The notes under the pieces: model-generated | What the model was told of the DNA's origin: nothing | The model's input: only the letters and a program-made list of their open reading frames with translations | Database searches by the model: none | Source: a virus | Taxonomy: Duplodnaviria; Caudoviricetes | DNA: 55,362 nucleotides | Strand: one strand, 5' to 3' | Virus record (IMG/VR): IMGVR_UViG_3300030329_004008 | Span: 1 to 55,362 of that record | In this document: positions 1-55,362 of the stretch, one piece after another | Layout of the letters: each line of letters starts with the position of its first letter | Numbering within the stretch: position 1 is the stretch's first letter | Position numbers and translations under genes: made by a program

Positions 1-127
1 TTCCTTTCGCCCTTCTGCTGTTGAGGCATTTCACGAGTCTCTAGTAATTTATTCAGCTTTGGTATAGTAAGCTTGTTATAATCTACAGGCTCTTCAGTTA
101 GCTCGTCTGGATTTAAAAATCCTGGAG
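1..127 (+). repeat. Terminal direct repeat, copy 1 (circular overlap)
   Basis: 1-127 matches 55236-55362 except T49 vs G55284. Confidence 0.97.
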
Positions 128-2015
128 GAAGATCTTCTGTTTCATCCTGCTGCTCAAGTGCAGCTTGCTCCATTTGTAATTCAATTTCTCTCTCTTCTTC
201 TGTAGTGAGGTCAGGATCTGTTTGTTTTGGCTTACGAACTGGAGCGACTTCAGTAGCCTCTATATTTAAAAGTCTCTTAGCCTCTTCTACATAGGCTGGA
301 TCTGTATATCTTGTTGAAAATGCATCTAAAAATTCTTCATCATTTACCCCAAGTTCTCCAAGGATAGCTCTTCCTTTACGCTTTAATGCACCAAGGACTG
401 CTCCTGGAGTTCTATCTGATTGTCCTATATTTGCAGCTAATTGTTCTTCTTGATCAACCTCTCCAAGCCTAAGGACAGTTTTTAGCAATATACTATCCCT
501 ATCTATATCTGGAGCAACAACCTCAGGTCTAATATCTGGCTTATCAATCTGAAGATCCTTTAATGATTTAGCAGATCTAGGCTTTCCACCTAAAGCTTTA
601 ACAGCTAAACCCACTGCAGCTTCACCAAATGCACCTTTACTAGCAGTCTCACCAAGCTCTGTTTTAAATTCTGCCATTGCCTGAGTGTGACCTTTATAGC
701 CTGATTGTATAGCTTTTTGAGCTAATAGCTGTAAAGATTCCTCTCCAGCCCCTCCAGCACCTATAACTGCGGCAGATTCAATCCAGTCTACTATGCGCTT
801 ACTGCGCATCTTCTTAATTCTAGAACCAATATCACTGATACTCTGACCTGTTTTTTGAGCTAAGGCAACAGTCTTAGGATGCTTATATATAAAATCATCC
901 ATCTTAGCAGCCATCTTTTTATAGCCCGAAGTAAATCTTGTTCTATTCCATAGCTGTTGAGCAGGCACTCCCATTGACTTGTTAAGCATGAGTTTCAAAC
1001 TAGTACGCTCTATTGCCATAGCAGGTCCCATGTAGGCTAGGGCATTTGCATTAGCCATAGAAGAAGCATTCTCTATGCTATAACCACGATTTCTAAAATA
1101 TTCAAAGCTTTCATTCCATTCATCTGAATATTCAAATATTCCACCAACAGTCATTCCAGTTGTAAGAGCCGCAGAAGGTCCCCCTAGCACGAATCCTAAG
1201 CCAGCAGCACCAAAATTTATAATAGGAGAAGTTAATGCACTGGCAGCCCATGCGCCCATTTGCTTTGCGCTACGCTCCTTCTGTAAGTCTGAAGGACTAG
1301 CATTGTTAAGCCAATGATAATATGCACGATTCTTAGGATCTTGCATATGTTTTTCCATTGCATGCCCGCCATGTTCAGATAACATATTGCTCCACATTTG
1401 CAATGCATCTCCTGTGGTATACCCAGTAACAGGTCTTTTAAATCTGCCTTTCTTATAATCTCTGTATCCTTTATTTATTGCAAGGAAAGCCCCATCTGGA
1501 TTAGCATTCCATAAGCTCTTCCCTACCTTGCCCCAATCTACATAAGCTAAGGATTCTGGTATAGCAAATACATTTGCAGCAGTCTGAGGTAGCGCTGAGG
1601 GTAATGCAGATATAGCTCTCCATAATTGGGTTTCAGCTTCCTGTGTTATAACCTGTCCCCAACCTGGCTCTTTTACGCCAGCATCATAAAGAAATTCAAG
1701 AGGAACATCATCGCTCAATCTGTGCCTTAAAGCAGCTCTCTCTGGATGATTTTCATCGAAAATGTATCCTAATACAAATTGCTGATCTGTAATATTCTCT
1801 GGCTGGGTAAAGACTAATTTTTGCTCACCTGCGAAAGGAGTAACCCAATCGTAATCAGTACCTCCTCGTATTTGAGAGGCAAATTCCTCATAAGACATAA
1901 GTCCTGGAGCTAAGGAAAGCTTATCAGAAATAGTCTGTTCTTTTTCTAGTAGGGCTTTATACTTATCTGATGCATTTATGAGTGCATTAATCTCGGAAAT
2001 ATCTAGTCTGGCCAT
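1..2015 (-). CDS. N-terminal part (~662 aa before the ORF-track Met) of a giant ~2,791-aa internal virion protein / putative virion RNA polymerase; continues across the junction into 55362-48875
   Basis: ATG at 2015, 1 nt after the stop of 2017..4077, reads MARLDISEINALINASDKYKALLEKE... It is in frame with the ATG at 29 (=55264). The ORF track lists no closed ORF here, consistent with a frame open to the edge. Confidence 0.9.
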   Translation of the reverse strand, partial: MARLDISEINALINASDKYKALLEKEQTISDKLSLAPGLMSYEEFASQIRGGTDYDWVTPFAGEQKLVFTQPENITDQQFVLGYIFDENHPERAALRHRLSDDVPLEFLYDAGVKEPGWGQVITQEAETQLWRAISALPSALPQTAANVFAIPESLAYVDWGKVGKSLWNANPDGAFLAINKGYRDYKKGRFKRPVTGYTTGDALQMWSNMLSEHGGHAMEKHMQDPKNRAYYHWLNNASPSDLQKERSAKQMGAWAASALTSPIINFGAAGLGFVLGGPSAALTTGMTVGGIFEYSDEWNESFEYFRNRGYSIENASSMANANALAYMGPAMAIERTSLKLMLNKSMGVPAQQLWNRTRFTSGYKKMAAKMDDFIYKHPKTVALAQKTGQSISDIGSRIKKMRSKRIVDWIESAAVIGAGGAGEESLQLLAQKAIQSGYKGHTQAMAEFKTELGETASKGAFGEAAVGLAVKALGGKPRSAKSLKDLQIDKPDIRPEVVAPDIDRDSILLKTVLRLGEVDQEEQLAANIGQSDRTPGAVLGALKRKGRAILGELGVNDEEFLDAFSTRYTDPAYVEEAKRLLNIEATEVAPVRKPKQTDPDLTTEEEREIELQMEQAALEQQDETEDLPPGFLNPDELTEEPVDYNKLTIPKLNKLLETREMPQQQKGER

Positions 2016-2016
2016 A

Positions 2017-4077
2017 TTATCTTATTTTAAAAAGTGCTGGATCTATATTGTTAAGAAGTCTTACCGCTGGTAGCAACTCAAGGAATAATCTAGCATGATT
2101 TTCATCACCATCAAAATAACTTGAGATAGTCTTGGATGTTATATTTGGAATATATCCACCACGTCCATCGCTTTTAGTCATATATTCTGATAATGCTTTT
2201 AAACTCTGCATTCTATCTTCGTTACTTGCATGATAAGCGTCTTGATAATCGTCAAAAAGTTTATAATAAGGCGTCTCTTTGTCATCTCTGAACCATCCCA
2301 TTTCACCTCCCGCTTTTGACAATAAACTATATGCATTGCTTGCAACTTCATTTGCTACTCTTATCGAAGCCCCAGGAGTATATTTCTTCATGGTTGTCGG
2401 AACCTTAATCTTGAACAGCCCTGCAGTGCTTTGGTCCTCTTCTGTAAACATATCCTCAAGTTTGTCATCCCAAGCATTACTCCAATCTGATAAAGTCCCT
2501 CTATTATCTTCAAGATATTCCTGATTAAATGCATGCCCGCTAACAGACGCCCATCTTTCTTGGAAGGCGCTAATATTAGCAGCTTCAGATTCCATCTTAT
2601 CACTAACTTTATCAAGTTCTTTAATAAGTTCTGGATCATCCATTATAGTCTGTGCATATACCTTAGCTTGCTCAACCATATCTGCAGTAGTATTAGGCAG
2701 CATTGACTGAATAGTAGCTTCATCATTATTAGCATAAGCATTAACCAGACCAAACAACTGAGGATCTTCTGTGGCTAGCGTCTCTATATTCGCAAGAGAA
2801 GTAGCTGTAAATATTTTATCATAATCTGTACGTAATCCCTCTATAGCTTCATTTAAATGGTCTATCGCTCCTGGAGATTGGCTTATTAGCCTTGCCCTAT
2901 TTTTAATAGCTTCTCTATCGCTATCTGAAATAGAACTAAAATCCCCAGACCTTACTCCAGTTACCTCGTAATTTAAAGCGTGTAGCTGTACAGGAGACAA
3001 GCTATTAATATCAGCTTCTAGCAATCCTGTAGCTACCTTTTCATATTCTGTGCTTCTATTGTCAATCTCAGTACTAGCCTTCTTGTATAGCTCGCCTAAT
3101 TCTCCATGTAACGAGAATCTATCTATATTCTCTACAAATGCCTTGATATTATTAGCTGCTTGATCCTTATCCATTGGTGAGGGACCCAATAATGCAGCGG
3201 CATCATCATATGTTTTCTGACTTCTATCGCCAGATGCAGCAGCTACATAAACAGCTTGCATTAAATTTGGATTCTCTAAAGCCAATACTTCTAACTGACT
3301 CTTAGAAACTTCTGTCAAAGCTGTAATTCCGCTTTCGTAAAATTCTTTTGCATCAGATATATTTTCTGACTTCATCTCATGACCTTCAGGAAGAAAATAG
3401 CTCTTCATCCCTGTAGCATCTTGATCCTTAAGCTCTGCAAATCCTAATTCCTTAAGAGCATCTTCCTGATATCCAGACAAGAAATTCTCCATGTCAAGCT
3501 GTATCCCAGCTTCGTTTTTATCCTTATCCATAGCCTTAACTAAAGCTATTGACTGATTGTCTTTAACGATCTTATCTAATCTATTTTTCAGCCTGGATTG
3601 ATTAGCATCATATGCCTTGCTAGCAACAGAAAGCTTAGATTGTTTTAAACTTTCCAGAACTTCTAAAGCATCCATGCTTCTAGTTTCTAATCCACTCCAC
3701 TCATCATATACTGCTTGAATTTCATTCTCACTATCTACAAACATCTGCTCACGTTGCTTAATAGCTTCAAGCCCCATAGTGCCCTGTTGGTAGACTGTTG
3801 CAAGGGCATCATTATATAGGTCGTAATCATCATTTTGAGACGCCTCGTTTACAAGTTCTAAGCTTTCTTCCATTCCTGATACAATCTCTGCATTATATCC
3901 TTGAGAATTAAGCATCTTAAAGCCTGAACTAATCGGATCAACAAGAGCCTTAACTTCTACTTGATCTTCCTTTGCGTCAAGCTTCGTAAAGTACTCTAAT
4001 GCAGTTAATGCAGTGCTAGTAATGCCCTTTAATAACTGTTCATTACTTACTTGTAATTTACTTGTATCTATTGCCAT
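2017..4077 (-). CDS. Putative internal virion (ejection) protein, 686 aa
   Basis: Long acidic, helical-looking ORF between tail genes and the giant protein; AAGGA RBS. Function inferred from position only. Confidence 0.65.
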   Translation of the reverse strand: MAIDTSKLQVSNEQLLKGITSTALTALEYFTKLDAKEDQVEVKALVDPISSGFKMLNSQGYNAEIVSGMEESLELVNEASQNDDYDLYNDALATVYQQGTMGLEAIKQREQMFVDSENEIQAVYDEWSGLETRSMDALEVLESLKQSKLSVASKAYDANQSRLKNRLDKIVKDNQSIALVKAMDKDKNEAGIQLDMENFLSGYQEDALKELGFAELKDQDATGMKSYFLPEGHEMKSENISDAKEFYESGITALTEVSKSQLEVLALENPNLMQAVYVAAASGDRSQKTYDDAAALLGPSPMDKDQAANNIKAFVENIDRFSLHGELGELYKKASTEIDNRSTEYEKVATGLLEADINSLSPVQLHALNYEVTGVRSGDFSSISDSDREAIKNRARLISQSPGAIDHLNEAIEGLRTDYDKIFTATSLANIETLATEDPQLFGLVNAYANNDEATIQSMLPNTTADMVEQAKVYAQTIMDDPELIKELDKVSDKMESEAANISAFQERWASVSGHAFNQEYLEDNRGTLSDWSNAWDDKLEDMFTEEDQSTAGLFKIKVPTTMKKYTPGASIRVANEVASNAYSLLSKAGGEMGWFRDDKETPYYKLFDDYQDAYHASNEDRMQSLKALSEYMTKSDGRGGYIPNITSKTISSYFDGDENHARLFLELLPAVRLLNNIDPALFKIR

Positions 4078-4093
4078 AATTTTTCCTTATTAA

Positions 4094-5320
4094 TTAACAT
4101 GAGCCACATTGAGTATTATGATATCTTGTTCTACATCTTGTATAGCTTTTACCCCATTTGCCTAAACAATGCAGAAGAGATTGCGCCTTCGCTGCTGAGC
4201 AACATAGTGTATTTACCGTACCACCTGGTGTAGACTCATCTAATGTATCTAAAATTTCACCGCCAGTTTCTGTTGTGATGCTACCAGTAGCAAGATCAGT
4301 ATAAAGTTCAGTAGCCCAATCTACACCTGCACTTTCACATTCTGCTTGAGAATGACCAGCTTGCATGCATGATGACATAACTTCATTTTTTAAAACCTCA
4401 TCTCCTTGAACGCCCGCGAAAACTTCTGTACAACTACCATCGTCTTTATTAGCATTTGGATTGTAATTAGGATCTTCAGGATCCATACAGCCTGGAATAA
4501 CTTCTGGACCTTCTTGTAATGGCTTAGCAGCAGTAATCAAATCCCACATTCTTCCTTGATAATTCTCTACTATATCTAAAAGATCTTGACCATAATCAAG
4601 TCTTCTACCTTCTATATTGATCAAGCTTCCTTCTAGTGCTAATTCATTTGCGTCTGCTTGAAAATCAAATCCACTCACTATTCTATCATATGCACTGTCA
4701 GCCTTTTGTTGCATTTGACCAGTTCTTTGACCAAATCCTCGAGACCTTATAATTGCCTCAGCACTATCTCCCATAGATTCAAGTTCACTAGACTTAGTAA
4801 ATCTTAAATCATCAGCTTTCAATTCCGCACCTTCTTTTGTAAGCCTTTTCTCTTCCTCTAAAAGACCTATCATAGATTCAATATTCTCTGTTTTCTGCTC
4901 AAAAGTACTACCTTCCCAACCAGGAAAGTCAGCACCATATTCCGCTTTCCATTCTTCAAAGCTAAGGTTTGTCCAATCCTTCCCTCCGATAGCTTCATAT
5001 ATATCTATAAGCCAAGAATCCTCATGTTCTCCTACTCCTGAAATAAAATCTCCCTGCTTATGTTCGTATCGCTCTGTTTCTGGATTCCAGATTAAAGGAT
5101 CTGGTTCCCAGCCTCTGTCGTCAGTATATGGATTTAGCGTAGCCTGAGGACAATCTTGAGGTGTAGCTGCATAAGATCCATCTATACATCGAAAGTTTCC
5201 CTGGCTTTTTGGAACTATATTTACATCTTTCTGATCTGTATCCCAAGGATTAAATTCTGTAAGATCTATAGGCTCATGAGAGCCCCATTCGTAACTGATA
5301 GAAGGATTTGTCTTTCCCAT
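4094..5320 (-). CDS. Putative internal virion protein with Cys-rich modules, 408 aa
   Basis: Central coiled-coil-like segment, a GCMDPEDPNYNPNANKDDGSC motif and a Cys-rich C-terminus; located in the ejection cluster. Confidence 0.6.
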   Translation of the reverse strand: MGKTNPSISYEWGSHEPIDLTEFNPWDTDQKDVNIVPKSQGNFRCIDGSYAATPQDCPQATLNPYTDDRGWEPDPLIWNPETERYEHKQGDFISGVGEHEDSWLIDIYEAIGGKDWTNLSFEEWKAEYGADFPGWEGSTFEQKTENIESMIGLLEEEKRLTKEGAELKADDLRFTKSSELESMGDSAEAIIRSRGFGQRTGQMQQKADSAYDRIVSGFDFQADANELALEGSLINIEGRRLDYGQDLLDIVENYQGRMWDLITAAKPLQEGPEVIPGCMDPEDPNYNPNANKDDGSCTEVFAGVQGDEVLKNEVMSSCMQAGHSQAECESAGVDWATELYTDLATGSITTETGGEILDTLDESTPGGTVNTLCCSAAKAQSLLHCLGKWGKSYTRCRTRYHNTQCGSC

Positions 5321-5322
5321 AT

Positions 5323-6363
5323 TTAATTACCTCTTCTTATATTATTTATTAATGGTAATTGGTCTTGATTTAAGTTTAATCTATTCCTTAATCTTACCGA
5401 TTCTAATAAGGCACTTGCCCGAGTTTGGGGTAATTCTGGCATAGGAACTGAAGATACTGTAGACCCAACAGTATACCCAGATTCTGTTATCTCCCCAGTA
5501 TCTATCATATTCTGTAAAAGCTCATCTAGATCTGGTATTCCATAAGTTAGTGATTCTGATGCTTCATCCCACGATGCAGAAGCATAATGTAGAGGAGTAG
5601 AACCAGAGAAAGGCTCTAATGGAACTTTTGATATTTGAGATAAATATGAATCTGAGACTGGCATATCTTTGAATCCCAATGCTTCAGGCAGAGGTGCATC
5701 TAAAGCATCTATAGCTGACAAGCCTCCTTCCAATGTACCAGTACTTTCAAGACCTTGATTAAACATTAATGCCTCAGGACTGAGTGTAGCACCTGTTGGG
5801 ACTGGAGCTTCAGGTCCCCCGAAGATAAATTCATTGGCTGACTCCCATCCACCTAGCTTCTGAACTCCAGAGGCCATACTATATGCAGTCATAGAGTCGT
5901 TAAGTTGCTTTAATATATCAGTCTTCCACTCACTATCAACTACATCCCTTAGCTTATCAGCTTGACCGTCTAATGCTTTAGCGACCTCTGGAGCTTTATT
6001 TTTATAATATTTTGTCTTAGGAGGCTCTCCAGTTACAAAGTCTCTTATAGCTTCATCTCCTTCTTGAAAATAATCTATCCCTCCTCTTACGACAGCACCT
6101 GCAGCTGTACCAGCAGCAACACATCCTCCAAGTCCAGTACCACCTGTGAAAATTAGACATCCAGCTGTAGTACCTAAAGTAGCTAGATTACCCCAAAATC
6201 CCTTGTCTTCTGTCTCTTCTGTATAGTCCTTTACGGCAGAGCTTAATCTATCTTGACCTTTTTGGAGCCACTTATCTATAGCTGATAAAGCTTCTATTGC
6301 ACCCATCTGCATTTTAGATCCTGCTTCCTTAAAACTTGCTGGTCTTTTGCTTTCTTCTGACAT
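5323..6363 (-). CDS. Putative DNA pilot/ejection protein with a glycine-zipper hydrophobic segment
   Basis: LATLGTTAGCLIFTGGTGLGGCVAAGTAAGAVVRGG; first gene after the tail fibre, where podoviral ejection proteins usually lie. Confidence 0.6.
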   Translation of the reverse strand: MSEESKRPASFKEAGSKMQMGAIEALSAIDKWLQKGQDRLSSAVKDYTEETEDKGFWGNLATLGTTAGCLIFTGGTGLGGCVAAGTAAGAVVRGGIDYFQEGDEAIRDFVTGEPPKTKYYKNKAPEVAKALDGQADKLRDVVDSEWKTDILKQLNDSMTAYSMASGVQKLGGWESANEFIFGGPEAPVPTGATLSPEALMFNQGLESTGTLEGGLSAIDALDAPLPEALGFKDMPVSDSYLSQISKVPLEPFSGSTPLHYASASWDEASESLTYGIPDLDELLQNMIDTGEITESGYTVGSTVSSVPMPELPQTRASALLESVRLRNRLNLNQDQLPLINNIRRGN

Positions 6364-6366
6364 AAC

Positions 6367-8442
6367 CTATCCCTTTAAGCTATTAATTTCTGTTTGCATT
6401 GTGTCTATCTTTGCTGACAATTCTTGTACTGCTTTGATAAGGGGAAGAACAACTTTACCTATTGATAAAAATTGTTTTCCATCTTCGCCTTCTTCCCACA
6501 TTTTAAAAGTCTCAATATTGCATTCATCTAATGCCTGCTTAACTTCCTGAGCAATTAATCCATGATGAACTTTATCCGTATTTAGCCTATTAACTGCTGA
6601 ATAGTCATCCCATTCTTCTGGAAATTCATTTTGTGGTTTCCATCTGAAGGTGACATTTCTAAGTTTATTGATAAAGTTAAGACCAAGAACATCATCTTTA
6701 ATATCTTGTTTCCTTCTAATATCAGAAGTTTGAGACCAGGACACAGTTCCAGTATCAAAAGTTGAAGAATATATCTTTTCACCTAACATTCCAAATGTGA
6801 ATCTATCAGCAGACCCAGAGAAAACACCTTCACCTGATGCAGCCCCAATTACTATTCCACTATCTGTGCCACCAGCAAGATCAGCCCCATAACCAATACA
6901 TATATTGTAATTTCCAGTAGTAAGACCATCTCCAGCATTACTTCCAACAGCTACATTGCCGAATGCTTCGCTTGACGTTGTTGCATCTAAATTTTGGAGT
7001 GATGCATACCCAACACCTACATTATGTTGATTGGATGATGAAGACAGTGATCCATCTGTTGTTCCAGCATCTAAAAGGCTATTTCTACCAATAGCTATAT
7101 TAAGACCACTATCTGTAATATTCGTTCCAGCATAATCACCAATACATATATTCCCTTGACCATCTTCAAGGCTTTTCCCAGCACTATCGCCTATTAAAGT
7201 ATTTTGTGTTGAAGTAGCAGTAAGTGCTGCTCCAGCATCAACACCTATAGCTATATTCTTAGACCCTAAATCATTCCCATTGACACCTATGACAACATTT
7301 CTAGTTCCAGAACTTGTAATATTAATTTGGCCAGTAAGGTTAATATTGGCAACATTAAACACACCAGCGTCAGTAAGCTGTGCTGTAACAGTATCCGTAG
7401 TCCCTTGCCGATTGACAAATTGAAGAGCACCACCAGTTAAAATAAGTCTAGAAGTATCATCAGCTACTGGCCCTATAATAGCTCCACCAGCTTGAAATGT
7501 AGCTGCTAACACACTATTATCATATAGCCTTATACCATTACTATCTACATGCGTATATGTAGTAGCATTATCTCCATAGAGTTTAATACCAGCAGCAGCA
7601 ACCTCAAGTTTTACATTTTCACTAGCAGTACCATCATATAAATAAATAGTAGAACCAAATCTTGCAAGCTTAAAATCAGAAGGGGACTGGTTTTCAGTCA
7701 TTATATCTATCTGAGTATCCCCTAAAACAACTTGAGCCTCCATAGCATCAATAGCATCTTGAGCAGCATCGGCAGCACTATCATCAGTAGCAGCTGTATA
7801 GGCTAAACCTATTTCATTACCTGCATATGAAGATCCAGAAGTTAAGGCAGCAACGCAATTAAGAGTCAGTACGCTACCATTCCATGTTAAGGAGTTGGTT
7901 CCTGTGCCCCTTATTGAGAAGCTTGGAGTAGAATCATCAAGCCCTAAAAAAATAGCAGATTCTTGATTATATGATACAGTATCATCACTTGCATGTACAG
8001 TCAACTTGGTACTTGTTCCTGTTAAGGCCAAACTACTATTAATAGTAGTAGTACCATTAGAATCAACTCGAAAATTAGTAACAGCATTCGTTCCTATTGT
8101 TAATTCGCCATCTGCCGCAACCCTAAGGGCAGATTTACTTGAAGAATCTTCACCTATTCTAAGAGTCTCTCCAAATTGAGCTATAGAGATGCTTCCATCC
8201 ATTGCATTGATACCGCTATCATCTATAGTAAGATGGGTTAAGTGCCTCTCTCCAAGAGTCTCTGTAGGACCTAAGCCAGTCCCATGCCATGCTCCACCGA
8301 CTTTAGCAAATAAGCTTACCTTGCCATTTATATCTCTAATAGTAATAGCTCCATTAGATCCTTCACTGCTATCAGGTTCTCCAGTGCCAGTAGTGATTTT
8401 ACTAGACTTTTGATTCCATATTTGTCTTTGGTATCTATCCAT
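6367..8442 (-). CDS. Tail fibre/spike with beta-roll repeats and C-terminal S74 intramolecular chaperone
   Basis: Repeats NIAIGVDAG, NTLIGDSAG, NICIGDYAG, NIAIGRNSL, NVAVGSNAG; S74 signature SDIRRKQDI...FRWK...GLIAQEV...LIKAVQELSAKI. Confidence 0.88.
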   Translation of the reverse strand: MDRYQRQIWNQKSSKITTGTGEPDSSEGSNGAITIRDINGKVSLFAKVGGAWHGTGLGPTETLGERHLTHLTIDDSGINAMDGSISIAQFGETLRIGEDSSSKSALRVAADGELTIGTNAVTNFRVDSNGTTTINSSLALTGTSTKLTVHASDDTVSYNQESAIFLGLDDSTPSFSIRGTGTNSLTWNGSVLTLNCVAALTSGSSYAGNEIGLAYTAATDDSAADAAQDAIDAMEAQVVLGDTQIDIMTENQSPSDFKLARFGSTIYLYDGTASENVKLEVAAAGIKLYGDNATTYTHVDSNGIRLYDNSVLAATFQAGGAIIGPVADDTSRLILTGGALQFVNRQGTTDTVTAQLTDAGVFNVANINLTGQINITSSGTRNVVIGVNGNDLGSKNIAIGVDAGAALTATSTQNTLIGDSAGKSLEDGQGNICIGDYAGTNITDSGLNIAIGRNSLLDAGTTDGSLSSSSNQHNVGVGYASLQNLDATTSSEAFGNVAVGSNAGDGLTTGNYNICIGYGADLAGGTDSGIVIGAASGEGVFSGSADRFTFGMLGEKIYSSTFDTGTVSWSQTSDIRRKQDIKDDVLGLNFINKLRNVTFRWKPQNEFPEEWDDYSAVNRLNTDKVHHGLIAQEVKQALDECNIETFKMWEEGEDGKQFLSIGKVVLPLIKAVQELSAKIDTMQTEINSLKG

Positions 8443-9074
8443 TAGTGTGCCCTGAGTATCCTGTAAACTAATGCAATATCATTGACCTCAAAATCCGCAT
8501 GAGTACTCCCACCGCTAGATACTATCTCCAGGGTTAAGTAACTAAATGCAGTGGGGCTTGATACTGTAAATTCATTCTTAGTTAAGCTAGCGCTTGTATT
8601 AAATGTATTGCTAGCAAACACATCACTGGTAGTTCCATTATCGTATCCCACTTTTATAACAGTATTCTCACCCTTTTTTGCATGCACTATTACCTTATAT
8701 AACTTCTTTTTTAATGCAGGGTACTTGAAGTCGAATGCTTTTGATGTCCATTTAAAATTAGCAGTAGCTTGCGGGCTTGGTTGCCACTTATCAATATCGT
8801 CAGTTCCTATCTTCCATACTACTAACTCTGAAGATCCGTTAATAGCAAAATTACTTACACTGACATTGGCAATAGCCCCTTTGCATAAAGACCATGAACC
8901 TGTTCGCATATCATATATAAGCATATCTTCATGATCAGTATGTGAAGAGTTAGTAGATCTTAAAACTAAAATTTGATCATTTACAGGATCATAGCCAATA
9001 GATGGATGTTGATCTGTATCGAAGAAAGACTGCCAGTCTATAGCTTTTTGTAATATATCAGTATTCTGAGCCAT
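8442..9074 (-). CDS. Tail nozzle/stabilization protein, C-terminal part
   Basis: IGYDP, YDMRTGSW, WTSKAFDFKYPALKKKLYKV and EVNDIALVYR resemble the C-terminal half of podoviral nozzle (tubular B / P22 gp10-like) proteins. Confidence 0.65.
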   Translation of the reverse strand: MAQNTDILQKAIDWQSFFDTDQHPSIGYDPVNDQILVLRSTNSSHTDHEDMLIYDMRTGSWSLCKGAIANVSVSNFAINGSSELVVWKIGTDDIDKWQPSPQATANFKWTSKAFDFKYPALKKKLYKVIVHAKKGENTVIKVGYDNGTTSDVFASNTFNTSASLTKNEFTVSSPTAFSYLTLEIVSSGGSTHADFEVNDIALVYRILRAH

Positions 9075-9075
9075 A

Positions 9076-10701
9076 CTAGAATACTCCCTGATTATTATTA
9101 GGGGTATTACCGCCTGAATTGGAAGTGTTCATATCCGAGGTATCAAGATCTCCTGAAGTAGATGGTGGAGGATTCTCTGGCGGCTCTACAGTTACTCCTT
9201 GTTCTGGAATAGGCAAGTCTGCTCCTCCAGCAGTTGATGAAAATCCAGCTATTGACATATCGTTCATCTTTCCTGTCAAGGTTACTACCTTTGTTCCATC
9301 ATATAAATGCACCCCTAAATCGTTCATAAATACTATGCCATGAGCCGTAGGAAATGAATGAGACATTTTTCTTATTCCCATAAAGGGAAAAGTAGCATCA
9401 AGATAATCACCCATATCAGGAGAATAGTTTACAACAAATAAGCTCTTCCGCTTAAATACGAGCACCTTATCTGCAAATGTTTCTAGCTTAACAATCTCGT
9501 CACCGTCATTGGGAGTAACTGGAATGAAATTACTTTCTGGGAACTTATCAGGACAAATACCAAACGGTGGTGAAATAGAACTTTTTATCACTCTATCTGG
9601 ATACTTGATGCCATTTTGAAGAAAGTTCCCCGCATAAGTAACTCCATCTACAACTACAGCACTCTTATAGCTACAATCAATATTTTCATCGAATGCATGG
9701 CCGTTAATACTTCTATAGGTATTAGGTCCTAAGCGCTTTATATTAAAGGGAACAGTAAACATGACTTCATCCGCGCCACCGCCCCAATTTGCTTCATGTA
9801 TATCATTGAAGTTTTGTCTTGCACCTTTAATAAGATCTACATCTAACAATAGAGTCCAATCATCTGTTGTATCATCACGCTTAACGTATATTCTAGTTCC
9901 TACAATTCTGGAATTAAGAGTATGGAAATACAACTTAATGTGATCGCCACCTCCTCCAAAATATTGCCCTGCAGTAATAGTCACTGGAGAGCTGCTAAAC
10001 TCTTTTAATAAACTTTCTTGATGATCGTCATATACAAAAGAGTAAGCTATATTGTAATCTGCAGCTGCAATAGAGCCACCACTACCTCCTATATCTGTAC
10101 GAAAATTAACAGAACCATCAGTAAAGGTAGTGTCATTTGTGACAATGGCTCCTGCTGCAGGTGTGGCTAAATCAGCATCATGCCCACGCATATTGGCAGA
10201 GTAAGCATCTTCTCTAGCATTAGATGTATTTCCAAAGTGCGTTCTATTTATATATCCCCACCATCTGCGCTGATTAGCAGCTATTAACTGTCCATCACAT
10301 TGCCTTAAGACTCCATTATGAAAGAGGTAATTAGCCTCAACCCCGCTACTGGTACCCCACTCACTAGAACTTGTTATTTCTAAAGCAGTTGTAGTGTTAT
10401 CTTCATATACTTTGATGGAGTTGTTGTGATTTACAACGATATAGTTGCATGTATTATTAGCACCATTCTTATTTCTATCGGACCTGAATGTAAAAAATCC
10501 CTCACCAACCGCTGGACTTGCAGTTATTCCAGTATTGGCTATTCCTGTCCCCTGGAAGTTTCCTTGAACAGTCATTTTTCCTACTACAGAGAAGTCAACA
10601 TTCTGTGCTTCTTGACATTCAATATCGGAAATATCTGTAGCTTCTGCAGCATCATTTATACCACCATGGAATTGTCTGATATGTGCAACCTCTTTAGGCA
10701 T
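9076..10701 (-). CDS. Tail nozzle/stabilization protein, N-terminal part (beta-propeller-like)
   Basis: Starts IRQFHGGINDA...ECQEAQNVDF; has DGDEIVKLETFADKVLVFKRKSLFVV and GIVFMNDLGVHLYDG blade-like motifs. Confidence 0.7.
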   Translation of the reverse strand: MPKEVAHIRQFHGGINDAAEATDISDIECQEAQNVDFSVVGKMTVQGNFQGTGIANTGITASPAVGEGFFTFRSDRNKNGANNTCNYIVVNHNNSIKVYEDNTTTALEITSSSEWGTSSGVEANYLFHNGVLRQCDGQLIAANQRRWWGYINRTHFGNTSNAREDAYSANMRGHDADLATPAAGAIVTNDTTFTDGSVNFRTDIGGSGGSIAAADYNIAYSFVYDDHQESLLKEFSSSPVTITAGQYFGGGGDHIKLYFHTLNSRIVGTRIYVKRDDTTDDWTLLLDVDLIKGARQNFNDIHEANWGGGADEVMFTVPFNIKRLGPNTYRSINGHAFDENIDCSYKSAVVVDGVTYAGNFLQNGIKYPDRVIKSSISPPFGICPDKFPESNFIPVTPNDGDEIVKLETFADKVLVFKRKSLFVVNYSPDMGDYLDATFPFMGIRKMSHSFPTAHGIVFMNDLGVHLYDGTKVVTLTGKMNDMSIAGFSSTAGGADLPIPEQGVTVEPPENPPPSTSGDLDTSDMNTSNSGGNTPNNNQGVF

Positions 10702-10880
10702 TATTTTAACAACTGACTCTTCATTACATCTTCTATTGCACTATAGATTGAATCCAAAATCTTAGCTTCAGTCTTTTCATTGATAAATGGTATATCTACT
10801 TTATCATTTAAAGCATTAATAATCTTAGACTTAGTCTCATCATTAAATAAATGATTCATTAATATATCTTGCAATTGCAT
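10701..10880 (-). CDS. Small hypothetical protein, 59 aa (MQLQDILMNHLFNDETKSKIINALNDKVDIPFINEKTEAKIL...)
   Basis: Manually translated; AGGAG RBS; its stop overlaps the next ATG (TAATG). Confidence 0.75.
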   Translation of the reverse strand: MQLQDILMNHLFNDETKSKIINALNDKVDIPFINEKTEAKILDSIYSAIEDVMKSQLLK

Positions 10881-10889
10881 TCTATCTCC

Positions 10890-11099
10890 TTAATACATGT
10901 TCTTTTTATTGTGATTATCTCTTCGTCCGAAACGATTCTTATCCAAGCTCATGGGAGAGGATGGGTCTGGTATCTTTGGAGCATCATTCCCAAACTCATT
11001 CACTTCCATAATTGGCTGGTTTGTTTCCTTTGCATAATTGTAGGCTTTCTCTCGGCCAGTATCTGTATATGCAAACTTCTTGTTTCCTACTATAGGCAT
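10890..11099 (-). CDS. Hypothetical protein, 69 aa
   Basis: AGGAGG RBS; fits the operon packing. Confidence 0.7.
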   Translation of the reverse strand: MPIVGNKKFAYTDTGREKAYNYAKETNQPIMEVNEFGNDAPKIPDPSSPMSLDKNRFGRRDNHNKKNMY

Positions 11100-11109
11100 A
11101 ATAGCCTCC

Positions 11110-11187
11110 TTATTTTTTCTTTTTAGATTTTTTCTTCTTCTTAGGTCTTCCTACTTGTTTACCGTATGTTCCTTTACCCTTTGGCAT
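11110..11187 (-). CDS. Lys-rich microprotein, 25 aa (MPKGKGTYGKQVGRPKKKKKSKKKK), putative DNA-binding
   Basis: Manually translated; AAGGAG RBS; exactly fills the gap; AT-hook-like GRP. Confidence 0.7.
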   Translation of the reverse strand: MPKGKGTYGKQVGRPKKKKKSKKKK

Positions 11188-11188
11188 T

Positions 11189-11440
11189 TTATTTCTCCTT
11201 CTTAAATAACTTAAGTATTATATCTTTAATAACAGCCACTGCTGTCATTGTTTTCTTGACTTCATCTTTTGCTTCTCTATTGCTATCAATTAATTTCACG
11301 GTAATGTCATGCAATTCCTTGATATCCTCTTGCACATCTCGTGTCAAAAACCTGATCAAATACATTAATGCATATCCCAACCCGACTGATACTGCAACAG
11401 GAACTCCCAGTGTCTCTATTACATCTAGTATCATTTCCAT
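11189..11440 (-). CDS. Putative holin-like membrane protein
   Basis: Single N-terminal TM segment (LGVPVAVSVGLGYALMYLI) plus coiled-coil; within the lysis cluster. Confidence 0.55.
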   Translation of the reverse strand: MEMILDVIETLGVPVAVSVGLGYALMYLIRFLTRDVQEDIKELHDITVKLIDSNREAKDEVKKTMTAVAVIKDIILKLFKKEK

Positions 11441-11448
11441 ACTGCATT

Positions 11449-11694
11449 TTACCTTTTCCTTGGTTTTCTTTTAGTCGTTTTAGCCTTTTGTAATACAACT
11501 ACATCAGACTGTGTTTCTAGCAATAACTCCTGCAAAGCATCCAATCTTGCCTGAAGTTTAGACATTTCAATATTGATCCTGTATACTTCTCGATCAAGAT
11601 CGTTTTCCTCATGTACATACTGTTCTAGAGGCTTTATTAGCTTTACTACCTCTTTTAGTATCTTTGGTAATAAAAGTCTTACTACTGTTCCCAT
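11449..11694 (-). CDS. Hypothetical coiled-coil protein with basic tail
   Basis: ORF packing; heptad pattern. Confidence 0.6.
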   Translation of the reverse strand: MGTVVRLLLPKILKEVVKLIKPLEQYVHEENDLDREVYRINIEMSKLQARLDALQELLLETQSDVVVLQKAKTTKRKPRKR

Positions 11695-12487
11695 CTATTA
11701 GTGTCCCCCATATAGAAGTTTTTCCGTCTATTATTTGGACTACATCTACTGTAAAGTCTCCTTCTTCTCCGTAGAAATCTACAATAGCAAATGCATGTCC
11801 CCAATTAGTTATCCTGTTCTTTAGCCAAGCGTTGCTTTCGGCTCTCATATCTTTTAAGCATCCTATTGACCATGCAGCTTTAGGACCATCCATGTGAGTG
11901 GCAGTCATTTGCTGAAGATCATGATGATGGCCATACATAATATTACAACCAAGCTTTCGTAAATGATTTGCAGTATGATACTGTCCTGCATATTGATGCC
12001 CATGATATAGATACAACTTCCCAAGCTTAAGATGAGTACCCATAGCATGGTATTTGTAATTCCTTGACCTGAGGTTAACAACATTTTTAAATGCAAACTT
12101 AGCATACGGATACCGCTTAGTGAATTCATTAACCCAATTATCATGGTTTCCTTCACACATATGCTTTTCTTTGCAATCAATCTTATCCAGAGCTTCATCA
12201 ATAATATCCATCCCCAAATTAACATCAATTATATCATCATTACAGTCATTAAGCATGTATTCTAATGGCGGCTTCTCTCTTCCCTTATATTTAAATCTGG
12301 AAAAATGACTCCATTCTCCTACATCTCCTAAATCTACATATATATCTGGCTTCACCATTTCTATAGCCTGAGTAAGTACATTTATTGCAGCTTTATCGTG
12401 CAATGGAAAGTGCTTATCTGGCGTAATGATTGCCGTTCTAACTAAATTCTTTTTATGTCTGCCCATAATATTCTCCTTAAAACCCAA
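11609..12487 (-). CDS. Calcineurin-like metallophosphoesterase
   Basis: Motifs PDKH, DLGD, GNHD, HGH, GHHH. The true start may be the MGRHKK Met after AGGAG. Confidence 0.88.
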   Translation of the reverse strand: MGFKENIMGRHKKNLVRTAIITPDKHFPLHDKAAINVLTQAIEMVKPDIYVDLGDVGEWSHFSRFKYKGREKPPLEYMLNDCNDDIIDVNLGMDIIDEALDKIDCKEKHMCEGNHDNWVNEFTKRYPYAKFAFKNVVNLRSRNYKYHAMGTHLKLGKLYLYHGHQYAGQYHTANHLRKLGCNIMYGHHHDLQQMTATHMDGPKAAWSIGCLKDMRAESNAWLKNRITNWGHAFAIVDFYGEEGDFTVDVVQIIDGKTSIWGTLIDGNSSKTFITKDTKRGSKANKASRTVCT

Positions 12488-12941
12488 CTATCTTATAATC
12501 TTTATTAGCATCAACAAAGTGCTTAATTGTGCCTTTTCCAAGCTCTGTATTATACACCCTTTTCCAGTATTTTGCCTGGTCCTCTAAATTATTATGACTG
12601 GGTAATGCAAATTTATCCCTTCTGTATTTTAAGCGACAAAATGCCACCTGTAAGGCGATATTACTCATTACCCTATATGCAACATCACTTTCAGCATATC
12701 CGAGCTCTATGAGGCTATTTTCGATCTCAGGGCGATATTTAACATAATTATCCATTGTATCTGCTATAGTTTTAGGCTCTACTTGGAAAAAGCCTAATGC
12801 AGGGCCATTCCCCATCTGTTTGATATGTCTGAATCCTGTTTCAGCCATTCCAGTACGCATAATCATATGCAATGCATCTTTGCTATACATTCCCATAGTC
12901 TGCAATGCCCAGTATGTTATATTCTCTATATCTTTAATCAT
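12477..12941 (-). CDS. Putative endolysin (lysozyme-like fold)
   Basis: TGMAETG...GPALGFFQVEP.T...YWKRVYNT resembles phage lysozyme/transglycosylase-like proteins; adjacent to holin candidates. Confidence 0.7.
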   Translation of the reverse strand: MIKDIENITYWALQTMGMYSKDALHMIMRTGMAETGFRHIKQMGNGPALGFFQVEPKTIADTMDNYVKYRPEIENSLIELGYAESDVAYRVMSNIALQVAFCRLKYRRDKFALPSHNNLEDQAKYWKRVYNTELGKGTIKHFVDANKDYKIVGF

Positions 12942-13093
12942 TTAAGCTCCTTACGTATTTTAACTACAAGGTAGAACAAAGTTGCTATACCTACTAACAA
13001 GCTTACTACATCTGGCAATACATTCCAAAGCGAAAGCCAAAATCCTCCAATGCCTATTCCGCTTGTTTTGAGTGTGTCTATTGCATCTATCAT
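12938..13093 (-). CDS. Putative holin, 51 aa (MIDAIDTLKTSGIGIGGFWLSLWNVLPDVVSLLVGIATLFYLVVKIRKELK)
   Basis: Manually translated; hydrophobic segments and basic tail; ATGA overlap with the endolysin start. Confidence 0.65.
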   Translation of the reverse strand: MIDAIDTLKTSGIGIGGFWLSLWNVLPDVVSLLVGIATLFYLVVKIRKELK

Positions 13094-13110
13094 TAAAAGT
13101 TACTCCAAAA

Positions 13111-14538
13111 TTACGTTGTGGTATCAAATTTCAAAACTATTACCATATGGGTATCATAAGGAATGTTGGTAGGATCGAATGACCACATCATAATATCACC
13201 TTTATCAAAATCATTCGTCCCTCCTGTAAAGTCAAATTCATAAGAAGTATCGTCTACGGACATATCTACAGTTACAGATTGAGTAGCTCCACCTAAAATT
13301 GAAGGAAGTTCAGAACCAGTAGGCGTATCATCTCTATACCAATTAATGACGCTACTATCACAAGCTGCTTCAGACCTTACAATAGCCTTTACCAGCACTC
13401 CGTCATAAGGAGCTACAAAAACTAAATTTTCACTACCGCCTGAACTTGAAGTAGTATCTCTTTGATTTTCTGCCCCTGCTATAAATAAAAAACTATTACT
13501 TGCTGTACTTATATATGCACCAAATCTTATAAAGTGAAACTGTGCTGCTAATATTGCATCATCTACATAAGTTTTTGTAGTAGCATCTGAACCAGCAGAT
13601 GGAGTATATGTACTTGCATTATCATGCAATGTAATATTCCCACCATTAGCATCTAATATAATATCTCCTTCAGCGTCCAAAACAATCCTATCACCTGAAG
13701 TAAGAGTCAAATGTGTACCATTGCTATATATAGATTCTCCACCAGTATCATAGAAGTATAATTTATTGTCTCCGCTGATCTTAACATCTCCAGCAACCTC
13801 TAATAATTCATCTGGATCACTCACTCCAATACCTACATTCCCTCCTGATGTTATAAGAGCATAATTAGTATCTGCGCCACTAACATTAATATCAATACCA
13901 ATATTTGATTGAGTTCCATCTGTAGCAGCTACCATATCTAGATCAATACCAGTCTGATTTACAGTCCCAACATGAGTTATGCTTTCACAATTCATGTCCA
14001 AATCTAAGCCAATGGAAGTTAATGTCTGCCCTGAAGCTATTATACCAGTTTGATCAAAATCTATCTGTAACCCAGTATCAGTACCAGTTGCTGTAAATAT
14101 GCCGTCTTTATCTAAAACCACAGTCCCAGTTCCATTTGGCTTTAAAGTTAAATCATAGTTAAGCGTTCCTATTAATTTCAAATTATTTGCAGTAGCTGTA
14201 TCAAAATACGCAAATTGCGTTCCACCCTTTTTTATACGTGTTTGTCCGCCACCAGCATCAAGTATAAGGTCTGCACTAAGAGCATTAATCTCAAGTACGT
14301 TGCCTGTCGAAGACTTAATCTCATAGTGACTATCTAGCTGAATATTTCCTCTTGGATTGCCAGAGCCTTTAAAATATATAGTATCGCCATCAGCATCGAA
14401 TGACAAGTCTCCACTAGTTAATATAGTATCTAAAGAAGATATTGTTAAATCGCCACTAGAATAAGTAACATCAGATAAATCATCTAATGCAGATGCACCG
14501 CCACTACTTGAGGAAGGATTATGAATCTTTATGCTCAT
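13111..14538 (-). CDS. Tail fibre-like / virion appendage protein, 475 aa
   Basis: ALDDLSDV, GNVGIG and DATTKTYVD fibre motifs; Gly/Thr/Asp-rich. Confidence 0.7.
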   Translation of the reverse strand: MSIKIHNPSSSSGGASALDDLSDVTYSSGDLTISSLDTILTSGDLSFDADGDTIYFKGSGNPRGNIQLDSHYEIKSSTGNVLEINALSADLILDAGGGQTRIKKGGTQFAYFDTATANNLKLIGTLNYDLTLKPNGTGTVVLDKDGIFTATGTDTGLQIDFDQTGIIASGQTLTSIGLDLDMNCESITHVGTVNQTGIDLDMVAATDGTQSNIGIDINVSGADTNYALITSGGNVGIGVSDPDELLEVAGDVKISGDNKLYFYDTGGESIYSNGTHLTLTSGDRIVLDAEGDIILDANGGNITLHDNASTYTPSAGSDATTKTYVDDAILAAQFHFIRFGAYISTASNSFLFIAGAENQRDTTSSSGGSENLVFVAPYDGVLVKAIVRSEAACDSSVINWYRDDTPTGSELPSILGGATQSVTVDMSVDDTSYEFDFTGGTNDFDKGDIMMWSFDPTNIPYDTHMVIVLKFDTTT

Positions 14539-14912
14539 GGAGACAGCTCCGTTACAGTTACATTTTTAGAACCGCTTGCACAAATCCCATTAACTGACCC
14601 AGTCCAACTATCAGTTGAAAAAGAGCCCCCATTTGCATTTAACCTAATCCCTTCATTAACAACTGCTGTGCTACCAATTCCAAGATATATAGTCTCATCG
14701 CTGTCATTTACAATTACTAATTCCTCCCTAGTAGAAAGTGCATCAACTATCGGAGTATTAGTACTCCCAATTGAAACTTTATCACTTGTAGTGCTAGTTG
14801 ATAGCTTTTTAGTTGTTGTATTAACATTAAGCTTTCCAGCTCCATCATCTACTGCATCCCCATCAGAATCTATTAGGGTTCTAGCTATTCCTGATCCAAC
14901 AACATTACTCAC
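14535..14912 (-). CDS. Small beta-rich virion protein
   Basis: REELVIVNDSDETIYLG...GIRLNANGGSF pattern; lies in the structural cluster. Confidence 0.6.
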   Translation of the reverse strand: MSNVVGSGIARTLIDSDGDAVDDGAGKLNVNTTTKKLSTSTTSDKVSIGSTNTPIVDALSTREELVIVNDSDETIYLGIGSTAVVNEGIRLNANGGSFSTDSWTGSVNGICASGSKNVTVTELSP

Positions 14913-15864
14913 CTAGTATCTCCCTTAGTCCTGCCTTATCTATATTTTCTATCTTTCCTTTTAGATGAAGCCTAGCAACTTTATCTAGTTCATTTAATTT
15001 CCAATTATTGTATTGCTCCTTGATCTTAGCTATAGATTCTTTTTGCCTCTTAACAATTCCGTCTGAATCTTGCTGTGCCTTTTCCAAACGTCTTTCAGCT
15101 GATAGTATCTGACTCTGAATAGAGATGTAATCAGCTTGAGCTTTCTTTGCCAGGGCTTCATAGACCTCGGACTCATCCTTTTTCTCAGTCATTGTATTAT
15201 CTAATAATTTCATATGCTGATTGTGGGCACTTTCCTTTGCTATTCTCTCAGCGTCTTGTGCAGCTATAGATTTAGATATTTCCTCTTGCTTGATCTCTAT
15301 ATCTTTCTTAAATGCTTTAAATTCAGCTTCCAATGAGTCTCTAGCGCTTTTAGTAGCTACAGCATCAGTTCTAGCAGATTCAATCTCACCTTGCAATACC
15401 TTAATATCATGTTTGATATTTGCATATTCATCTTTAGCTGCCTTAATAGAGCCCTTAAGGTCAGTGTACCCTAAACGCTCTTTATTCAATGCATCTAAGG
15501 ATTTCTTCATCTTTGATTCGTTCTTTATTAGCTTCTCTATATTCATTTCAACACATCGTTCCTCATCAAGACTACGAGATAATCTTTCCTGAGATACTTC
15601 CAAATCTCTACGATTCTTATTCGCAATTTTTATGTTGCTATTTATTTCAGACTTTATACTGTCAAGATTAGAATGCTTACTATCTGATTCTTTTTGCACT
15701 ACCTTTATATCAGATTTAATAGATTTTAATTCAGCCTTTGCATCAGCCACCTGAGATTCTAACTTTTTCTTTTGAAGTTTTAATCTGTCATTAGCAGCTA
15801 TAATGGCTTGCTTAAGATCTTCTTTCTTGACTGGTATTTCAGGCCTTCTTTTATTTCCAAACAT
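14905..15864 (-). CDS. Long coiled-coil protein, 319 aa
   Basis: K/E-rich heptads throughout; AGGAG RBS. Confidence 0.75.
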   Translation of the reverse strand: MFGNKRRPEIPVKKEDLKQAIIAANDRLKLQKKKLESQVADAKAELKSIKSDIKVVQKESDSKHSNLDSIKSEINSNIKIANKNRRDLEVSQERLSRSLDEERCVEMNIEKLIKNESKMKKSLDALNKERLGYTDLKGSIKAAKDEYANIKHDIKVLQGEIESARTDAVATKSARDSLEAEFKAFKKDIEIKQEEISKSIAAQDAERIAKESAHNQHMKLLDNTMTEKKDESEVYEALAKKAQADYISIQSQILSAERRLEKAQQDSDGIVKRQKESIAKIKEQYNNWKLNELDKVARLHLKGKIENIDKAGLREILGE

Positions 15865-15872
15865 AATCTCTC

Positions 15873-16505
15873 CTAGTGAAATGATAACACAGCTATATCA
15901 TCGTTAGCATTGTTTTCAGCTCCAGTATTCCACATATTAAGCCTAGTAATGTTTGTACCAGATATAGTAAATGGTAATTGATCTACACCAATTTTTATTA
16001 TTGGATTCTTAGAATGAGTCGCTGTATGATTGCTAAGATCACCTATTATCCATACCTTGGTGCCATCTGCGTGACTTGCTGCTACAGAAGAACCATACCC
16101 CCTGCCACCTGAGACAACAAGATTATAGGGTGAAACACGACTCAGAACTTTCATTATTTCAGCATTAACTAGAATTCCAACAGCAGGATCCCCAGAATCA
16201 ATAATTGTGGTAGCGTCATCCACTGTCAGAGATATTCCATCATCTGCAAAAGAACCATCTAGCACAGAACCTGAATCAGTAATGGTATCATTTAGATACA
16301 GATACAAATTATCATTACTAGCAACGGTTTGCCCTGGAATTGGATATATAATGACCTTTTTAGCTGGATTGCTAGGAAGAATATAGCTAGATGTTTTATA
16401 TCCTGCTAATGCAGTCCCCAAATCTAGCTCTTCATAATTCCAGTCACTGAATGCATCATAATTAAGTCCCTCCTGTATAAGAAAGGATGTTAATCCCTTG
16501 CCCAT
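15873..16505 (-). CDS. Virion protein, paralog of 16514..16879 with an internal insertion
   Basis: Shares DAFSDWNYEE, NPAKKV, LPFT and VLSFH-stop with the upstream gene. Confidence 0.75.
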   Translation of the reverse strand: MGKGLTSFLIQEGLNYDAFSDWNYEELDLGTALAGYKTSSYILPSNPAKKVIIYPIPGQTVASNDNLYLYLNDTITDSGSVLDGSFADDGISLTVDDATTIIDSGDPAVGILVNAEIMKVLSRVSPYNLVVSGGRGYGSSVAASHADGTKVWIIGDLSNHTATHSKNPIIKIGVDQLPFTISGTNITRLNMWNTGAENNANDDIAVLSFH

Positions 16506-16513
16506 ATCGCTCC

Positions 16514-16879
16514 TTAATGAAATGAAAGCACTGACAATGATTCCGATCCACCGCCACCAGCATTCGTTAATGTTAATGAAGTTATAGCTAGTCCAGTTAA
16601 AGTAAATGGTAAATCTCCAGTATCAATCTTGATTAGCTTATTTGTATCAGTCTGACCATTTATAGTAAGCGTTACTACGTCAGTCTCGCTAGTGATAGAC
16701 ACTCCATTAATATCTGGATCATTATATATAACTACTTTCTTTGCTGGGTTAGTATTGGTTATGTATTGCGCTGAATGTGCATTCGTATCACTTTGATCTA
16801 CTTCTTCATAATTCCAATCACTAAAAGCGTCAAAATTAACTGCTTGCTGTACCGTAAATTCTGTTAAGCCTCTTGCCAT
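16514..16879 (-). CDS. Small virion protein, paralog of 15873..16505
   Basis: Shared motifs as above; AGGAGGT RBS. Confidence 0.75.
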   Translation of the reverse strand: MARGLTEFTVQQAVNFDAFSDWNYEEVDQSDTNAHSAQYITNTNPAKKVVIYNDPDINGVSITSETDVVTLTINGQTDTNKLIKIDTGDLPFTLTGLAITSLTLTNAGGGGSESLSVLSFH

Positions 16880-16883
16880 TATT

Positions 16884-16922
16884 ACCTCCTACCCTAAGCA
16901 CTGGCGCGTGCATGAATGGGTA
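16884..16922 (-). promoter_or_regulatory. Intergenic stem-loop abutting the SD of 16879
   Basis: Minus strand TACCC-attcat-GCAC-gcgcca-GTGC-tta-GGGTA-GGAGGT. Confidence 0.45.
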
Positions 16923-16931
16923 TGTTTATTG

Positions 16932-17546
16932 TTATTTGATTGCATTGGGCGCAGGATGAACCTGCCTTAAGCCCCAAACTTTTGAACTCTCCTGCTTCTC
17001 TACCATCTTCCTGTATTCTGCCATAAAGTATTCTTTACCTTCAATATCCATTCTATCTTCAGCTACCTTAGCTTTTACATAATATACTAGCGCTTTAGCG
17101 AGATATTCTGGTAAGTCTATTTCATCGTCTTCATCATCCAATGTATCAATATCTTGCAAAACATTAAACGACTCTGTAACTGATCCACCATTGTATTTAG
17201 TTTTTAAAATTAATGTAGTGGCCCCAGATACTGTAGCATTAACATAATGCAATCCATTCCATTTCTCAGAGCCATTAATAACTATAGGGTCTCCCGCTGT
17301 AAAGCTACAAGACGCTATGGTTAATGATAATAATCCTGAAGATTCAGTATATGCAGTAACAGCTAAAGTATCATCAGCATCATTAATTCTATATCTTGGG
17401 CTATATGCATATTCTACTTCTAGACCATCGGTTACGGATTCAATTGGACTTTTCCATTTACCATTATCATCAAGATCCTCTTCAATGAGCGCAATTTGAC
17501 TTCCTCTTAGATAATATCCATAGAATTTATTAGACGCCATCTGCAT
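16932..17546 (-). CDS. Putative head-tail adaptor, C-terminal part
   Basis: LEVEYAYSP...DEIDLPEYLAKALVYYVKAKVAED resembles adaptor C-termini; likely start at MASNK (17540). Confidence 0.6.
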   Translation of the reverse strand: MQMASNKFYGYYLRGSQIALIEEDLDDNGKWKSPIESVTDGLEVEYAYSPRYRINDADDTLAVTAYTESSGLLSLTIASCSFTAGDPIVINGSEKWNGLHYVNATVSGATTLILKTKYNGGSVTESFNVLQDIDTLDDEDDEIDLPEYLAKALVYYVKAKVAEDRMDIEGKEYFMAEYRKMVEKQESSKVWGLRQVHPAPNAIK

Positions 17547-17811
17547 CCTCCATGTTTGGTGTATTTATAGCCCTGGGAATACTACGATATTCATCTTTTA
17601 TATTACCATGATTCTTACATCTAATATCGACAACTTTTAATGTGTCATGTGGCATATCGTAAAATCTCTGATCTTTCACTATATCTATTCTCTGAGTAGT
17701 GACATGGGTTTCAGATGTGATATTCATTTCATCTAATCCGTCCTTGATATAAGCAATAGCACGACCTGTTTGCTTAATGCCTACTCTCTCCATAAGCTCT
17801 TTAACTTTCAC
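17530..17811 (-). CDS. Putative head-tail adaptor, N-terminal part
   Basis: MKVKELMERV...YIKDGLDEM...DQRFYDMPHDTLKV resembles adaptor N-termini. Confidence 0.55.
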   Translation of the reverse strand: MKVKELMERVGIKQTGRAIAYIKDGLDEMNITSETHVTTQRIDIVKDQRFYDMPHDTLKVVDIRCKNHGNIKDEYRSIPRAINTPNMEDADGV

Positions 17812-18016
17812 TATTCTCCTCTTCAGGATGTAACTGAAGCAAGACCTCTAATGCACCTTGAGCCTTAACGGCCATTGTCTTGTGATGGTCTGCTTGCTTT
17901 ATATGATCTTGAAGTTGAACCCTTAAAGTCTCAATAGCTTCCTTAGGATCTAACTTATCATCCTTAACTTCAGTTACTTCTGCATCCTTTACATTATTTT
18001 CTTTTACTTTACTCAT
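17801..18016 (-). CDS. Small coiled-coil protein downstream of the fibre (possible assembly chaperone)
   Basis: CAGGAG RBS; ...KAQGALEVLLQL. Confidence 0.6.
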   Translation of the reverse strand: MSKVKENNVKDAEVTEVKDDKLDPKEAIETLRVQLQDHIKQADHHKTMAVKAQGALEVLLQLHPEEENSES

Positions 18017-18031
18017 TATATCTCCTGTTTG

Positions 18032-19969
18032 TTATTTGCTTTCTAAGGCATCTACCTTAGCTGATAATTCTTGTATTGCTTTCATCATAACAGTTATAAA
18101 TTGACTTTCGGTAACACCCATTCTGTCAATAGACCCATCTTCCTTAACAGCTCCTGGAGTGCCTGTTGTCGCCTGCTTATATACTTCGTATACCTCGTCT
18201 GCTATAAGGCCGCCTATAACTTGCTTATTCTCTCTATGCCTACCTAATTCTGCATTCCATTTAAAATCTCTAAGTTTTATACTATTCATTATTGCAAGTC
18301 CATCCATACTGGTATCTTTTATATCCTTTTTTAATCTAACATCAGAAACATTAGTCCATGCTGTATTTATATTTCCATCAGATGCTGTTACAAACTTTCC
18401 AATTTCTCCATCTTGACCATCATGAATAGTTATAATTTTAAGTTGTGTGCCATGTATATCCTGATCAGCAGATGCGTCTAAACGCAATATTTCATCACCT
18501 GCTTCCATATCACCCTCACCATGCTCAATATGAACTATTGGGATATTTGTCTCTCCACTGCTATAAACATGAAGTGGGCTTAATGGTGGATTAATTCCAA
18601 TACCAACAAAACCTCCCTTTAGATACGATACATTCCCTGAATCTAAGCTTATGTCAAGATTACCAGAAGCATCATATAAGTTCATATATCCATCCTGAGT
18701 AGAACTTTTACCCATAACACCAGAAGTTTCACCACCAGATTCCTTAACTACGATAATATTCTCACCTGTACCGTCACCTACCGCGCCCTTGACTACAAAC
18801 TTATTTCCAGGACTAGTATCGCCAATACCGACTCGCAAGTTTACACCGTCTAAAGTCATAATCGTGTTCCCAGCGGAATCATCACCCATAGGGTCTTGGT
18901 TAACAGGGTTGCCAGAACAGAAAAATAAACTTCCTTGCTGTTGTGTGGGGTCACCAGAACCATCAGCTCTAGCTCCGTTAGCAATAGCAAATTGCCTAGA
19001 ATTAGTATCTTCATTGTCACCAAATTGGAGTATTGCAGTGGTTGCAATAGCACCAGAATCTCCAGTTATAGCCACTGTATTAGTATAACCTTGTTCCGCA
19101 TCAATAGTTAAACCGCTATTACCTATTTGCAATTTTACTACTGGGTCAGTAGTTCCAATACCGACATTGCCATTAGATAGAATACACATTTTTTGAGTAG
19201 CAGTTGTTGTTCCACTATTTGTATAAAATGCAAGTTCTCCTGGCATATCATCTGTACCTGGTGTTCCATTTATTCTTGCCCTAATTATAGCAGCTTCTGT
19301 CCAAGTATCATCAGACACATCTAAACCTTCAAAAAATATATCTCCCACTATATCATTATCAGTAAGATTGGCTTGTGTCCCTCCTATTGGCCCATCACCT
19401 TTTCTAAATACTATATTTCCACCCTCATCATCAGCAGTTGTAGAATGATTAGTTATATAAAGATTAGGTCTATTGTTAGTTTCCGAGTATATTTCAAGAA
19501 GTCCAGTTGGATCATTAGTCCCAATACCTACCTTGCCACTGCCAAGTATTGTCATAACTCGATTTGATGCCCCTCCCATAAATAATCTCAGTTCTTCGTC
19601 AGCTGCTGTGCTATTGTGAGCGAAATTAATACTTCCTTTTGCACTACCTCCTTGATAAAATTCTATAATAGAGTTATGAGTAGCAGCGTTCGCATCTAGC
19701 CTTAATGTAGCATTGTCCGTAGTGGCATCTAAAGTTAATACAGGTGTAGCACTCTCTAGCTCTAATAAAGTTGCTGGCGAAGAAGTCCCAATACCGACCC
19801 TTGCTGTACCTACTGCTAAGCAAGATTCTGTTATACTTCCGTCCTTATCATCAGTAGCTATTACTCTTTCACTTCCAGCGCCTGATCCATTAAATCCAGA
19901 ATCACTCTTAGTAATAAGTAGCTTCCCATATGTAGCTGCTAGCGTCTTTCCATGTATTTCATTTGCCAT
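18032..19969 (-). CDS. Tail fibre with C-terminal S74 intramolecular chaperone
   Basis: Repeated (R/K/N)VGIGT..P...L; SDVRLKKDI...GLIADEV...KAIQELSAKV. Confidence 0.88.
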   Translation of the reverse strand: MANEIHGKTLAATYGKLLITKSDSGFNGSGAGSERVIATDDKDGSITESCLAVGTARVGIGTSSPATLLELESATPVLTLDATTDNATLRLDANAATHNSIIEFYQGGSAKGSINFAHNSTAADEELRLFMGGASNRVMTILGSGKVGIGTNDPTGLLEIYSETNNRPNLYITNHSTTADDEGGNIVFRKGDGPIGGTQANLTDNDIVGDIFFEGLDVSDDTWTEAAIIRARINGTPGTDDMPGELAFYTNSGTTTATQKMCILSNGNVGIGTTDPVVKLQIGNSGLTIDAEQGYTNTVAITGDSGAIATTAILQFGDNEDTNSRQFAIANGARADGSGDPTQQQGSLFFCSGNPVNQDPMGDDSAGNTIMTLDGVNLRVGIGDTSPGNKFVVKGAVGDGTGENIIVVKESGGETSGVMGKSSTQDGYMNLYDASGNLDISLDSGNVSYLKGGFVGIGINPPLSPLHVYSSGETNIPIVHIEHGEGDMEAGDEILRLDASADQDIHGTQLKIITIHDGQDGEIGKFVTASDGNINTAWTNVSDVRLKKDIKDTSMDGLAIMNSIKLRDFKWNAELGRHRENKQVIGGLIADEVYEVYKQATTGTPGAVKEDGSIDRMGVTESQFITVMMKAIQELSAKVDALESK

Positions 19970-19984
19970 TTCAGTTTCTCCTTA

Positions 19985-20527
19985 TTAAGGCGTCAATTGT
20001 GCTATAATCCATTCTATTGTAGTTCCGTCTGAATGAGATGCCTTAACATAAACTTCGTTACATTCTAAATCTGTTGTTCCCCTTAAACATACACTCCCAT
20101 TTGGAGGAATTACTATATAATAATGACTATCTCCATTTAAAGATACAAGTGCATTCTTAGAGCTTCCAGTATTCTTTACATATAAAAAGCCACAATCAGT
20201 AGAGTCTGTTGTTAATTGCACACCATTAGTTCCTAATGTTAAAATTCCACTCCATGTTTCGTGAGAATCTTCCCATCTATTTCCGAGCGTATCAGTAGCA
20301 TCATCCAAATCTTCCCACTTTACTTGAGTATGAAGCATTGAAGTCCACGCGTCATTCCACTGTGTAGTATCTATTTCTGCAGAACCTTTTCCACCAAGAG
20401 TTTTATTTAAAGTATCATTAGAAGTTGCACCTAAAAATGATGTTTTAGATATAGAATCTTCTTCCATTGTATCTATTCTTGTTGGGACTACATATGTGCC
20501 GAATATTACTCTTCTATCAGTTGCCAT
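19985..20527 (-). CDS. Virion structural protein (paralog of 20527..20913)
   Basis: FLYVKNTG...VSLNG..YYIVI matches FLFIKNTG...VTLND..YHILL. Confidence 0.65.
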   Translation of the reverse strand: MATDRRVIFGTYVVPTRIDTMEEDSISKTSFLGATSNDTLNKTLGGKGSAEIDTTQWNDAWTSMLHTQVKWEDLDDATDTLGNRWEDSHETWSGILTLGTNGVQLTTDSTDCGFLYVKNTGSSKNALVSLNGDSHYYIVIPPNGSVCLRGTTDLECNEVYVKASHSDGTTIEWIIAQLTP

Positions 20528-20913
20528 TACTTGCTCACAAAATATTCAACTGTTGAAGTTCCACTTGCTGTCTTAACCTTAACAACAGAACTAGTATCAA
20601 TCTCTGAAGCAAAAGCTTCTCCTTCTGATAGCAATATATGATAATTACTATCATTAAGCGTGACCCAAACATCTGTTGAGCCAGTATTTTTTATAAAAAG
20701 AAATTCATGACTACTAGTAAGTGCAGAGGAAGCAGAACTAGTAACAGGAAGAGTTTCATCATAAGTACCAGTAGTAGTTAGGCTGGCAACTGTACTACAA
20801 TCTCCTGTCAACTTTCTACCACAATCACTATCTAAATAATATCTACCACCAGAGATTACCTGTGCTTGTGGTGTGCAATGATTTTTATATCTTACGTTAT
20901 ATGTTGTTGCCAT
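20527..20913 (-). CDS. Virion structural protein (paralog of 19985..20527)
   Basis: Shared motif above; translationally coupled. Confidence 0.65.
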   Translation of the reverse strand: MATTYNVRYKNHCTPQAQVISGGRYYLDSDCGRKLTGDCSTVASLTTTGTYDETLPVTSSASSALTSSHEFLFIKNTGSTDVWVTLNDSNYHILLSEGEAFASEIDTSSVVKVKTASGTSTVEYFVSK

Positions 20914-22178
20914 TATTCGCCCTCATCACTGCTAGGTATTGCAAATGCTTGATCGTATTGCGACTGTAATTTCATCATTTGACCTTGCGTCCATTGATAA
21001 TTAGTAACTTGTTGCTGTAAATTTTGAGTATATTGCTGAACTTCCCTCCCTACATCTGCATTATATCCTTCTATTTCTTGAGAATACCTGCTAAGTTTTT
21101 GAGAATACTCATCTACTTGAGTTCTATAAGTATTAATTGCATTTTGTAAATTAATATCACTTACCTTATTATATATAGTAATCAATCTTTGAACTTCATT
21201 CTGAGATACTTGTAAATGTTCTTTTATTTCAGCTTGATATTTAGTATTTGCTTCATTAAATTCATTTACTTGATTTTGCATAGATTGAGAATATGCACTT
21301 AAATAAGTATTAATTTTATTTATTTGCGCACTAGCCAACTCTACATCTTCATCGGTCTCTATATAATCCCCAACCTGATCAAACCAATCATTAAAGTCTA
21401 CTTTACTACTATCACTTCTTAAATCAACCAATTCGCCTCCTGACGCATCAATTGCAGGAGGTGTATATGTCGGTGCGCTACCAAGAGACTCTAAATCTGT
21501 AATTGCTCCAATTTCACTATCTATGCTAGTATCATCAGCTGCATTTGTATAAGAAAATGATGGAGCTGATGGAGTATCAGGTGGAACAGCATTAATAGAT
21601 AATGCAGTAATGCTTGTGTCAGCCATTTTACTATGAAGAGCCTGTATTGATGCATACAATACTACTAGATAGACTTTATCTATTGGAAAATATAATATAT
21701 CATCATGCCCATGAGCCAGTGCACTACCTGATCCATTCACAGCATCTTTATTAACATAGTAAACCTTAAAGGCATTTGGATTTGCGCCAGGGGTAGGAAA
21801 GACACTGATCTTGCCAGCATCACCTATCATATATACTGGATTGGTCGCAGAAGCATAATTTAAACTATCAGTATCTGTAACCTCATATTGCATTGATGGA
21901 GATATTTGAGTGCAACCTCTCCACTGATTATTCGCTCCACCTTCCCTTATTACACTAATGATTTTAGCTCCATTCAAGTTCAAACTATCATTAGATGTTG
22001 TCTCTGCACTTTCTTTGCCAAACATGTACACATCACCTGGATGTCCTGTGAGCCATCTATTTGTCACATCCATAACTCCATCTTTCAAGAATTGAGATAA
22101 CTCATCTTGAGTTGGACTAGATGATCCATCTATTGCTATGCCTGTTAATGCTTCTACTTGTAAATGAAACGTTGCCAT
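20913..22178 (-). CDS. Virion neck/adaptor-like protein with C-terminal coiled coil
   Basis: ELSQFLKDGV...VFPTP...YLVVLYAS adaptor-like pattern; follows the capsid genes. Confidence 0.55.
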   Translation of the reverse strand: MATFHLQVEALTGIAIDGSSSPTQDELSQFLKDGVMDVTNRWLTGHPGDVYMFGKESAETTSNDSLNLNGAKIISVIREGGANNQWRGCTQISPSMQYEVTDTDSLNYASATNPVYMIGDAGKISVFPTPGANPNAFKVYYVNKDAVNGSGSALAHGHDDILYFPIDKVYLVVLYASIQALHSKMADTSITALSINAVPPDTPSAPSFSYTNAADDTSIDSEIGAITDLESLGSAPTYTPPAIDASGGELVDLRSDSSKVDFNDWFDQVGDYIETDEDVELASAQINKINTYLSAYSQSMQNQVNEFNEANTKYQAEIKEHLQVSQNEVQRLITIYNKVSDINLQNAINTYRTQVDEYSQKLSRYSQEIEGYNADVGREVQQYTQNLQQQVTNYQWTQGQMMKLQSQYDQAFAIPSSDEGE

Positions 22179-22195
22179 TTAATTCCTTATCTATA

Positions 22196-22247
22196 GACCT
22201 CACCCACCCCCGAGACAGACAGGAGCTACTCGGAGATGGGCTTGGTC
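22196..22247 (-). promoter_or_regulatory. Intergenic long stem-loop with a CUCCU-containing loop
   Basis: Minus: GACC-aa-GCCCATCTCCGAG-[TAGCTCCTGTCTGT]-CTCGGGGGTGGGT-ga-GGTC. G-U pairs favour the minus (sense) strand; no U-tract follows. Confidence 0.6.
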
Positions 22248-22267
22248 ATTTTGTTATTTAGCCATTC

Positions 22268-22783
22268 TTATGCTGTTGATACAGCTATACCATCACTTCC
22301 AGAGCCAATAGCTCTTCCATCTAACTCAACCATATACTTCCCTATGCCAACTACTGTAATAGTAGCTATTGAGTTTTCACCCCATAGAGAGTTTGTGGCT
22401 GCGCCAGTTATTGTAATAGTATTATTAGCTGCGGCAGCAGGTCTAAAAACAGTACATCCAACACCTGCAAACCAGCTATTAGCTGCCCAAGTGTTAGAAG
22501 ATCCAGCGGATATTGTTAAGACACCACTACCTACAAGGCTAACTTGTTGGATGATTTTGATTTGCTTGCCAATATCATCCTCACCTACAGAAGCAGGCAA
22601 GGTTACTGTTTTAGCAGCACCATCTAATAAGCAGAAGAAGGTTTTTCCAAAATCTTCATCAGTCATAGCTAATGCAGCTGTGCTATCAGCAATATCAGTA
22701 CCAGCGGCTTCTCCGAATCCACCATTTAAGGCTTTATCTAAAGCATCACCATCTTTATTTTGACCATACATTGGTATACTCAT
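22268..22783 (-). CDS. Putative capsid decoration / minor head protein
   Basis: Directly after the MCP; AGGAGG RBS; KTVTLPA...GKQIKII beta-rich pattern. Confidence 0.6.
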   Translation of the reverse strand: MSIPMYGQNKDGDALDKALNGGFGEAAGTDIADSTAALAMTDEDFGKTFFCLLDGAAKTVTLPASVGEDDIGKQIKIIQQVSLVGSGVLTISAGSSNTWAANSWFAGVGCTVFRPAAAANNTITITGAATNSLWGENSIATITVVGIGKYMVELDGRAIGSGSDGIAVSTA

Positions 22784-22795
22784 GTTTTAACCTCC

Positions 22796-24331
22796 TTATG
22801 ATGTTTTAGTCCACACAGCATGGGCTTCAGGCATACTGAATTCCATACCAGCTTCCGTTAAGATTAGATCAACCCTGCGGTCAACACCACTATTTTCAAG
22901 TGTTTGCACACCTACATAAATAGCAGTATCACGATCTACACCGTTGCCGACCAATGGACGATATTTAGCATACTTCATATTACAAGCAAGGATCTTAACG
23001 TGAGATCCGTCCAAGTGAATATTACGTACTAAGTGCATATCTCCATAAACAGTGCTTATAGTACTAACGCCTAATCCGAGTATATTTTTCTTACCAGATA
23101 CGCTAAGATCAGAATAGTAATTATTGATATTATTACTAGTATCATTACCGATCTTAAGATTTTGAAGTGCATATCCACCAAGCTGATGCAACCAATTGTA
23201 TACATCTGTTGAGCAGAAAAATACAGTAGCATTACCATTATTGTAACGTGGATCTAAGTAGCTAGACATATCATTTAAGAAATCATCTTGTGATTTGGAA
23301 GTAGACCAGCTGAATTGATTACCATAAGAGGTAACAAAATCAACAGCACCTTGAGTATAATTAATACCGCCAGAAGAATATTGGCTTCCAAATAAAAGAC
23401 TTTGTTCAATGTCCCACTTATGCTCTACTAGCTTTTCTTTCCATACACGAGCCCATTCACTAGAATCATACTTCAAAGAAGTAGCTCTGGCAGTATTAGT
23501 CATTGCCATGCTTGTTTTCCAGATCTGAGTTTGCCCGTAACCTGTACTAAACGGTTGGTCTTTCCAAGTTTCAGGATATCCAGAGCCTTCAGCATGTGCA
23601 GTACCTACTACATAAGAGCGCTTTGGTTCAAGTTGGTCATGTATTCTTAAGCTAGATATATCTTGAGCATCGATTGCATTATTAGCTGCATAGTAAGAAG
23701 CAAGTTCCACAGCTGAAGAAGTACCCTTAACTATAGTAGTTTTAAGTATAGCTGCATTGCTTACACTAGTTGTATCTACACTATCGATTTTTGCTACAAG
23801 ATATCCATCTAGAGCATCTATTACTCCACCAGAAAAACTAGCACCAGAATCCCCATAAGGAATTTTAACTAATTGATTTGGTAGAAAGAATTGCGGCTGT
23901 GTACCAGACGCACCTACTAAGATATCATTTGAAGTATTTCCAAATGTAGTCCCAATATTACCTTCAGACTCATAATCTGCACACATACAAAAATAATATG
24001 TGTCACCAGCGTCTACAGCACCTGCACTAACACTAGCATCTGTTCCAGCTAAAGCAGCAGGAGCTGATGCACCATGATTAGTTACATATGCAAAACGCTT
24101 ATGGTAAGATGGTCTACGTTCAGTAAACTTAAATGATGGATCATCTGTAGGGTTTTTTGACACCATTGACACGAATCTGAAAAACGGATCCTGTGCAATA
24201 GCTAATTCAGAAACCTGATCACCGAAGTTATACTTTCGCCTCAGATCGCCAGTATCTAAACCAGATCCAGCAGACGAAGGTGAGTCAACATCGGTAACAG
24301 TCAGGTTACTTAATTGAAATAAATCAGACAT
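22796..24331 (-). CDS. Major capsid protein (DUF5309/SU10-like, HK97 fold)
   Basis: Follows portal and scaffold; VVGTAHAEGSGYP, TQIWKT...TARAT, EHKWDIEQSLLFG, TVYGDMHLV and LTEAGME..MPEAHA. Confidence 0.9.
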   Translation of the reverse strand: MSDLFQLSNLTVTDVDSPSSAGSGLDTGDLRRKYNFGDQVSELAIAQDPFFRFVSMVSKNPTDDPSFKFTERRPSYHKRFAYVTNHGASAPAALAGTDASVSAGAVDAGDTYYFCMCADYESEGNIGTTFGNTSNDILVGASGTQPQFFLPNQLVKIPYGDSGASFSGGVIDALDGYLVAKIDSVDTTSVSNAAILKTTIVKGTSSAVELASYYAANNAIDAQDISSLRIHDQLEPKRSYVVGTAHAEGSGYPETWKDQPFSTGYGQTQIWKTSMAMTNTARATSLKYDSSEWARVWKEKLVEHKWDIEQSLLFGSQYSSGGINYTQGAVDFVTSYGNQFSWSTSKSQDDFLNDMSSYLDPRYNNGNATVFFCSTDVYNWLHQLGGYALQNLKIGNDTSNNINNYYSDLSVSGKKNILGLGVSTISTVYGDMHLVRNIHLDGSHVKILACNMKYAKYRPLVGNGVDRDTAIYVGVQTLENSGVDRRVDLILTEAGMEFSMPEAHAVWTKTS

Positions 24332-24377
24332 GATTTACCCCCCTTATTATTGTTATTTTAGACTTCTCGATAATGTA

Positions 24378-25289
24378 CTATCCAAACAATCCGTCAACTC
24401 CACCGTCAAGATCCTTAAGTACATCAAGGATTTTGTCGCCTTCAGACTTCTTCACTTCGCCAGCATTATTAGTGCTAGCTTGTGATGTCGGGATCTCACG
24501 TACATTCTTCATTTGGCGTAGGGTCTCTTCTTTAGAAGCGTTTGCAACATTTTGCTGGACCTTGTCACGGTTCACCAGATAGAATGCATCGTCTAAAGTC
24601 ATTCGATGACCTTTCGCCTTTTCCTGAAAATCCTTAAACTGCTCATCAGTTAGTTTATGGCGTTTCTTAAAGTCAACTTCAGCTTTATGCAATTCATTTT
24701 TAGCTCTTGCAGCATTGACACGTTGTCTTTCTGCAGCTAAATGTTTTTGCATGCGATTGTTCACTTGTTCATTTACCATATGATTCATAACCTTAGCAGA
24801 ATCAGAATCAGGATTGGTAACAGCTTCATGAGAATCAAAAACGAAATCTTCATCTAGCTTCAATTTATCTTGAACACTTTGATTGGGCTTACCGCCCTGC
24901 TCTAAGTAATCCTTGATATAAGGAATTAGATTTGGATCTTTTTTCATCACCTCTAACAATGGTTGTAATGGTTGGAGCTCCTTGAGCTCGGCATTTAACC
25001 TTTGTGCTTCCCGAGAAGAATCGCTGTATCGCTTTTCCCAGTCAGTACTGAGTTCTGCTTGTGTTTCTTCTACGGTTTCTCCACTATTACCAGTGTCCGA
25101 GGGGTCCTTAGCTTGCGCTTGGGGAGTTACCTGTTCTTTGTCAGTAGAGTTATCGTGCGTTATCGCACTATTTACGTCATTTTCTAACGCATCAAAGAAT
25201 GCATCAGTAGAGCTAGATTGATCTTCAGTAGTGCCTTGCATTACTGTTTCCATATCTAGGTTACCCTTTTGCTTCTTATTTTCAGCCAT
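24378..25289 (-). CDS. Capsid scaffolding protein
   Basis: Between portal and MCP; acidic N-terminus, WEKRYSDSSREAQRL coiled coil. Confidence 0.8.
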   Translation of the reverse strand: MAENKKQKGNLDMETVMQGTTEDQSSSTDAFFDALENDVNSAITHDNSTDKEQVTPQAQAKDPSDTGNSGETVEETQAELSTDWEKRYSDSSREAQRLNAELKELQPLQPLLEVMKKDPNLIPYIKDYLEQGGKPNQSVQDKLKLDEDFVFDSHEAVTNPDSDSAKVMNHMVNEQVNNRMQKHLAAERQRVNAARAKNELHKAEVDFKKRHKLTDEQFKDFQEKAKGHRMTLDDAFYLVNRDKVQQNVANASKEETLRQMKNVREIPTSQASTNNAGEVKKSEGDKILDVLKDLDGGVDGLFG

Positions 25290-25307
25290 TTCTAGCCTCC
25301 TAATTTA

Positions 25308-27701
25308 TTATTGTTTTTGGTTGTCTGTCAAATCTGCAACTTGCTGTTGAAGTTCTTTTCTGAGTTTCTCACTTTCAGCTCTTTCAATTGCTTGAAGAAT
25401 CTTCTGTTGAGAGTCAGTTTGCAAGTAGCTCTTTTCAAGTTTTGATTTTGTATCGTGAACTTTTTTATCGACCTCGGACGCACCTTGTAGCACCTTGGCT
25501 TTAATGCCAGCCTGTACAAGCTGTCTGGTCAATGTTTCGATTGTTCCATCTCTTTCTTTCACTTGTTCCTCCATAGCCGATACTTGCCCCTGTATTTGAG
25601 CTAACTGGCTCTTACGTTGAGCAATATTTTGCTTATTTTTTATATCAGTTTCTGCAAGTAACGCTATATCATCTATGACGCCTAATTGCATCAATTGTTT
25701 TAATTCTTCTAGATATGCCCATCTATTAATTGGCATTGTAGAGCCTGCAATAAGTCGAACATCGAACTGCGCTGATTCATAGTCCATATACTTACCTACA
25801 GCTTTGCCCATATCATTATACATCGGTATATTGATTTCCACTTCTTTAGGCTCTAGCAATGCGTTTGGTTGTATTATTCTAAATACTTTATTGCTAGTAT
25901 ATACGCTTTGCGAATACTGCATCACGCATTTGCCTACCTGTCTAAGTCCTGGTTCTATACAATTATTTAACCAGTATTTAATTCTTCTTGTACCATACTC
26001 ATCCATTGCAAGCATGCCACGATATGTTTCATGTTGAGTGCCAGTGTCTCCTTGCATTGAAGCATATATGCCCGCCAGATATTCCATATCACCCTTACCT
26101 TCTGCCACTATTTGCCCAAAAGCTGAAACAATAGGGGCTGGCATTACAGGTGTAGGAGCTTGAGCACCTGGTCTGATTGGTAATAATGCACCTGGACTAC
26201 TAGAATACTTTTCCCAATAACTAGTATCTATAGCCCCCTCTTCATGCATCCATCTAAGAGAAGAACCTAAAGATGCATTATGCACCATAAGTTGATGCGC
26301 TTTATTCATCTCGCGCTGCTTTCCTATCAATGGAGAGACTGCTGACATGGGATAAGGAGTTCCTGTCCACTTATAATGGAATGGTATTATTGGATATTCA
26401 GTTATCTTGTCTGGTAAAAATCTTTGTGATATTGTTTTATCGCCAATGACAATGGTCTGTTGAACCTTATCATCATAAAATTTTACAGCTTCAATTATCA
26501 TAGCCCTAAAGGTATGATCCTTTTCAAGGACCTTATATTCCTTTTCAGTTACTACTTTATTTTCAACCTTAGAAGCTTCATTCTGCAATTCAGACATTTT
26601 CTCTTGAGATGCATTCTGGATCTGTGTATTTATTAGTTCCTGCTCTTTTCTAAGTTCAAGCTCCATACGCTCAGGCAACATCTCACCTTCTTTTACTGCA
26701 TCTTGCATCTGCTTTTGCTTCTCCAGAAACGATACCTGCATTTCAGCTTGCATTTCCTGAATGTATACTTCCACCTGCTGTTTAATCTGTTGTAATATCT
26801 GTTCATCTGGCAGTACCCTGTAAAAGATATTCATATAGGGTAGCTTTATCTTTTCGTAACATTCAAAATACTCCAATAATTTCTCATCATGCTCATTAGA
26901 TTGCAATGAATTGCGCATATTAGTTCCTGCTTTATGCGTTACTCCTGCCGAATCTACTCCAGAGAATTGAGCTCCACTAGTATGCCCACCTCCCATTCCA
27001 GAGATAATATCTTTGTAAGAAAAATCTTTTTGATTTTCATCATATGTCTTGGTAGATAGATTGCCGTGATGATCATTTCTTGCAGATATATTATGAATCT
27101 TTCTAGCATTATCAGGGAACTTTTGCTTTAAATGCCCCAATGGAAGAACCTTTTTAATCATTATATATGCAGCATCTCTAAACAATATATCTCTACTTTT
27201 AGCATCTACATATACATCAAAGGGATCTGGCTGCTCTAATATAACCTCCCCCATACCTCTATCAGCATTAGCATCTACATTGACCATAACATAACCAACT
27301 GACTTAGTTACTGAATCATTAATAGCATTAGAAAGTAAAGCACTACCATCAGAATGATACCAAATATAGTCCGCTATATCAGAAAAGACTGCAGCCACAT
27401 CAGTATCGCTACCCTCAGCCCCGATAGCTTGCCACCGAGGCCGATTAGCGGTAGCGTAAAAATTTAGCATTTCAACTACAGGTATAATCCTATTAATAGT
27501 AAAAGTAGGCATACCTTGAGCTTCTAAAGCTTCTGTCTCTTCAGCACTTAATTGATTATCATTAGCAAAGTCAAAACCTTGCTGATTAATAAATTCCCAC
27601 TGTTGCCTCAATCCGCTTTCTGCAATCTCAAAGAGATTCAGAATTCTATCGGCAGTCTTATCGTTAATGCCTTTGTATTTACGTTTTCTCTTCCGTGCCA
27701 T
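25308..27701 (-). CDS. Portal protein (P22-like)
   Basis: PTFTINRIIPVV, PDPFDVYVD, YPIIPF, LIGKQREMNKA and FDVRLIAGST; C-terminal coiled coil; after TerL. Confidence 0.9.
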   Translation of the reverse strand: MARKRKRKYKGINDKTADRILNLFEIAESGLRQQWEFINQQGFDFANDNQLSAEETEALEAQGMPTFTINRIIPVVEMLNFYATANRPRWQAIGAEGSDTDVAAVFSDIADYIWYHSDGSALLSNAINDSVTKSVGYVMVNVDANADRGMGEVILEQPDPFDVYVDAKSRDILFRDAAYIMIKKVLPLGHLKQKFPDNARKIHNISARNDHHGNLSTKTYDENQKDFSYKDIISGMGGGHTSGAQFSGVDSAGVTHKAGTNMRNSLQSNEHDEKLLEYFECYEKIKLPYMNIFYRVLPDEQILQQIKQQVEVYIQEMQAEMQVSFLEKQKQMQDAVKEGEMLPERMELELRKEQELINTQIQNASQEKMSELQNEASKVENKVVTEKEYKVLEKDHTFRAMIIEAVKFYDDKVQQTIVIGDKTISQRFLPDKITEYPIIPFHYKWTGTPYPMSAVSPLIGKQREMNKAHQLMVHNASLGSSLRWMHEEGAIDTSYWEKYSSSPGALLPIRPGAQAPTPVMPAPIVSAFGQIVAEGKGDMEYLAGIYASMQGDTGTQHETYRGMLAMDEYGTRRIKYWLNNCIEPGLRQVGKCVMQYSQSVYTSNKVFRIIQPNALLEPKEVEINIPMYNDMGKAVGKYMDYESAQFDVRLIAGSTMPINRWAYLEELKQLMQLGVIDDIALLAETDIKNKQNIAQRKSQLAQIQGQVSAMEEQVKERDGTIETLTRQLVQAGIKAKVLQGASEVDKKVHDTKSKLEKSYLQTDSQQKILQAIERAESEKLRKELQQQVADLTDNQKQ

Positions 27702-27831
27702 CTTTCTCCTTTATCTTGGCCTTGCAAGAATTACAAACGACAAACTCCCTTGGAGGATGTGCTTCTTGTTCTAATTTAAATAATCTATTCTCAATACTCA
27801 TAATTCTTTTCCTAAGATTCTCATAATTCAT
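27679..27831 (-). CDS. Small protein, 50 aa (MNYENLRKRIMSIENRLFKLEQEAHPPREFVVCNSCKAKIKEKDGTEEKT)
   Basis: Manually translated; ATGA overlap with the TerL stop; CxxC. Confidence 0.6.
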   Translation of the reverse strand: MNYENLRKRIMSIENRLFKLEQEAHPPREFVVCNSCKAKIKEKDGTEEKT

Positions 27832-29417
27832 GCTACTACCCAAGATTTAGGTACTGGGGTTTTCTTTGAATACATGCCATCTTTATTCATTTGGATATTA
27901 GCATTAGGATGAGCATGCAAACATGCATATGCCAATGCATCAATTGTATCATCATGAGCCATCCTTGGTCCAAAGGTAATAATCTCACGATGCAAATCAT
28001 AATGCTCCTTTTTAATATGTATCTGCCCTACAGAAAATCTCTGAGCTAATACGGATTGTATCCTATCTCTCTTTGACTGTCTATTTCCAGGCTTCTCTTC
28101 TTTGAACTTAACTGTAAAATCATTCCTACGCATCATTTCTGATTGAAGAGCCTGGAAGACTGGACGTGACATAGTAGTATCTTCAATAACAAACAAATCA
28201 GGTAGAAACGCTTTATTGATCTCAAATACATGATCAACAATACCCTTTTGATCTTGACCTTGTATACCGAGAACAGGTAAGCCCCGCTGGCGCACATAGT
28301 CCAAAACATAAATACGATTAAAGCTATCAACTCCAATTGTAAGTAAGACGGAATAATCACTATCTCTCCTGTTTATGTCAGTAGCAGTATCAACACCTGT
28401 AAATACTGTAACTGGCAGTATATCACCTGACTCTTTAATGACATAAGAAATACCATCGCCCTCATTGTGAAAGAATGTTCCATCCCAATAATTGACATGG
28501 TCTCTATTGAAAACCGAATGGTCCTCACTTTGGACCTCCATCATATATTCTTGATAGAATTTGTGAGGCTGTCCAGAGTCGGCATAAAACTGTTTTTTTC
28601 TCTCTATTTCCTGTCTTCCGAACCACGAATCCCATAAAATATCTCCCTTATCATTTTCCACTTTGTACATAAGTACGTCCCAGGAAAAGTCTTCCCTATT
28701 AGCTTTTGCTTTAGCGTGGTTAACAATAAGATTGTTAATAAAACTGTCAAAATGCACAGGTGTGCCATTAACCCTAAGACGACCAGTATGAGGCTCAAGA
28801 GCAGGGAAGACAACAGCAGTAATGAGGTTAGCGTTCTTTGACCTAGCCTCTGAAGTAATGGTATTGTTTTCATCTTCGAAGTCATCGAGAACAACGAGAT
28901 CGTATCTTTTATGCAATTTAGCACCACCCCTGATGCCAGAAATATTTGATTTCGAAATGAGCTTACATCCATTGGAGAGCTCTATATCTGTTTCTGTCCA
29001 TTTCTTTCCCCTTAAATCTCCGAAGTAGTATCGGATTCTGTCATTTATTTCAATATGGGACTTGATATAATCCATATTCCCAGTAGCCAATTTAGCTGTA
29101 GCTGATATCCATCCATAGAAAAATGGCTCATCATCATCAGCAAGTCCCCATTCCTTTCTCATGCCAGCAAAACAGAAGTCTCGCATTATGTCTGCTTTTG
29201 TCAAAACCGTCTTGCCATGCCCTCTGGGCATTATAAATGCACTTTGTCTGATTGCTTTGTTATTAATCTTATCTGCTACGGTATAATGAAAAGCTGGGGT
29301 CTCTGAGCGTAAGAAGTCGTCTGGCAAAAATAATTTTCCAAAAGATATCAAGTCTTTATATGCAAGCTGCAAGTTTTCCTCTTCTTTGCTTACATTATGG
29401 AAATTCACATTAGCCAT
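27828..29417 (-). CDS. terL: Terminase large subunit
   Basis: Walker A PRGHGKT, Walker B LVVLDD, GTP coupling motif, RNase H-like GVDTA...DYS and HDDTIDALAY. Confidence 0.95.
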   Translation of the reverse strand: MANVNFHNVSKEEENLQLAYKDLISFGKLFLPDDFLRSETPAFHYTVADKINNKAIRQSAFIMPRGHGKTVLTKADIMRDFCFAGMRKEWGLADDDEPFFYGWISATAKLATGNMDYIKSHIEINDRIRYYFGDLRGKKWTETDIELSNGCKLISKSNISGIRGGAKLHKRYDLVVLDDFEDENNTITSEARSKNANLITAVVFPALEPHTGRLRVNGTPVHFDSFINNLIVNHAKAKANREDFSWDVLMYKVENDKGDILWDSWFGRQEIERKKQFYADSGQPHKFYQEYMMEVQSEDHSVFNRDHVNYWDGTFFHNEGDGISYVIKESGDILPVTVFTGVDTATDINRRDSDYSVLLTIGVDSFNRIYVLDYVRQRGLPVLGIQGQDQKGIVDHVFEINKAFLPDLFVIEDTTMSRPVFQALQSEMMRRNDFTVKFKEEKPGNRQSKRDRIQSVLAQRFSVGQIHIKKEHYDLHREIITFGPRMAHDDTIDALAYACLHAHPNANIQMNKDGMYSKKTPVPKSWVVA

Positions 29418-29505
29418 CTAATATACTTCTTTGTAAGGCTTCCTTTTCTCCATAATCATCCATGTTCTTAAAGCTGGACATTAACTTATCTATGATATTA
29501 CTCAT

Positions 29506-29727
29506 CTACCATTTCCCTACAGGGCATCGAGCCGCTTTTAACTTTGTTTTCAGTTTCATGAAGCATCCGCATTCCTTGCAAGTGCCTGTTGGTTTATAGA
29601 AATGCTCGCATGCTTGACACATCTCCCATCTTGCCTGAGGATCATCACTTACTAGTTTCTTTTTTAGATAACTTGCGAAGTCCTCTATCTGTCCCATGCG
29701 ATTCCCAAACTGGATGCTTCTTTCCAT
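29506..29727 (-). CDS. Cys-rich small protein (DUF6171-like)
   Basis: RWEMCQACEH...CKECGCFMKLKT...CPVGKW; start may be the MGQIE Met. Confidence 0.7.
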   Translation of the reverse strand: MERSIQFGNRMGQIEDFASYLKKKLVSDDPQARWEMCQACEHFYKPTGTCKECGCFMKLKTKLKAARCPVGKW

Positions 29728-29784
29728 CCAATGGTCAAGTATGTGTAGCCTTTTCTAGGTTTTGCCATAAATTAACCTTTATCT

Positions 29785-29970
29785 TCACAGACCCATACGA
29801 CCTTTTACTTGCTTTACGCTTCTGGATAATTCGTTAATAAAATCTGCATGATCTTGCATTGTCTTTACGACATAGTTCATCCTATCGCTCAATTCTACGA
29901 TCTTCTCTGAACATTTATCGCAAGATTTATTACTTACTACTGTAGCTTCTTTTTTAGTTTCTTTACTCAT
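29785..29970 (-). CDS. Hypothetical coiled-coil protein
   Basis: AGGAG RBS; ends VKGRMGL; coupled with upstream ORF. Confidence 0.65.
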   Translation of the reverse strand: MSKETKKEATVVSNKSCDKCSEKIVELSDRMNYVVKTMQDHADFINELSRSVKQVKGRMGL

Positions 29971-30373
29971 ATAGATCTCCTATGTCTATCTCTAGTGCTT
30001 TCATTTCTTCCATTGTTGGTGCATGTTCTGCCTCAGTAAATGCTGGATTTGTCATTTTCTGCAAATTTTTTGCATCCAAATGTTGAGATATACCATGCTC
30101 TTTAAATAAATCACTATTTTGTTGAAAATATCTTATTGCTTCTCCAGTCACTTCATCCATCGTTCCATCCTCTGGAATAGTATTGAGTTTTAGAATGTTG
30201 GATATAGTATTCAAGTTCTTCTGTATTGCAGATACTTGATTGCGATTTCCTAGATCAGCTGCTCTGATCTGTTTATCTAGACTAATTACAAAGGCCTGTT
30301 CATCATCAATTGCATAAGAGCCTTCTCTACCATATGCAATGCTTCTTCCATCCAAAGTTATAAAATTAGGCAT
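29963..30373 (-). CDS. Protein with a peptidoglycan-binding-like domain
   Basis: VSAIQKNLN...EDGTMDEVTGEAIRYFQ resembles the PG_binding_1 pattern. Confidence 0.55.
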   Translation of the reverse strand: MPNFITLDGRSIAYGREGSYAIDDEQAFVISLDKQIRAADLGNRNQVSAIQKNLNTISNILKLNTIPEDGTMDEVTGEAIRYFQQNSDLFKEHGISQHLDAKNLQKMTNPAFTEAEHAPTMEEMKALEIDIGDLYE

Positions 30374-31100
30374 CTCCTTCTCCTAATAATTCTTTTCTAT
30401 CCTCTATCACTTCAGCATCCTCTGGTAGAAAGCCTTTAAATACTGCACCGCCAATAGCGGTTATTTCTTTCTGTGTTTCCTTTAAGCCCAATATGTCTGC
30501 TAGTTCAAACAAAGCTTTTAACTTATCAGAATCCTTTTCTCCAGATGAAGCTATATCTTTTATTCCTGACAATACAAATGAACTGTCTATATTAAGCTTC
30601 TCTAATACTGGCTTCAGTTCCGTTTTCATCGCAGTTCTAATCCTCTCTTGTTTTAGTAATAATGCTGCACTGCCCTTTGCATAATCTTTACTCTTAGCAT
30701 GAAAAGCTTTTGAATAAGCTTCTATATGCTCCATTCCTTGAGAAACAAATAATGCAAACAAGCGTTCTCTCACTGTCAGTCTAGCTCTTGTTTTGACAGA
30801 ATCCTCTGGATGCTTACCAGAAAAGCTATATATATTAGCTCTTCTCTCTGTATCCATAGTAACTGTGTCCCTACATACAAAAGTACCTGTACAGGTACCT
30901 ATATATTTAACTGGCTTTTGCTTTCCTGGCCTTTTTAATCGACCTTCCCTTAATACCTGAATGTAACATTCATCATCAGCTTTCACCCAATCACCCATTT
31001 CAGCATCTCTCCAATTATCAATATAGTGAAAGTCTTCAGGTAGCTCACCCTCATGATCATAGACTTGATGCTCTATGCCGCTAACTTTAAAAGTTCTCAA
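30366..31100 (-). CDS. Putative terminase small subunit with N-terminal extension
   Basis: LTVRERLFALFV...EAYSKAF...AALLLKQERI...KLKALFELADILG is Terminase_2-like; upstream of TerL. Confidence 0.65.
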   Translation of the reverse strand: MRTFKVSGIEHQVYDHEGELPEDFHYIDNWRDAEMGDWVKADDECYIQVLREGRLKRPGKQKPVKYIGTCTGTFVCRDTVTMDTERRANIYSFSGKHPEDSVKTRARLTVRERLFALFVSQGMEHIEAYSKAFHAKSKDYAKGSAALLLKQERIRTAMKTELKPVLEKLNIDSSFVLSGIKDIASSGEKDSDKLKALFELADILGLKETQKEITAIGGAVFKGFLPEDAEVIEDRKELLGEGDA

Positions 31101-31288
31101 GCCTCACCAAGCCCATTTTCATTAATCAGCTTTATAAGTTCTTCATCGTCAAAATACTCATCATCCAATTCCATCTCCATCTCTACAGGCATAACACCTT
31201 CAGGAAGTTCCTCTTCTATATGCTCTTGAATATACTCAACCTCTTCTGTCCGATCATTATATGCGATTATCAGATGATATATCTTCAC
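31097..31288 (-). CDS. Acidic hypothetical protein
   Basis: GTG start with AAGGA RBS; coupled to the next ORF. Confidence 0.65.
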   Translation of the reverse strand: MKIYHLIIAYNDRTEEVEYIQEHIEEELPEGVMPVEMEMELDDEYFDDEELIKLINENGLGEA

Positions 31289-31303
31289 TTCATTCCTTTC
31301 CTC

Positions 31304-31364
31304 TACTTACGCTTATTAGTGAGGGCCTTAGCCCGAACGCTCTGTTGCATCTTAAGCGTAAATA
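31304..31364 (-). promoter_or_regulatory. Structured leader: 12-bp outer stem enclosing a GGGC-TAAG-GCCC hairpin
   Basis: Minus: TATTTACGCTTA...GGGCTAAGGCCC...TAAGCGTAAGTA, immediately upstream of the 31288 RBS. Confidence 0.5.
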
Positions 31365-31373
31365 CAGTAACAT

Positions 31374-31403
31374 ATTTTACATACTTTTAGCGATATGATG
31401 CAA
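31374..31403 (-). promoter_or_regulatory. Candidate sigma70-type promoter TTGCAT-N18-TAAAAT
   Basis: In a non-coding gap directly upstream of the structured leader and packaging operon. Confidence 0.5.
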
Positions 31404-31481
31404 ATCAGCTAAGTCCTTTAAAAACAACATTGAAGGGTGCTTGCGATAATTTCGTAGAAATTGAGTAAGCAATCCAAACCC

Positions 31482-31697
31482 CTAGGGGTTTGTGTCTTCA
31501 ACATCTGCAGATTCAGACTCGACCTTTTCTTTAATGAACTTGTCAAATGCATCCTTAGTTCCTGTGAAGTCTAGATAGTCAGTTAAAAATTCGGTTATAG
31601 TTCCTACTTGGCTTTTGATAGCCATAACGTCAAATCCTAGTCTCTGGATGACTCTTTGGAAGTCTTTGTTCGTTGGCTTTGTTCTTTTTGTTTTCAA
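31482..31697 (-). CDS. Hypothetical protein, 71 aa
   Basis: TTG start with GGAG RBS. Confidence 0.6.
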   Translation of the reverse strand: MKTKRTKPTNKDFQRVIQRLGFDVMAIKSQVGTITEFLTDYLDFTGTKDAFDKFIKEKVESESADVEDTNP

Positions 31698-31836
31698 TGC
31701 AATCTCCAGTTAAGTGAATGTGATCTACATCACAATAGCTTGGACAGGTGTAAGATCCCCCTGGGCAATATTCTAGATAGATTTCTCCATACCACATTAC
31801 CCCCGCGAAAATTAAGGCCAGGAGGATATTTCCCAC
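31630..31836 (-). CDS. Small membrane/secreted protein with a CPxYCxVxHxH motif
   Basis: Hydrophobic N-terminus; Cys/His cluster. Confidence 0.55.
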   Translation of the reverse strand: MGNILLALIFAGVMWYGEIYLEYCPGGSYTCPSYCDVDHIHLTGDCIENKKNKANEQRLPKSHPETRI

Positions 31837-31839
31837 TAG

Positions 31840-32052
31840 TTAATTCTTCCTAGTGAATATCCATGCTCCTATATTCAGCATTGCGATAGACAGTATAATC
31901 ACTCCAGCACCGAGCATATAGTAATACATATTTATTATCCCCATGCCAAGATTAAGCCATCTGATTGATTGAAAGATTTCATCTCTTTTCATTTTCTCAC
32001 CAAGCAATGCAAGGCCTTTAAGAAATTCAAGTATGCTAGACCAAGCACGCAT
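31840..32052 (-). CDS. Small membrane protein
   Basis: Two hydrophobic segments; AAGGGG RBS; first ORF of the minus arm. Confidence 0.6.
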   Translation of the reverse strand: MRAWSSILEFLKGLALLGEKMKRDEIFQSIRWLNLGMGIINMYYYMLGAGVIILSIAMLNIGAWIFTRKN

Positions 32053-32076
32053 TTACGTCCCCTTTGATTATAGGTA

Positions 32077-32105
32077 AATATATATGGATTGCGTTAACTT
32101 TGCAA
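32077..32105 (-). promoter_or_regulatory. Candidate sigma70-type promoter TTGCAA-N17-TATATT for the structural arm
   Basis: Correct spacing; about 25 nt upstream of the ATG at 32052. Confidence 0.55.
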
Positions 32106-32253
32106 CTATGTGAGCTACATCACAAATAAGGAGGAGAAGTTTCAAAAATTGGGGGATTTTAGTGTGTGACTAGAATTCAAACACCATCGGGTATGCACGG
32201 GTTTTTCTTGAATAGAAACTCGTTAACTTTCAATTAAAATAGGAGACATTACA

Positions 32254-32586
32254 ATGAAACATTGGTTCTTAGCAGCACTCAAATGGTCTGAAAAAATGGG
32301 TCAACCATTCTACTCTACATCCTTGCGTACTTACGAGGCACCAAACAAGTCTGGACAGCAAAGGGTGATGCAACCTGCAAAGCAACAAGTAGATGGTGCA
32401 CCACAATGCCAAGTCTACTTCGGCAGTGGAGTTGAAGACCACCAGAGAGCCGACAAATTCGCATACATCTACACAGGTCCCGAGACAAAGGACAACTACA
32501 TCATGTCCGAGGACGAGTACAAGGCGTCTGCTACCCGCAAACCTGAGACGAAGACTGCGAGCACAGCCTCTGCGAAGACAACATAG
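32254..32586 (+). CDS. First early-arm protein, 110 aa, hypothetical
   Basis: AGGAG RBS; atypical C/G-ending codon use; followed by a terminator-like hairpin. Confidence 0.8.
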   Translation: MKHWFLAALKWSEKMGQPFYSTSLRTYEAPNKSGQQRVMQPAKQQVDGAPQCQVYFGSGVEDHQRADKFAYIYTGPETKDNYIMSEDEYKASATRKPETKTASTASAKTT

Positions 32587-32610
32587 GGGGACATTTCGTC
32601 CCTTCTTTCT
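32586..32610 (+). terminator. Candidate intrinsic terminator
   Basis: GGGGAC-atttc-GTCCCT followed by TCTTTCT, directly after the stop. Confidence 0.5.
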
Positions 32611-32709
32611 ACTACATAATAATGCCGTAGACTCCATACTAGACACAGGGGATATCTTAACAGACGTCCCCTTGTCTCTTACCTATCAATCAAAGAAAGG
32701 AATAATATC

Positions 32710-32841
32710 TTGAATAAAGACAAACAGACTCACTGCAAGATAGATGGCTGTAACAACCCTATCAGTGACCTTGAAGATGGCTGGCTGATATGCGACATAC
32801 ATCTCAAAGAAGATGCTTTGGCGAAGGAGAAGGATGAATAA
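32710..32841 (+). CDS. Small zinc-finger-like protein, 43 aa (HCKIDGCNNP...LICDIH)
   Basis: Manually translated; TTG start with AAAGGA RBS; C-x4-C...C-x2-H. Confidence 0.55.
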   Translation: MNKDKQTHCKIDGCNNPISDLEDGWLICDIHLKEDALAKEKDE

Positions 32842-32941
32842 AGAGCAAAGAGAATGGTATGTCAATCATGTAATGAATAATACAATTAATTCTATTGGTG
32901 ATTGGCTTAGACTAAAACCTTGGTTAAAGAAACTACTATGA
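32834..32941 (+). CDS. Small hypothetical protein, 35 aa (MNKEQREWYVNHVMNN...)
   Basis: Manually translated; AGGAG RBS; overlaps neighbours at start and stop. Confidence 0.5.
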   Translation: MNKEQREWYVNHVMNNTINSIGDWLRLKPWLKKLL

Positions 32942-33102
32942 AGATATTGAAAAGACAACGACATCCTAACTTGAAAGACTATTTAATTTGCATGTTGTAT
33001 TCTATCTGTAGATTAATAGAATCTATCATTGAACTTGTAACGCTTGGGATGTACACAACAGAGCTCTATGATTATGTAACATTTGAGCTATTTGAAGATT
33101 AA
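32938..33102 (+). CDS. Hypothetical protein (MKILKRQRHP...)
   Basis: ATGA coupling; shorter start of ORF 32920..33102. Confidence 0.5.
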   Translation: MKILKRQRHPNLKDYLICMLYSICRLIESIIELVTLGMYTTELYDYVTFELFED

Positions 33103-33110
33103 TTCTACCC

Positions 33111-33186
33111 GAGTGGATAGATGTATCGGTAAGGTCACGATCCTTGCTTATACCGCTGGTTTTGGGCTTAATACAGCTATTCACTC
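33111..33186 (+). ncRNA. Candidate structured RNA element A (unknown family)
   Basis: GAGTGGATAG/CTATTCACTC and TGTAT/ATACA outer stems; inner CGGTA/TACCG and AAGG/CCTT; lies in a 244-nt non-coding gap. Confidence 0.5.
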
Positions 33187-33193
33187 ACTAAAT

Positions 33194-33306
33194 TGAGAGA
33201 GTTACGAATCTCACAGTAGTCTTAAGGAGTTTTGGCTACTAAAACCACCATCCGTTAATAGGTCATGGTTAAATCCAGTTCACAGCCTTAAGAGTGGTCT
33301 CTCTCA
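33194..33306 (+). ncRNA. Candidate structured RNA element B (unknown family)
   Basis: TGAGAGAG/CTCTCTCA outer stem, TCTTAAGG/CCTTAAGA second stem, inner GTTTTGG/CTAAAAC and ACCAT/ATGGT hairpins. Confidence 0.5.
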
Positions 33307-33346
33307 TTAATTTCAACCTATCACAATAAACATAAGGAATAGAACC

Positions 33347-33646
33347 TTGGAAATCAATCTGAAAAAAGAAAACTGTATCAACATTGTTAAGGGTATAATG
33401 CATCTGATAAACAGTCAGAAGCTCTTACTTACCATACTTGATGAAACTCAAGCTGAAGTAGAAATAATGGAAGAGATGAAAGCTAATGCAGAAGAAGCTG
33501 CAATTATCATTATGTCTGCTTCTGCTACTCTCTTGGAATTGAAGCCAGATGAGCTTGAGGTCTTGATAAAGATTTCAAATAATGAGCTTATTAATGGCTC
33601 ACCTTCCTCTGCTTTGCAAGATCTTAGTAAGGTAATGGGAGTATGA
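33347..33646 (+). CDS. Hypothetical protein, 99 aa
   Basis: TTG start with AAGGA RBS. Confidence 0.65.
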   Translation: MEINLKKENCINIVKGIMHLINSQKLLLTILDETQAEVEIMEEMKANAEEAAIIIMSASATLLELKPDELEVLIKISNNELINGSPSSALQDLSKVMGV

Positions 33647-33801
33647 ATTTATTTATCAGTAAAGCAATATGGAAGCATTATGCATTGCAAATAGCTCTTG
33701 AAGACCTTGTTACTGTCTTTGGCTTTGTAGATGAAGAAATTATTACGGATAAATCTATCAACACTAACGAGTGCTCAGAATCTGAGTATCTCTTAAAATA
33801 A
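33643..33801 (+). CDS. Small hypothetical protein, 52 aa (MNLFISKAIWKHYALQ...)
   Basis: Manually translated; ATGA coupling, GGGAG RBS. Confidence 0.55.
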   Translation: MNLFISKAIWKHYALQIALEDLVTVFGFVDEEIITDKSINTNECSESEYLLK

Positions 33802-33812
33802 GGAGACTATAA

Positions 33813-34250
33813 ATGTCACTACAACCTATCAACCCTAAAATTAAACTTCAAGAAGGAGATACTTTCATGATCTCCAATCTTGATCCTGACTTAGCTAAAG
33901 ATATTGAACTATGCCATAAGTTCGGTGAGTTAATGGTAAGAAATCTGCGATCAGGATTTGATCGTGATGCAATAATGTCAGATCTTAAAGGTATGATTGG
34001 ACTTGTTTCTTTCACTATTTATGAGAAATTTGGTGAAGTGTATAATGTAAAAACTATACCCGATCAACCAAAAGAACGTGGTGATACTATTGATACTGAA
34101 GGTTTAGTAGGTCTTGAAATCAATATTAGAGAGTCAACAATAAGAGTTCAAGATCTTCCTTCAAAATATCTGTTCAATCCTTCTTCAGTAGAGGAAACAA
34201 TAGATAGTCTATTGGAAGTATCAGGTGTGAAGAGGAGCGATGATGATTGA
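33813..34250 (+). CDS. Hypothetical protein, 145 aa
   Basis: AAGGAG RBS. Confidence 0.75.
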   Translation: MSLQPINPKIKLQEGDTFMISNLDPDLAKDIELCHKFGELMVRNLRSGFDRDAIMSDLKGMIGLVSFTIYEKFGEVYNVKTIPDQPKERGDTIDTEGLVGLEINIRESTIRVQDLPSKYLFNPSSVEETIDSLLEVSGVKRSDDD

Positions 34251-34554
34251 TATTATAAATGAAATTACGCTCTTTATCATTCGCAATCCAATTGAATGGA
34301 CAGTGCTCATTGCCATCGTTATGATGGTGGTGGGCGCTGGTCTTGAATCAGTATTGCACCTACTTCATAACAATATGTACGATTGTGAAGAATGTGATAC
34401 ATCTTTCTTATATTCTAATGACAAAATCTCACAAAGTGGGTTTATCATGTGTTCTAAATGCTGGGATAAAGAAGTTACAACAGAATATAACAGAGGCAGG
34501 AATGATAAGCTGGACTATTTAGCTGGAATAAAGAAAACTATAACGGAGGGCTAA
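34240..34554 (+). CDS. Membrane-anchored zinc-finger protein
   Basis: TM segment followed by CEEC...CSKC. Confidence 0.7.
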   Translation: MMIDIINEITLFIIRNPIEWTVLIAIVMMVVGAGLESVLHLLHNNMYDCEECDTSFLYSNDKISQSGFIMCSKCWDKEVTTEYNRGRNDKLDYLAGIKKTITEG

Positions 34555-34586
34555 GGCCCTCCTTCACTAAATCAACAGGAGATAAT

Positions 34587-35609
34587 ATGAACTATCAATT
34601 AATGAATCTTATTGAAAATGATCCTATTGGATCAACACTAAAGTCAAGAGGAGGTGTCCGTAATAGATGGAGGCACTTTGTATTTCTGAAAATAAAGAAA
34701 AATACAGTTTGGGCATTAGATGCGGCTTCATATAAAAGCTTCGCTGATAAGGAAGGATCTTGGGAGCGTGGTTTTGACAAGGGACGTAGAATATGCATAT
34801 GTAATCCTGATGGTGTGCACTTTATATTAGATGAAAGACCAAAAGGAGAATACAGTACTTCTGTCTTAAATCATCCTGTTTATTATACTTGGGATATGGA
34901 TGCATTTTTTAGCTTAAACCTACTATATGGAGTGTATATGCGCTTCATTGACGGCACTCCAATATTACAATTAGATGGCAAGAGATGTCTCGTTCAAAGA
35001 ACTATGTCTTTTAATTGGAAAGGAGAATTAACAACTCCTATTACCAAGAAAGCAAAAGTAGCTTATCAAAAATGGGATAGAGCGTCTAAAGATCGTAAAA
35101 ATGCTTTGGCTAGAGCGAGATATGCTCAGAATAAAGCTGAAAGAATCTTTAAGAAACATAAAAAGAATGGTACTTTAAGTGAATGGGATGCAAAAGAGGT
35201 ATTTAATTTGCAGAATGCTCAAGTAAGACAACAAGCTATTGAAGAAGTTGGCCTTGCAAGAGTTTTATCAAACTTTGAGACTAAAGTTCTTGACAAATCC
35301 CGCCACTATGAACTTATTCAAGTGCTTATTCCCTCTTTCTCGACTAAAATGTGGGGCTCATTACATCCTTCAAGAGAGAAATGGGCTACATATCTTAAAA
35401 TGGTAAATCCATCTACTGGTGAAATTCATTTAGAAGGAGTGCCACTTAAAACTGATAATAATACAGATTATATTCCAGAAGAAACTGTAAAAGGTGCTTT
35501 AGCATGGAGAGATGGTGAGAATGGAGATCCAGCAGACTTTAACTCAAGAGTTGATAGAGTAACCACTGCATCAAATTGGAAATATAATAAACCAAATATC
35601 ATAACGTAG
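34587..35609 (+). CDS. DUF6745-like domain protein
   Basis: C-terminal NAQVRQQAIEEVG...YLKMVNPSTGEIHLEGVP...GALAW signature. Confidence 0.7.
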   Translation: MNYQLMNLIENDPIGSTLKSRGGVRNRWRHFVFLKIKKNTVWALDAASYKSFADKEGSWERGFDKGRRICICNPDGVHFILDERPKGEYSTSVLNHPVYYTWDMDAFFSLNLLYGVYMRFIDGTPILQLDGKRCLVQRTMSFNWKGELTTPITKKAKVAYQKWDRASKDRKNALARARYAQNKAERIFKKHKKNGTLSEWDAKEVFNLQNAQVRQQAIEEVGLARVLSNFETKVLDKSRHYELIQVLIPSFSTKMWGSLHPSREKWATYLKMVNPSTGEIHLEGVPLKTDNNTDYIPEETVKGALAWRDGENGDPADFNSRVDRVTTASNWKYNKPNIIT

Positions 35610-35615
35610 GAGATA

Positions 35616-36194
35616 ATGATGGGATTTGATTTATACGGACTTAATCCAGTAACTATGTCACCTGATCCTGAAATATCATTAGACGAATTCTTTAATCTTA
35701 ATGAAGAAGAGCGTCAAGATAATATCATAGCTGTCAGTAAATACAGAGATGAAAATCCTGGTGTATATTTTAGAAATAATGTCTGGTGGTGGCGGCCTTT
35801 ATGGGAATATACTTGCAGATTGGCATTTCGTATCTTTGATGAAGACGATATAAAGGCAGGTAGCTACAATGATGGTCATGAAATCAGTAAAGATAAAGCT
35901 GATATCATAGCCAGGAGATTAGAAGACAGTATAGTTAACGGTTTTGCAGAAAAATGGGAGAAAGATAGAAATGCAGAATTAGATAAGATGGAACTGGAAG
36001 TATGCGATTTATGTGAAGGAACAGGAAGCAGGAATAAACCTCCAAAAACAGGCGCTGGTACACATATGGAATGTAATGCTTGTGATGGTAAAGGTAAGAG
36101 AAAAGCATCTGCGACTCACTATCCTTTTTCTGTTGAGAATGTAAGAGAGTTCGCTCGTTTCTGTAAACATTCAGGTGGTTTTTCCATCCGTTGA
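35616..36194 (+). CDS. Conserved phage protein with a DnaJ-type zinc finger
   Basis: YFRNNVWWWRPLW; CDLCEGTG and CNACDGKG; YPFSVENVREFARFC..SGGF. Confidence 0.8.
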   Translation: MMGFDLYGLNPVTMSPDPEISLDEFFNLNEEERQDNIIAVSKYRDENPGVYFRNNVWWWRPLWEYTCRLAFRIFDEDDIKAGSYNDGHEISKDKADIIARRLEDSIVNGFAEKWEKDRNAELDKMELEVCDLCEGTGSRNKPPKTGAGTHMECNACDGKGKRKASATHYPFSVENVREFARFCKHSGGFSIR

Positions 36195-36198
36195 TAGG

Positions 36199-36279
36199 TA
36201 GTGCAGCTTAATAGGCTGGAGGACATGAGGGGGGAGTGAACGGCAATGCTACGTTAAGCTCCCCCTTTATTGCAACTAT
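36199..36279 (+). ncRNA. Candidate intergenic structured RNA element C
   Basis: CAGC-TTAATAG-GCTG hairpin and a 12-bp stem ATGAGGGGGGAG/CTCCCCCTTTAT enclosing AACG...CGTT. Confidence 0.45.
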
Positions 36280-36299
36280 TAATAAATAAAGGAGAAATC

Positions 36300-36431
36300 A
36301 TGTATGACATCATAGAAAAATTATGCAGTTTAAATAGCATAACAACAAGATTGCTAGTGTGGATAATCTTAATAACATTCACTCTAGTAATATGGTATTT
36401 AATACTATCACAAATAACATGGAGAACATAA
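36300..36431 (+). CDS. Small membrane protein, 43 aa (MYDIIEKLCSLNSITTRLLVWIILITFTLVIWYLILSQITWRT)
   Basis: Manually translated; AAAGGAG RBS; TAATG coupling to the next gene. Confidence 0.65.
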   Translation: MYDIIEKLCSLNSITTRLLVWIILITFTLVIWYLILSQITWRT

Positions 36432-36805
36432 TGAAACCTAAAACAGCACTTCGCTACTCAAGCGCAACTAAGAAAAATGCATTGTCATTGATTTCTAGAG
36501 GTTGGTTAATTTCAGAGATAGCGAAAAAACATAATACAACTATTGCTACTATCTATGCTTGGAAGAAGAAGTATCCTCATTGGGTAACTTTGAAAAATCA
36601 AGTTAATGGTGTTTTAACTAAATCAGAAGGCAAAAAAGCTATCAAGACTCCTAAAAAGAAAGTCAATACTGTGACTATTAAGTTAACAGGGAAGTTTGCT
36701 GATGATTTAGCTAAGCAAGCAAAAGAAGATATTAGAACTTTGGATGCTCAAGCAAAATACTATATCTTGAATGGGATAAGAAACCATCACGGTATACCCT
36801 TTTAA
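36431..36805 (+). CDS. DNA-binding regulator: N-terminal HTH plus C-terminal ribbon-helix-helix-like domain
   Basis: RYSSATKKNAL...SEIAKKHNTTIATIYAWKKKY; VTIKLTGKFADDLAKQAKEDIRTLDAQAKYYI. Start revised to the ATG at 36431 (GGAG RBS). Confidence 0.7.
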   Translation: MKPKTALRYSSATKKNALSLISRGWLISEIAKKHNTTIATIYAWKKKYPHWVTLKNQVNGVLTKSEGKKAIKTPKKKVNTVTIKLTGKFADDLAKQAKEDIRTLDAQAKYYILNGIRNHHGIPF

Positions 36806-36807
36806 TC

Positions 36808-37131
36808 ATGACTACACAGGAGTTTAAACTTCTCCTGGAAAATGAAATCATGCCTGCCATAAGCAGTATGAGAGATGCTGGACAGAAAGAATATGCACAA
36901 AATGTTGATGAAATATTTGCTAATTTCCACAGAATAGCAGAAGATATGGGCATTAATAGGAAGAAAGTATTAATGACATATTGCCTGAAGCATATAGATG
37001 GAATTAATGCATTTATTAAAGGTCATAAATCTCAAAGAGAAGATGTGACAGGACGCATAACAGACTGTATAGTGTATCTCATGCTCTTATGGGGCATGAT
37101 TAAAGAAGAACGGGAGAAGCAAAATGTTTGA
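36808..37131 (+). CDS. MazG-like all-helical nucleotide-modification-associated domain protein
   Basis: KEYA...FANF...LKHIDGI...EDVTGRITDCIVYLMLL. Confidence 0.6.
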   Translation: MTTQEFKLLLENEIMPAISSMRDAGQKEYAQNVDEIFANFHRIAEDMGINRKKVLMTYCLKHIDGINAFIKGHKSQREDVTGRITDCIVYLMLLWGMIKEEREKQNV

Positions 37132-37324
37132 AGATATCATAAATAATGAAAAAGAGTTACTTGCTACTCTAGAGACTATCAAAGATCTGATTAATGAACA
37201 TAATATATTCCCTTTAAAAGGAATGATGGATCAGATAGATAAGCTTATTGAGCGAAGTAATTTAACTATAGCTGGATTAAATAAAATACAATCAAAGGAG
37301 AATAACAATGAACATACAAGGTAA
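37124..37324 (+). CDS. Hypothetical protein
   Basis: GGGAG RBS; operon packing. Confidence 0.6.
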   Translation: MFEDIINNEKELLATLETIKDLINEHNIFPLKGMMDQIDKLIERSNLTIAGLNKIQSKENNNEHTR

Positions 37325-37676
37325 ATATCAACAAGGTGATGTGGTGCTTTATAAAGTATCTGAAGAGGATTTCGATAAAGCAAGGTTATATCATAGAGAT
37401 AAAACTCATCATAGAAGAGCCGCTCTTGCATATGGTGAAGAAACTGGTCATTGTCATGCTATTTATATGAAAGATATGCTGGATAATGCCGAAGTAACAT
37501 TATGCAAATCACAGACCTGGTCTAGAGATAATGAAGGCTTAATTGTACATAACAAACCTGTCCAGTTAAAGCATGAAGAGCATAACACTATAACATTAGA
37601 GCCTGGATACTATCTTCAACGAATTGTTAAGGAATATGATCATATTTCAGGCATAACCAGAGGAGTGATAGATTAA
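37308..37676 (+). CDS. His-rich conserved protein (QGDV / GExTGHxH family)
   Basis: YQQGDVVL, LAYGEETGHCH, LKHEEHNTITLEPGYY, KEYD. Confidence 0.75.
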   Translation: MNIQGKYQQGDVVLYKVSEEDFDKARLYHRDKTHHRRAALAYGEETGHCHAIYMKDMLDNAEVTLCKSQTWSRDNEGLIVHNKPVQLKHEEHNTITLEPGYYLQRIVKEYDHISGITRGVID

Positions 37677-38221
37677 TGGCAAAACTAACAAGTCAACAAC
37701 GTGATTATTTTACAAAACGTATTAACGATCAATTCGCAACACACCTTGGACCACTTGAAAAGAATGCTGCATTAAAGAAAGCTGATTTTGTCAACGAACA
37801 GTTCGATATCTTCGTGGAAAATCTTGGTATAAAGAAAAACCTGGAAGATCTGCAAGAAGCATTAATGCATATCCAAACAGCAAGACAAGCAGTTGCAAAC
37901 ATAATGAGTAATCTATGCAAACAGTATGATATTAAAAATTCATCATATGGAAGTGATAGGTATGAATGGAATTGGTCTGACTATAGAGACGACATGATTG
38001 AAGTTAAAAATAAGCTAATGGAAATGTGCAGGAAGGAATGTGAAGAAGCATTCAAGCAGTTTCCTGAAGGTGTTGAGATTGAGAAGCTTAAATCTAAGAA
38101 GCGTGAAGCATTAGATTATATCATGGGTTATGACCAGTCTAAAGAACTTCTTGATGGCTTATCTGTGGTATTAACAGGTAGTGGAGTTGCAATGCTAGAA
38201 GAATATAAGGAGGCTAAATGA
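37676..38221 (+). CDS. Hypothetical helical protein, 181 aa
   Basis: TAATG coupling. Confidence 0.75.
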   Translation: MAKLTSQQRDYFTKRINDQFATHLGPLEKNAALKKADFVNEQFDIFVENLGIKKNLEDLQEALMHIQTARQAVANIMSNLCKQYDIKNSSYGSDRYEWNWSDYRDDMIEVKNKLMEMCRKECEEAFKQFPEGVEIEKLKSKKREALDYIMGYDQSKELLDGLSVVLTGSGVAMLEEYKEAK

Positions 38222-38469
38222 AGATAGAATGGAATTATGATGATGTGGAGCAAGATATAGTATCAGTTTATCTGAAGAAACATTGCATCGGATATTTTAA
38301 ACTTACAGATGATAATTTTAGAATAATAACAGATGGAATGAATACACCAGAGATTAGTATGATCGTTTTAAGTCAGATCGTAAGTGAGTATCCTGATGCT
38401 ATTAAGACTGCTGGTAAATACATGCTATCAGCAGAAAATGACTTTGTCGAAGAGGGTACAATGCAGTAA
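38218..38469 (+). CDS. Hypothetical protein
   Basis: AGGAGG RBS; ATGA coupling. Confidence 0.7.
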   Translation: MKIEWNYDDVEQDIVSVYLKKHCIGYFKLTDDNFRIITDGMNTPEISMIVLSQIVSEYPDAIKTAGKYMLSAENDFVEEGTMQ

Positions 38470-38483
38470 ATTTACCCTATCCA

Positions 38484-38666
38484 ATGGAACTAGATGTATT
38501 AAACTTTATAATCGAGACGTACGAAGATACGATTGATCGCCTTGTCACTATAGGAGTCGGTAATGAAACCGAATTTGGCAATATTGTCACAGACAAGATG
38601 ATGAATACTATTATCGACCGTATGAATACTCTCAAGATTAGAAGAATGCATCTCCTCGATTACTAA
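38484..38666 (+). CDS. Hypothetical protein
   Basis: Fills the gap; no clear RBS. Confidence 0.55.
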   Translation: MELDVLNFIIETYEDTIDRLVTIGVGNETEFGNIVTDKMMNTIIDRMNTLKIRRMHLLDY

Positions 38667-38681
38667 ACCTAAGGAATAAAT

Positions 38682-39452
38682 ATGAAAACTCTTTATCTCG
38701 ATTTCGAGAACGGCTACAAGTCCCTCGGAAGTAAAGAAGACATCTCTAATATTTTTGGATATCCAATGCTTCAGTATGAAAATTGGAATGATTTCAAAGT
38801 ACTGCTTGGTAAGATATTTGACTATAAAGATATTGAAGAGGTTGTCAAAGTAGGTGAACTAGAAATACCCCAAAGATATAAAAAGTGGGTACGCAGAGAC
38901 GGAGTAGATATAGACTGTATAGTCTTAGATACTGTCACTGAACTAGTTAAGAAATACCAAAGAGCTCTGGCAGGACCTGCTAAGAAGCTAAAATTACAAC
39001 AATGGGGCGAAATGAAAGCTGAATTAGATGCATTCTTTTCCCTATTAAATGCAATCCCTATCTCAATGATCTGTAATGTACACGGCAAACTCAAGGAAGA
39101 TAATGATGAAGGCGTGTTAAAGGTAATGCCAAATATTGAAGGCAGTACCAAAGATGATCTAGGTAAGTGGTTTGACTTTGTATTATACACTAAAGTTGTT
39201 AAAGACGAGAAAGGAAATCGTCATTACAAGTGGGTAACAGCTCGTGATGAGAAATATTGTCACGCCAAGGACAGAAGTCAATCATTACCAGAAGAGATGG
39301 AACAAGATTACAGTGTTATAACTAACATTGTAAAAGACAAAGGCTGGGATGGAGCTAAGATATTAATCATAGGAGATCCTGGCAGTGGAAAAACCTTAAG
39401 CTTAAGAACAATAAACAAAGGAGTAAATAATGCTAAAACTGGATCTAAGTAA
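38682..39452 (+). CDS. AAA_24/Sak4-like ATPase (recombinase-like), circularly permuted
   Basis: LYLDFENG, Walker B IVLDTVTEL, QWG, WFDFVLY, AKDRS; Walker A KILIIGDPGSGKT at the C-terminus. Confidence 0.85.
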   Translation: MKTLYLDFENGYKSLGSKEDISNIFGYPMLQYENWNDFKVLLGKIFDYKDIEEVVKVGELEIPQRYKKWVRRDGVDIDCIVLDTVTELVKKYQRALAGPAKKLKLQQWGEMKAELDAFFSLLNAIPISMICNVHGKLKEDNDEGVLKVMPNIEGSTKDDLGKWFDFVLYTKVVKDEKGNRHYKWVTARDEKYCHAKDRSQSLPEEMEQDYSVITNIVKDKGWDGAKILIIGDPGSGKTLSLRTINKGVNNAKTGSK

Positions 39453-39921
39453 GAAAGGTACAGCAGTCTTCCCAGAAGGCTGGGCAGAAGTTGTTATAAA
39501 TGATGCTGTAGATGGTGACTATAACGGAAATCGTTATATTGATCTATTCTTTAAAGATATGCCAGATACATTGAAATGTAGAATATGGTCAGCAAAGAAC
39601 ACAAAAACAGGTGAGGAATTTGGTATTGCCAATTTATTTCACCATGCGTGGGCTGGAATAAAGGTAGACGAAGCCACTAATACTGCGACTATAGATGATA
39701 ATGCACGTCATCTAAAGGGTAAAACTGTAAATGTATTCTTCTATAAAAATGAAGATGAATTTACTGATGCAGTAGGTCGTATCGCTCCAGTAGAAAGTGA
39801 GAATTTTACAGAAACTGATGTAAAAGCTCTTAAATCTAGTGTAGAAAGATACCACAAAAGACGTCACACTACAACAACTAGTACAAATGGGACTACCGAG
39901 ACAGCAGCAGTGCCATTTTAA
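39430..39921 (+). CDS. Putative single-stranded DNA-binding protein (DUF669-like)
   Basis: FPEGWAEVVI...LKGKTVNV; flexible tail ending VPF; follows the Sak4-like gene. Confidence 0.65.
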   Translation: MLKLDLSKKGTAVFPEGWAEVVINDAVDGDYNGNRYIDLFFKDMPDTLKCRIWSAKNTKTGEEFGIANLFHHAWAGIKVDEATNTATIDDNARHLKGKTVNVFFYKNEDEFTDAVGRIAPVESENFTETDVKALKSSVERYHKRRHTTTTSTNGTTETAAVPF

Positions 39922-39940
39922 TTAGCTAACAAATAACGAT

Positions 39941-39987
39941 AGCGGAGGGGGATGGTTGTTTCTGTTATCCATTCCCCTTTTGCTTTT
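39941..39987 (+). terminator. Long stem-loop (terminator or processing site)
   Basis: AGCGGAGGGGGATGG-[TTGTTTCTGTTAT]-CCATTCCCCTTTTGCT, then TTT. Confidence 0.55.
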
Positions 39988-40003
39988 AGAATAAGGAGAG
40001 ATC

Positions 40004-40405
40004 ATGCCAAAGAAAGTAAAAGAAATAATGCCTACAGTTAAATCCTTAATTGAAGAAGATCCTTCACTTGCTGATAATAATCCTAGGTTAATAGCTAATT
40101 TATGGTATCAACGATTGAAAGAAATGGGAGTTGTTGAGACTTATCCAGATACTAAATCAATACTTAGCTTTATAGTAAGCGGATTACCTAGTGCCGAAAG
40201 TATAACTAGGGCATCCAGAAAGCTTCAGATGGATAATCCTGAGTTACAGGGTAAGGAATGGAAGAAGAGGCAAGCTTACTCTAAAACTTACAGGAAGAAT
40301 ATCAATAAAATAGTACCTAAACCTTGTAAGGAAAGTACCAATAAGATAACAATGCATCCTGATTATGTAGCTCTTGTAGAAGATGAATTATTGGAGAAGC
40401 CATGA
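40004..40405 (+). CDS. Conserved phage protein (ESITRASRKLQ motif)
   Basis: AAGGAG RBS; motif recurrent in phage hypothetical proteins. Confidence 0.7.
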   Translation: MPKKVKEIMPTVKSLIEEDPSLADNNPRLIANLWYQRLKEMGVVETYPDTKSILSFIVSGLPSAESITRASRKLQMDNPELQGKEWKKRQAYSKTYRKNINKIVPKPCKESTNKITMHPDYVALVEDELLEKP

Positions 40406-42195
40406 TAAAGGAAATGGCATTTAGCTTATCTAATAGATTCAATTTTGTCGAATCATCACAAGTGCCTCAGTGGTATGGAACTAACAAAGATACTTTCATG
40501 AGTCTGTATGACTATGATGAATATGTGAAGAGCTTTGTTAAATCTAATAAGAAGCTATCTGGATTTGATGGGAAGATCTATATCCCTGCTGAATTCCTCC
40601 TTGATATTGATGGTACGGATGTCGATGATGCAAGGCAGAAAACTATCGGTCTAACATTAGCTTTGCATGACTTAATGATACCTTATAATGTTTATTTCTC
40701 TGGAACTGGATTCCATCTTGGAATACCTCAGGAAGCATTTTTATGGCAAGGTGCTAGAGACTTGCACCTGAAAGTAAAAGATGCATTAACAGAAAAAGGA
40801 ATCTTCGAGTTTGCTGATCCATCAGTAACAGATAAAACACGTATTATCAGACTGTTAAATACTAGAAATAGTAAATCCAATCTATATAAAGTGCATATTA
40901 CACAGCAGGAATTGCATTTGCATCCTGAAGAAATAATCCAACTAGCTAAGAAGCCAAGAGAGATTGAGGTAAAAATATTAGAATGCAATCCAGTATTTGA
41001 TGTCACTATACGTAAAAAAGAAGCTATTAAAATACAATTGAAAAAGCCTTTACAGGGTGAGCAACCTGATTTGCATCAATATCCATGTATTCAAGCAATG
41101 ATGGGTAATGTTAATCCTGGATCTAGGCATGCTGTAGCTTTAAGGATCTCAGCGCATTTAAGATGGAGATACCCTAAGCCTATTGTAGATATTGTAATGG
41201 ATCATTGGAGAAAGACTGTTGATAAAGATGGTGATTTTCCTGCAAAAGAAATGGACAGATTGGTAGATAGTACCTATAATGGTCATGGCGGTCAAGGAAA
41301 TCGTTACGGATGTAATGATGCTATCATGGATAAATATTGCCAATCAACATGCAAGCTATTCAAAGCAAAAAAGAATCAGAATGCATTAGACTCAACTGCT
41401 ATGGAAAAGCTACTAATGGAATTCATTCAATCAGATATAGAACCTATTGATATAGGAGCTCTATATGGAAAGAAATTTCCTATCTATCCAGGAGAGGTGG
41501 TAATAGTTCAAGGTCCACCTAAGTCTATGAAAACCATGCTGTTACAGAACTGGCTTAATGGATTAAAGAAAGAAACATACTTCTTAGAGATGGAAATGTC
41601 TCCTCGTCAAATGATGTTAAGATTTGCTATGATGGAAACTGGAATGTCAGAAGAAGAGGTTACAGATTCCTATAGACAAGGTGTTAGCATGAATGATAAA
41701 TTTAAATGGCTTACAATTGATTTCAATCCTTGTAGATCATTTGAACTAAGTAAGAGGATAGATATGCAGCCTACCAAGCCCGAAATAGTTGTAGTAGACC
41801 ATATGGGCTTATTTCATTCAGCGCATAAAGATAACAATATGAAAGTGGAAGAAGCTTCTCAAGCGTTAATGGAGCTTGCAATACAAAAGAATCTTGTTGT
41901 ATTTGCTGTATCAGAAATAGGTAAAGAATCCTTTAGGGAAGGCCAGAATATTGCATCAACTAGAGGTTCATTCCGTGTTGCATATAATGCAAATAAGATA
42001 ATAGGTGTAACTGGACGAAAGAATGAAGATGGATTGCTTAAGCATGTAGATGTAATGACTATAGCTAATCGAGAAAGAGAATCTCTAAATATGAGGTTTG
42101 ATGTTGATAATGTAATACTGAAACCATCAAAAGAAAAGATCACTAAGCCAACAAATAACCAAAGGAGAGTAATAAATGCAGAGATCGCTAGCTGA
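40402..42195 (+). CDS. AEP primase(-polymerase) fused to PriCT/Cys cluster and a RecA-fold (DnaB-like) helicase
   Basis: LLDID, FSGTGFHL, YPCI...RHAVAL, GC...YC..TC; GPPKSMKT, LEMEMS, VVVDH, RGS. Confidence 0.85.
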   Translation: MIKEMAFSLSNRFNFVESSQVPQWYGTNKDTFMSLYDYDEYVKSFVKSNKKLSGFDGKIYIPAEFLLDIDGTDVDDARQKTIGLTLALHDLMIPYNVYFSGTGFHLGIPQEAFLWQGARDLHLKVKDALTEKGIFEFADPSVTDKTRIIRLLNTRNSKSNLYKVHITQQELHLHPEEIIQLAKKPREIEVKILECNPVFDVTIRKKEAIKIQLKKPLQGEQPDLHQYPCIQAMMGNVNPGSRHAVALRISAHLRWRYPKPIVDIVMDHWRKTVDKDGDFPAKEMDRLVDSTYNGHGGQGNRYGCNDAIMDKYCQSTCKLFKAKKNQNALDSTAMEKLLMEFIQSDIEPIDIGALYGKKFPIYPGEVVIVQGPPKSMKTMLLQNWLNGLKKETYFLEMEMSPRQMMLRFAMMETGMSEEEVTDSYRQGVSMNDKFKWLTIDFNPCRSFELSKRIDMQPTKPEIVVVDHMGLFHSAHKDNNMKVEEASQALMELAIQKNLVVFAVSEIGKESFREGQNIASTRGSFRVAYNANKIIGVTGRKNEDGLLKHVDVMTIANRERESLNMRFDVDNVILKPSKEKITKPTNNQRRVINAEIAS

Positions 42196-42667
42196 TATTA
42201 GCAGAGACCTACTTATAGCTAAGACAGAATATGAAATCTTTAAAGAAGAAGATTTACAGAAACGTATTGATGAACTTAGGGATGAGCAGGCAAAGAAGGA
42301 AGATGGGATATATTTCTTCTATCAAGACTTTGATAAGGAAATAGAAATATTTGACCATCAAATAAAGAAAGCGCAAAGATACGTAAAGTTCCTGAAAAAT
42401 GAGCAAGAACGTATTAAGGGATATGTAGTAAGTCAATTCCAGCTTACTAATAAGTTACCTAAACACAGTGCTTTAAACCCTTTAAAGGTACGAGAATCTC
42501 AAGGAGCTGTAGATATAATTGATGAATCTAAGATCCCTGAGCAATATTGGGTTGAAGTAATCACTAAAAAGCTTGATAAGAAACGTATACTTAAAGAGCT
42601 AAAAAGTGGCAATGAAATCACTGGAGTCAGACTAATAAAGAAAGACTTCGTAACAGGACTTAAATAG
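42176..42667 (+). CDS. Siphovirus Gp157-like protein
   Basis: N-terminal coiled coil; VDIIDESKIPEQY...KLDKKRILKELKSGNEITGV. Confidence 0.8.
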   Translation: MQRSLADISRDLLIAKTEYEIFKEEDLQKRIDELRDEQAKKEDGIYFFYQDFDKEIEIFDHQIKKAQRYVKFLKNEQERIKGYVVSQFQLTNKLPKHSALNPLKVRESQGAVDIIDESKIPEQYWVEVITKKLDKKRILKELKSGNEITGVRLIKKDFVTGLK

Positions 42668-42675
42668 GAGAAATA

Positions 42676-43419
42676 ATGCAAACTACACTAGTAAGTAGCA
42701 ATATAGTAGATGAAGGATTCCTTTCTACTATCGAATTACCAGAAAAAACAAAATCATATGTACCAGTATCGCATTCAGACTTTGTCGATAATGTGAAAGA
42801 TATTGCGTCTAGGATGATGCCATCACATGAATTGCATGTAGAGAAGTATGGCATAGCTAGAGATGGTAAGCAAATGTTTGGTACATTAACTTATAAACAG
42901 GTTCTAGATTCATCTTTAAATCCTATTAATGATCTAGGTTTAAGTATAGGAATAAGGAATTCTTATGATAAATCTATGTCATTAGGCATTTGTAGCGGAG
43001 CGTCTGTATTTGTATGTGAGAACCTAATGATGAGTGGCGAAATTGTTGTAATGAGAACGCACAGAGGTCGTATATTAGATGAGCTAAAGGGCTTGATCTT
43101 TAATGCTATAGCCAATGCTGAAGGAAAGTTCCATACATTGCACTCTGATTCACTAGCATTTAAGAGTGAGGATTGCAATAATGATATGGCATTTGGCATG
43201 ATAGGAAGGTTATATGGAAGAGGTGTATTGCGTGAAAGACAATTGCCAGTAGTTAAAAAGGAATGGTTAAATCCTAAACATGAAGCATTTTCCGACAGAA
43301 ATGCATGGGGACTATACAATGCATGTACAGAAGCATTAAAGACTACTCCACCTATGTTTAGAATGAACAATCAGATTAAATTGCATGAACAGTTTAAATC
43401 TGAGTTTGGCATAGCATAA
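42676..43419 (+). CDS. DUF932-like protein
   Basis: YVPVSH, RNSYDKS, VFVCENLM, AWGLYNACTE. Confidence 0.8.
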   Translation: MQTTLVSSNIVDEGFLSTIELPEKTKSYVPVSHSDFVDNVKDIASRMMPSHELHVEKYGIARDGKQMFGTLTYKQVLDSSLNPINDLGLSIGIRNSYDKSMSLGICSGASVFVCENLMMSGEIVVMRTHRGRILDELKGLIFNAIANAEGKFHTLHSDSLAFKSEDCNNDMAFGMIGRLYGRGVLRERQLPVVKKEWLNPKHEAFSDRNAWGLYNACTEALKTTPPMFRMNNQIKLHEQFKSEFGIA

Positions 43420-43420
43420 A

Positions 43421-43702
43421 ATGGAACCTGATTACAAAGCTGCATTTAATATTCTTATGGATTATTGGAATTTCATACCAGATGATGAAAAGCCATTAGT
43501 TGATCAAAGGTTAAGGTTAGTTATAGATAATTATGGCTATGAACCTACTACTGCTGATGAGTATAACCAGGAATGGCTAAATAAAGAGCAAGAAGGGGCA
43601 TTAGAGGAGATATCTAATGATTCCCAGAGTGCACCATTACATAAGATAAAAGAGAGCTTAAAACGCTTAAAAGATGAATACGGCTTTGGAGTGCCAGATT
43701 AG
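43421..43702 (+). CDS. Hypothetical protein
   Basis: Starts 1 nt after the upstream stop. Confidence 0.65.
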   Translation: MEPDYKAAFNILMDYWNFIPDDEKPLVDQRLRLVIDNYGYEPTTADEYNQEWLNKEQEGALEEISNDSQSAPLHKIKESLKRLKDEYGFGVPD

Positions 43703-43784
43703 TCTTTTCAATAGACGGAAAAGAAAGGTTACGCTTCACCTTAAGCAAGCAGACAAGAAAATCTCACAAGAGGTTAGAGATAAC

Positions 43785-43840
43785 GAAGGGGAGAGGTCGG
43801 ATATGCGGAAACCGAGACACGTAAGCATTCTCTCCCCTTT
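43785..43840 (+). promoter_or_regulatory. Intergenic long stem-loop
   Basis: GAAGGGGAGAGG/TCTCTCCCCTTT enclosing TCGG...CCGA. Confidence 0.45.
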
Positions 43841-43899
43841 AATTCAATCTGGAGTTAATACCTAATAGAGGTATATCGTAAGATTTAAGGAGATAAATA

Positions 43900-44091
43900 A
43901 TGAGGATTAGGAAATACCACTTATGGGAAGCGGGTAGTAAGAAAACTACCAGAGAGCACATAAGGAAACTTGACGACAGAATTAGCAAGTTAGAATCTGT
44001 TATAGAGCAATTAACAAAAGAACTTGGCTATGCTATCACTATTGAAGATTTTGATAGTGGTTGGCTTGAAATAAAGAAGGTGAAGAAATGA
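43900..44091 (+). CDS. Hypothetical coiled-coil protein
   Basis: AAGGAG RBS. Confidence 0.7.
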   Translation: MRIRKYHLWEAGSKKTTREHIRKLDDRISKLESVIEQLTKELGYAITIEDFDSGWLEIKKVKK

Positions 44092-44243
44092 GAATGTGCC
44101 CTAAATGCAATATAGAAAAGCCTAAAGATCAGTTCTATCAATTTGGTGCTTTTAAGCATAATCTATGCAATCCATGTAGAAAGGAAAAGCAGAATGTATA
44201 TAACAGAGCGAGAGCTCAAAAGCTGAAGGCATCATCATGGTAA
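44088..44243 (+). CDS. Small zinc-finger protein, 51 aa (MRMCPKCNIEKPKDQFY...LCNPCRKE...)
   Basis: Manually translated; CxxC...CxxC; ATGA coupling. Confidence 0.65.
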   Translation: MRMCPKCNIEKPKDQFYQFGAFKHNLCNPCRKEKQNVYNRARAQKLKASSW

Positions 44244-44284
44244 AGCAAATAGAATGTCTAGCAAACTTAAACCTTAATGAACAC

Positions 44285-44318
44285 GGGGAGTGGGCCTTGC
44301 CTTTTCAACCTACTCCCC
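44285..44318 (+). promoter_or_regulatory. Stem-loop with a pyrimidine-rich loop
   Basis: GGGGAGTGGG-[CCTTGCCTTTTCAA]-CCTACTCCCC; no U-tract. Confidence 0.5.
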
Positions 44319-44327
44319 ACCCCACCC

Positions 44328-44447
44328 ATGAAAGAATTATTACAAATGGTACAGAGACTGATGAAAGAGAATGAGGAGCTCAAAGAAAGAGTTGCTATCC
44401 TGGAACAGATTCTGCATTCATACTTACCTACCATAGAACAAGATTAA
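44328..44447 (+). CDS. Small coiled-coil protein, 39 aa (MKELLQMVQRLMKENEELKERVAILEQ...)
   Basis: Manually translated; clear heptad pattern but no SD. Confidence 0.5.
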   Translation: MKELLQMVQRLMKENEELKERVAILEQILHSYLPTIEQD

Positions 44448-44478
44448 ATCGTGTTAGTTGTTCATGCTAACTCCTAAA

Positions 44479-44516
44479 GCGAGCATTGGGTCTTTCCTAT
44501 TTTTCCTAGTGCTCGC
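44479..44516 (+). promoter_or_regulatory. Stem-loop with an anti-SD-like loop
   Basis: GCGAGCATTGGG-[TCTTTCCTATTTTT]-CCTAGTGCTCGC, followed by an A run rather than U. Confidence 0.5.
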
Positions 44517-44525
44517 AAAAACTTC

Positions 44526-44555
44526 TTGTATCCTACTAAATATCTTTCCTAAACT
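44526..44555 (+). promoter_or_regulatory. Candidate sigma70-type promoter TTGTAT-N18-TAAACT
   Basis: Non-coding gap, 22 nt before the ATG at 44578. Confidence 0.4.
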
Positions 44556-44577
44556 AAGATACCCTTAGACTATTCAA

Positions 44578-44796
44578 ATGAAACGATTAGAGGCCCTTGG
44601 CCTAAAATATCACACTGAATGCAAGATGTGTGGTACTAAGAAAGAAAAACAAAAGCTTTACAATCTTTACCCACATCCAGCTGCTATTAATTTGCTTGTC
44701 GATACATCGCCTATAGCTATATGTGTGAAATGTGTAAAGCGTGAACTTGGAACTAAAAACCTAGAGGAACTTCATGAGTTGGAAAAAGTTAGGTAA
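44578..44796 (+). CDS. Small zinc-finger protein
   Basis: CKMC...CVKC. Confidence 0.65.
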   Translation: MKRLEALGLKYHTECKMCGTKKEKQKLYNLYPHPAAINLLVDTSPIAICVKCVKRELGTKNLEELHELEKVR

Positions 44797-45025
44797 TGGA
44801 TGGCTCAATAAGAATGAGAAATCTAATGGCCAGAATAATCTCCCAATGTTTACAGGAGACATAAAGTTTAGCGAAGACATACTCGCTGGAGATAAGGTAA
44901 ACATAGCAATGTGGCGTAAGGTTAAATTCGGTAAAGAATCATTTAGCCTTGCCGTTAGCATTAACACAGACAGACCAAAAGATACAGAGGATATGAAGAA
45001 GGATGCCAAGTCCGAAATCTTCTAA
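44774..45025 (+). CDS. DUF736-like small beta protein
   Basis: GNGWLNKN...PMFTGDI...IAMWRK...FSLAV. Confidence 0.55.
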   Translation: MSWKKLGNGWLNKNEKSNGQNNLPMFTGDIKFSEDILAGDKVNIAMWRKVKFGKESFSLAVSINTDRPKDTEDMKKDAKSEIF

Positions 45026-45350
45026 AGCAAAAGGTCGAAGACTCCAAAACCTGGTACGAGATAAGCTACGGGCTGCATTTGACTCTTTGCTCGAAGAGGA
45101 TGATATAAAGTCGCAAATAATGGGCATGACAGGGGAGGATATCGTTCTCTCGCCTGCAGCTCGTAAGCTTATTCCTTACAGTATTGAATGTAAAAATGTA
45201 GAAAGACTTAATGTCTGGAAATGTATTAAACAAGCTGAAGATAATGTGCAGAAAGATTGCAATCCAGCATTAGTAATTAAAAGAAACCAACAATCACCCT
45301 ATATATTAATACCACTTGACGAATGGATATCTATAATCCAAAAAAGATAG
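45003..45350 (+). CDS. Holliday junction resolvase (PD-(D/E)xK nuclease)
   Basis: SKAKGRRLQNLVRD...EDI...SIECKN...PALVIKRN. Confidence 0.85.
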   Translation: MPSPKSSKAKGRRLQNLVRDKLRAAFDSLLEEDDIKSQIMGMTGEDIVLSPAARKLIPYSIECKNVERLNVWKCIKQAEDNVQKDCNPALVIKRNQQSPYILIPLDEWISIIQKR

Positions 45351-45496
45351 GAAGAAAAGCTACATCAATTAATGATCAATTCTGGAAAGAATCTTATTTC
45401 ATTCATTCCACGCTTGAAGAAGCATTAGAGCAGGAAGTTGATTCAGAAATAATCAGGATATTAAAAAATCCAAATTTGTTTGTAGCTACTAGTTAG
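45323..45496 (+). CDS. Small hypothetical protein, 57 aa (last gene of the plus arm)
   Basis: Manually translated (MDIYNPKKIGRK...); its stop overlaps the convergent gene by 8 nt. Confidence 0.45.
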   Translation: MDIYNPKKIGRKATSINDQFWKESYFIHSTLEEALEQEVDSEIIRILKNPNLFVATS

Positions 45497-48400
45497 CTAT
45501 CTTTTTCATAAGAGCTGGACTTTCTTTAATGATTGCTCCAGTAACAGGCTCTGGCCATAAATAACCAAGCATACCTTTAGCTTTATATTTAGCTGCATCT
45601 TCCTCATTACCTGCAATTAATGCAAATAATGCGAATGCATCGTATAAGAAGCCTGCCCCTACGCCTGCACCAGGTAGAGACCTTATGTGATAAGCTATTA
45701 ATCTCTCGAGATCTTTAGCGTCATCCCATGGATCATCTATATCATCTGACATGGCGATTGCGGCTAGTATTGGTAGCCATATTAATGCAGCTATGGGAGA
45801 TCCTGCGCCTCCTAGATTGCGAGCACCTAAGAGATAAAATGCACTTCTTGCTACATCAGGTAATACTGGTAATACGTACATTGATTGCATTAATCCTTCT
45901 ATTAAGAAGTGAGTAAGAAACCATCTCTTCAGTCTAAGGACCTCAGGTTTTGAATTTGCTAAGACGTCATTGTTTCTCCATATATCTCTAAACATAAGCT
46001 TTATGGTTGCAGACAGTTTATTATCTGCATTAACTGCGTCTAAAGCATTCTTCCATAATTCTACATCAGATGCTGCTTTTTGTGACTTCCATACAGAAAA
46101 CTGACTAAATAAAGATCCCAATGCACCTCTATATGCCTCACCTACACCTTGTCTACTCATGCTAAAATCAAATTGCATATTTGTAGCAAGCCTACCATAG
46201 TAAATGGCCAAATCTCTATCTCGGCCAGTCAATTCCCACATATTACCAGAAGGAATTTCTCCAGCTTTTTGTGCATTTTGCACTCCTAGTATAAAAGAAA
46301 TGGAACGTATATGCTGTTCCATATCGGACATAATTCCTGCCCTACCAAAATGCTTCCTTATATTCCTTACAATATCTTCCCCTCGCTTAGCAAGAATTAA
46401 CATTGAAGGGTTCTCTCTCACCATATCTCTCAATATAGCTTCGTTGTTGATAGCAAAGTTTGTAATTTTATTCGTTATTCTTTGAATCTTTTCCTGCCTT
46501 AATTTGGCATCGAATTGTGAAGCCTCTTCCTGATCTAATACGTTTTCCCACTTTAGCTTTACTCCCCACAGCTTTGTAAGATTCTTCTTCAATATATTTT
46601 CTGCATTTTTAATGCTAGTACCCTTATTCCGTCTATCAAAATAAGATAGATATTCAGCAACCATCTTGTTGATATTATCTCTCTCCATTTCCATTGCCTC
46701 AAGTTCCTTGACAATAGAGTTAGTAAAGAACTCATTAAATAAAGTCACCCCAGACTCTTCAAGCATAGGCGAGAGTGCATCCTTATTTTGGGTATAATAT
46801 TTTGATGCATCTAAAAATGATCCTAGACCTGACTTAACTACTTTCTCAATATTTCCAAAGGCTTGCCTTATAGCGCTAGTAGGTCCAGATAACATTAAAT
46901 TGAGAAATTTTCTATAAATCTTTAAGCCTCTTACCATTCGAGGGTTTATATTTTGATCAGAGAGGTCCATTCCAAACATTAATGATCGTGCATCCTTCCT
47001 TCCCATTGTAGCTTTATATAAAGAGGAGAATGCATCTGATACTCCTGGCATATCTGTCATAGACATGGCCGTTATTAATGCGGCAGTAAGATTGTTTCTC
47101 TCTATGTTACGAGCTGTATGCTCTAAATAAGATCTAAATACACCGCGATCTGTACGAGACTTAAGAACATCAAAGGCATTACTAACATGCTTGAAGTGCT
47201 TAGCTCTAGTACGAGTGACCATTTTGTCTCCATCTAATGCATCTTCATCTGTCTCTAATAACTCTTCTTTCATTGCTTTTTGGTTAGCAATAGACGTCTT
47301 TAATGCATCTTCCTGAGCCTCTAATTTCACTAGTTCATCACCTGTAACAGCTGTTTTCGCATCTTGGATTTGGCTTAAGGCGTATTCCATAGAATCAATA
47401 GCGTCTTCTATAATGAAAACAAACTTTTCTGGCATATAGATATAAGGAAAGTAGAACTTCTTATATGTAGCCATATCTCCCATCATTGGCTTAAATGGTT
47501 GCTCTAACGACCACTTAGTAAATTCATTTTCTAACATTGCTAGCCTGGATATATCTTCATGAGACCATATTATATTCCCCTGCTCATCATGTAGCTTTCC
47601 ATCTACTATAGCCCTTTTCAATTGTTCAACGCTTTTCCCTGGGAAATGAGTCCTTAATGCATTTAATACCCTTAGGAAGCTCTCTTCAGATTGAGATTTA
47701 AAATGCTCAAATGCCTGATCCATAATAACTCTAGCTTCTTGTACGTATTGATCTAATTGTGCGAGCATTGTACTTGTAAGTGGAGGCATATTCATTATCA
47801 TATCTAGGGTATCATATCTCAATCTACCCTTTTGATCTGTCATTTTATTATCTTTTACAGTACCGTGAATATTAGGATCATATCTAAGAGGTACTGGATT
47901 CTGCCATCCGAAAATAACATCTCCACTATCATAACTTTCCGAAGTAGGAGCCCACCATTGATTAATATACCATCCAGCCCCATGCTCATACACTAATCGT
48001 GAAGGCCTACCAGGTTTCTCTTTAGTCATTTTAGCAGCTCTTTTATCATCTACATATTCAACACGACCATGCATCATCCATGTAAATAATTCTACAATTC
48101 TCTGAGCTCCCTGTTCCTTTGTCCTACCACCATAAAATCCTGCAGCTTCCCAAGCGCTTCTTAAATCTCCATCTATATCTGCATGATCATACACCCCTTC
48201 TACTGAATTCATTATACGAGTCATTCCAATGCTCTCATCAGTAGGGTTCATAAATTTATGTATATGTCCAGCTATATTATCAGCAAAGTCCTGTGTAGCT
48301 TTCCATACCTTGTGATATGCACCAGAGTTTTCAGTAAATCTAAGCTTTCTAGTAACACCCCATCCAAGTCTAACCCCTCTATACCATAAATTATCCCATC

Positions 48401-48881
48401 TAGATCCATCAGCACTAGTCCATGCCTCTGTAAATCTTAGATATCTTTTTAAAGTTCCAATAGGTAGCTTATATAGTAATAGCTTTCTCTGTTGAGTATC
48501 TTTATTGATCGCTATTACTTTCTTCTTGAGCATAGGGGCTAAGCTAATAGCATCAGCATGTAATTCTTCGACAATTGGCAGTGCTAAATGCTGGTTAGCT
48601 TCGATAAGCATCCTTATCTTATTAGCTATTTGTTCACGCTCTGGAAGAGATCCCATAATCTTATTTATAGCTTTAGCACGAGATTCTTTATTTCCAAAAG
48701 ATAGCTTACTTCCAATTTTAATGATGGCTTTTGCTATCTTACTATTAGCATATCTAGGATGCTCTGGATCAGCTTCTATAGAGCTATCTACATATTGTTC
48801 AGTTTGTAATTCAAAGCTCTTAGCTTCTGTCTCTATAGCGTTTAATGCTCTAGTGGCTATGTTGCATTTATCCATTAACAA
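45489..48881 (-). CDS. Large putative internal virion protein, 1130 aa
   Basis: Coupled to the RNAP-like gene; LFSQFSVW motif and hydrophobic C-terminal segments like large ejection proteins. Confidence 0.7.
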   Translation of the reverse strand: MLMDKCNIATRALNAIETEAKSFELQTEQYVDSSIEADPEHPRYANSKIAKAIIKIGSKLSFGNKESRAKAINKIMGSLPEREQIANKIRMLIEANQHLALPIVEELHADAISLAPMLKKKVIAINKDTQQRKLLLYKLPIGTLKRYLRFTEAWTSADGSRWDNLWYRGVRLGWGVTRKLRFTENSGAYHKVWKATQDFADNIAGHIHKFMNPTDESIGMTRIMNSVEGVYDHADIDGDLRSAWEAAGFYGGRTKEQGAQRIVELFTWMMHGRVEYVDDKRAAKMTKEKPGRPSRLVYEHGAGWYINQWWAPTSESYDSGDVIFGWQNPVPLRYDPNIHGTVKDNKMTDQKGRLRYDTLDMIMNMPPLTSTMLAQLDQYVQEARVIMDQAFEHFKSQSEESFLRVLNALRTHFPGKSVEQLKRAIVDGKLHDEQGNIIWSHEDISRLAMLENEFTKWSLEQPFKPMMGDMATYKKFYFPYIYMPEKFVFIIEDAIDSMEYALSQIQDAKTAVTGDELVKLEAQEDALKTSIANQKAMKEELLETDEDALDGDKMVTRTRAKHFKHVSNAFDVLKSRTDRGVFRSYLEHTARNIERNNLTAALITAMSMTDMPGVSDAFSSLYKATMGRKDARSLMFGMDLSDQNINPRMVRGLKIYRKFLNLMLSGPTSAIRQAFGNIEKVVKSGLGSFLDASKYYTQNKDALSPMLEESGVTLFNEFFTNSIVKELEAMEMERDNINKMVAEYLSYFDRRNKGTSIKNAENILKKNLTKLWGVKLKWENVLDQEEASQFDAKLRQEKIQRITNKITNFAINNEAILRDMVRENPSMLILAKRGEDIVRNIRKHFGRAGIMSDMEQHIRSISFILGVQNAQKAGEIPSGNMWELTGRDRDLAIYYGRLATNMQFDFSMSRQGVGEAYRGALGSLFSQFSVWKSQKAASDVELWKNALDAVNADNKLSATIKLMFRDIWRNNDVLANSKPEVLRLKRWFLTHFLIEGLMQSMYVLPVLPDVARSAFYLLGARNLGGAGSPIAALIWLPILAAIAMSDDIDDPWDDAKDLERLIAYHIRSLPGAGVGAGFLYDAFALFALIAGNEEDAAKYKAKGMLGYLWPEPVTGAIIKESPALMKKIAN

Positions 48882-51800
48882 TTCCTTTTAAGGATTCTTG
48901 AAAGAGGATCATATGCAACTCTACGAGCTGATTCACTACGTCCTTCAATATCCTTAATCTTTTTATTATATAATTTTAAATACTTGCTCATTAATACAGG
49001 ATCTAACACTGTAAGGTCTGGCTCTGAAGATACTGGAGGCAGATTATTGCGTTGTACTGTGTACATTAGCTTGCCTTGTTGATCCAATTGGGCGAACCCT
49101 CTTAAGAATGCAATAGTTGCTGAGAATTGTCCTAAAGGTCCCATCTCCATATAAGCAGCTCCCCACCAAGAGGTAAATCTAATGAGATCTGGATTATAAT
49201 CCCAAGATACAGCTTCATTATTTTCAGCTATACGCTCCATTATAGATGCATATCCTTCTCCAGTTAGATTCTCACCTTCTCCCTTCGAGTTCCACATTTG
49301 ATTAGCATAAGATGTGCCATCTGCAATACTTTGCTCTAGATCTTTATCAGTAATCTCTTCTCCAGTCAATTCTCTATGATATATGCGCTCATTATCCATT
49401 GCTTCTTGCATTAAAGTATCTATATCTTCTTCAAGATCTGCCATAGATTGCAAGTGCACTGTATTATACACATCCTGCTCATACTCAACTGGGGAGATTT
49501 TATTAGGCTCAGCTAAAGATGCGATACCAGTTCTCTCATCTCCATACCACTGTCTAGCAAATTCTACTGTCACCTCTTCTAATGGAGATAATGTATCATT
49601 AAATTCTACTGAGCTTACTAGACCACTTAGAGCTTCATTTCCATCATACTTATCCATTAAATATCCTTGACGATCATTAATATAGTCTAATAGTTTCTTG
49701 CTTTCCTTTAATAATGATGTAACTGAATGACTATGATCAAAGCCTCTACCTCTACGGATAGTTCTAGTTAATGCACTTATTGATATAATGGGCTTTATTA
49801 AGTCCATATATTCAGTATTATTTTCATTTATTTCAGATTTCCAGTTACCATTTTCATCTGCGATATAGAACAACCTAGATATAAGTTTATCTCTGGAATA
49901 GTTCCATTCAGATAATAACAAATGCTTATGGTTATCTACCGCAGCCTGCAACCAGATTCGTAACTGCTCTTCCATTGTCATTGAATCGTTCATCTCAGGA
50001 AACAATACTTGATCCAGGAGCTTATGAACCTTAATCTGATTGCCATCATTAAGTTTAATTCCATTGAAATTGTGGTTTAGCTGTCCTAATACATTTTGTA
50101 ATGCAGCTATTTGCCCTACAGATCTTTTCCCTACCTGGAACATTTGTGTTAACAATCTAACATTTTCTGCCTTAGAAAGGTCTATCTCTCTAGCCATGCT
50201 TGGAAGTGAAATAGCTTTCATTCTATTAGCAGCCTCTGCATCTAGTAAAAACTGCTGAATACTAGTAGCTAGATCATCGGGAATAAATTCAACCTGTATT
50301 GCATCACCGTCATAGTCACCTTCAAGTAACTTAATAGAGACATTATCTGAAACAATTGCTTGCCCTCCTCTATTATGCAATGCCTTAACTCTTAATACTC
50401 TCGCACCTCCTACGTATGGAACTGGCGACCTGTGTATCAATGTCAAAATCTTTGTGTTCTCAAGCCACTTGTTTATTGCATTTAGACTAAGCTTTTTAGC
50501 CTCATTAACAGTTCCACCATTCTCTTTTGCATAAGCAACATATACTTGATGAGCATTTGTAGCAGCTAATGTGATTTCATCATCATTATGTGTATTGAAA
50601 TAATCTGGAGCAAGATCTACATATGTACCTTTACCATTATTAAGAGATAATGCAGGGGTTATGACCTGTGTTCTTAAAATCTTATTTAACATACCCATAG
50701 CATCAGCATGCATTCCTAATCCTAGCTTAAACTTCTCTAATAATGCAGTGGTCATTGCATGTGGAGAATCTGAATGCACACTCTGTGCAAACTTGAGTAA
50801 GGTAGATGCATTAAATGTATTAGATCCAGTCAGTGTAAATATGCTCTTTAATCGCTCCTTAATTCTTGGCATCATAAAGCCTTTCAAATCATTTACCAGG
50901 TCTGTATCATGAACATAGTTAGTCCATTGCATTCCGAATGTTGCGGTCTTCTTTGGCTCGTGATACTTTATAAGCCCTATTTCCTCACCTGCAATATCAA
51001 TAATCTCTCCAGATTTATAGTTCGATATCTTAGCCTCATCATCTGTCATAAGTATATCAACTTCATTCCTGCCTTCTGCAGTTACTTGATATATCCTGCC
51101 ATTGTCGTCAACTTCTGCTAATAGCTGCCTATTACCATCTTTCCCTATCTTGATAATTTTCATTCCAGCTTCAGGTTCAAACATTTCATGCTTAACAGCA
51201 AGAGATAGATCTGCCTTCCATATAACTGTCTTGAATAGCCTCATTAAAGGATTGCTTCCAAATGCTTCGTGCATATCATTCGTAAATGTACTGCTAATAA
51301 TGGATGCACCATCAGTACGATTCTTATTGCCCATACCAGCTATTATATCCATCATATTTCCTTCATTGCCATTACGGTCAACAAATACTATCTGATTTCT
51401 TTCAGCTTCATTAGTAGCTATTTGCACAGCTTTTGCACCTCTCATAAGAGGGGAAGTGAATACTGGCGTAGTAGCAATCTTGATACGTCTAAATAATTCT
51501 GCACCATTATTAATCATATTTGCTGGCATCAATCTTCTCATCATTTCATATCTAGCAATCTCTCCAGCTAGCCATTTCTGTGAGTATCTTGCCTTGCTTC
51601 TTACATGGTTACCATCCTTGTCAATTCTGTAACCCATAAAGTTAAGCATCTGATCTTCTGTTATAAAGCCACCTACCACTTGAGCTTTCCAATATGCTTT
51701 AATTTGATTTTCATTTCTAGCGATAGACATATGGCGATCTAATATAGGAGCAAACATCATATGCCCAGAATCTCCTCTGGTAGACATAAGAGCTAATCCG

Positions 51801-54800
51801 TGAATTACACCTTGTCTGTCTTCATAAGTAAAGTTATTTAATGCATACACTTGCAACTGCTTAATCTGATCATCAGACAGAACATCTACAAACTTATCGG
51901 TAAATGCCTTGCCATATTTTGTCACTATTTCATATATATCTTTTAGGTTCAAGAATACAGGCTTTTGCATTCCCCACTTCTTATCAGCTTTGGTAGCTTC
52001 ATATATTAAATTCTGATCTCTAGTAGAGTTTGACTTTTCTGTAAAATTACTTTTATTCCTTTTTATTACAAGCTCTCCAGAAGTTCGGTATTCTAAGTTC
52101 CTTCTCCTAGGAGTGATACCAGATGCAGGATTTACAGTAACAGTAGAAGCAGTACGCACAAAGAACTGTTTAATCCTTCTTCTTTCTATAGATCCTGAAG
52201 GAAAATCTGAGTACCTATACCCTGTAGCTACTTGCAAAGGACCTTCACCCCATGCGTCAAAAGCTTCTTGAGGAGTAAGGGTTGGTTGATTTAAGAATTG
52301 CAATACAGAACTCAGTAATGATATCATCTTATTGTGAGGTATATTAATTCCCAGTTCCCTCATGAAGGTATATTCAGTACTAACTCCATGCTTAGCTCTT
52401 ATATCATTATCATTTCCAGGGATAAAGCTTAAATCTTCTTCAACAGCAGCATATATCTCATCAAATGCATCATTGAACTCTTCTCTTGTAGCATAAACAT
52501 CATTCATCGCATGCATTCTTTTTACTATCTTGCCAATCTGAACATGCTGATTAGCCCATACATCAAAAATAGCAGCCATATCAAATGGTATCTCTTCAGC
52601 TAATTTTGCTATATATTTTTTGATATTAAAAGACTTGCCCAGCTTTGTCTGCATTGCATTTAATGCATTGTCAAATATTCTTAAAGCTTGATTCCCAGCC
52701 TCAGTTCCAGGCTCTATCTGTTGATAGTCTATCTGTCCAAGAGACATCTCCTCTGCTGGAATTGTATAATGCATTCTCTGAGGACCTTTGTCTGTTGGGA
52801 TGAAGCGATTGTAATCCCATATATCTTTAAATCTACTATAACTTAATTTAGCTCTAAATGGATCTTCATAATGAGCAAGCTGGACTTGATACCTATTTCC
52901 ATCAGAGCCTACAAAGTCATGCATAATTGGATTCTCTCTTCCCTGAGCCTCTGGGCCAGAAAAGAAGTCCACTAACATAGCTTCGGTGCCAGTCTTAATT
53001 TCTGTCTCTGATATAATATTACCAGCATCATTCATCTTATAATCAAGCTTATAAGTGCCAACAATCTCGTTCTTTGCATTTCTTACATTGTAAGATATAA
53101 TTTTCTTCCCATCTTTTCTGCGCTTAATGTCAGATACTTTATGCCCAGATGGAGGTACAAGGAATGTATCTGTACTAGCTCCTCCTGGTAAGCTAAATGA
53201 ATAAGCCTCGATAGCTCCTTTGAAATGCTTTTTAATTAAGGATATTGCTGATTCTCTAGTTCCTATATTGACAAAATCAAGATCATGCACTACAGAATCC
53301 TTAGGTCTATAGACTGAGCCTTGGGTAGAATAAGCAATACTTCCTGTCAATATAATATCATCTGCAGTACCGATCTTAGTCATAATATCTTTTGCGATCG
53401 GATTCATATCAAAAGCTTCCTGAAAATCTATTAGAACATATCCAGGTTTCTTAGTAGTTGCTACGAAACTTTCATGCTTAAAGGTATTGTCTACAATCTT
53501 GTTAATAGCGGGCTGTATAACGCTCCAATTTGCTCCAGTAAGACTATCTAATACCTTCTGAACAAATACCTTAATACGTTTTAATAAGCTATCGCTAACG
53601 TTTAATTCCTTAGCAAGTCTTTCACTAAAGCCAGACTGTAATAGGTCTTGGAATATTTCCTTAGTAGCTAATCTTAATGCAATCCTACCATTGATATCTG
53701 GATTGTCTTTATATATCTGCTCAATTGCATTCTTATACCTATCAGTGTCCTTTACCGCTTCTCTTATATCGTAAAAATCTTGTGAATAACTAAGCATTTC
53801 TGACAATGCATCTGCCATCACCTTAGATACGTGATTTATATCATGCCTATTTAGATCAACTCTCTTGTTAGCTAGATTTACAAACAGCTCCTGTACGTCA
53901 TTGACTTCAAATCCATAATCAATTAAGAAATTTAACAATCTACTTTGAGGAGAATCATCTTCAAAGCGAGTTAATGGAGTAAATGAAAACTCAAATCCCA
54001 TCTTCTTCCAGAAGTCAATAGAATCTGGATGAGCTATAATATTTATTATCTGCTCACCCCTACCTACCATTACCTCCTTGATTGATTCAAAAAATCTAGT
54101 CCCCAAGCCTTTGCCTCTAAGGTTTTCTGGCACTACAATATTACCAATACGTGACTTGTCAGTGGGATGAGGAGTCCATTTAAGTCCATATTTTTTAACA
54201 AGTTGGTTTAATAGTATCGTAGAAGCAGCTTCATGTTGAGCTCCTTTACGCTTATAAGCCTCTACTGCAATCTCTTCACCAACTTGAAATAGCTGATCAC
54301 CTTCTACAAATTTCTGTGCAATATATTGAGAGGGCCTTCCAAATACTTTCTTGACATGAGCCCAGAACTTGCGAAGGAAATTTTTAACTCTAGCTTTTAA
54401 GCTGCCAGGAGCGTCCTTTAATGCATTAGCATAGTATTCTCCAACATATTGAGTTAACTGCTCCTCAGTCTTCATATCCTGTAATGCTTTTTCAATAAGA
54501 GGATGACCTCTCAATGCTTTAACTAGTATATGAAAATACTCGTGCGGAGCTGTATCTACAGTAGCCTTTCCTTTAGCCCACTCTGCAATAGTATTGAATG
54601 CACGCCCTGCCTGCTCTTCTCCTGAGAGATGGTCAATTATTTGATCTACCTCTTTCCCTGCTATGTTAGGGAAGTCTTCTCTTAGCTTAGCTTTAACCCT
54701 ATCAGCCCATTCCTGTGCATCATCCGCTAAAGGAAGTTTAGTTTCTTTAATGGCTTGATAATCAATGCCCCAATCATGTTTATCCTTCAAGTCTTCAAGG

Positions 54801-55362
54801 TATGCTCTATTTTTTGCAGAACTAATTGACTCTTCCATTAAAGGGGTTGGATTATCTCTAATAAGGTCTAGAACATCTTCTTTAGTGTTTAGTAAGGAAA
54901 CATCCAACCCTCTACCTTGAGCAATTTCTTTTAAATCTTTAAGAGATCTATGCTGATTAGTCTCGATCCAATTCTCTTGACGTCTCTTTCTTTCTTGCCA
55001 TATAGCAGGATGCACACCTTCTGGCGCACCTAATGCATCAATTCTATCAGCTTCTGCCCTTTCAGCATCCATCTTGGCTGCTTCAGCTTCTTCCTCTTGC
55101 TGTGGAGCGGTAAGCTCTGTCTCTTCTCCAAAGATTCTAACCTGACCAGAAACATTAGGCTCTGTGTCTTCATATCCAGGAACCCCAAAGGCTTCTTGCT
55201 CATCTTTTTTCTGAAGCCTACGTACAAGGTCAGCCTTCCTTTCGCCCTTCTGCTGTTGAGGCATTTCACGAGTCTCTAGTAATGTATTCAGCTTTGGTAT
55301 AGTAAGCTTGTTATAATCTACAGGCTCTTCAGTTAGCTCGTCTGGATTTAAAAATCCTGGAG
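48875..55362 (-). CDS. C-terminal part of a giant polyvalent protein: HExxH peptidase + GNAT + Pol-beta NTase + two-barrel (RdRP/crAss vRNAP-like) RNA polymerase
   Basis: HEYFH 54530-54544; RGKGLG 54101-54118; TGS...HDLD ~53276-53347; RTDGASIIS ~51293-51319; HRSP 50423-50434; GDYDGD 50303-50320; AVDNHK ~49925-49942. The frame stays open to the window end. Confidence 0.85.
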   Translation of the reverse strand, partial: PGFLNPDELTEEPVDYNKLTIPKLNTLLETREMPQQQKGERKADLVRRLQKKDEQEAFGVPGYEDTEPNVSGQVRIFGEETELTAPQQEEEAEAAKMDAERAEADRIDALGAPEGVHPAIWQERKRRQENWIETNQHRSLKDLKEIAQGRGLDVSLLNTKEDVLDLIRDNPTPLMEESISSAKNRAYLEDLKDKHDWGIDYQAIKETKLPLADDAQEWADRVKAKLREDFPNIAGKEVDQIIDHLSGEEQAGRAFNTIAEWAKGKATVDTAPHEYFHILVKALRGHPLIEKALQDMKTEEQLTQYVGEYYANALKDAPGSLKARVKNFLRKFWAHVKKVFGRPSQYIAQKFVEGDQLFQVGEEIAVEAYKRKGAQHEAASTILLNQLVKKYGLKWTPHPTDKSRIGNIVVPENLRGKGLGTRFFESIKEVMVGRGEQIINIIAHPDSIDFWKKMGFEFSFTPLTRFEDDSPQSRLLNFLIDYGFEVNDVQELFVNLANKRVDLNRHDINHVSKVMADALSEMLSYSQDFYDIREAVKDTDRYKNAIEQIYKDNPDINGRIALRLATKEIFQDLLQSGFSERLAKELNVSDSLLKRIKVFVQKVLDSLTGANWSVIQPAINKIVDNTFKHESFVATTKKPGYVLIDFQEAFDMNPIAKDIMTKIGTADDIILTGSIAYSTQGSVYRPKDSVVHDLDFVNIGTRESAISLIKKHFKGAIEAYSFSLPGGASTDTFLVPPSGHKVSDIKRRKDGKKIISYNVRNAKNEIVGTYKLDYKMNDAGNIISETEIKTGTEAMLVDFFSGPEAQGRENPIMHDFVGSDGNRYQVQLAHYEDPFRAKLSYSRFKDIWDYNRFIPTDKGPQRMHYTIPAEEMSLGQIDYQQIEPGTEAGNQALRIFDNALNAMQTKLGKSFNIKKYIAKLAEEIPFDMAAIFDVWANQHVQIGKIVKRMHAMNDVYATREEFNDAFDEIYAAVEEDLSFIPGNDNDIRAKHGVSTEYTFMRELGINIPHNKMISLLSSVLQFLNQPTLTPQEAFDAWGEGPLQVATGYRYSDFPSGSIERRRIKQFFVRTASTVTVNPASGITPRRRNLEYRTSGELVIKRNKSNFTEKSNSTRDQNLIYEATKADKKWGMQKPVFLNLKDIYEIVTKYGKAFTDKFVDVLSDDQIKQLQVYALNNFTYEDRQGVIHGLALMSTRGDSGHMMFAPILDRHMSIARNENQIKAYWKAQVVGGFITEDQMLNFMGYRIDKDGNHVRSKARYSQKWLAGEIARYEMMRRLMPANMINNGAELFRRIKIATTPVFTSPLMRGAKAVQIATNEAERNQIVFVDRNGNEGNMMDIIAGMGNKNRTDGASIISSTFTNDMHEAFGSNPLMRLFKTVIWKADLSLAVKHEMFEPEAGMKIIKIGKDGNRQLLAEVDDNGRIYQVTAEGRNEVDILMTDDEAKISNYKSGEIIDIAGEEIGLIKYHEPKKTATFGMQWTNYVHDTDLVNDLKGFMMPRIKERLKSIFTLTGSNTFNASTLLKFAQSVHSDSPHAMTTALLEKFKLGLGMHADAMGMLNKILRTQVITPALSLNNGKGTYVDLAPDYFNTHNDDEITLAATNAHQVYVAYAKENGGTVNEAKKLSLNAINKWLENTKILTLIHRSPVPYVGGARVLRVKALHNRGGQAIVSDNVSIKLLEGDYDGDAIQVEFIPDDLATSIQQFLLDAEAANRMKAISLPSMAREIDLSKAENVRLLTQMFQVGKRSVGQIAALQNVLGQLNHNFNGIKLNDGNQIKVHKLLDQVLFPEMNDSMTMEEQLRIWLQAAVDNHKHLLLSEWNYSRDKLISRLFYIADENGNWKSEINENNTEYMDLIKPIISISALTRTIRRGRGFDHSHSVTSLLKESKKLLDYINDRQGYLMDKYDGNEALSGLVSSVEFNDTLSPLEEVTVEFARQWYGDERTGIASLAEPNKISPVEYEQDVYNTVHLQSMADLEEDIDTLMQEAMDNERIYHRELTGEEITDKDLEQSIADGTSYANQMWNSKGEGENLTGEGYASIMERIAENNEAVSWDYNPDLIRFTSWWGAAYMEMGPLGQFSATIAFLRGFAQLDQQGKLMYTVQRNNLPPVSSEPDLTVLDPVLMSKYLKLYNKKIKDIEGRSESARRVAYDPLSRILKRNC
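55236..55362 (+). repeat. Terminal direct repeat, copy 2
   Basis: Matches 1-127 with a single mismatch. Confidence 0.97.

What the first reader, a model, noticed from the sequence alone, without database searches (positions are those of the whole stretch)
38682..39452. Circularly permuted Sak4/AAA_24-like P-loop ATPase
Seen: the protein starts at KTLYLDFENG, has Walker B (IVLDT) and AKDRS, and only then KILIIGDPGSGKTLSLRTI (Walker A at 39372-39395) at the C-terminus. Known: in AAA_24/Sak4 proteins this strand, P-loop and helix come first, directly before the lxlDxExG strand. The start has its own RBS, the upstream ORF has no P-loop, and an SSB-like gene follows as expected. Inference: a natural circular permutation of a RecA-fold annealing protein, which I do not know to be described.
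Basis: partly seen in the sequence, partly recalled or inferred. Interest (0 to 1): 0.75.

Follow-up and report, generated by a model that had tools for sequence, protein, structure and literature searches.

The report
Circularly permuted Sak4-like phage recombinase ATPase
A marine phage gene encodes a RecA-type recombination ATPase whose ATP-binding loop has moved from the front of the protein to its very end, and a large, diverse group of uncultured phages shares this rearranged layout, which does not seem to have been described.

Summary
ORF 38682-39452 (+, 256 aa) matches Pfam AAA_24 in two pieces in reversed order. Profile positions 24-195 lie at 38685-39278 and positions 2-24 at 39351-39419, in one frame. 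Only 3 codons are open upstream. It is not an assembly artefact: 42 of 43 IMG/VR loci carry the same intact layout, and contigs of three further runs bridge the junctions.

The layout is old and selected. 66 of the 150 listed 50%-identity cluster representatives have it. Across 78 members, down to 21% identity, only D83 (Walker B), H134, G236 and K237 (Walker A) are invariant. Moving the last ~34 residues to the front turns a 133.7-bit partial match to a canonical-Sak4 profile into a 154.7-bit collinear one.

AlphaFold2 gives pLDDT 95.4, with 98 over the C-terminal strand and P-loop. The nearest solved structure is Sak4 of phage 52A at Z 12.6, aligned from just after its P-loop. One origin fits the tree best.

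I read it as a working ATP-dependent Sak4-type annealing protein in a recombination module. No description was found in 8 literature searches. It is a new variant of a known kind.

The parts
38671..38675 (+). Shine-Dalgarno-like AAGGA, six bases before the ATG
   Evidence: Read directly from the sequence.
38682..39452 (+). Permuted Sak4/AAA_24-like RecA-core ATPase gene, 256 aa
   Evidence: ORF. Pfam AAA_24 at 62.8 bits. phrog_124 Sak4-like at 4.5e-30. AF2 pLDDT 95.4. Nearest solved structure is Sak4 8rc5 at Z 12.6.
38691..38714 (+). Residues 4-11, LYLDFENG. This is the strand that follows the P-loop helix in canonical proteins, and it carries the acidic pair D7/E9.
   Evidence: L4, D7, E9 and G11 are invariant in 24 of 24 sequences. 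The strand E3-7 appears in the models. Model residue 1 aligns just after the P-loop of Sak4, RadB and RecA. The role of E9 as catalytic glutamate is inferred from recalled RecA knowledge.
38916..38933 (+). Walker B strand CIVLDT, residues 79-84
   Evidence: D83 is invariant in 78 of 78 sequences. The strand E79-83 appears in the model.
39063..39101 (+). Core strand of residues 128-140 carrying N132 and H134
   Evidence: H134 is invariant in 78 of 78 sequences. A role as gamma-phosphate sensor is inferred.
39261..39278 (+). HAKDRS motif, residues 194-199, at the end of the AAA_24 core
   Evidence: Invariant in 24 of 24 sequences. In Sak4 of phage 52A, Lys229/Arg231/His232 of the neighbouring protomer are drawn at the ATPgammaS site (figure legend read). 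The structural alignment offset, model 220 = chain 258, puts K196 close to that Lys; this mapping is inferred.
39351..39419 (+). Relocated module of strand, P-loop and short helix, residues 224-246. Walker A GDPGSGKT lies at 39372-39395.
   Evidence: Pfam AAA_24 profile positions 2-24 match here, downstream of positions 24-195. phrog_2872 positions 3-24 also match. G236/K237 are invariant in 78 of 78 sequences. pLDDT is 98 for residues 221-240.
39430..39921 (+). Putative single-strand DNA-binding partner, 163 aa, ending in ...AAVPF. It overlaps the 3' end of the ATPase gene by 23 bases.
   Evidence: phrog_378 at 4.3e-5. It lies directly downstream in 41 of 43 loci. All 41 tails end in an aromatic residue or PWD, mostly preceded by acidic residues. 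An Atlas lead points to DUF669, present in 15% of one cluster. Support is weak: Pfam 0 of 9 and phrog_378 2 of 9.
40402..42195 (+). Primase / DnaB-like helicase fusion in the same module
   Evidence: phrog_16345 at 5.6e-20 and phrog_19 at 6.4e-15. Present in 43 of 43 loci.
42176..42667 (+). Mu Gam-like DNA-end protection protein
   Evidence: phrog_253 at 4.6e-24. Present in 29 of 43 loci, some of which are cut off by the locus end.
45003..45350 (+). RusA-like Holliday junction resolvase
   Evidence: phrog_244 at 8.5e-19.

Best explanation
The gene encodes a true, evolutionarily fixed circular permutant of the Sak4/AAA_24 RecA-core ATPase. The first strand, the Walker A P-loop and the short helix after it normally open the protein. 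Here they are attached, through a 5-6 residue linker, behind the last helix of the core. The chain now begins at the strand that carries the acidic pair D7/E9.

The most likely origin is a tandem duplication and in-frame fusion of a canonical gene, followed by loss of both outer ends. This seems to have happened once, at the base of a large clade of uncultured, mostly marine phages.

Inferred: the C-terminal module folds back into the centre of the sheet of the same chain. A normal ATP site is thereby rebuilt from K237/T238, D83, E9 and H134. K196/R198 would be supplied by a neighbouring subunit, as in Sak4 filaments.

Also inferred: the protein acts as an ATP-dependent single-strand annealing and recombination protein. 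It would work with the downstream SSB-like protein, within a module that also holds a primase-helicase, a Gam-like protein and a RusA-like protein.

The confidence of 0.8 is for the permutation being real, conserved and functional. My separate odds are about 0.95 that the permutation is real, about 0.7 that the ATP site works in cis, and about 0.55-0.6 that the protein is an annealase.
For: Shown:
- Pfam AAA_24 matches in reversed order within one frame.
- No N-terminal extension is possible.
- 194 homologues at E<=1e-3 were found. All 120 listed are 222-259 aa, and the 24 I aligned all have the permuted layout.
- Of the 150 listed 50%-identity representatives, 66 are full-length permuted, 46 are canonical and 38 are fragments or unclassified.
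- D83, H134, G236 and K237 are the only invariant residues in 78 members.
- The rotation scan peaks exactly where the C-terminal module is moved to the front: 154.7 against 133.7 bits, with profile coverage 16-226 against 39-226. The rotation improved 50 of 65 representatives.
- AF2 gives pLDDT 95.4 and pTM 0.91, with a DSSP strand at 226-231 and pLDDT 98 over residues 221-240.
- The best solved match is Sak4 8rc5 at Z 12.6, rmsd 3.0, 166 residues aligned, model 1..220 = chain 49..258. That alignment starts just after Walker A Lys41/Thr42 of that protein.
- On a core-only tree the permuted set needs 2 changes and starred branches force only 1. The tree with the permuted set held together is 35 lnL units better than the free quick tree, p-AU 0.879.
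- 42 of 43 IMG/VR loci have the intact layout, and no real Walker A lies within 600 nt upstream (0 real of 38; the 1 regex hit contains a stop).
- Contigs of runs X7, X8 and X10 bridge core, P-loop and next gene without joints or indels.
- The genomic context is a recombination module.

Published background: HK620 Sak4 is an ATP-dependent annealase stimulated by its cognate SSB through the SSB's C-terminal tail (passages of PMC5928155).
Against: - I could not read model coordinates, so the position of strand 226-231 next to the Walker B strand is inferred from confidence values and from DSSP calling it a paired strand.
- The first, shallow model gave only pLDDT 65 for residues 231-240 and 48 for 241-250.
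- The reciprocal rotation test was weak. Canonical proteins rotated against the permuted HMM gained a median of +0.5 bits, with 18 of 23 improved.
- 15 of 65 representatives did not improve on rotation.
- No biochemical data exist for any member.
- A Walker A mutant of PA73 Sak4 kept its in vivo recombineering activity (passage of PMC2896510), so ATP use need not be essential for annealing in this family.
- The SSB assignment of the neighbouring gene is weak.
- No duplicated or fused intermediate was found, although that search is weak evidence.
Confidence: 0.8

Rival explanations
1. The C-terminal strand and P-loop complete the fold of the neighbouring subunit (a domain swap in trans). ATP binding would then be obligatorily coupled to oligomer or filament formation.
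For: RecA-family ATP sites lie at subunit interfaces. In Sak4 of phage 52A, residues of two protomers surround ATPgammaS. The relocated module sits at a chain end, which is where swaps usually occur.
Against: The AF2 monomer model places the module with pLDDT 98 and pTM 0.91 without any partner. The linker between helix 210-220 and strand 226-231 is only 5 residues and holds conserved G221/W222. No oligomer model was obtained.
Confidence: 0.1
2. The protein is a degenerate, ATPase-dead RecA-core paralogue, and the C-terminal P-loop-like segment is a relic without function.
For: Some Rad51 paralogues and PA73 Sak4 tolerate Walker A mutation (PMC2896510 passage).
Against: G236 and K237 are two of only four invariant residues across 78 members down to 21% identity, and G231, G234, L241 and T243 are at least 90% conserved. 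A relic would have decayed.
Confidence: 0.05
3. It is an artefact: a misassembly, a wrong gene call, or a frameshift that joins the end of one gene to the start of a second Sak4 gene.
For: None found. One related locus (L040) has a broken copy of 199 aa.
Against: The same 244-256 aa layout occurs in 42 of 43 independent viral contigs and in 66 divergent cluster representatives. Contigs of three runs other than the possible source bridge 39170-39596, and others bridge 38431-39055, with no joints or indels. Nothing downstream continues an AAA_24 match.
Confidence: 0.01
4. It is a real permuted ATPase, but not an annealing protein. AAA_24 members could serve another replication role, such as helicase loading or end processing.
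For: Most AAA_24 proteins are uncharacterised. The match to NCBIfam TIGR01618 'phage nucleotide-binding protein' is only 20 bits. The gene sits two genes upstream of a primase-helicase.
Against: The closest structure and the closest named PHROG are Sak4. The gene pairs with an SSB-like neighbour in 41 of 43 loci. This is the pairing shown to work for Sak4 and for the DUF669/AAA 'Healer' pair (passages of PMC5928155 and PMC13687109).
Confidence: 0.2

Closest known systems
Sak4 / Pfam AAA_24 (PF13479) phage RecA-core single-strand annealing proteins, including HK620 Sak4, PA73 Sak4 and phage 52A Sak4 (PDB 8rc5)
   Same: It passes the Pfam cut-off. It has the same core fold, with Z 12.4-12.6 to 8rc5. 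It has Walker A, Walker B and AKDRS motifs. It is about 250 aa with no extra domains. It sits next to an SSB-like gene in a phage recombination module.
   Different: The order of elements differs: strand, P-loop and helix follow the core instead of preceding it. A long beta-hairpin is modelled at residues 46-71. No member was found in 50,697 GenBank phage records with two queries; the only hits there were canonical.
RadB and Rad51 paralogues (RAD51D, XRCC2, RAD51C) and RecA/RadA/Rad51 themselves
   Same: It shares the RecA-like core, with Z 8-10 and 145-161 residues aligned.
   Different: Sequence identity is 9-15%. These proteins have the canonical motif order, and the alignments start only after their P-loop helix.
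Circularly permuted GTPases (RsgA/YjeQ and YlqF/RbgA type). This comparison is recalled knowledge and was not tested here.
   Same: They are natural circular permutations of a P-loop NTPase that keep the nucleotide site intact and define whole clades.
   Different: They belong to a different class (TRAFAC GTPases), have a different cut point and motif order, and work in ribosome assembly rather than recombination.
'Healer' pair: a DUF669 ssDNA-binding protein plus a Sak4-like AAA protein (PMC13687109, passages read)
   Same: It is a two-gene unit of a Sak4-like ATPase next to a small ssDNA-binding protein. The Atlas gives a DUF669 lead for the neighbour here.
   Different: The neighbour here does not reach any Pfam model, the ATPase is permuted, and no anti-CRISPR role was tested.

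Membership tests
Pfam AAA_24 / Sak4-like | Score above the Pfam gathering threshold | tested here: met
   62.8 bits against a cut-off of 27. 51.5 bits for the core piece alone.
Pfam AAA_24 / Sak4-like | Collinear match to the whole model, with strand, P-loop and helix first and the core after | tested here: not met
   Profile 24-195 precedes profile 2-24 in the same chain. The match becomes collinear only after rotation.
Pfam AAA_24 / Sak4-like | Walker A GxxGxGK[ST] present and conserved | tested here: met
   GDPGSGKT at residues 231-238. G236/K237 are invariant in 78 of 78 sequences.
Pfam AAA_24 / Sak4-like | Walker B hhhhD and the C-terminal AKDRS motif | tested here: met
   D83 is invariant in 78 of 78 sequences. 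HAKDR is invariant in 24 of 24 sequences.
Pfam AAA_24 / Sak4-like | RecA-like core fold closest to a solved Sak4 | tested here: met
   8rc5_1A is the top hit of 48,161 chains, with Z 12.6, rmsd 3.0 and 166 residues aligned. The next hit has Z 9.8.
Pfam AAA_24 / Sak4-like | ATP-dependent ssDNA binding and annealing | not testable with these tools
   This needs purified protein. It was shown only for HK620 Sak4 and a Healer Gp64 in papers.
Sak4 + cognate SSB module | Adjacent gene for an ssDNA-binding protein with an interaction tail | tested here: inconclusive
   The gene is adjacent in 41 of 43 loci, and all 41 tails end in an aromatic residue or PWD. But phrog_378 hits only 2 of 9 proteins and Pfam hits 0 of 9. 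The DUF669 lead comes only from the Atlas.
Natural circular permutant (duplication and truncation type) | The rotated sequence aligns end to end with the canonical family, and the native one does not | tested here: met
   The reciprocal direction was weak.
Natural circular permutant (duplication and truncation type) | A tandem-duplicated intermediate exists | tested here: inconclusive
   A search among 455-2000 aa proteins found none, which the tool itself rates as weak evidence. None was seen among the 150 listed representatives.

The most novel reading that the evidence does not exclude
This may be the first natural circular permutation recognised in the RecA/Rad51 recombinase superfamily. 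It defines a large, old clade confined so far to uncultured phages. The two key catalytic residues sit at opposite ends of the chain: the acidic residue at position 9 and the Walker A lysine 20 residues from the C-terminus. Because the new termini flank the nucleotide site, the free C-terminal tail, or a swap of the terminal P-loop module between subunits, could couple ATP binding to filament assembly in a way canonical recombinases cannot.
Probability: 0.5. Interest if true: 0.75.

Novelty: new variant of a known kind. Interest (0 to 1): 0.66.

Why it matters
RecA-fold recombinases are among the best-studied proteins, and their motif order is treated as fixed.

A selected, clade-wide permutant shows that the strand, P-loop and helix unit can be moved to the other end of the chain without loss of the site. 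This bears on models of how P-loop enzymes were assembled from beta-loop-alpha fragments.

It also gives a natural test case for folding and assembly of RecA filaments.

On the practical side, domain-order-dependent annotation and sequential structure aligners under-call these proteins. Foldseek against the PDB gave no hit at E<=1e-3. The clade therefore goes unnoticed in viral metagenomes.

It also adds a distinct recombinase type to the toolbox of candidate recombineering proteins.

Tried and rejected
- Complex prediction with two copies plus ATP and Mg gave 'no answer' (score 0.00). It says nothing either way about oligomers.
- Foldseek against the PDB found nothing at E<=1e-3. VIA-align was needed.
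- An HMM search of PDB sequences found only weak P-loop hits to ClpX and midasin, at E 0.012-0.05.
I repeated it with the closer alignment A1.
- A genome-contig scan with A1 found no prokaryotic (prophage) copy.
- The search for longer (fused or duplicated) forms found none.
- The search of earlier findings by sequence returned nothing.
- No RNA holder was listed among the sequencing runs, so expression was not assessed.
- The free quick tree did not recover the permuted set as one side of a branch (2 changes). An earlier count of 3 changes included P0147, which I had mislabelled because of a chance Walker-like match at residue 21.
- Phage GenBank records were searched with the window DNA and with two permuted proteins. 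They gave only canonical relatives in Moraxella and Oceanotoga phages.
- The hits for 'circularly permuted' concerned methylases, genomes or GTPases.

Full report
**What is there**

The window is a complete 55,362-base IMG/VR virus record, with a CheckV completeness of 100%. It is a tailed phage. It encodes a large terminase, a portal, a head protein and tail fibres on the minus strand. A replication and recombination block lies on the plus strand.

In that block, ORF 38682-39452 encodes 256 residues. An AAGGA precedes it by six bases. The frame is open for only 259 codons, so the protein cannot start earlier. The 60-aa ORF upstream has no P-loop. It is not conserved, being found in 1 of 43 related loci.

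**Motif order**

Pfam AAA_24 scores 62.8 bits against a cut-off of 27, but residues 2-199 cover only profile positions 24-195. A six-frame search of the record with the same model shows both pieces. Profile 24-195 lies at 38685-39278, and profile 2-24 lies at 39351-39419, later in the same frame. PHROGs agree. The Sak4-like phrog_124 matches residues 3-209, and positions 3-24 of another Sak4-like profile (phrog_2872) match residues 225-246.

**Is it real and selected?**

A word-indexed search found 194 homologues at E<=1e-3. The 120 listed are 222-259 aa long and 54-100% identical. In an alignment of 24 of them, every sequence starts at the LxxDxExG strand and ends with GxPGSGKTxSxxT.

An exhaustive profile search of 1.84 billion cluster representatives gave 1278 hits at E<=1e-3. 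I classified the 150 listed:
- 66 are full-length proteins with the Walker A only near the C-terminus.
- 46 are canonical, with the Walker A at residues 10-38.
- 38 are fragments or unclassifiable. One protein, P0147, was reclassified by hand.

I aligned 78 permuted members, with identity to the window protein down to 21%. The only invariant residues are D83, H134, G236 and K237, and G231, G234, L228, L241 and T243 are at least 90% conserved. The relocated P-loop is thus the most strongly conserved part of the protein, together with the Walker B aspartate.

In IMG/VR, 43 loci encode relatives, and 42 of them have an intact 244-253 aa gene with the C-terminal P-loop. One, L040, is broken. None of the 38 loci with enough upstream sequence has a real Walker A within 600 nt; the single regex hit contains a stop.

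Contigs from three sequencing runs other than the possible source bridge the relevant junctions. They cover 39170-39596, 39200-39572 and 39251-39800, and also 38431-39055, without joints or indels. Misassembly is excluded.

**Rotation test**

I built an HMM from 23 short canonical relatives and scored every fifth circular rotation of the window protein against it.
- Native order: the best single-domain score is 133.7 bits, over profile 39-226 of 231.
- Cut in the middle: the score falls to about 70 bits.
- Rotation 222: the score peaks at 154.7 bits, and one alignment covers profile 16-226 and residues 3-254.

Among 65 permuted representatives the same rotation improved 50. The mean gain was +13.6 bits and the median +14.2, and the median profile start moved from 75 to 17.

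The reciprocal test, with canonical proteins rotated against a permuted-family HMM, was weak. The median gain was +0.5 bits, with 18 of 23 improved.

**Structure**

With the 24-sequence alignment, AlphaFold2 gave pLDDT 84.6. Confidence was low after residue 231.

With the 78-sequence alignment it gave pLDDT 95.4 and pTM 0.91. Residues 221-240 score 98, DSSP calls a strand at 226-231 and a short helix at 239-243, and only the last six residues are uncertain.

Foldseek found no PDB hit at E<=1e-3. That is expected for a permuted fold under a sequential aligner.

VIA-align puts the cryo-EM Sak4 of phage 52A (8rc5) on top, both among Foldseek's candidates (Z 12.4) and among 48,161 representative chains (Z 12.6, rmsd 3.0, 166 aligned; next best 9.8). 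Model residues 1-220 align to chain residues 49-258. The alignment therefore starts just behind that protein's Walker A Lys41/Thr42 (figure legend read). RAD51 paralogues, RadA, RecA, RadB, FlaH and KaiC follow, each aligned from just after its own P-loop helix.

In BFVD one unnamed viral protein, A0A516LUR7, matches end to end at 55% identity with TM 0.88/0.90. Canonical AAA_24 phage proteins reach only TM 0.5-0.6.

I could not read coordinates. That the C-terminal strand occupies the first-strand position of the sheet is therefore inferred from the confidence values, the DSSP pairing and the motif conservation.

**Evolution**

I built a tree from the shared core only, with the P-loop segments removed. 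It held 67 permuted and 46 canonical rows and used quick IQ-TREE.
- The permuted label needs 2 changes, strongly supported branches force only 1, and no shuffle of 500 came as low.
- The tree in which all permuted rows are held together has a log-likelihood 35 units higher than the free search found, p-AU 0.879.

One origin is therefore the best-supported history.

The junction reads like the canonical C-terminus (...PDFxxIYxKI) run into the canonical N-terminal strand (LKVLVYGxxGxGKT) (ends printed). That is what tandem duplication, fusion and trimming of both ends would leave. No duplicated intermediate was found, but the search is weak evidence.

**Function**

The gene is followed directly by a small protein in 41 of 43 loci. 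A primase-DnaB fusion follows in 43 of 43 loci and a Mu Gam-like protein in 29 of 43. A RusA-like resolvase lies nearby.

The neighbour hits the SSB family phrog_378 at 4.3e-5. Only 1 of 8 homologues tested does so too, and none of the 9 reaches a Pfam model. An Atlas feature search gives a DUF669 lead, with 15% of one cluster carrying the domain at score 0.96.

All 41 neighbour proteins end in an aromatic residue or PWD (...DMPF...DVPW...DDVF), mostly preceded by acidic residues, and the window's ends ...AAVPF. This resembles the NDYPPF tail of the HK620 SSB, through which that SSB stimulates Sak4 (passages of PMC5928155). A DUF669 protein with a Sak4-like AAA protein forms the 'Healer' repair pair (passages of PMC13687109).

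I therefore read the protein as an ATP-dependent annealing and recombination protein. This is inference, and I put it at about 0.55-0.6.

One caution: a Walker A mutant of PA73 Sak4 kept its in vivo activity (passage of PMC2896510).

**Distribution**

The close subfamily comes from marine metagenomes (source names; run labels). It was not found in one genome per prokaryotic species.

Two permuted queries against 50,697 GenBank phage records returned only canonical proteins. These came from Moraxella and Oceanotoga phages. The tool may leave out records very near the window.

**Novelty**

Eight full-text searches found no description of a permuted Sak4, AAA_24 or RecA-fold ATPase. The word 'permut' is absent, or used in another sense, in the four Sak4 papers I searched: PMC5928155, PMC11846896, PMC2896510 and PMC13687109. 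Subscription journals and supplements were not covered.

Circularly permuted GTPases are a known precedent in another P-loop class; this is recalled knowledge.

I rate this a new variant of a known kind.

Noticed in passing
L041:4001-4738 and L042:4001-4738: In the most divergent subfamily fetched (44% identity), the permuted ATPase itself ends in ...TLTVPF, an SSB-tail-like tip. No homologue of the SSB-like neighbour was detected downstream.
   Followed up: no
L040:80-667: One related viral contig carries a broken copy whose frame ends after 199 aa at ...HAKVKC. This may be a frameshift or a sequencing error.
   Followed up: no
window 38817-38894 (residues 46-71): Both models show a long two-stranded beta-hairpin between the first helix block and the Walker B strand. 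Only 166 of 256 residues align to Sak4 8rc5, so this may be a clade-specific insertion.
   Followed up: no
window 39430-39452: The SSB-like gene starts 23 bases before the stop of the ATPase gene, behind an AAAGGAG. This suggests coupled translation. In most related loci the two genes are separated by 5-60 bases instead.
   Followed up: partly
window 39167-39217: Contig depth rises 10-20 fold in three marine runs over the invariant GKWFDFVLYTK stretch. Loose ends on both sides belong to related phages. Many relatives co-occur in these samples.
   Followed up: no
window 45489-48881 (-) and 48875-55264 (-): Two very large ORFs of 1130 and 2129 aa lie here. The 1130-aa one has no PHROG match at E<=1e-3. 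The 2129-aa one was not searched.
   Followed up: no
window 37676-38221 (+): A 181-aa protein upstream has weak homologues (20-28% identity) at the same place in 14 of 43 loci. It has only weak family hits, and its function is unknown.
   Followed up: no

What the first reader, a model, noticed from the sequence alone, without database searches (positions are those of the whole stretch)
48875..51600. Putative virion-packaged single-chain two-barrel RNA polymerase resembling eukaryotic RNAi RdRPs in a 55-kb non-crAss podovirus
Seen, in order: RTDGASIIS, LAVKH, LMTDDEAKI, FGMQW, LIHRSP...RVLRV, LEGDYDGDAIQV, VGQIA and LQAAVDNHK. Known: cellular RdRPs (QDE-1 type), SPbeta YonO and crAss-like virion RNAPs share a double-psi-barrel core; RdRP landmarks are DGxGxIS, KG, SxxKF, LNxQ, RxP, GxDxDGD, lG.i and AVDxxK. 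QDE-1 has GDYDGD while phi14:2 gp66 has DFDID. Inference: a DNA-dependent RNAP that is packaged and ejected, given its place among internal virion genes. The small genome, DUF5309-like capsid, P22-like portal and lack of DNA polymerase set it apart from Crassvirales, suggesting a separate vRNAP-carrying lineage relevant to the origin of RNAi polymerases.
Basis: partly seen in the sequence, partly recalled or inferred. Interest (0 to 1): 0.92.

Follow-up and report, generated by a model that had tools for sequence, protein, structure and literature searches.

The report
Probable injected RNA polymerase, marine podovirus
The last third of a giant 2,791-residue protein of an uncultured marine short-tailed phage is predicted with high confidence to fold like the single-chain relatives of cellular RNA polymerase known from crAss-like phages and from eukaryotic RNA-silencing enzymes, so the phage probably carries its own polymerase into the host to start its gene expression.

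Summary
Observation confirmed: all nine motifs lie in order at 49925-51319 on the minus strand. The gene is larger than reported. The window ends overlap by 127 nt, and the ORF crosses the junction to give 2,791 aa.

An AlphaFold2 model of the C-terminal 990 aa (pLDDT 89.5) hits phi14:2 gp66 at E 2e-10, QDE-1 at 1e-9, then P23-45-type RNAPs, plant RDR2 and bacterial beta'. The D-x-D-G-D aspartates are kept in 129/129, 129/129 and 127/128 family proteins.

No sequence method links the family to the crAss, RdRP or beta' families. The phage has an SU10-type capsid and a P22-type portal, and no DNA polymerase A or B was detected. Its nearest terminases are non-crAss podoviruses.

The family has 466 cluster representatives and 25 IMG/VR contigs. 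It always sits next to a conserved ~1,100-aa partner gene.

Virion packaging and DNA-dependence are inferred, not shown. I could not check whether the family is among the 23 published two-barrel families. This scan noted similar podovirus proteins on other DNA (e1-6312193, e1-6289282, unchecked).

The parts
48875..55362 (-). C-terminal 2,129 codons plus stop of the giant gene. The frame stays open to the window end. 55236-55362 repeats 1-127.
1..2015 (-). N-terminal part of the same gene (ATG at 2015). It joins 55235 across the circular or terminally redundant junction to give 2,791 aa in all. The N-terminal ~450 aa are conserved across the family (invariant G, E, E, Q, G, G columns).
48878..51847 (-). 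Modelled polymerase module: 990 aa, equal to residues 1802-2791 of the full protein. Two-barrel RNAP fold.
   Evidence: AF2 pLDDT 89.5, pTM 0.83; Foldseek
50966..51436 (-). Beta-rich first barrel region (model residues 138-294). It holds the invariant D179-G180, K206, K219 and D270-E271-K273. Assigned to the beta-like barrel (DPBB-B) by its order and its conserved lysines; not checked by superposition.
50648..50932 (-). Helical connector between the two barrels (model residues 306-400).
   Evidence: secondary structure of the model; gp66 and QDE-1 have a ~140-residue connector
50288..50629 (-). Second, beta'-like barrel (DPBB-A, model residues 407-520). It carries R473-x-P475 (in 50423-50440) and the metal loop E-G-D-Y-D-G-D (DYDGD = 50303-50317).
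50069..50170 (-). 34-residue helix directly after the catalytic barrel (model residues 560-593, includes VGQIA). Candidate bridge helix.
   Evidence: for the helix; for G573 invariant among 34 sequences (97 of 123 in the wider set); assignment inferred
49925..49951 (-). LQAAVDNHK motif. Q634 is kept in 127/131 and D638 in 131/131 family proteins.
51848..52762 (-). Conserved ~300-aa region upstream of the modelled core. It is shared by all close homologs and partly by the distant ones. The model of it has low to medium confidence.
54530..54544 (-). HEYFH (HExxH) motif. The majority consensus is DTAPHExxH in close homologs and FHExxHP in distant ones. No peptidase family hit.
53984..54172 (-). 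C-terminal half of a GNAT acetyltransferase domain.
   Evidence: PF00583 E 1.4e-4, over its cut-off; GNAT in 5/13 and 2/14 homologs
45489..48881 (-). 1,130-aa partner gene. It overlaps the giant gene's end by 7 nt and is the last gene of the late strand.
   Evidence: A homolog lies directly downstream in 22 of 25 related loci, and the other 3 are cut. No family or GenBank-phage match.

Best explanation
The 2,791-aa gene product is a multidomain ('polyvalent') late protein of a complete ~55.2-kb marine podovirus. Its C-terminal ~1,000-1,300 residues form a catalytically competent single-chain two-barrel RNA polymerase.

Proposed course of events:
1. The protein is made late, together with the tail genes.
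2. It is packed in the capsid, together with the conserved 1,130-aa neighbour.
3. It is ejected with the DNA.
4. It transcribes the plus-strand early/replication arm (about 32.2-45.4 kb) without host RNA polymerase. No conserved promoter motif was found there, and none was detectable upstream of phi14:2 early transcripts.
5. Host RNAP then transcribes the late arm.

The variable middle part (HExxH segment, GNAT; in relatives SAP/HeH, FtsK-gamma, SF1 helicase, HATPase, cpYpsA) would act on DNA or host targets at entry.

Shown: the fold prediction, the conserved active-site residues, the gene order and the family distribution.
Inferred: polymerase activity, a DNA template, packaging, ejection and early-gene specificity.
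For: Fold. The AF2 model has pLDDT 89.5 and pTM 0.83 from 34 sequences, with no templates. Foldseek against the PDB gave 56 hits at E<=1e-3. The first 12 listed rows are all single-chain two-barrel RNAPs: gp66 at 2.2e-10, QDE-1 entries at 1.3e-9 to 7.3e-9, P23-45-type gp64/gp62 at ~1e-6, and RDR2 at ~3e-6. Bacterial beta' follows. The model of the middle region, used as an internal contrast, gave 0 hits at E<=1e-3 and no RNAP.

Active site. D511 is kept in 129/129, D513 in 129/129, D515 in 127/128, R473 in 125/126, P475 in 127/127, K206 in 105/105, K219 in 114/114, K273 in 115/115 and D638 in 131/131 of 159 family proteins. hhalign places R-x-P...D-x-D-G-D on the crAss YRIP...DFDID, although not significantly.

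Late or virion context. The gene starts 1 nt after the preceding ORF of the tail/tailspike block and overlaps the next gene. The giant-gene/partner-gene pair is conserved in 22/25 loci. The module lies within 60 aa of the C-terminus in 53 of 67 family proteins of 2,000 aa or more. The accessory domains vary, as in polyvalent delivered proteins (Iyer 2017 passages).

No other polymerase was detected: no DNA_pol_A, DNA_pol_B or Rpb1_2 hit, and no PHROG RNAP family at E<=1e-3.

Precedent. gp66 is virion-borne and transcribes the early genes in a rifampicin-resistant way. P23-45 fuses a virion RNAP to a structural protein.

The pattern scan of 185,579 species' genomes found 0 relatives, which fits a strictly virulent phage.
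Against: - There is no proteomic, transcriptomic or biochemical datum for this phage or any relative.
- No sequence-level link to any characterised RNAP was found. Pfam RdRP gave nothing at E<=10, and its control rang only in Bacillus subtilis, below the cut-off. PDB profile searches gave nothing. hhalign against a 7-sequence crAss alignment gave E 0.14-0.15. PHROG 'RNAP beta subunit' scored only E 0.022.
- TM-scores to the known enzymes are modest (0.39-0.43, rmsd 11-17 A).
- I had no model coordinates, so the lysine, bridge-helix and trigger-loop assignments rest on order and secondary structure only.
- The N-terminal 671 aa show only one weakly hydrophobic segment and no known ejection-protein family.
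- No repeated motif or sigma70 enrichment marks the early arm.
- The PF00940 search had a silent control, so the absence of a T7-type RNAP rests on the PHROG scans only. Many small early ORFs are unannotated.
Confidence: 0.62

Rival explanations
1. The polymerase is active but not packaged. The protein would be a non-virion RNAP, like YonO or P23-45 gp64, or a priming/R-loop enzyme for replication of a phage that has no DNA polymerase of its own, and it would act after de novo synthesis.
For: The same fold serves non-virion roles in P23-45 gp64 and YonO (search listing only). No DNA polymerase A or B was found. There is no direct evidence of packaging.
Against: The gene sits at the end of the late, tail-gene strand. 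It is fused behind ~1,800 aa of non-polymerase sequence with a family-wide conserved N-terminus. An enzyme first made late could not start the programme. The phage already encodes a primase-helicase.
Confidence: 0.17
2. The module works chiefly on RNA or single-stranded templates as an effector rather than as the early transcriptase. For example, it could make dsRNA or decoy RNA against host defence, as the dual DdRP/RdRP activity of QDE-1 would allow.
For: QDE-1 has both activities (abstract of PMC9508822). gp66 transcribed single-stranded and denatured double-stranded DNA in vitro (section heading and passages). The accessory domains are those of conflict-type polyvalent proteins.
Against: No specific evidence supports this. 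The only characterised virion enzymes of this fold transcribe early genes.
Confidence: 0.08
3. The domain is a polymerase-derived structural or ejection module that no longer polymerises.
For: The gp66 crystal form has an active site incompatible with Mg binding. 19 of 129 relatives have His instead of Gly at loop position 4.
Against: The three aspartates, R-x-P, three lysines and Q-A-A-V-D are near-perfectly kept across proteins as low as 22% identical to the window sequence. That is hard to explain without catalysis. gp66 is active despite its odd loop.
Confidence: 0.05

Closest known systems
gp66 of Cellulophaga crAss-like phage phi14:2 (PDB 6VR4; GenBank locus Phi14:2_gp077) and the RNAP-bearing giant proteins of Crassvirales
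   Same: Best structural match (E 2.2e-10; crAss entries at 6e-10 to 1e-5 in BFVD). Both are single-chain two-barrel enzymes inside a >2,000-aa protein, encoded at the end of the structural strand and followed by another >1,000-aa gene. Both carry variable accessory domains. An HExxH protein or segment lies in the same block.
   Different: No significant sequence or profile similarity: tblastn found none and hhalign gave E 0.14. The loop is D-x-D-G-D rather than DFD(I/V)D. The module is C-terminal rather than central. The genome is 55 kb rather than ~100 kb. The capsid is SU10-type and the portal P22-type, and BLASTP shows no similarity to the phi14:2 portal or phosphoesterase. No DNA polymerase was found. 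Shine-Dalgarno use is strong.
QDE-1 and plant RDR2 (eukaryotic RNAi RNA polymerases, Pfam PF05183 RdRP)
   Same: Second-best structural matches. QDE-1 scores E 1.3e-9, TM 0.39/0.40 over 942 columns, and RDR2 scores ~3e-6. Both are single chains with Gly at loop position 4.
   Different: PF05183 does not hit the protein (E<=1, E<=10). The setting is a phage, fused in a giant protein. The only other link is an ESM Atlas lead at 0.87 to a viral RdRP-annotated cluster.
Thermus phage P23-45 gp96 (tape-measure-fused virion RNAP) and gp64/P74-26 gp62 (non-virion RNAP)
   Same: Two-barrel single-chain phage RNAPs. The gp64/gp62 structures hit at ~1e-6. They set the precedent for a virion RNAP fused to a structural protein.
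   Different: Weaker structural match. P23-45 is a siphovirus with the module at the N-terminus of the tape measure. The paper places the P23-45 enzymes together, apart from the QDE-1/gp66 pair.
Coliphage N4 gp50 virion RNAP and other 'polyvalent proteins' (Iyer et al. 2017)
   Same: The working logic is the same: a giant, multidomain late protein of a podovirus that carries a polymerase plus an HExxH region and variable effector domains and is delivered with the DNA (passages).
   Different: The N4 polymerase is of the unrelated T7 type. No MPTase or LPD Pfam family was detected in this protein. The only link is an ESM Atlas lead from the partner protein to LPD38/LPD39 clusters.

Membership tests
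Two-barrel (double-psi beta-barrel) RNA polymerase superfamily | Overall fold with two barrels in one chain, recognisably similar to solved members | tested here: met
   AF2 pLDDT 89.5. Foldseek probability 1.00 to gp66, QDE-1, P23-45-type RNAPs and RDR2, then beta'.
Two-barrel (double-psi beta-barrel) RNA polymerase superfamily | DxDxD metal-binding loop in the beta'-like barrel | tested here: met
   DYDGD at 50303-50317. The aspartates are kept in 129/129, 129/129 and 127/128 family proteins.
Two-barrel (double-psi beta-barrel) RNA polymerase superfamily | Two basic residues supplied by the other barrel (as stated in PMC7824862) | tested here: inconclusive
   Invariant K206, K219 and K273 lie in the first beta-rich region. 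I had no coordinates with which to check that they face the aspartates.
Two-barrel (double-psi beta-barrel) RNA polymerase superfamily | Bridge helix and trigger loop after the catalytic barrel | tested here: inconclusive
   A 34-residue helix (model residues 560-593) follows the barrel. Its equivalence was not verified by superposition.
Two-barrel (double-psi beta-barrel) RNA polymerase superfamily | Template-dependent, Mg-dependent RNA synthesis | not testable with these tools
   Needs biochemistry.
crAss-like virion RNAP family (gp66 orthologs) | Detectable sequence or profile similarity to gp66 orthologs | tested here: not met
   tblastn of 1,275 aa against 50,697 phage records found no match, while gp66 itself finds 125 records. 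hhalign of the family profile against a 7-sequence crAss alignment gave E 0.14-0.15.
crAss-like virion RNAP family (gp66 orthologs) | DFDxD loop with Ile/Val at position 4 | tested here: not met
   Position 4 is Gly in 104/129, His in 19/129 and Ile in 2/129.
crAss-like virion RNAP family (gp66 orthologs) | Presence in virions and rifampicin-resistant early transcription | not testable with these tools
   No cultured member. No RNA run was listed.
Crassvirales (the phage, not the protein) | crAss-type terminase, portal and capsid genes, and a ~100-kb genome | tested here: not met
   The nearest terminases are Roseobacter, Lentibacter, Methylophilales and Vibrio podoviruses at 24-27%. Capsid hits are to Bruynoghevirus and CRP-810 only. 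Pfam gives SU10_MCP and P22_portal. BLASTP of the portal against phi14:2 gave E 0.98. The genome is 55.2 kb.
Eukaryotic-type RdRP (Pfam PF05183) | Match to the family model | tested here: not met
   No hit at E<=1 or at E<=10 in the whole window. None among 13+14 homologs at E<=1e-3.
Eukaryotic-type RdRP (Pfam PF05183) | Fold similarity to QDE-1/RDR2 | tested here: met
   QDE-1 at E 1.3e-9, TM 0.39/0.40. RDR2 at ~3e-6.
Polyvalent proteins of phages (Iyer et al. 2017) | Several unrelated enzymatic or binding domains in one giant polypeptide encoded with late/virion genes, with architecture varying between relatives | tested here: met
   This protein has GNAT plus HExxH plus RNAP. Relatives carry GNAT, SAP, HeH, FtsK_gamma, SF1 helicase, HATPase_c and cpYpsA. 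Late-strand position.
Polyvalent proteins of phages (Iyer et al. 2017) | MPTase-type zincin or LPD signature domains | tested here: inconclusive
   The HExxH motif is conserved, but there is no Pfam hit. The AF2 model of this region is poor (pLDDT 51). hhalign to the HExxH segment of phi14:2 gp076 gave P 0.02 among 6 comparisons.

The most novel reading that the evidence does not exclude
An abundant, uncultured marine podovirus lineage is unrelated to Crassvirales in its capsid, portal and terminase and uses Shine-Dalgarno signals, so it probably does not infect Bacteroidota. It carries its own family of injected single-chain two-barrel RNA polymerases with the canonical Gly-containing D-x-D-G-D loop. 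On this reading, the family is none of the published two-barrel families and stands as near to eukaryotic RNAi polymerases as the crAss enzymes do. That would widen the pool of candidate phage ancestors of RdRPs to phages of other bacterial phyla, which would suit the proposed proto-mitochondrial route.
Probability: 0.27. Interest if true: 0.8.

Novelty: new variant of a known kind. Interest (0 to 1): 0.6.

Why it matters
Virion-carried two-barrel RNA polymerases have been shown experimentally only in crAss-like phages, in Thermus phage P23-45 and in jumbo phages. Drobysheva et al. proposed that a phage enzyme of this kind gave rise to the RNAi polymerases of eukaryotes.

This would be a further, sequence-unrelated family with several useful properties:
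- It is large: 466 representatives of 50%-identity clusters.
- It sits in compact ~50-kb marine podoviruses with a different virion module.
- It has the canonical catalytic loop.

If confirmed, it would show that injecting a cellular-type polymerase is a recurrent strategy rather than a crAss peculiarity. It would give a smaller enzyme with a high-confidence predicted model (990 aa) for biochemistry. It would also add a branch to any reconstruction of how RdRPs arose.

The conserved 1,130-aa partner and the conserved N-terminal domain are candidate parts of an undescribed ejection apparatus.

Tried and rejected
Sequence routes that gave nothing
- phmmer of the whole ORF against the PDB found only GNAT and noise.
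- Profile searches of the 34-sequence module and of the 24-sequence catalytic sub-alignment against PDB sequences found 8 chance hits and 0 hits, with no RNAP.
- Protein comparison of A2 against gp66 gave E 0.21 on an irrelevant stretch.
- tblastn of the module, the N-terminal 671 aa and the partner protein against GenBank phages found no match.
- Megablast of 24.9 kb found no match.
- BLASTP of the partner against phi14:2 gp076 gave E 1.1.

Middle region
- AF2 gave pLDDT 51.2 and pTM 0.27.
- Foldseek on that model gave 0 hits at E<=1e-3, with only weak GNAT and SnoaL/NTF2 rows.
- I therefore make no claim for a peptidase or nucleotidyltransferase fold.

Promoters
- No repeat family marks the early arm.
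- Sigma70-like sites number 61, against 61.9 +/- 7.8 expected.
- This is not counted against the model, because early transcripts made by gp66 also lack a common motif.

Other searches
- No tRNA genes.
- The genome-contig scan found 400 pattern matches and 0 relatives.
- A single-protein scan of viral contigs found 0 relatives.
- Expression: no RNA holder listed.
- Standalone forms: 23 family proteins of 1,000-2,000 aa hold a near-full module.

Literature
- Searches found no description of this lineage.
- The final Nature version of the gp66 paper is not held.
- Fig. 5a and Supplementary Data 3 of PMC10770324 (the 23 families) could not be seen, so prior description is not excluded.

Papers, and what I saw of each
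- 10.1101/2020.03.07.982082: passages and section 9.
- PMC10770324: passages and section 12.
- PMC5512222, 10.1101/842583 and PMC7824862: passages.
- PMC9508822, PMC5467207 and PMC2919709: search listing or abstract only.

Full report
THE OBJECT

The finding lies in a minus-strand ORF that the window shows as 48875-55264 (2,129 aa) and that stays open to the window's last base. The database holds a 2,791-aa protein identical over this part. Its first 671 residues are the translation of window 2015->3.

The first and last 127 nt of the window agree at 126 of 127 positions. The record is therefore a complete, circularly closed or terminally redundant genome of about 55,235 bp. CheckV rates it 100% complete. 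IMG/VR calls it linear, presumably because of the one mismatch. The giant gene crosses the junction, and the exact 2,791-aa protein is on record on 13 contigs.

GENOME CONTEXT

The minus strand carries these genes, in transcription order:
- small and large terminase, a P22-type portal (PF16510, 6e-45) and an SU10-type capsid protein (PF17236, 2e-20);
- tail fibre and tailspike proteins with S74 chaperone domains, and a metallophosphoesterase;
- several unknown ORFs;
- the giant gene, starting 1 nt after the previous ORF;
- a 1,130-aa ORF that overlaps the giant gene's stop codon.

The plus strand (about 32.2-45.4 kb) carries small ORFs, Sak4, SSB, a primase-helicase, a Gam-like protein and a DUF932 protein.

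Negative results for other polymerases and tRNAs:
- No DNA polymerase A or B.
- No Rpb1 domain 2.
- No tRNA.
- The PF00940 search had a silent control, so it says nothing.

The nearest terminases in GenBank phages are podoviruses of Roseobacter, Lentibacter, Methylophilales and Vibrio, at 24-27% identity. The capsid hits only Bruynoghevirus and one roseophage, weakly. BLASTP of the portal and the phosphoesterase against phi14:2 finds nothing.

Shine-Dalgarno-like 4-mers precede 32 of 42 ORFs, against 14.6% of random positions. The early arm occurs in marine metagenome runs.

THE FOLD

Neither Pfam, PHROGs nor PDB sequence searches recognise a polymerase. The only hint is phrog_2987 'RNA polymerase beta subunit' at E 0.022 over the catalytic loop.

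I collected 13 relatives from the protein collection and 25 IMG/VR loci. I cut the module out of the 25 giant ORFs and aligned them with 8 of the 13 relatives (P0003-P0010) and the window sequence, 34 sequences in all. AlphaFold2 on this alignment gave mean pLDDT 89.5 and pTM 0.83 for 990 residues.

Foldseek against the PDB returned, in order:
- phi14:2 gp66 (6VR4), E 2.2e-10, TM 0.43 on the query;
- six QDE-1 entries, E 1.3e-9 to 7.3e-9, best TM 0.39/0.40 over 942 columns;
- the P23-45-type non-virion RNAPs, about 1e-6;
- maize and Arabidopsis RDR2, about 3e-6;
- then dozens of bacterial beta' chains and the AR9 and phiKZ enzymes (2e-4 and weaker).

Foldseek against BFVD gave these results:
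- Two unnamed viral proteins match almost fully (E 4e-65 and 5e-55, TM 0.84-0.86, 24-28% identity).
- A graded series of other unnamed viral proteins follows.
- After these come Crassvirales proteins, phage proteins annotated 'RNA dependent RNA polymerase', phi14:2 and P23-45.

The secondary structure reads as follows:
- residues 138-294, a beta-rich region;
- residues 306-400, a helical connector;
- residues 407-520, a second beta-rich region that ends in the DYDGD loop;
- residues 560-593, a 34-residue helix;
- then a largely helical C-terminal part.

This is the order described for gp66 and QDE-1. I could not inspect coordinates, so the barrel, lysine and bridge-helix assignments are inferred.

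CONSERVATION

The profile search of 1.84 billion cluster representatives found 466 proteins at E<=1e-3, 375 at 1e-10 and 242 at 1e-30. The conservation counts are as follows.

| Residue | Kept in |
|---|---|
| D511 | 129/129 |
| D513 | 129/129 |
| D515 | 127/128 |
| R473 | 125/126 |
| P475 | 127/127 |
| D179, G180 | 109/109 |
| K206 | 105/105 |
| K219 | 114/114 |
| K273 | 115/115 |
| D638 | 131/131 |

Loop position 4 is Gly in 104/129 and His in 19/129. The His forms a sub-clade that reads DHDHD. Such conservation, at identities to the window sequence as low as 22%, argues for catalysis.

RELATION TO KNOWN FAMILIES

By sequence the family stands alone:
- PF05183 (RdRP) finds nothing in the window even at E<=10. 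Its control search over 14 named genomes rang only in Bacillus subtilis, below the family's cut-off; I take that hit to be YonO from recall, not from the output.
- hhalign of the family profile against an alignment of phi14:2 gp66 and six Crassvirales proteins gave E 0.14-0.15. One of the sub-threshold alignments does put R-x-P...D-x-D-G-D onto YRIP...DFDID.
- PDB profile searches found no polymerase.

[quoted passage not shown] It is not a member of the crAss gp66 family or of Pfam RdRP.

Structurally it is about equally far from gp66 and from QDE-1. My data cannot say which is nearer.

ARCHITECTURE AND SYNTENY

In all 25 IMG/VR loci the module is the C-terminal part of an open frame; the 19 not cut by a locus end measure 2,256-4,199 aa. 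Among the 67 family proteins of 2,000 aa or more, the module ends within 60 aa of the C-terminus in 53, and in two it is clearly internal.

The N-terminal ~450 aa also carry invariant columns across distant members. The middle part varies:
- this phage has an HExxH segment and half a GNAT domain;
- relatives carry GNAT (5/13, 2/14), SAP (2/13, 1/14), HeH, FtsK-gamma (2/14), an SF1 helicase, HATPase_c or cpYpsA.

This is the pattern of 'polyvalent proteins', which phages pack and deliver with their DNA, as described for the N4 virion RNAP and others.

A homolog of the 1,130-aa ORF follows the polymerase gene directly in 22 of 25 loci, and the other three are cut there. The Gam/primase-helicase/SSB/Sak4 arm then converges on it.

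phi14:2 has a comparable layout: large structural gene, RNAP gene, large structural gene with HExxH, then the strand switch. None of these neighbours is detectably homologous.

MECHANISM

The best-supported reading is a virion-borne, ejected RNA polymerase that transcribes the early arm. Its accessory domains and the partner protein would act in ejection or takeover.

- Shown: the fold prediction, the conserved catalytic residues, the late-strand position and the conserved gene pair.
- Inferred by analogy with gp66 and P23-45 gp96: packaging, ejection, a DNA template, rifampicin resistance and early-gene specificity.
- No support came from promoter-like motifs. gp66 early transcripts lack a common motif too.

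NOVELTY

The kind is known. Single-chain two-barrel RNAPs have been described in crAss-like phages, P23-45, YonO-like prophages and the FP_oengus group. A 2024 paper counts 23 two-barrel families.

This family is unnamed in every source I saw: 'hypothetical protein' or no name. It is absent from GenBank phage records and from my seven literature searches. I could not see the figure or the supplement that lists the 23 families, nor the final Nature paper.

I therefore rate it a new variant of a known kind, with family-level novelty likely but unproven.

First-stage notes of this scan describe similar giant proteins in other ~50-kb P22-portal podoviruses. I did not test those.

Noticed in passing
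window 1-127 and 55236-55362: The window ends are a 127-nt direct repeat, identical at 126/127 positions. The record is a closed genome of ~55,235 bp although it is classed 'linear', and its largest gene is split by the arbitrary start point.
   Followed up: yes
window 45489-48881 (-): A 1,130-aa ORF of no known family overlaps the giant gene's stop. It is conserved directly downstream of the polymerase gene in 22/25 related loci at 20-26% identity. The ESM Atlas puts it near clusters with 'large polyvalent protein-associated' domains LPD38/LPD39, which is a lead only. It is a candidate co-packaged partner.
   Followed up: partly
L017, L019, L020, L022, L024, L025 (catalytic loop; alignment A5 columns ~140-146): A sub-clade of the family has His instead of Gly at position 4 of the metal loop (E-G-D-H-D-H-D). 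It accounts for 19 of 129 family proteins. According to the gp66 paper, only crAss-like phages were known to depart from Gly there.
   Followed up: partly
window, 42 ORF starts: Shine-Dalgarno-like 4-mers lie at -20..-4 of 32/42 ORFs, against 14.6% background. The 5-mer cores are 23/42 against 6.5%. This argues for a host that uses SD-led initiation. That Bacteroidota largely do not use it is recalled knowledge.
   Followed up: partly
window 11609-12487 (-): A metallophosphoesterase gene (phrog_221, 2.5e-21) sits inside the structural block. phi14:2 also has a metallophosphoesterase inside its structural block, but BLASTP shows no similarity between the two (E 2.5).
   Followed up: yes
window 53000-54000 (-), residues ~430-830 of the 2,129-aa ORF (48875-55264): About 400 aa between the GNAT half-domain and the conserved pre-polymerase region are absent from the majority consensus of homologs, so they are a lineage-specific insert. 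The first stage read a Pol-beta-type nucleotidyltransferase here. Pfam found nothing, and the AF2 model is of low confidence there.
   Followed up: partly
window 42676-43419 (+) and 35616-36194 (+): The early arm encodes a DUF932 protein (7e-5, at the cut-off) and a 192-aa protein with a DnaJ-type CxxCxGxG zinc-finger hit (1.7e-4, below the cut-off).
   Followed up: no

What the first reader, a model, noticed from the sequence alone, without database searches (positions are those of the whole stretch)
52780..54620. Peptidase, GNAT and nucleotidyltransferase domains fused upstream of the polymerase
Seen: TAPHEYFH...EEQL (zincin HExxH plus downstream Glu); IVVPENLRGKGLGTRFF...IDFWKKMGF (GNAT acetyl-CoA motif); IILTGSIAY...HDLDFV (Pol-beta GS/DxD). 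Known: such domains are typical of phage/plasmid polyvalent proteins delivered with DNA, and zincin domains have been predicted in crAss RNAP gene clusters. Inference: an injected polyprotein in which the peptidase releases or activates the RNAP while GNAT and NTase modify host targets or nascent RNA. I do not know this combination with an RNAP to be described.
Basis: partly seen in the sequence, partly recalled or inferred. Interest (0 to 1): 0.8.

Follow-up and report, generated by a model that had tools for sequence, protein, structure and literature searches.

The report
Effector domains fused to phage virion polymerase
A small marine crAss-like phage encodes one 2,791-residue protein that joins a probable metal protease, half of an acetyltransferase and a previously unclassified nucleotide-transferring domain to its own RNA polymerase, which is a new variation on a known way for phages to deliver several tools into the host at once.

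Summary
The motifs are real. They lie on the minus strand in one ORF, upstream of a DYDGD two-barrel RNA polymerase. The contig ends repeat (1-127 = 55236-55362) and the gene wraps round them, giving a 2,791-aa protein.

Its order is: N-terminal part with a hydrophobic Gly/Ala stretch, acidic linker, HExxH zincin-like domain, ~90-aa GNAT half, helical domain, Pol-beta-like NTase domain, RNAP.

- **Zincin:** HExxH is invariant in 22/22 relatives, but no peptidase family matches significantly.
- **GNAT:** passes Pfam cut-offs, but only for motifs A/B.
- **NTase:** no Pfam, NCBIfam or PADLOC model matches. The G-S, DxD and third Asp are invariant, and a KL..R and K-D-x-x-D motif pair resembles DUF1814 (AbiEii/MenT). 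The only solved-structure hits in the domain are weak and all are nucleotidyltransferases.

The helical+NTase unit is a ~400-aa insertion absent from the closest RNAP orthologues. It recurs in 492 protein clusters, and in 29 of 36 viral loci it lies in or beside a crAss-type RNAP ORF.

Zincin-RNAP fusion is already published. The GNAT and NTase additions were not found in the papers searched.

Folds could not be modelled because structure prediction was off. Verdict: a new variant of a known kind, of moderate interest.

The parts
1..2015 (-). 5' part of the giant gene. The ATG is at 2015-2013 and the frame runs off base 1 and continues at 55235. It encodes P0002 residues 1-671; residues 1-662 lie at 30-2015.
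   Evidence: Translation ends in MPQQQKGER, which is the start of the 55264 ORF. The stored 2,791-aa protein P0002 is.
1134..1253 (-). Hydrophobic Gly/Ala-rich stretch (P0002 255-294), a possible membrane-inserting hairpin of an ejection protein.
   Evidence: Kyte-Doolittle 19-residue window peaks at 1.44. It is conserved in the RNAP orthologues (consensus). The function is inferred.
54671..55264 (-). Acidic, Lys-rich linker (P0002 663-860). The ATG at 55264 is an internal Met, not the start.
   Evidence: Composition by bins.
54221..54670 (-). Zincin-like domain (P0002 861-1010). HEYFH lies at 54530-54544 and the candidate third ligand Glu930 at 54461-54463.
   Evidence: D-T-x-P-H-E-Y-x-H is invariant in 22/22 and the Glu is present in at least 90%. 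It is also invariant in 8/8. No significant peptidase-family match was found.
53966..54220 (-). Half-GNAT (P0002 1011-1095). The Pfam match is at 53984-54172, with motif A RGKGLG.
   Evidence: PF00583 scores 22.6-25.6 bits (cut-off 20.7); PF13673 25.9 (23.6); FR47 22.9 (22.1). Only profile positions 54-116 of 116 are matched. PDB phmmer finds serotonin N-acetyltransferase at E 0.23.
53456..53965 (-). Helical domain that precedes the NTase domain (P0002 1096-1265). It is the first half of the inserted module.
   Evidence: Paired with the NTase domain in 34 of 36 viral loci. Absent from the closest RNAP orthologues. No family match.
52787..53455 (-). Pol-beta-like nucleotidyltransferase domain (P0002 1266-1488). 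Key residues: G1303-S1304 (53339-53344), D1323/D1325 (53276-53284), D1428 (52967-52969), K1468..R1473 and K1475-D1476-x-x-D1479 (52814-52849).
   Evidence: Invariant residues in 30/30 and 53 sequences. PDB profile hits are only NTases. The family has 492 clusters. No curated model matches.
51251..52765 (-). Conserved middle region (P0002 1496-2000) shared with the RNAP orthologues. Function unassigned.
   Evidence: 48-49% identity to P0020/26/27. HMM hits in at least 12 zincin loci.
48875..51250 (-). Two-barrel RNA polymerase part (P0002 2001-2791) and stop codon. R-S-P ... DYDGD lies at 50303-50317. The sole cysteine, C2791, is at 48878-48880.
   Evidence: D-x-D-G-D is invariant in 14/14, with R..P 38 residues upstream. 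Weak in-register hits to P23-45 gp96 virion RNAP 8h2n/8h2m. Single Cys.
45489..48875 (-). Next giant gene (1,128 aa from the ATG at 48875, overlapping the stop as TAATG). It starts MDKC, and its only Cys is residue 4.
   Evidence: No Pfam or PHROG match.

Best explanation
This is the fused 'transcription block' protein of a small (55,235-bp) crAss-like marine phage. It is a virion-packaged, host-injected polyvalent protein whose C-terminal third is the early-gene RNA polymerase.

Inferred roles, in order along the chain:
1. The N-terminal part, with its hydrophobic hairpin, helps passage through the envelope.
2. The zincin-like domain is a Glu-zincin metallopeptidase. It either cuts the polyprotein into working pieces or cuts host envelope or proteins.
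3. The ~90-residue GNAT remnant keeps the acetyl-CoA pyrophosphate-binding beta4-alpha3-beta5-alpha4 core.
4. The inserted helical+NTase module is a Mg-dependent nucleotidyltransferase of the Pol-beta superfamily, closest in motif set to DUF1814 enzymes (AbiEii, MenT, JHP933). It most likely adds a nucleotide to an RNA 3' end (tRNA or a transcript) or to a protein soon after injection.

Shown here: the domain anatomy, its conservation, the insertion relative to orthologues, and the recurrent linkage of the module to crAss-type RNAP genes.

Inferred: packaging, injection, cleavage, every catalytic activity and every target.
For: **Gene and genome**
- The gene wraps the contig ends.
- The genome has terminase, portal, capsid, tail fibre and tailspike genes upstream on the same strand, and a primase-helicase on the other strand.

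**RNAP**
- DxDGD is invariant in 14/14, with R-x-P upstream.
- 2 of 3 PDB profile hits are the P23-45 virion two-barrel RNAP, aligned on that motif at E 0.42-0.57.

**Zincin**
- HExxH is invariant in 22/22 and the downstream Glu is present in at least 90%.
- 0.08 HExxH is expected by chance.
- The zincin domain shares an ORF with the RNAP in 15 of 29 loci.
- Published precedent exists.

**GNAT**
- It passes three Pfam cut-offs.
- The same domain is precomputed in orthologues P0020, P0026 and P0027.

**NTase**
- G, S, R, H, D-x-D, D, K, R and K-D-x-x-D are invariant in 30/30.
- All 4 PDB hits of profile A5 are NTase-fold proteins aligned on G[GS]..DxD.
- 3 of 4 hits of profile A7 are too.
- The motif set matches the DUF1814 description in Dy 2014.

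**Context of the NTase module**
- It shares an ORF with a crAss-type RNAP motif in 12 of 36 loci, and sits in another giant ORF of the locus in 17 of 36.
- Relatives are fused to a 2H phosphoesterase, ART-PolyVal, NADAR and SLOG.
- It was found in only 1 contig of 185,579 species genomes.
Against: - No fold model could be made.
- No curated family matches the zincin significantly. Best results: SprT-like in 3/22 members at E 0.044, and M61 at E 0.015. None of 11 PDB hits is a peptidase.
- No curated family matches the NTase: 0/22 in Pfam, PADLOC and NCBIfam. PF08843 finds nothing in this genome at E<=10.
- The solved-structure hits are individually non-significant (E 0.06-0.7). The first, broader profile (A3) hit no NTase in 8 hits.
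- The G-S to DxD spacer is 18 residues, outside the 9-13 of the Pol-beta consensus.
- The GNAT lacks the N-terminal half that normally forms the acceptor site, and no stand-alone relative was found.
- The RNAP part shows no detectable similarity to phi14:2 gp66 by hhalign or to any PDB chain with the 8-sequence profile.
- There is no proteomic or expression evidence for this phage, and no cleavage site is known.
Confidence: 0.6

Rival explanations
1. The NTase module works with the polymerase on the phage's own early RNA rather than on host targets. It could add a 3' tail, repair 3' ends or prime.
For: The module lies in the same ORF as a crAss-type RNAP motif in 12 of 36 loci and in another giant ORF of the locus in 17 of 36. 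It occurs both N-terminal and C-terminal to the RNAP. One relative is fused to a tRNA-ligase-type 2H cyclic phosphodiesterase, an RNA-end healing enzyme.
Against: The closest RNAP orthologues, and the part of phi14:2 that was searched (record 38,000-100,000), lack the module. It is therefore dispensable for transcription. It also travels with host-directed domains such as ART-PolyVal and NADAR.
Confidence: 0.2
2. The zincin-like domain does not process the polyprotein. It attacks the host envelope or host proteins during entry, and the giant protein enters uncut.
For: The phi14:2 preprint itself offers peptidoglycan digestion as an alternative. In phi14:2 the HExxH protein is a separate gene downstream of the RNAP, so it need not release anything in cis. 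Separate cargo proteins carry single terminal cysteines that could link and release them without a protease.
Against: Iyer 2017 argues from domain networks that zincins are the processing hub of polyvalent proteins. Zincin and RNAP share an ORF in 15 of 29 loci.
Confidence: 0.3
3. One or more of the three 'enzymes' is a catalytically dead structural remnant. The GNAT half is the most likely case. It would be kept as a spacer or as a ligand-binding or packaging element.
For: Only profile positions 54-116 of 116 of PF00583 are matched, and about 90 residues are available. The GNAT is present in only 4 of the 8 zincin-bearing proteins with RNAP similarity and in 1 of the 15 loci with RNAP hits. 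No solo relative was found.
Against: Motif A (R-x-x-G-x-G) is kept in all four GNAT-bearing orthologues at 38-47% identity. The zincin and NTase catalytic residues are invariant over wide divergence.
Confidence: 0.3
4. The 'NTase' domain has another fold, and its conserved Asp, Lys and Arg residues serve another chemistry, such as a nuclease or phosphoesterase.
For: No significant match to any NTase model. The G-S to DxD spacer is atypical at 18 residues.
Against: All solved-structure hits that fall in the domain are NTases, aligned in register on the catalytic motif. The full set of hG[GS], DhD, a third acid, KL..R and +DxxD matches a described NTase clade.
Confidence: 0.12

Closest known systems
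Giant virion protein block of crAss-like phage phi14:2 (paper names gp65/gp66/gp67; GenBank KC821624 tags gp076-gp078)
   Same: Giant genes at the end of the structural block. One is a single-chain two-barrel RNAP with R-x-P ... D-[FY]-D-x-D. One has an HExxH domain. Single cysteines sit at the protein termini. The preprint says the proteins are fused in some phages.
   Different: No detectable sequence similarity (hhalign). In phi14:2 the HExxH protein is separate and downstream of the RNAP; here it is fused and upstream. The searched part of phi14:2 (38,000-100,000) has no GNAT or NTase module. This genome is 55 kb against 100 kb.
Polyvalent proteins of phages and conjugative elements (Iyer et al. 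2017, PMC5512222)
   Same: Many effector domains in one injected polypeptide with a zincin hub. GNAT and Pol-beta NTase are listed domain classes. [quoted passage not shown]
   Different: That paper found Pol-beta NTase domains only in conjugative-element proteins, as a minimal four-strand version fused to ArdC-N. Its two GNAT families are RimI-like and full size. The RNAP there is the T7-like N4 enzyme, not a two-barrel one. Its supplementary architecture lists could not be seen.
DUF1814 nucleotidyltransferases: AbiEii, MenT1-4, JHP933
   Same: hG[GS] with an over-long spacer before DhD, an Arg between them, a C-terminal K-L...R motif and a +DxxD pentad (Dy 2014 passages). The best PDB hit of profile A5 is 4ok0. 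I take 4ok0 to be JHP933 from recall and from a 20-residue numbering offset that fits G39 and D55/D57.
   Different: PF08843 does not match. The spacer is 18 residues, not 15. The K-to-R distance is 5, not 7. The +DxxD follows immediately. There is an obligatory N-terminal helical domain and no antitoxin partner. The domain is embedded in giant phage proteins.
P23-45 gp96 tape-measure-fused virion RNAP (PDB 8H2N, 8H2M)
   Same: A virion-delivered two-barrel RNAP in one polypeptide with metallopeptidase and membrane segments. It is the only solved RNAP hit, aligned on R-x-P ... DFDGD.
   Different: E is only 0.4-0.6. The RNAP is N-terminal there and part of a tape measure of a siphovirus.

Membership tests
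Zincin (HExxH + Glu) metallopeptidase | HExxH on a helix | tested here: met
   HEYFH at P0002 903-907. H, E and H are invariant in 22/22 and 8/8.
Zincin (HExxH + Glu) metallopeptidase | Third metal ligand (Glu) on the next helix | tested here: inconclusive
   Glu930, 23 residues after the second His, is present in at least 90% of 22 sequences. Its role as a ligand cannot be shown without a structure.
Zincin (HExxH + Glu) metallopeptidase | Significant profile match to a peptidase family or solved peptidase | tested here: not met
   Pfam results were SprT-like in 3/22 members (best E 0.044), M61 at E 0.015 and DUF5700 at E 0.024, all below cut-off. None of the 11 PDB hits is a peptidase.
Zincin (HExxH + Glu) metallopeptidase | Three-stranded sheet plus helices fold | not testable with these tools
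GNAT acetyltransferase | Motif A (R/Q-x-x-G-x-G/A) and a Pfam match above the gathering score | tested here: met
   The motif is RGKGLG. PF00583 scores 25.6 bits (cut-off 20.7), PF13673 25.9 (23.6) and PF08445 22.9 (22.1).
GNAT acetyltransferase | Complete fold of about 140-160 residues including beta1-beta3 and alpha1-alpha2 | tested here: not met
   Only profile positions 54-116 of 116 are matched. The PDB alignment covers chain residues 97-152 of 166. About 90 residues lie between the zincin end and the next domain.
Pol-beta superfamily nucleotidyltransferase | hG[GS], [DE]h[DE]h and a third acidic residue h[DE]h | tested here: met
   LTGS, HDLDF and VDFF are present. G, S, D, D and D are invariant in 30/30, and G, D, D and D in 53/53.
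Pol-beta superfamily nucleotidyltransferase | Spacer of 9-13 residues between G[GS] and DhD | tested here: not met
   The spacer is 18 residues. DUF1814 also exceeds the consensus, at 15.
Pol-beta superfamily nucleotidyltransferase | Similarity to solved NTases | tested here: inconclusive
   With profile A5, 4 of 4 hits are NTases at E 0.061-0.67. With A7, 3 of 4 at E 0.25. With A3, 0 of 8.
DUF1814 (AbiEii/MenT) | Match to PF08843 | tested here: not met
   0 matches in this genome at E<=10 and 0 of 22 members. PADLOC also gives 0 of 22.
DUF1814 (AbiEii/MenT) | Motif III (KLxAaxxR) and motif IV (+DxxD) | tested here: inconclusive
   A-K-L-x-x-x-R and K-D-I-W-D are invariant. The pentad fits, but the K-R spacing differs.
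Single-chain two-barrel virion RNAP of crAss-like phages | DxDxD metal motif in a beta-prime-type barrel with R-x-P upstream | tested here: met
   R-S-P ... DYDGD is present, and D-x-D-G-D is invariant in 14/14. It aligns with 779-DFDGD of P23-45 gp96.
Single-chain two-barrel virion RNAP of crAss-like phages | Detectable homology to phi14:2 gp66 | tested here: not met
   hhalign probability is 0.3%. The A2 profile finds no PDB chain. Yutin 2021 states that these RNAPs are extremely divergent from each other.
Polyvalent protein | Two or more effector-type domains in one phage polypeptide with a zincin | tested here: met
   Relatives carry ART-PolyVal, NADAR, SLOG, helicase and nuclease domains.

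The most novel reading that the evidence does not exclude
The helical+NTase module is a phage-borne cousin of the AbiEii/MenT abortive-infection toxins. It is injected together with the virion RNA polymerase. In the first minutes of infection it adds nucleotides to host tRNA 3' ends (or mends ends damaged by host defences) to tilt translation toward the phage. On this reading crAss-type polymerase proteins serve as interchangeable carriers for such effectors, and separate carriers are held in ejection order by single terminal cysteines instead of by a peptide bond.
Probability: 0.2. Interest if true: 0.8.

Novelty: new variant of a known kind. Interest (0 to 1): 0.5.

Why it matters
crAss-like phages are among the most abundant viruses known, yet almost nothing is known about what their giant injected proteins do apart from transcription. 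This locus shows that the polymerase polypeptide carries swappable effector domains. It also points to one concrete candidate: a phage-restricted nucleotidyltransferase-like family with no curated model. That family has 492 clusters and is tied to the polymerase gene block in 29 of 36 loci. Its motif likeness to bacterial tRNA-modifying toxins gives a testable hypothesis for early host takeover or counter-defence.

Tried and rejected
- **ESM Atlas.** The window's sequence and three homologues are not held. P0066 is held but gave no usable hit and has no model.
- **The search of earlier findings.** Closed.
- **tblastn against deposited phages.** The 2,129-aa ORF and an NTase domain gave no match.
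- **hhalign against phi14:2.** The orthologue profile against phi14:2 gp077 and gp078 gave nothing. The zincin profile against gp076 gave only a 3.4%-probability collinear helix.
- **AbiEii alignment for profile-profile comparison.** I could not obtain one.
- **Recent acquisition of the insert.** Rejected on composition. The insert has GC 0.34-0.36, against 0.36-0.37 in the neighbouring RNAP part.
- **PHROGs.** Only a weak phrog_3281 hit (E 0.008) in the linker. My reading of two SAP/HeH-like motifs there is recall only.
- **Methyltransferase hit.** The hit of the RNAP profile to 8bif (E 0.001) falls outside the catalytic motif. I treat it as chance.
- **Supplementary files.** They were closed. 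The domain-architecture lists of Iyer 2017 and the figures and supplements of Yutin 2018/2021 might already show GNAT or NTase domains in such proteins. Yutin 2018 was not read; it is known to me only through the citation.
Full report
**What is there**

The finding lies on the minus strand inside the largest ORF of the window. Within the window that ORF reads from an ATG at 55264 to a stop at 48875 (2,129 aa), and its frame stays open to the window's last base. The window is the whole 55,362-base viral record. Its first 127 bases repeat at its end at 99% identity. A second minus-strand ORF, from an ATG at 2015, runs off base 1, and its last nine residues equal the first nine of the 55264 ORF. 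The protein database holds the joined product of 2,791 aa at 100% identity. The genome is therefore circular or circularly permuted at 55,235 bp. The gene crosses the contig ends, and the ATG at 55264 is an internal Met. I number residues below by the 2,791-aa protein. The in-window numbering is that number minus 662.

**Genome context**

On the same strand upstream lie a small and a large terminase, portal, major capsid protein, tail fibre and tailspike. On the other strand lie a primase-helicase and a Sak4-like protein. Next come a 686-aa ORF, the giant gene, and a 1,128-aa gene whose ATG overlaps the giant gene's stop. Giant genes at the end of the structural block match the layout of phi14:2 in its GenBank record.

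**The polymerase**

The C-terminal part contains H-R-S-P, then 35 residues, then G-D-Y-D-G-D.
- In an alignment of 14 core regions from related viral contigs, D-x-D-G-D is invariant and the R and P are at least 90% conserved.
- The profile of that alignment finds three PDB sequences at E<=10.
- Two of them are 8h2n and 8h2m, aligned exactly on R-N-P ... D-F-D-G-D (E 0.42 and 0.57).
- The source preprint identifies those entries as the virion two-barrel RNAP of Thermus phage P23-45 gp96.
- From memory, the same R-x-P ... D-F-D-G-D pattern marks the beta-prime barrel of bacterial RNAP.
- Against this, hhalign finds no similarity to phi14:2 gp66, and the eight-sequence orthologue profile finds no PDB chain. 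Yutin 2021 states that these polymerases are extremely divergent from each other.

I accept the polymerase assignment at about 0.9.

**Zincin-like domain (861-1010)**

- In 22 domain sequences, 19-41% identical to ours, D-T-x-P-H-E-Y-x-H is invariant. A Glu 23 residues after the second His is present in at least 90%.
- From composition, 0.08 HExxH would be expected by chance in this protein.
- No curated peptidase model matches significantly. SprT-like appears in 3 of 22 members (best E 0.044), M61 once (E 0.015) and DUF5700 once (E 0.024).
- None of the 11 weak PDB hits is a peptidase.
- The HExxH protein of phi14:2 (GenBank gp076, HEIMH at 245) shares only a collinear helix at 3.4% hhalign probability.

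The assignment therefore rests on motif conservation and published precedent. I put it at about 0.8.

**GNAT (1011-1095)**

- On the 261-aa segment, PF13673 (25.9 bits, cut-off 23.6), PF00583 (25.6, cut-off 20.7) and PF08445 (22.9, cut-off 22.1) pass their cut-offs. PF13508 does not.
- On the whole ORF only PF00583 passes.
- The match covers profile positions 54-116 of 116.
- The only PDB hits of the whole ORF are two serotonin N-acetyltransferase chains (E 0.23), aligned to their residues 97-152.
- The alignment with orthologues leaves about 90 residues for the domain.

So motifs A and B are present, that is the acetyl-CoA-binding core, but the N-terminal half of the fold is not. A search for stand-alone relatives of 55-177 aa found none.

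**Helical plus NTase module (1096-1495)**

Distribution:
- Segment BLAST shows that the closest RNAP orthologues (P0020, P0026, P0027; 43-50% identity in the RNAP part) have the N-terminal part, zincin, GNAT, middle region and RNAP. They lack this stretch.
- The alignment places the insertion between the GNAT's K-M-G-F and the conserved M-x-Y-x-I-P-x-E-E-M.
- Its GC content does not differ from the neighbouring sequence.
- The same module occurs in about 35 other giant proteins and in 21 proteins of 250-694 aa.
- A profile search of 1.84 billion cluster representatives finds 492 at E<=0.001, 333 at E<=1e-10 and 167 at E<=1e-30. Most are giant proteins of up to 6,332 aa.
- The helical and NTase halves occur together in 34 of 36 viral loci.
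- No match was found in deposited phage genomes.
- Only one contig among 185,579 species genomes matched.

Is it a nucleotidyltransferase?
- No Pfam, PADLOC or NCBIfam model matches any of 22 members in the NTase region.
- PF08843 finds nothing in this genome at E<=10.
- In a clean 30-sequence domain alignment the invariant residues are L, G-S, R, H-D-x-D, D-x-F, K, R, K-D and D. In full-protein numbers these are G1303, S1304, R1315, H1322, D1323, D1325, D1428, K1468, R1473, K1475, D1476 and D1479.
- These make the three Pol-beta motifs (hG[GS], DhD, a third acid) plus A-K-L-x-x-x-R and K-D-x-x-D.
- Dy et al. 2014 describe DUF1814/AbiEii proteins as having hG[GS]x15DhD with a longer spacer than the consensus, an Arg inside motif II, a KLxAaxxR motif and a +DxxD pentad. 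All are needed for toxicity or GTP binding (passages).
- Our spacer is 18 residues, and our K-to-R distance is 5 rather than 7.
- The clean profile finds four PDB sequences at E<=10, and all four are NTase-fold proteins aligned on G[GS] ... DxD. They are 4ok0 (E 0.061) and three TM1012 'putative nucleotidyltransferase' entries (E 0.62-0.67).
- I take 4ok0 to be H. pylori JHP933 from memory. Subtracting a 20-residue tag gives the G39 and D55/D57 reported for JHP933. The PDB title says only 'Putative'.
- A larger 46-sequence profile again finds TM1012 three times (E 0.25-0.27), loses 4ok0, and adds one designed helical binder in the helical part.
- The earlier, less clean profile found no NTase among 8 hits.

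I put the NTase fold at about 0.8, and a specific DUF1814 relationship at about 0.4.

**Linkage of the module to the polymerase block**

My first scan used only D-x-D-G-D and found one co-occurrence. The consensus of eleven giant members then showed the phi14:2-type G-x-D-F-D-I-D-K. I rescanned for R-x-P followed by D-[FYW]-D-x-D.
- 12 of 36 loci have the motif in the same ORF as the module.
- 17 of 36 have it in another giant ORF of the locus, mostly the adjacent one.
- 7 have none within the fetched 10-kb flanks.
- Among 188 proteins with the module, 21 carry the motif. One of these, a 506-aa protein, is evidently a chance match. Many of these proteins are fragments, so this is a lower bound.
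- The module lies N-terminal to the RNAP in some proteins and C-terminal in others.
- The zincin of our type shares an ORF with the RNAP in 15 of 29 loci. It is directly followed by an NTase domain in 8 of 29.
- Of 195 proteins with any of my domain models, only ours has all seven parts.
- The module's neighbours in other giant proteins are a 2H phosphoesterase of the tRNA-ligase type (one protein, E 4e-7), ART-PolyVal, NADAR, cpYpsA/SLOG, DUF4326, a RecD-like helicase with a PD-(D/E)XK nuclease, a zeta-toxin-like kinase and NDK. These are the domain classes of polyvalent proteins.

**How it most likely works**

The protein is best read as a polyvalent virion protein built on the crAss-type polymerase. 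Packaging and injection are inferred from three things: the gene's position, the demonstrated injection of phi14:2 gp66 (abstract and passages), and the polyvalent-protein literature. The zincin may cut the chain or act on the host, and both ideas are in print. The NTase most likely transfers an NMP to an RNA 3' end or to a protein. The 2H-phosphoesterase fusion and the MenT/AbiEii likeness favour RNA. No step of catalysis was tested.

**Comparison with what is known**

- Zincin with a virion RNAP is described for N4-like phages, crAss-like phages and P23-45.
- GNAT and Pol-beta NTase domains are listed among polyvalent-protein domains. Iyer 2017, however, found the NTase only in conjugative elements, as a minimal version.
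- The words acetyltransferase and nucleotidyltransferase do not occur in the phi14:2 preprint or in the main text of Yutin 2021.
- A five-term search returned four papers, none relevant.
- I could not see supplements.

I therefore rate the finding as a new variant of a known kind.

**Side observation**

The 2,791-aa protein has exactly one cysteine, and it is its last residue. The next protein has exactly one, at residue 4. About 19 would be expected in the giant protein from the 0.69% Cys content of 17 other ORFs of this genome. The Poisson probability of one or fewer is about 9e-8.
- Six RNAP orthologues each have a single Cys within their last three residues.
- In phi14:2 the three consecutive giant proteins have Cys only at the last residue; at residues 3 and 2179 of 2,180; and at residue 3, respectively.
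- Most consecutive giant ORFs in the fetched loci show the same pattern. There are exceptions, such as L026 with 22 and 8 Cys.
- Three literature searches, and a term search of the phi14:2 preprint, found no mention of this.

A head-to-tail link between successive cargo proteins would fit, but it is untested.

Noticed in passing
window 48878-48880 (Cys2791, minus strand) and 48864-48866 (Cys4 of the next gene); also L003 (phi14:2) and loci L004-L068: The giant cargo proteins are almost free of cysteine except for a single Cys at a terminus. Here the 2,791-aa protein has one Cys (its last residue), and the following 1,128-aa protein has one (residue 4). In phi14:2 the three consecutive giant proteins carry Cys only at the C-end, at both ends, and at the N-end, in gene order. 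About 19 Cys would be expected here (P about 9e-8). This suggests head-to-tail disulfide or metal links between ejected proteins. It was not found in three literature searches.
   Followed up: partly
window 1-127 and 55236-55362: A 127-nt direct repeat at the two contig ends (99% identity) shows a circular or permuted genome of 55,235 bp. IMG/VR labels the record 'linear', and the largest gene is split by the linearisation.
   Followed up: yes
proteins P0047-P0067 and N-termini of P0006, P0009, P0011, P0014: Many module-bearing proteins start with a shared motif of M, one to five residues, C, [IVP], N, x, N, then E-F/W-K. This suggests a conserved N-terminal element that begins at the terminal Cys.
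   Followed up: no
window 54671-55264 and about 30-130 (linker, minus strand): Two stretches in the acidic linker look like SAP/HeH helix-extended-helix motifs. This is my recall of the motif. The only tool signal is a weak phrog_3281 hit, E 0.008.
   Followed up: no
window 11609-12487 (minus strand): A metallophosphoesterase gene lies inside the structural block (phrog_221, E 2.5e-21). A gene with the same annotation sits in the structural block of phi14:2, a small piece of shared synteny.
   Followed up: no
L073 (contig of 138,768 bases labelled as an uncultured Myxococcales MAG): This is the only hit of the NTase module among 185,579 species genomes (52% identity). It may be a phage contig binned into a MAG or a prophage. 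It was not examined.
   Followed up: no
L050 6731-14158: A related polymerase polyprotein has its GNAT half upstream of the zincin rather than downstream, and has a second HExxH (HEISH at 936). The same parts have therefore been shuffled in order.
   Followed up: no
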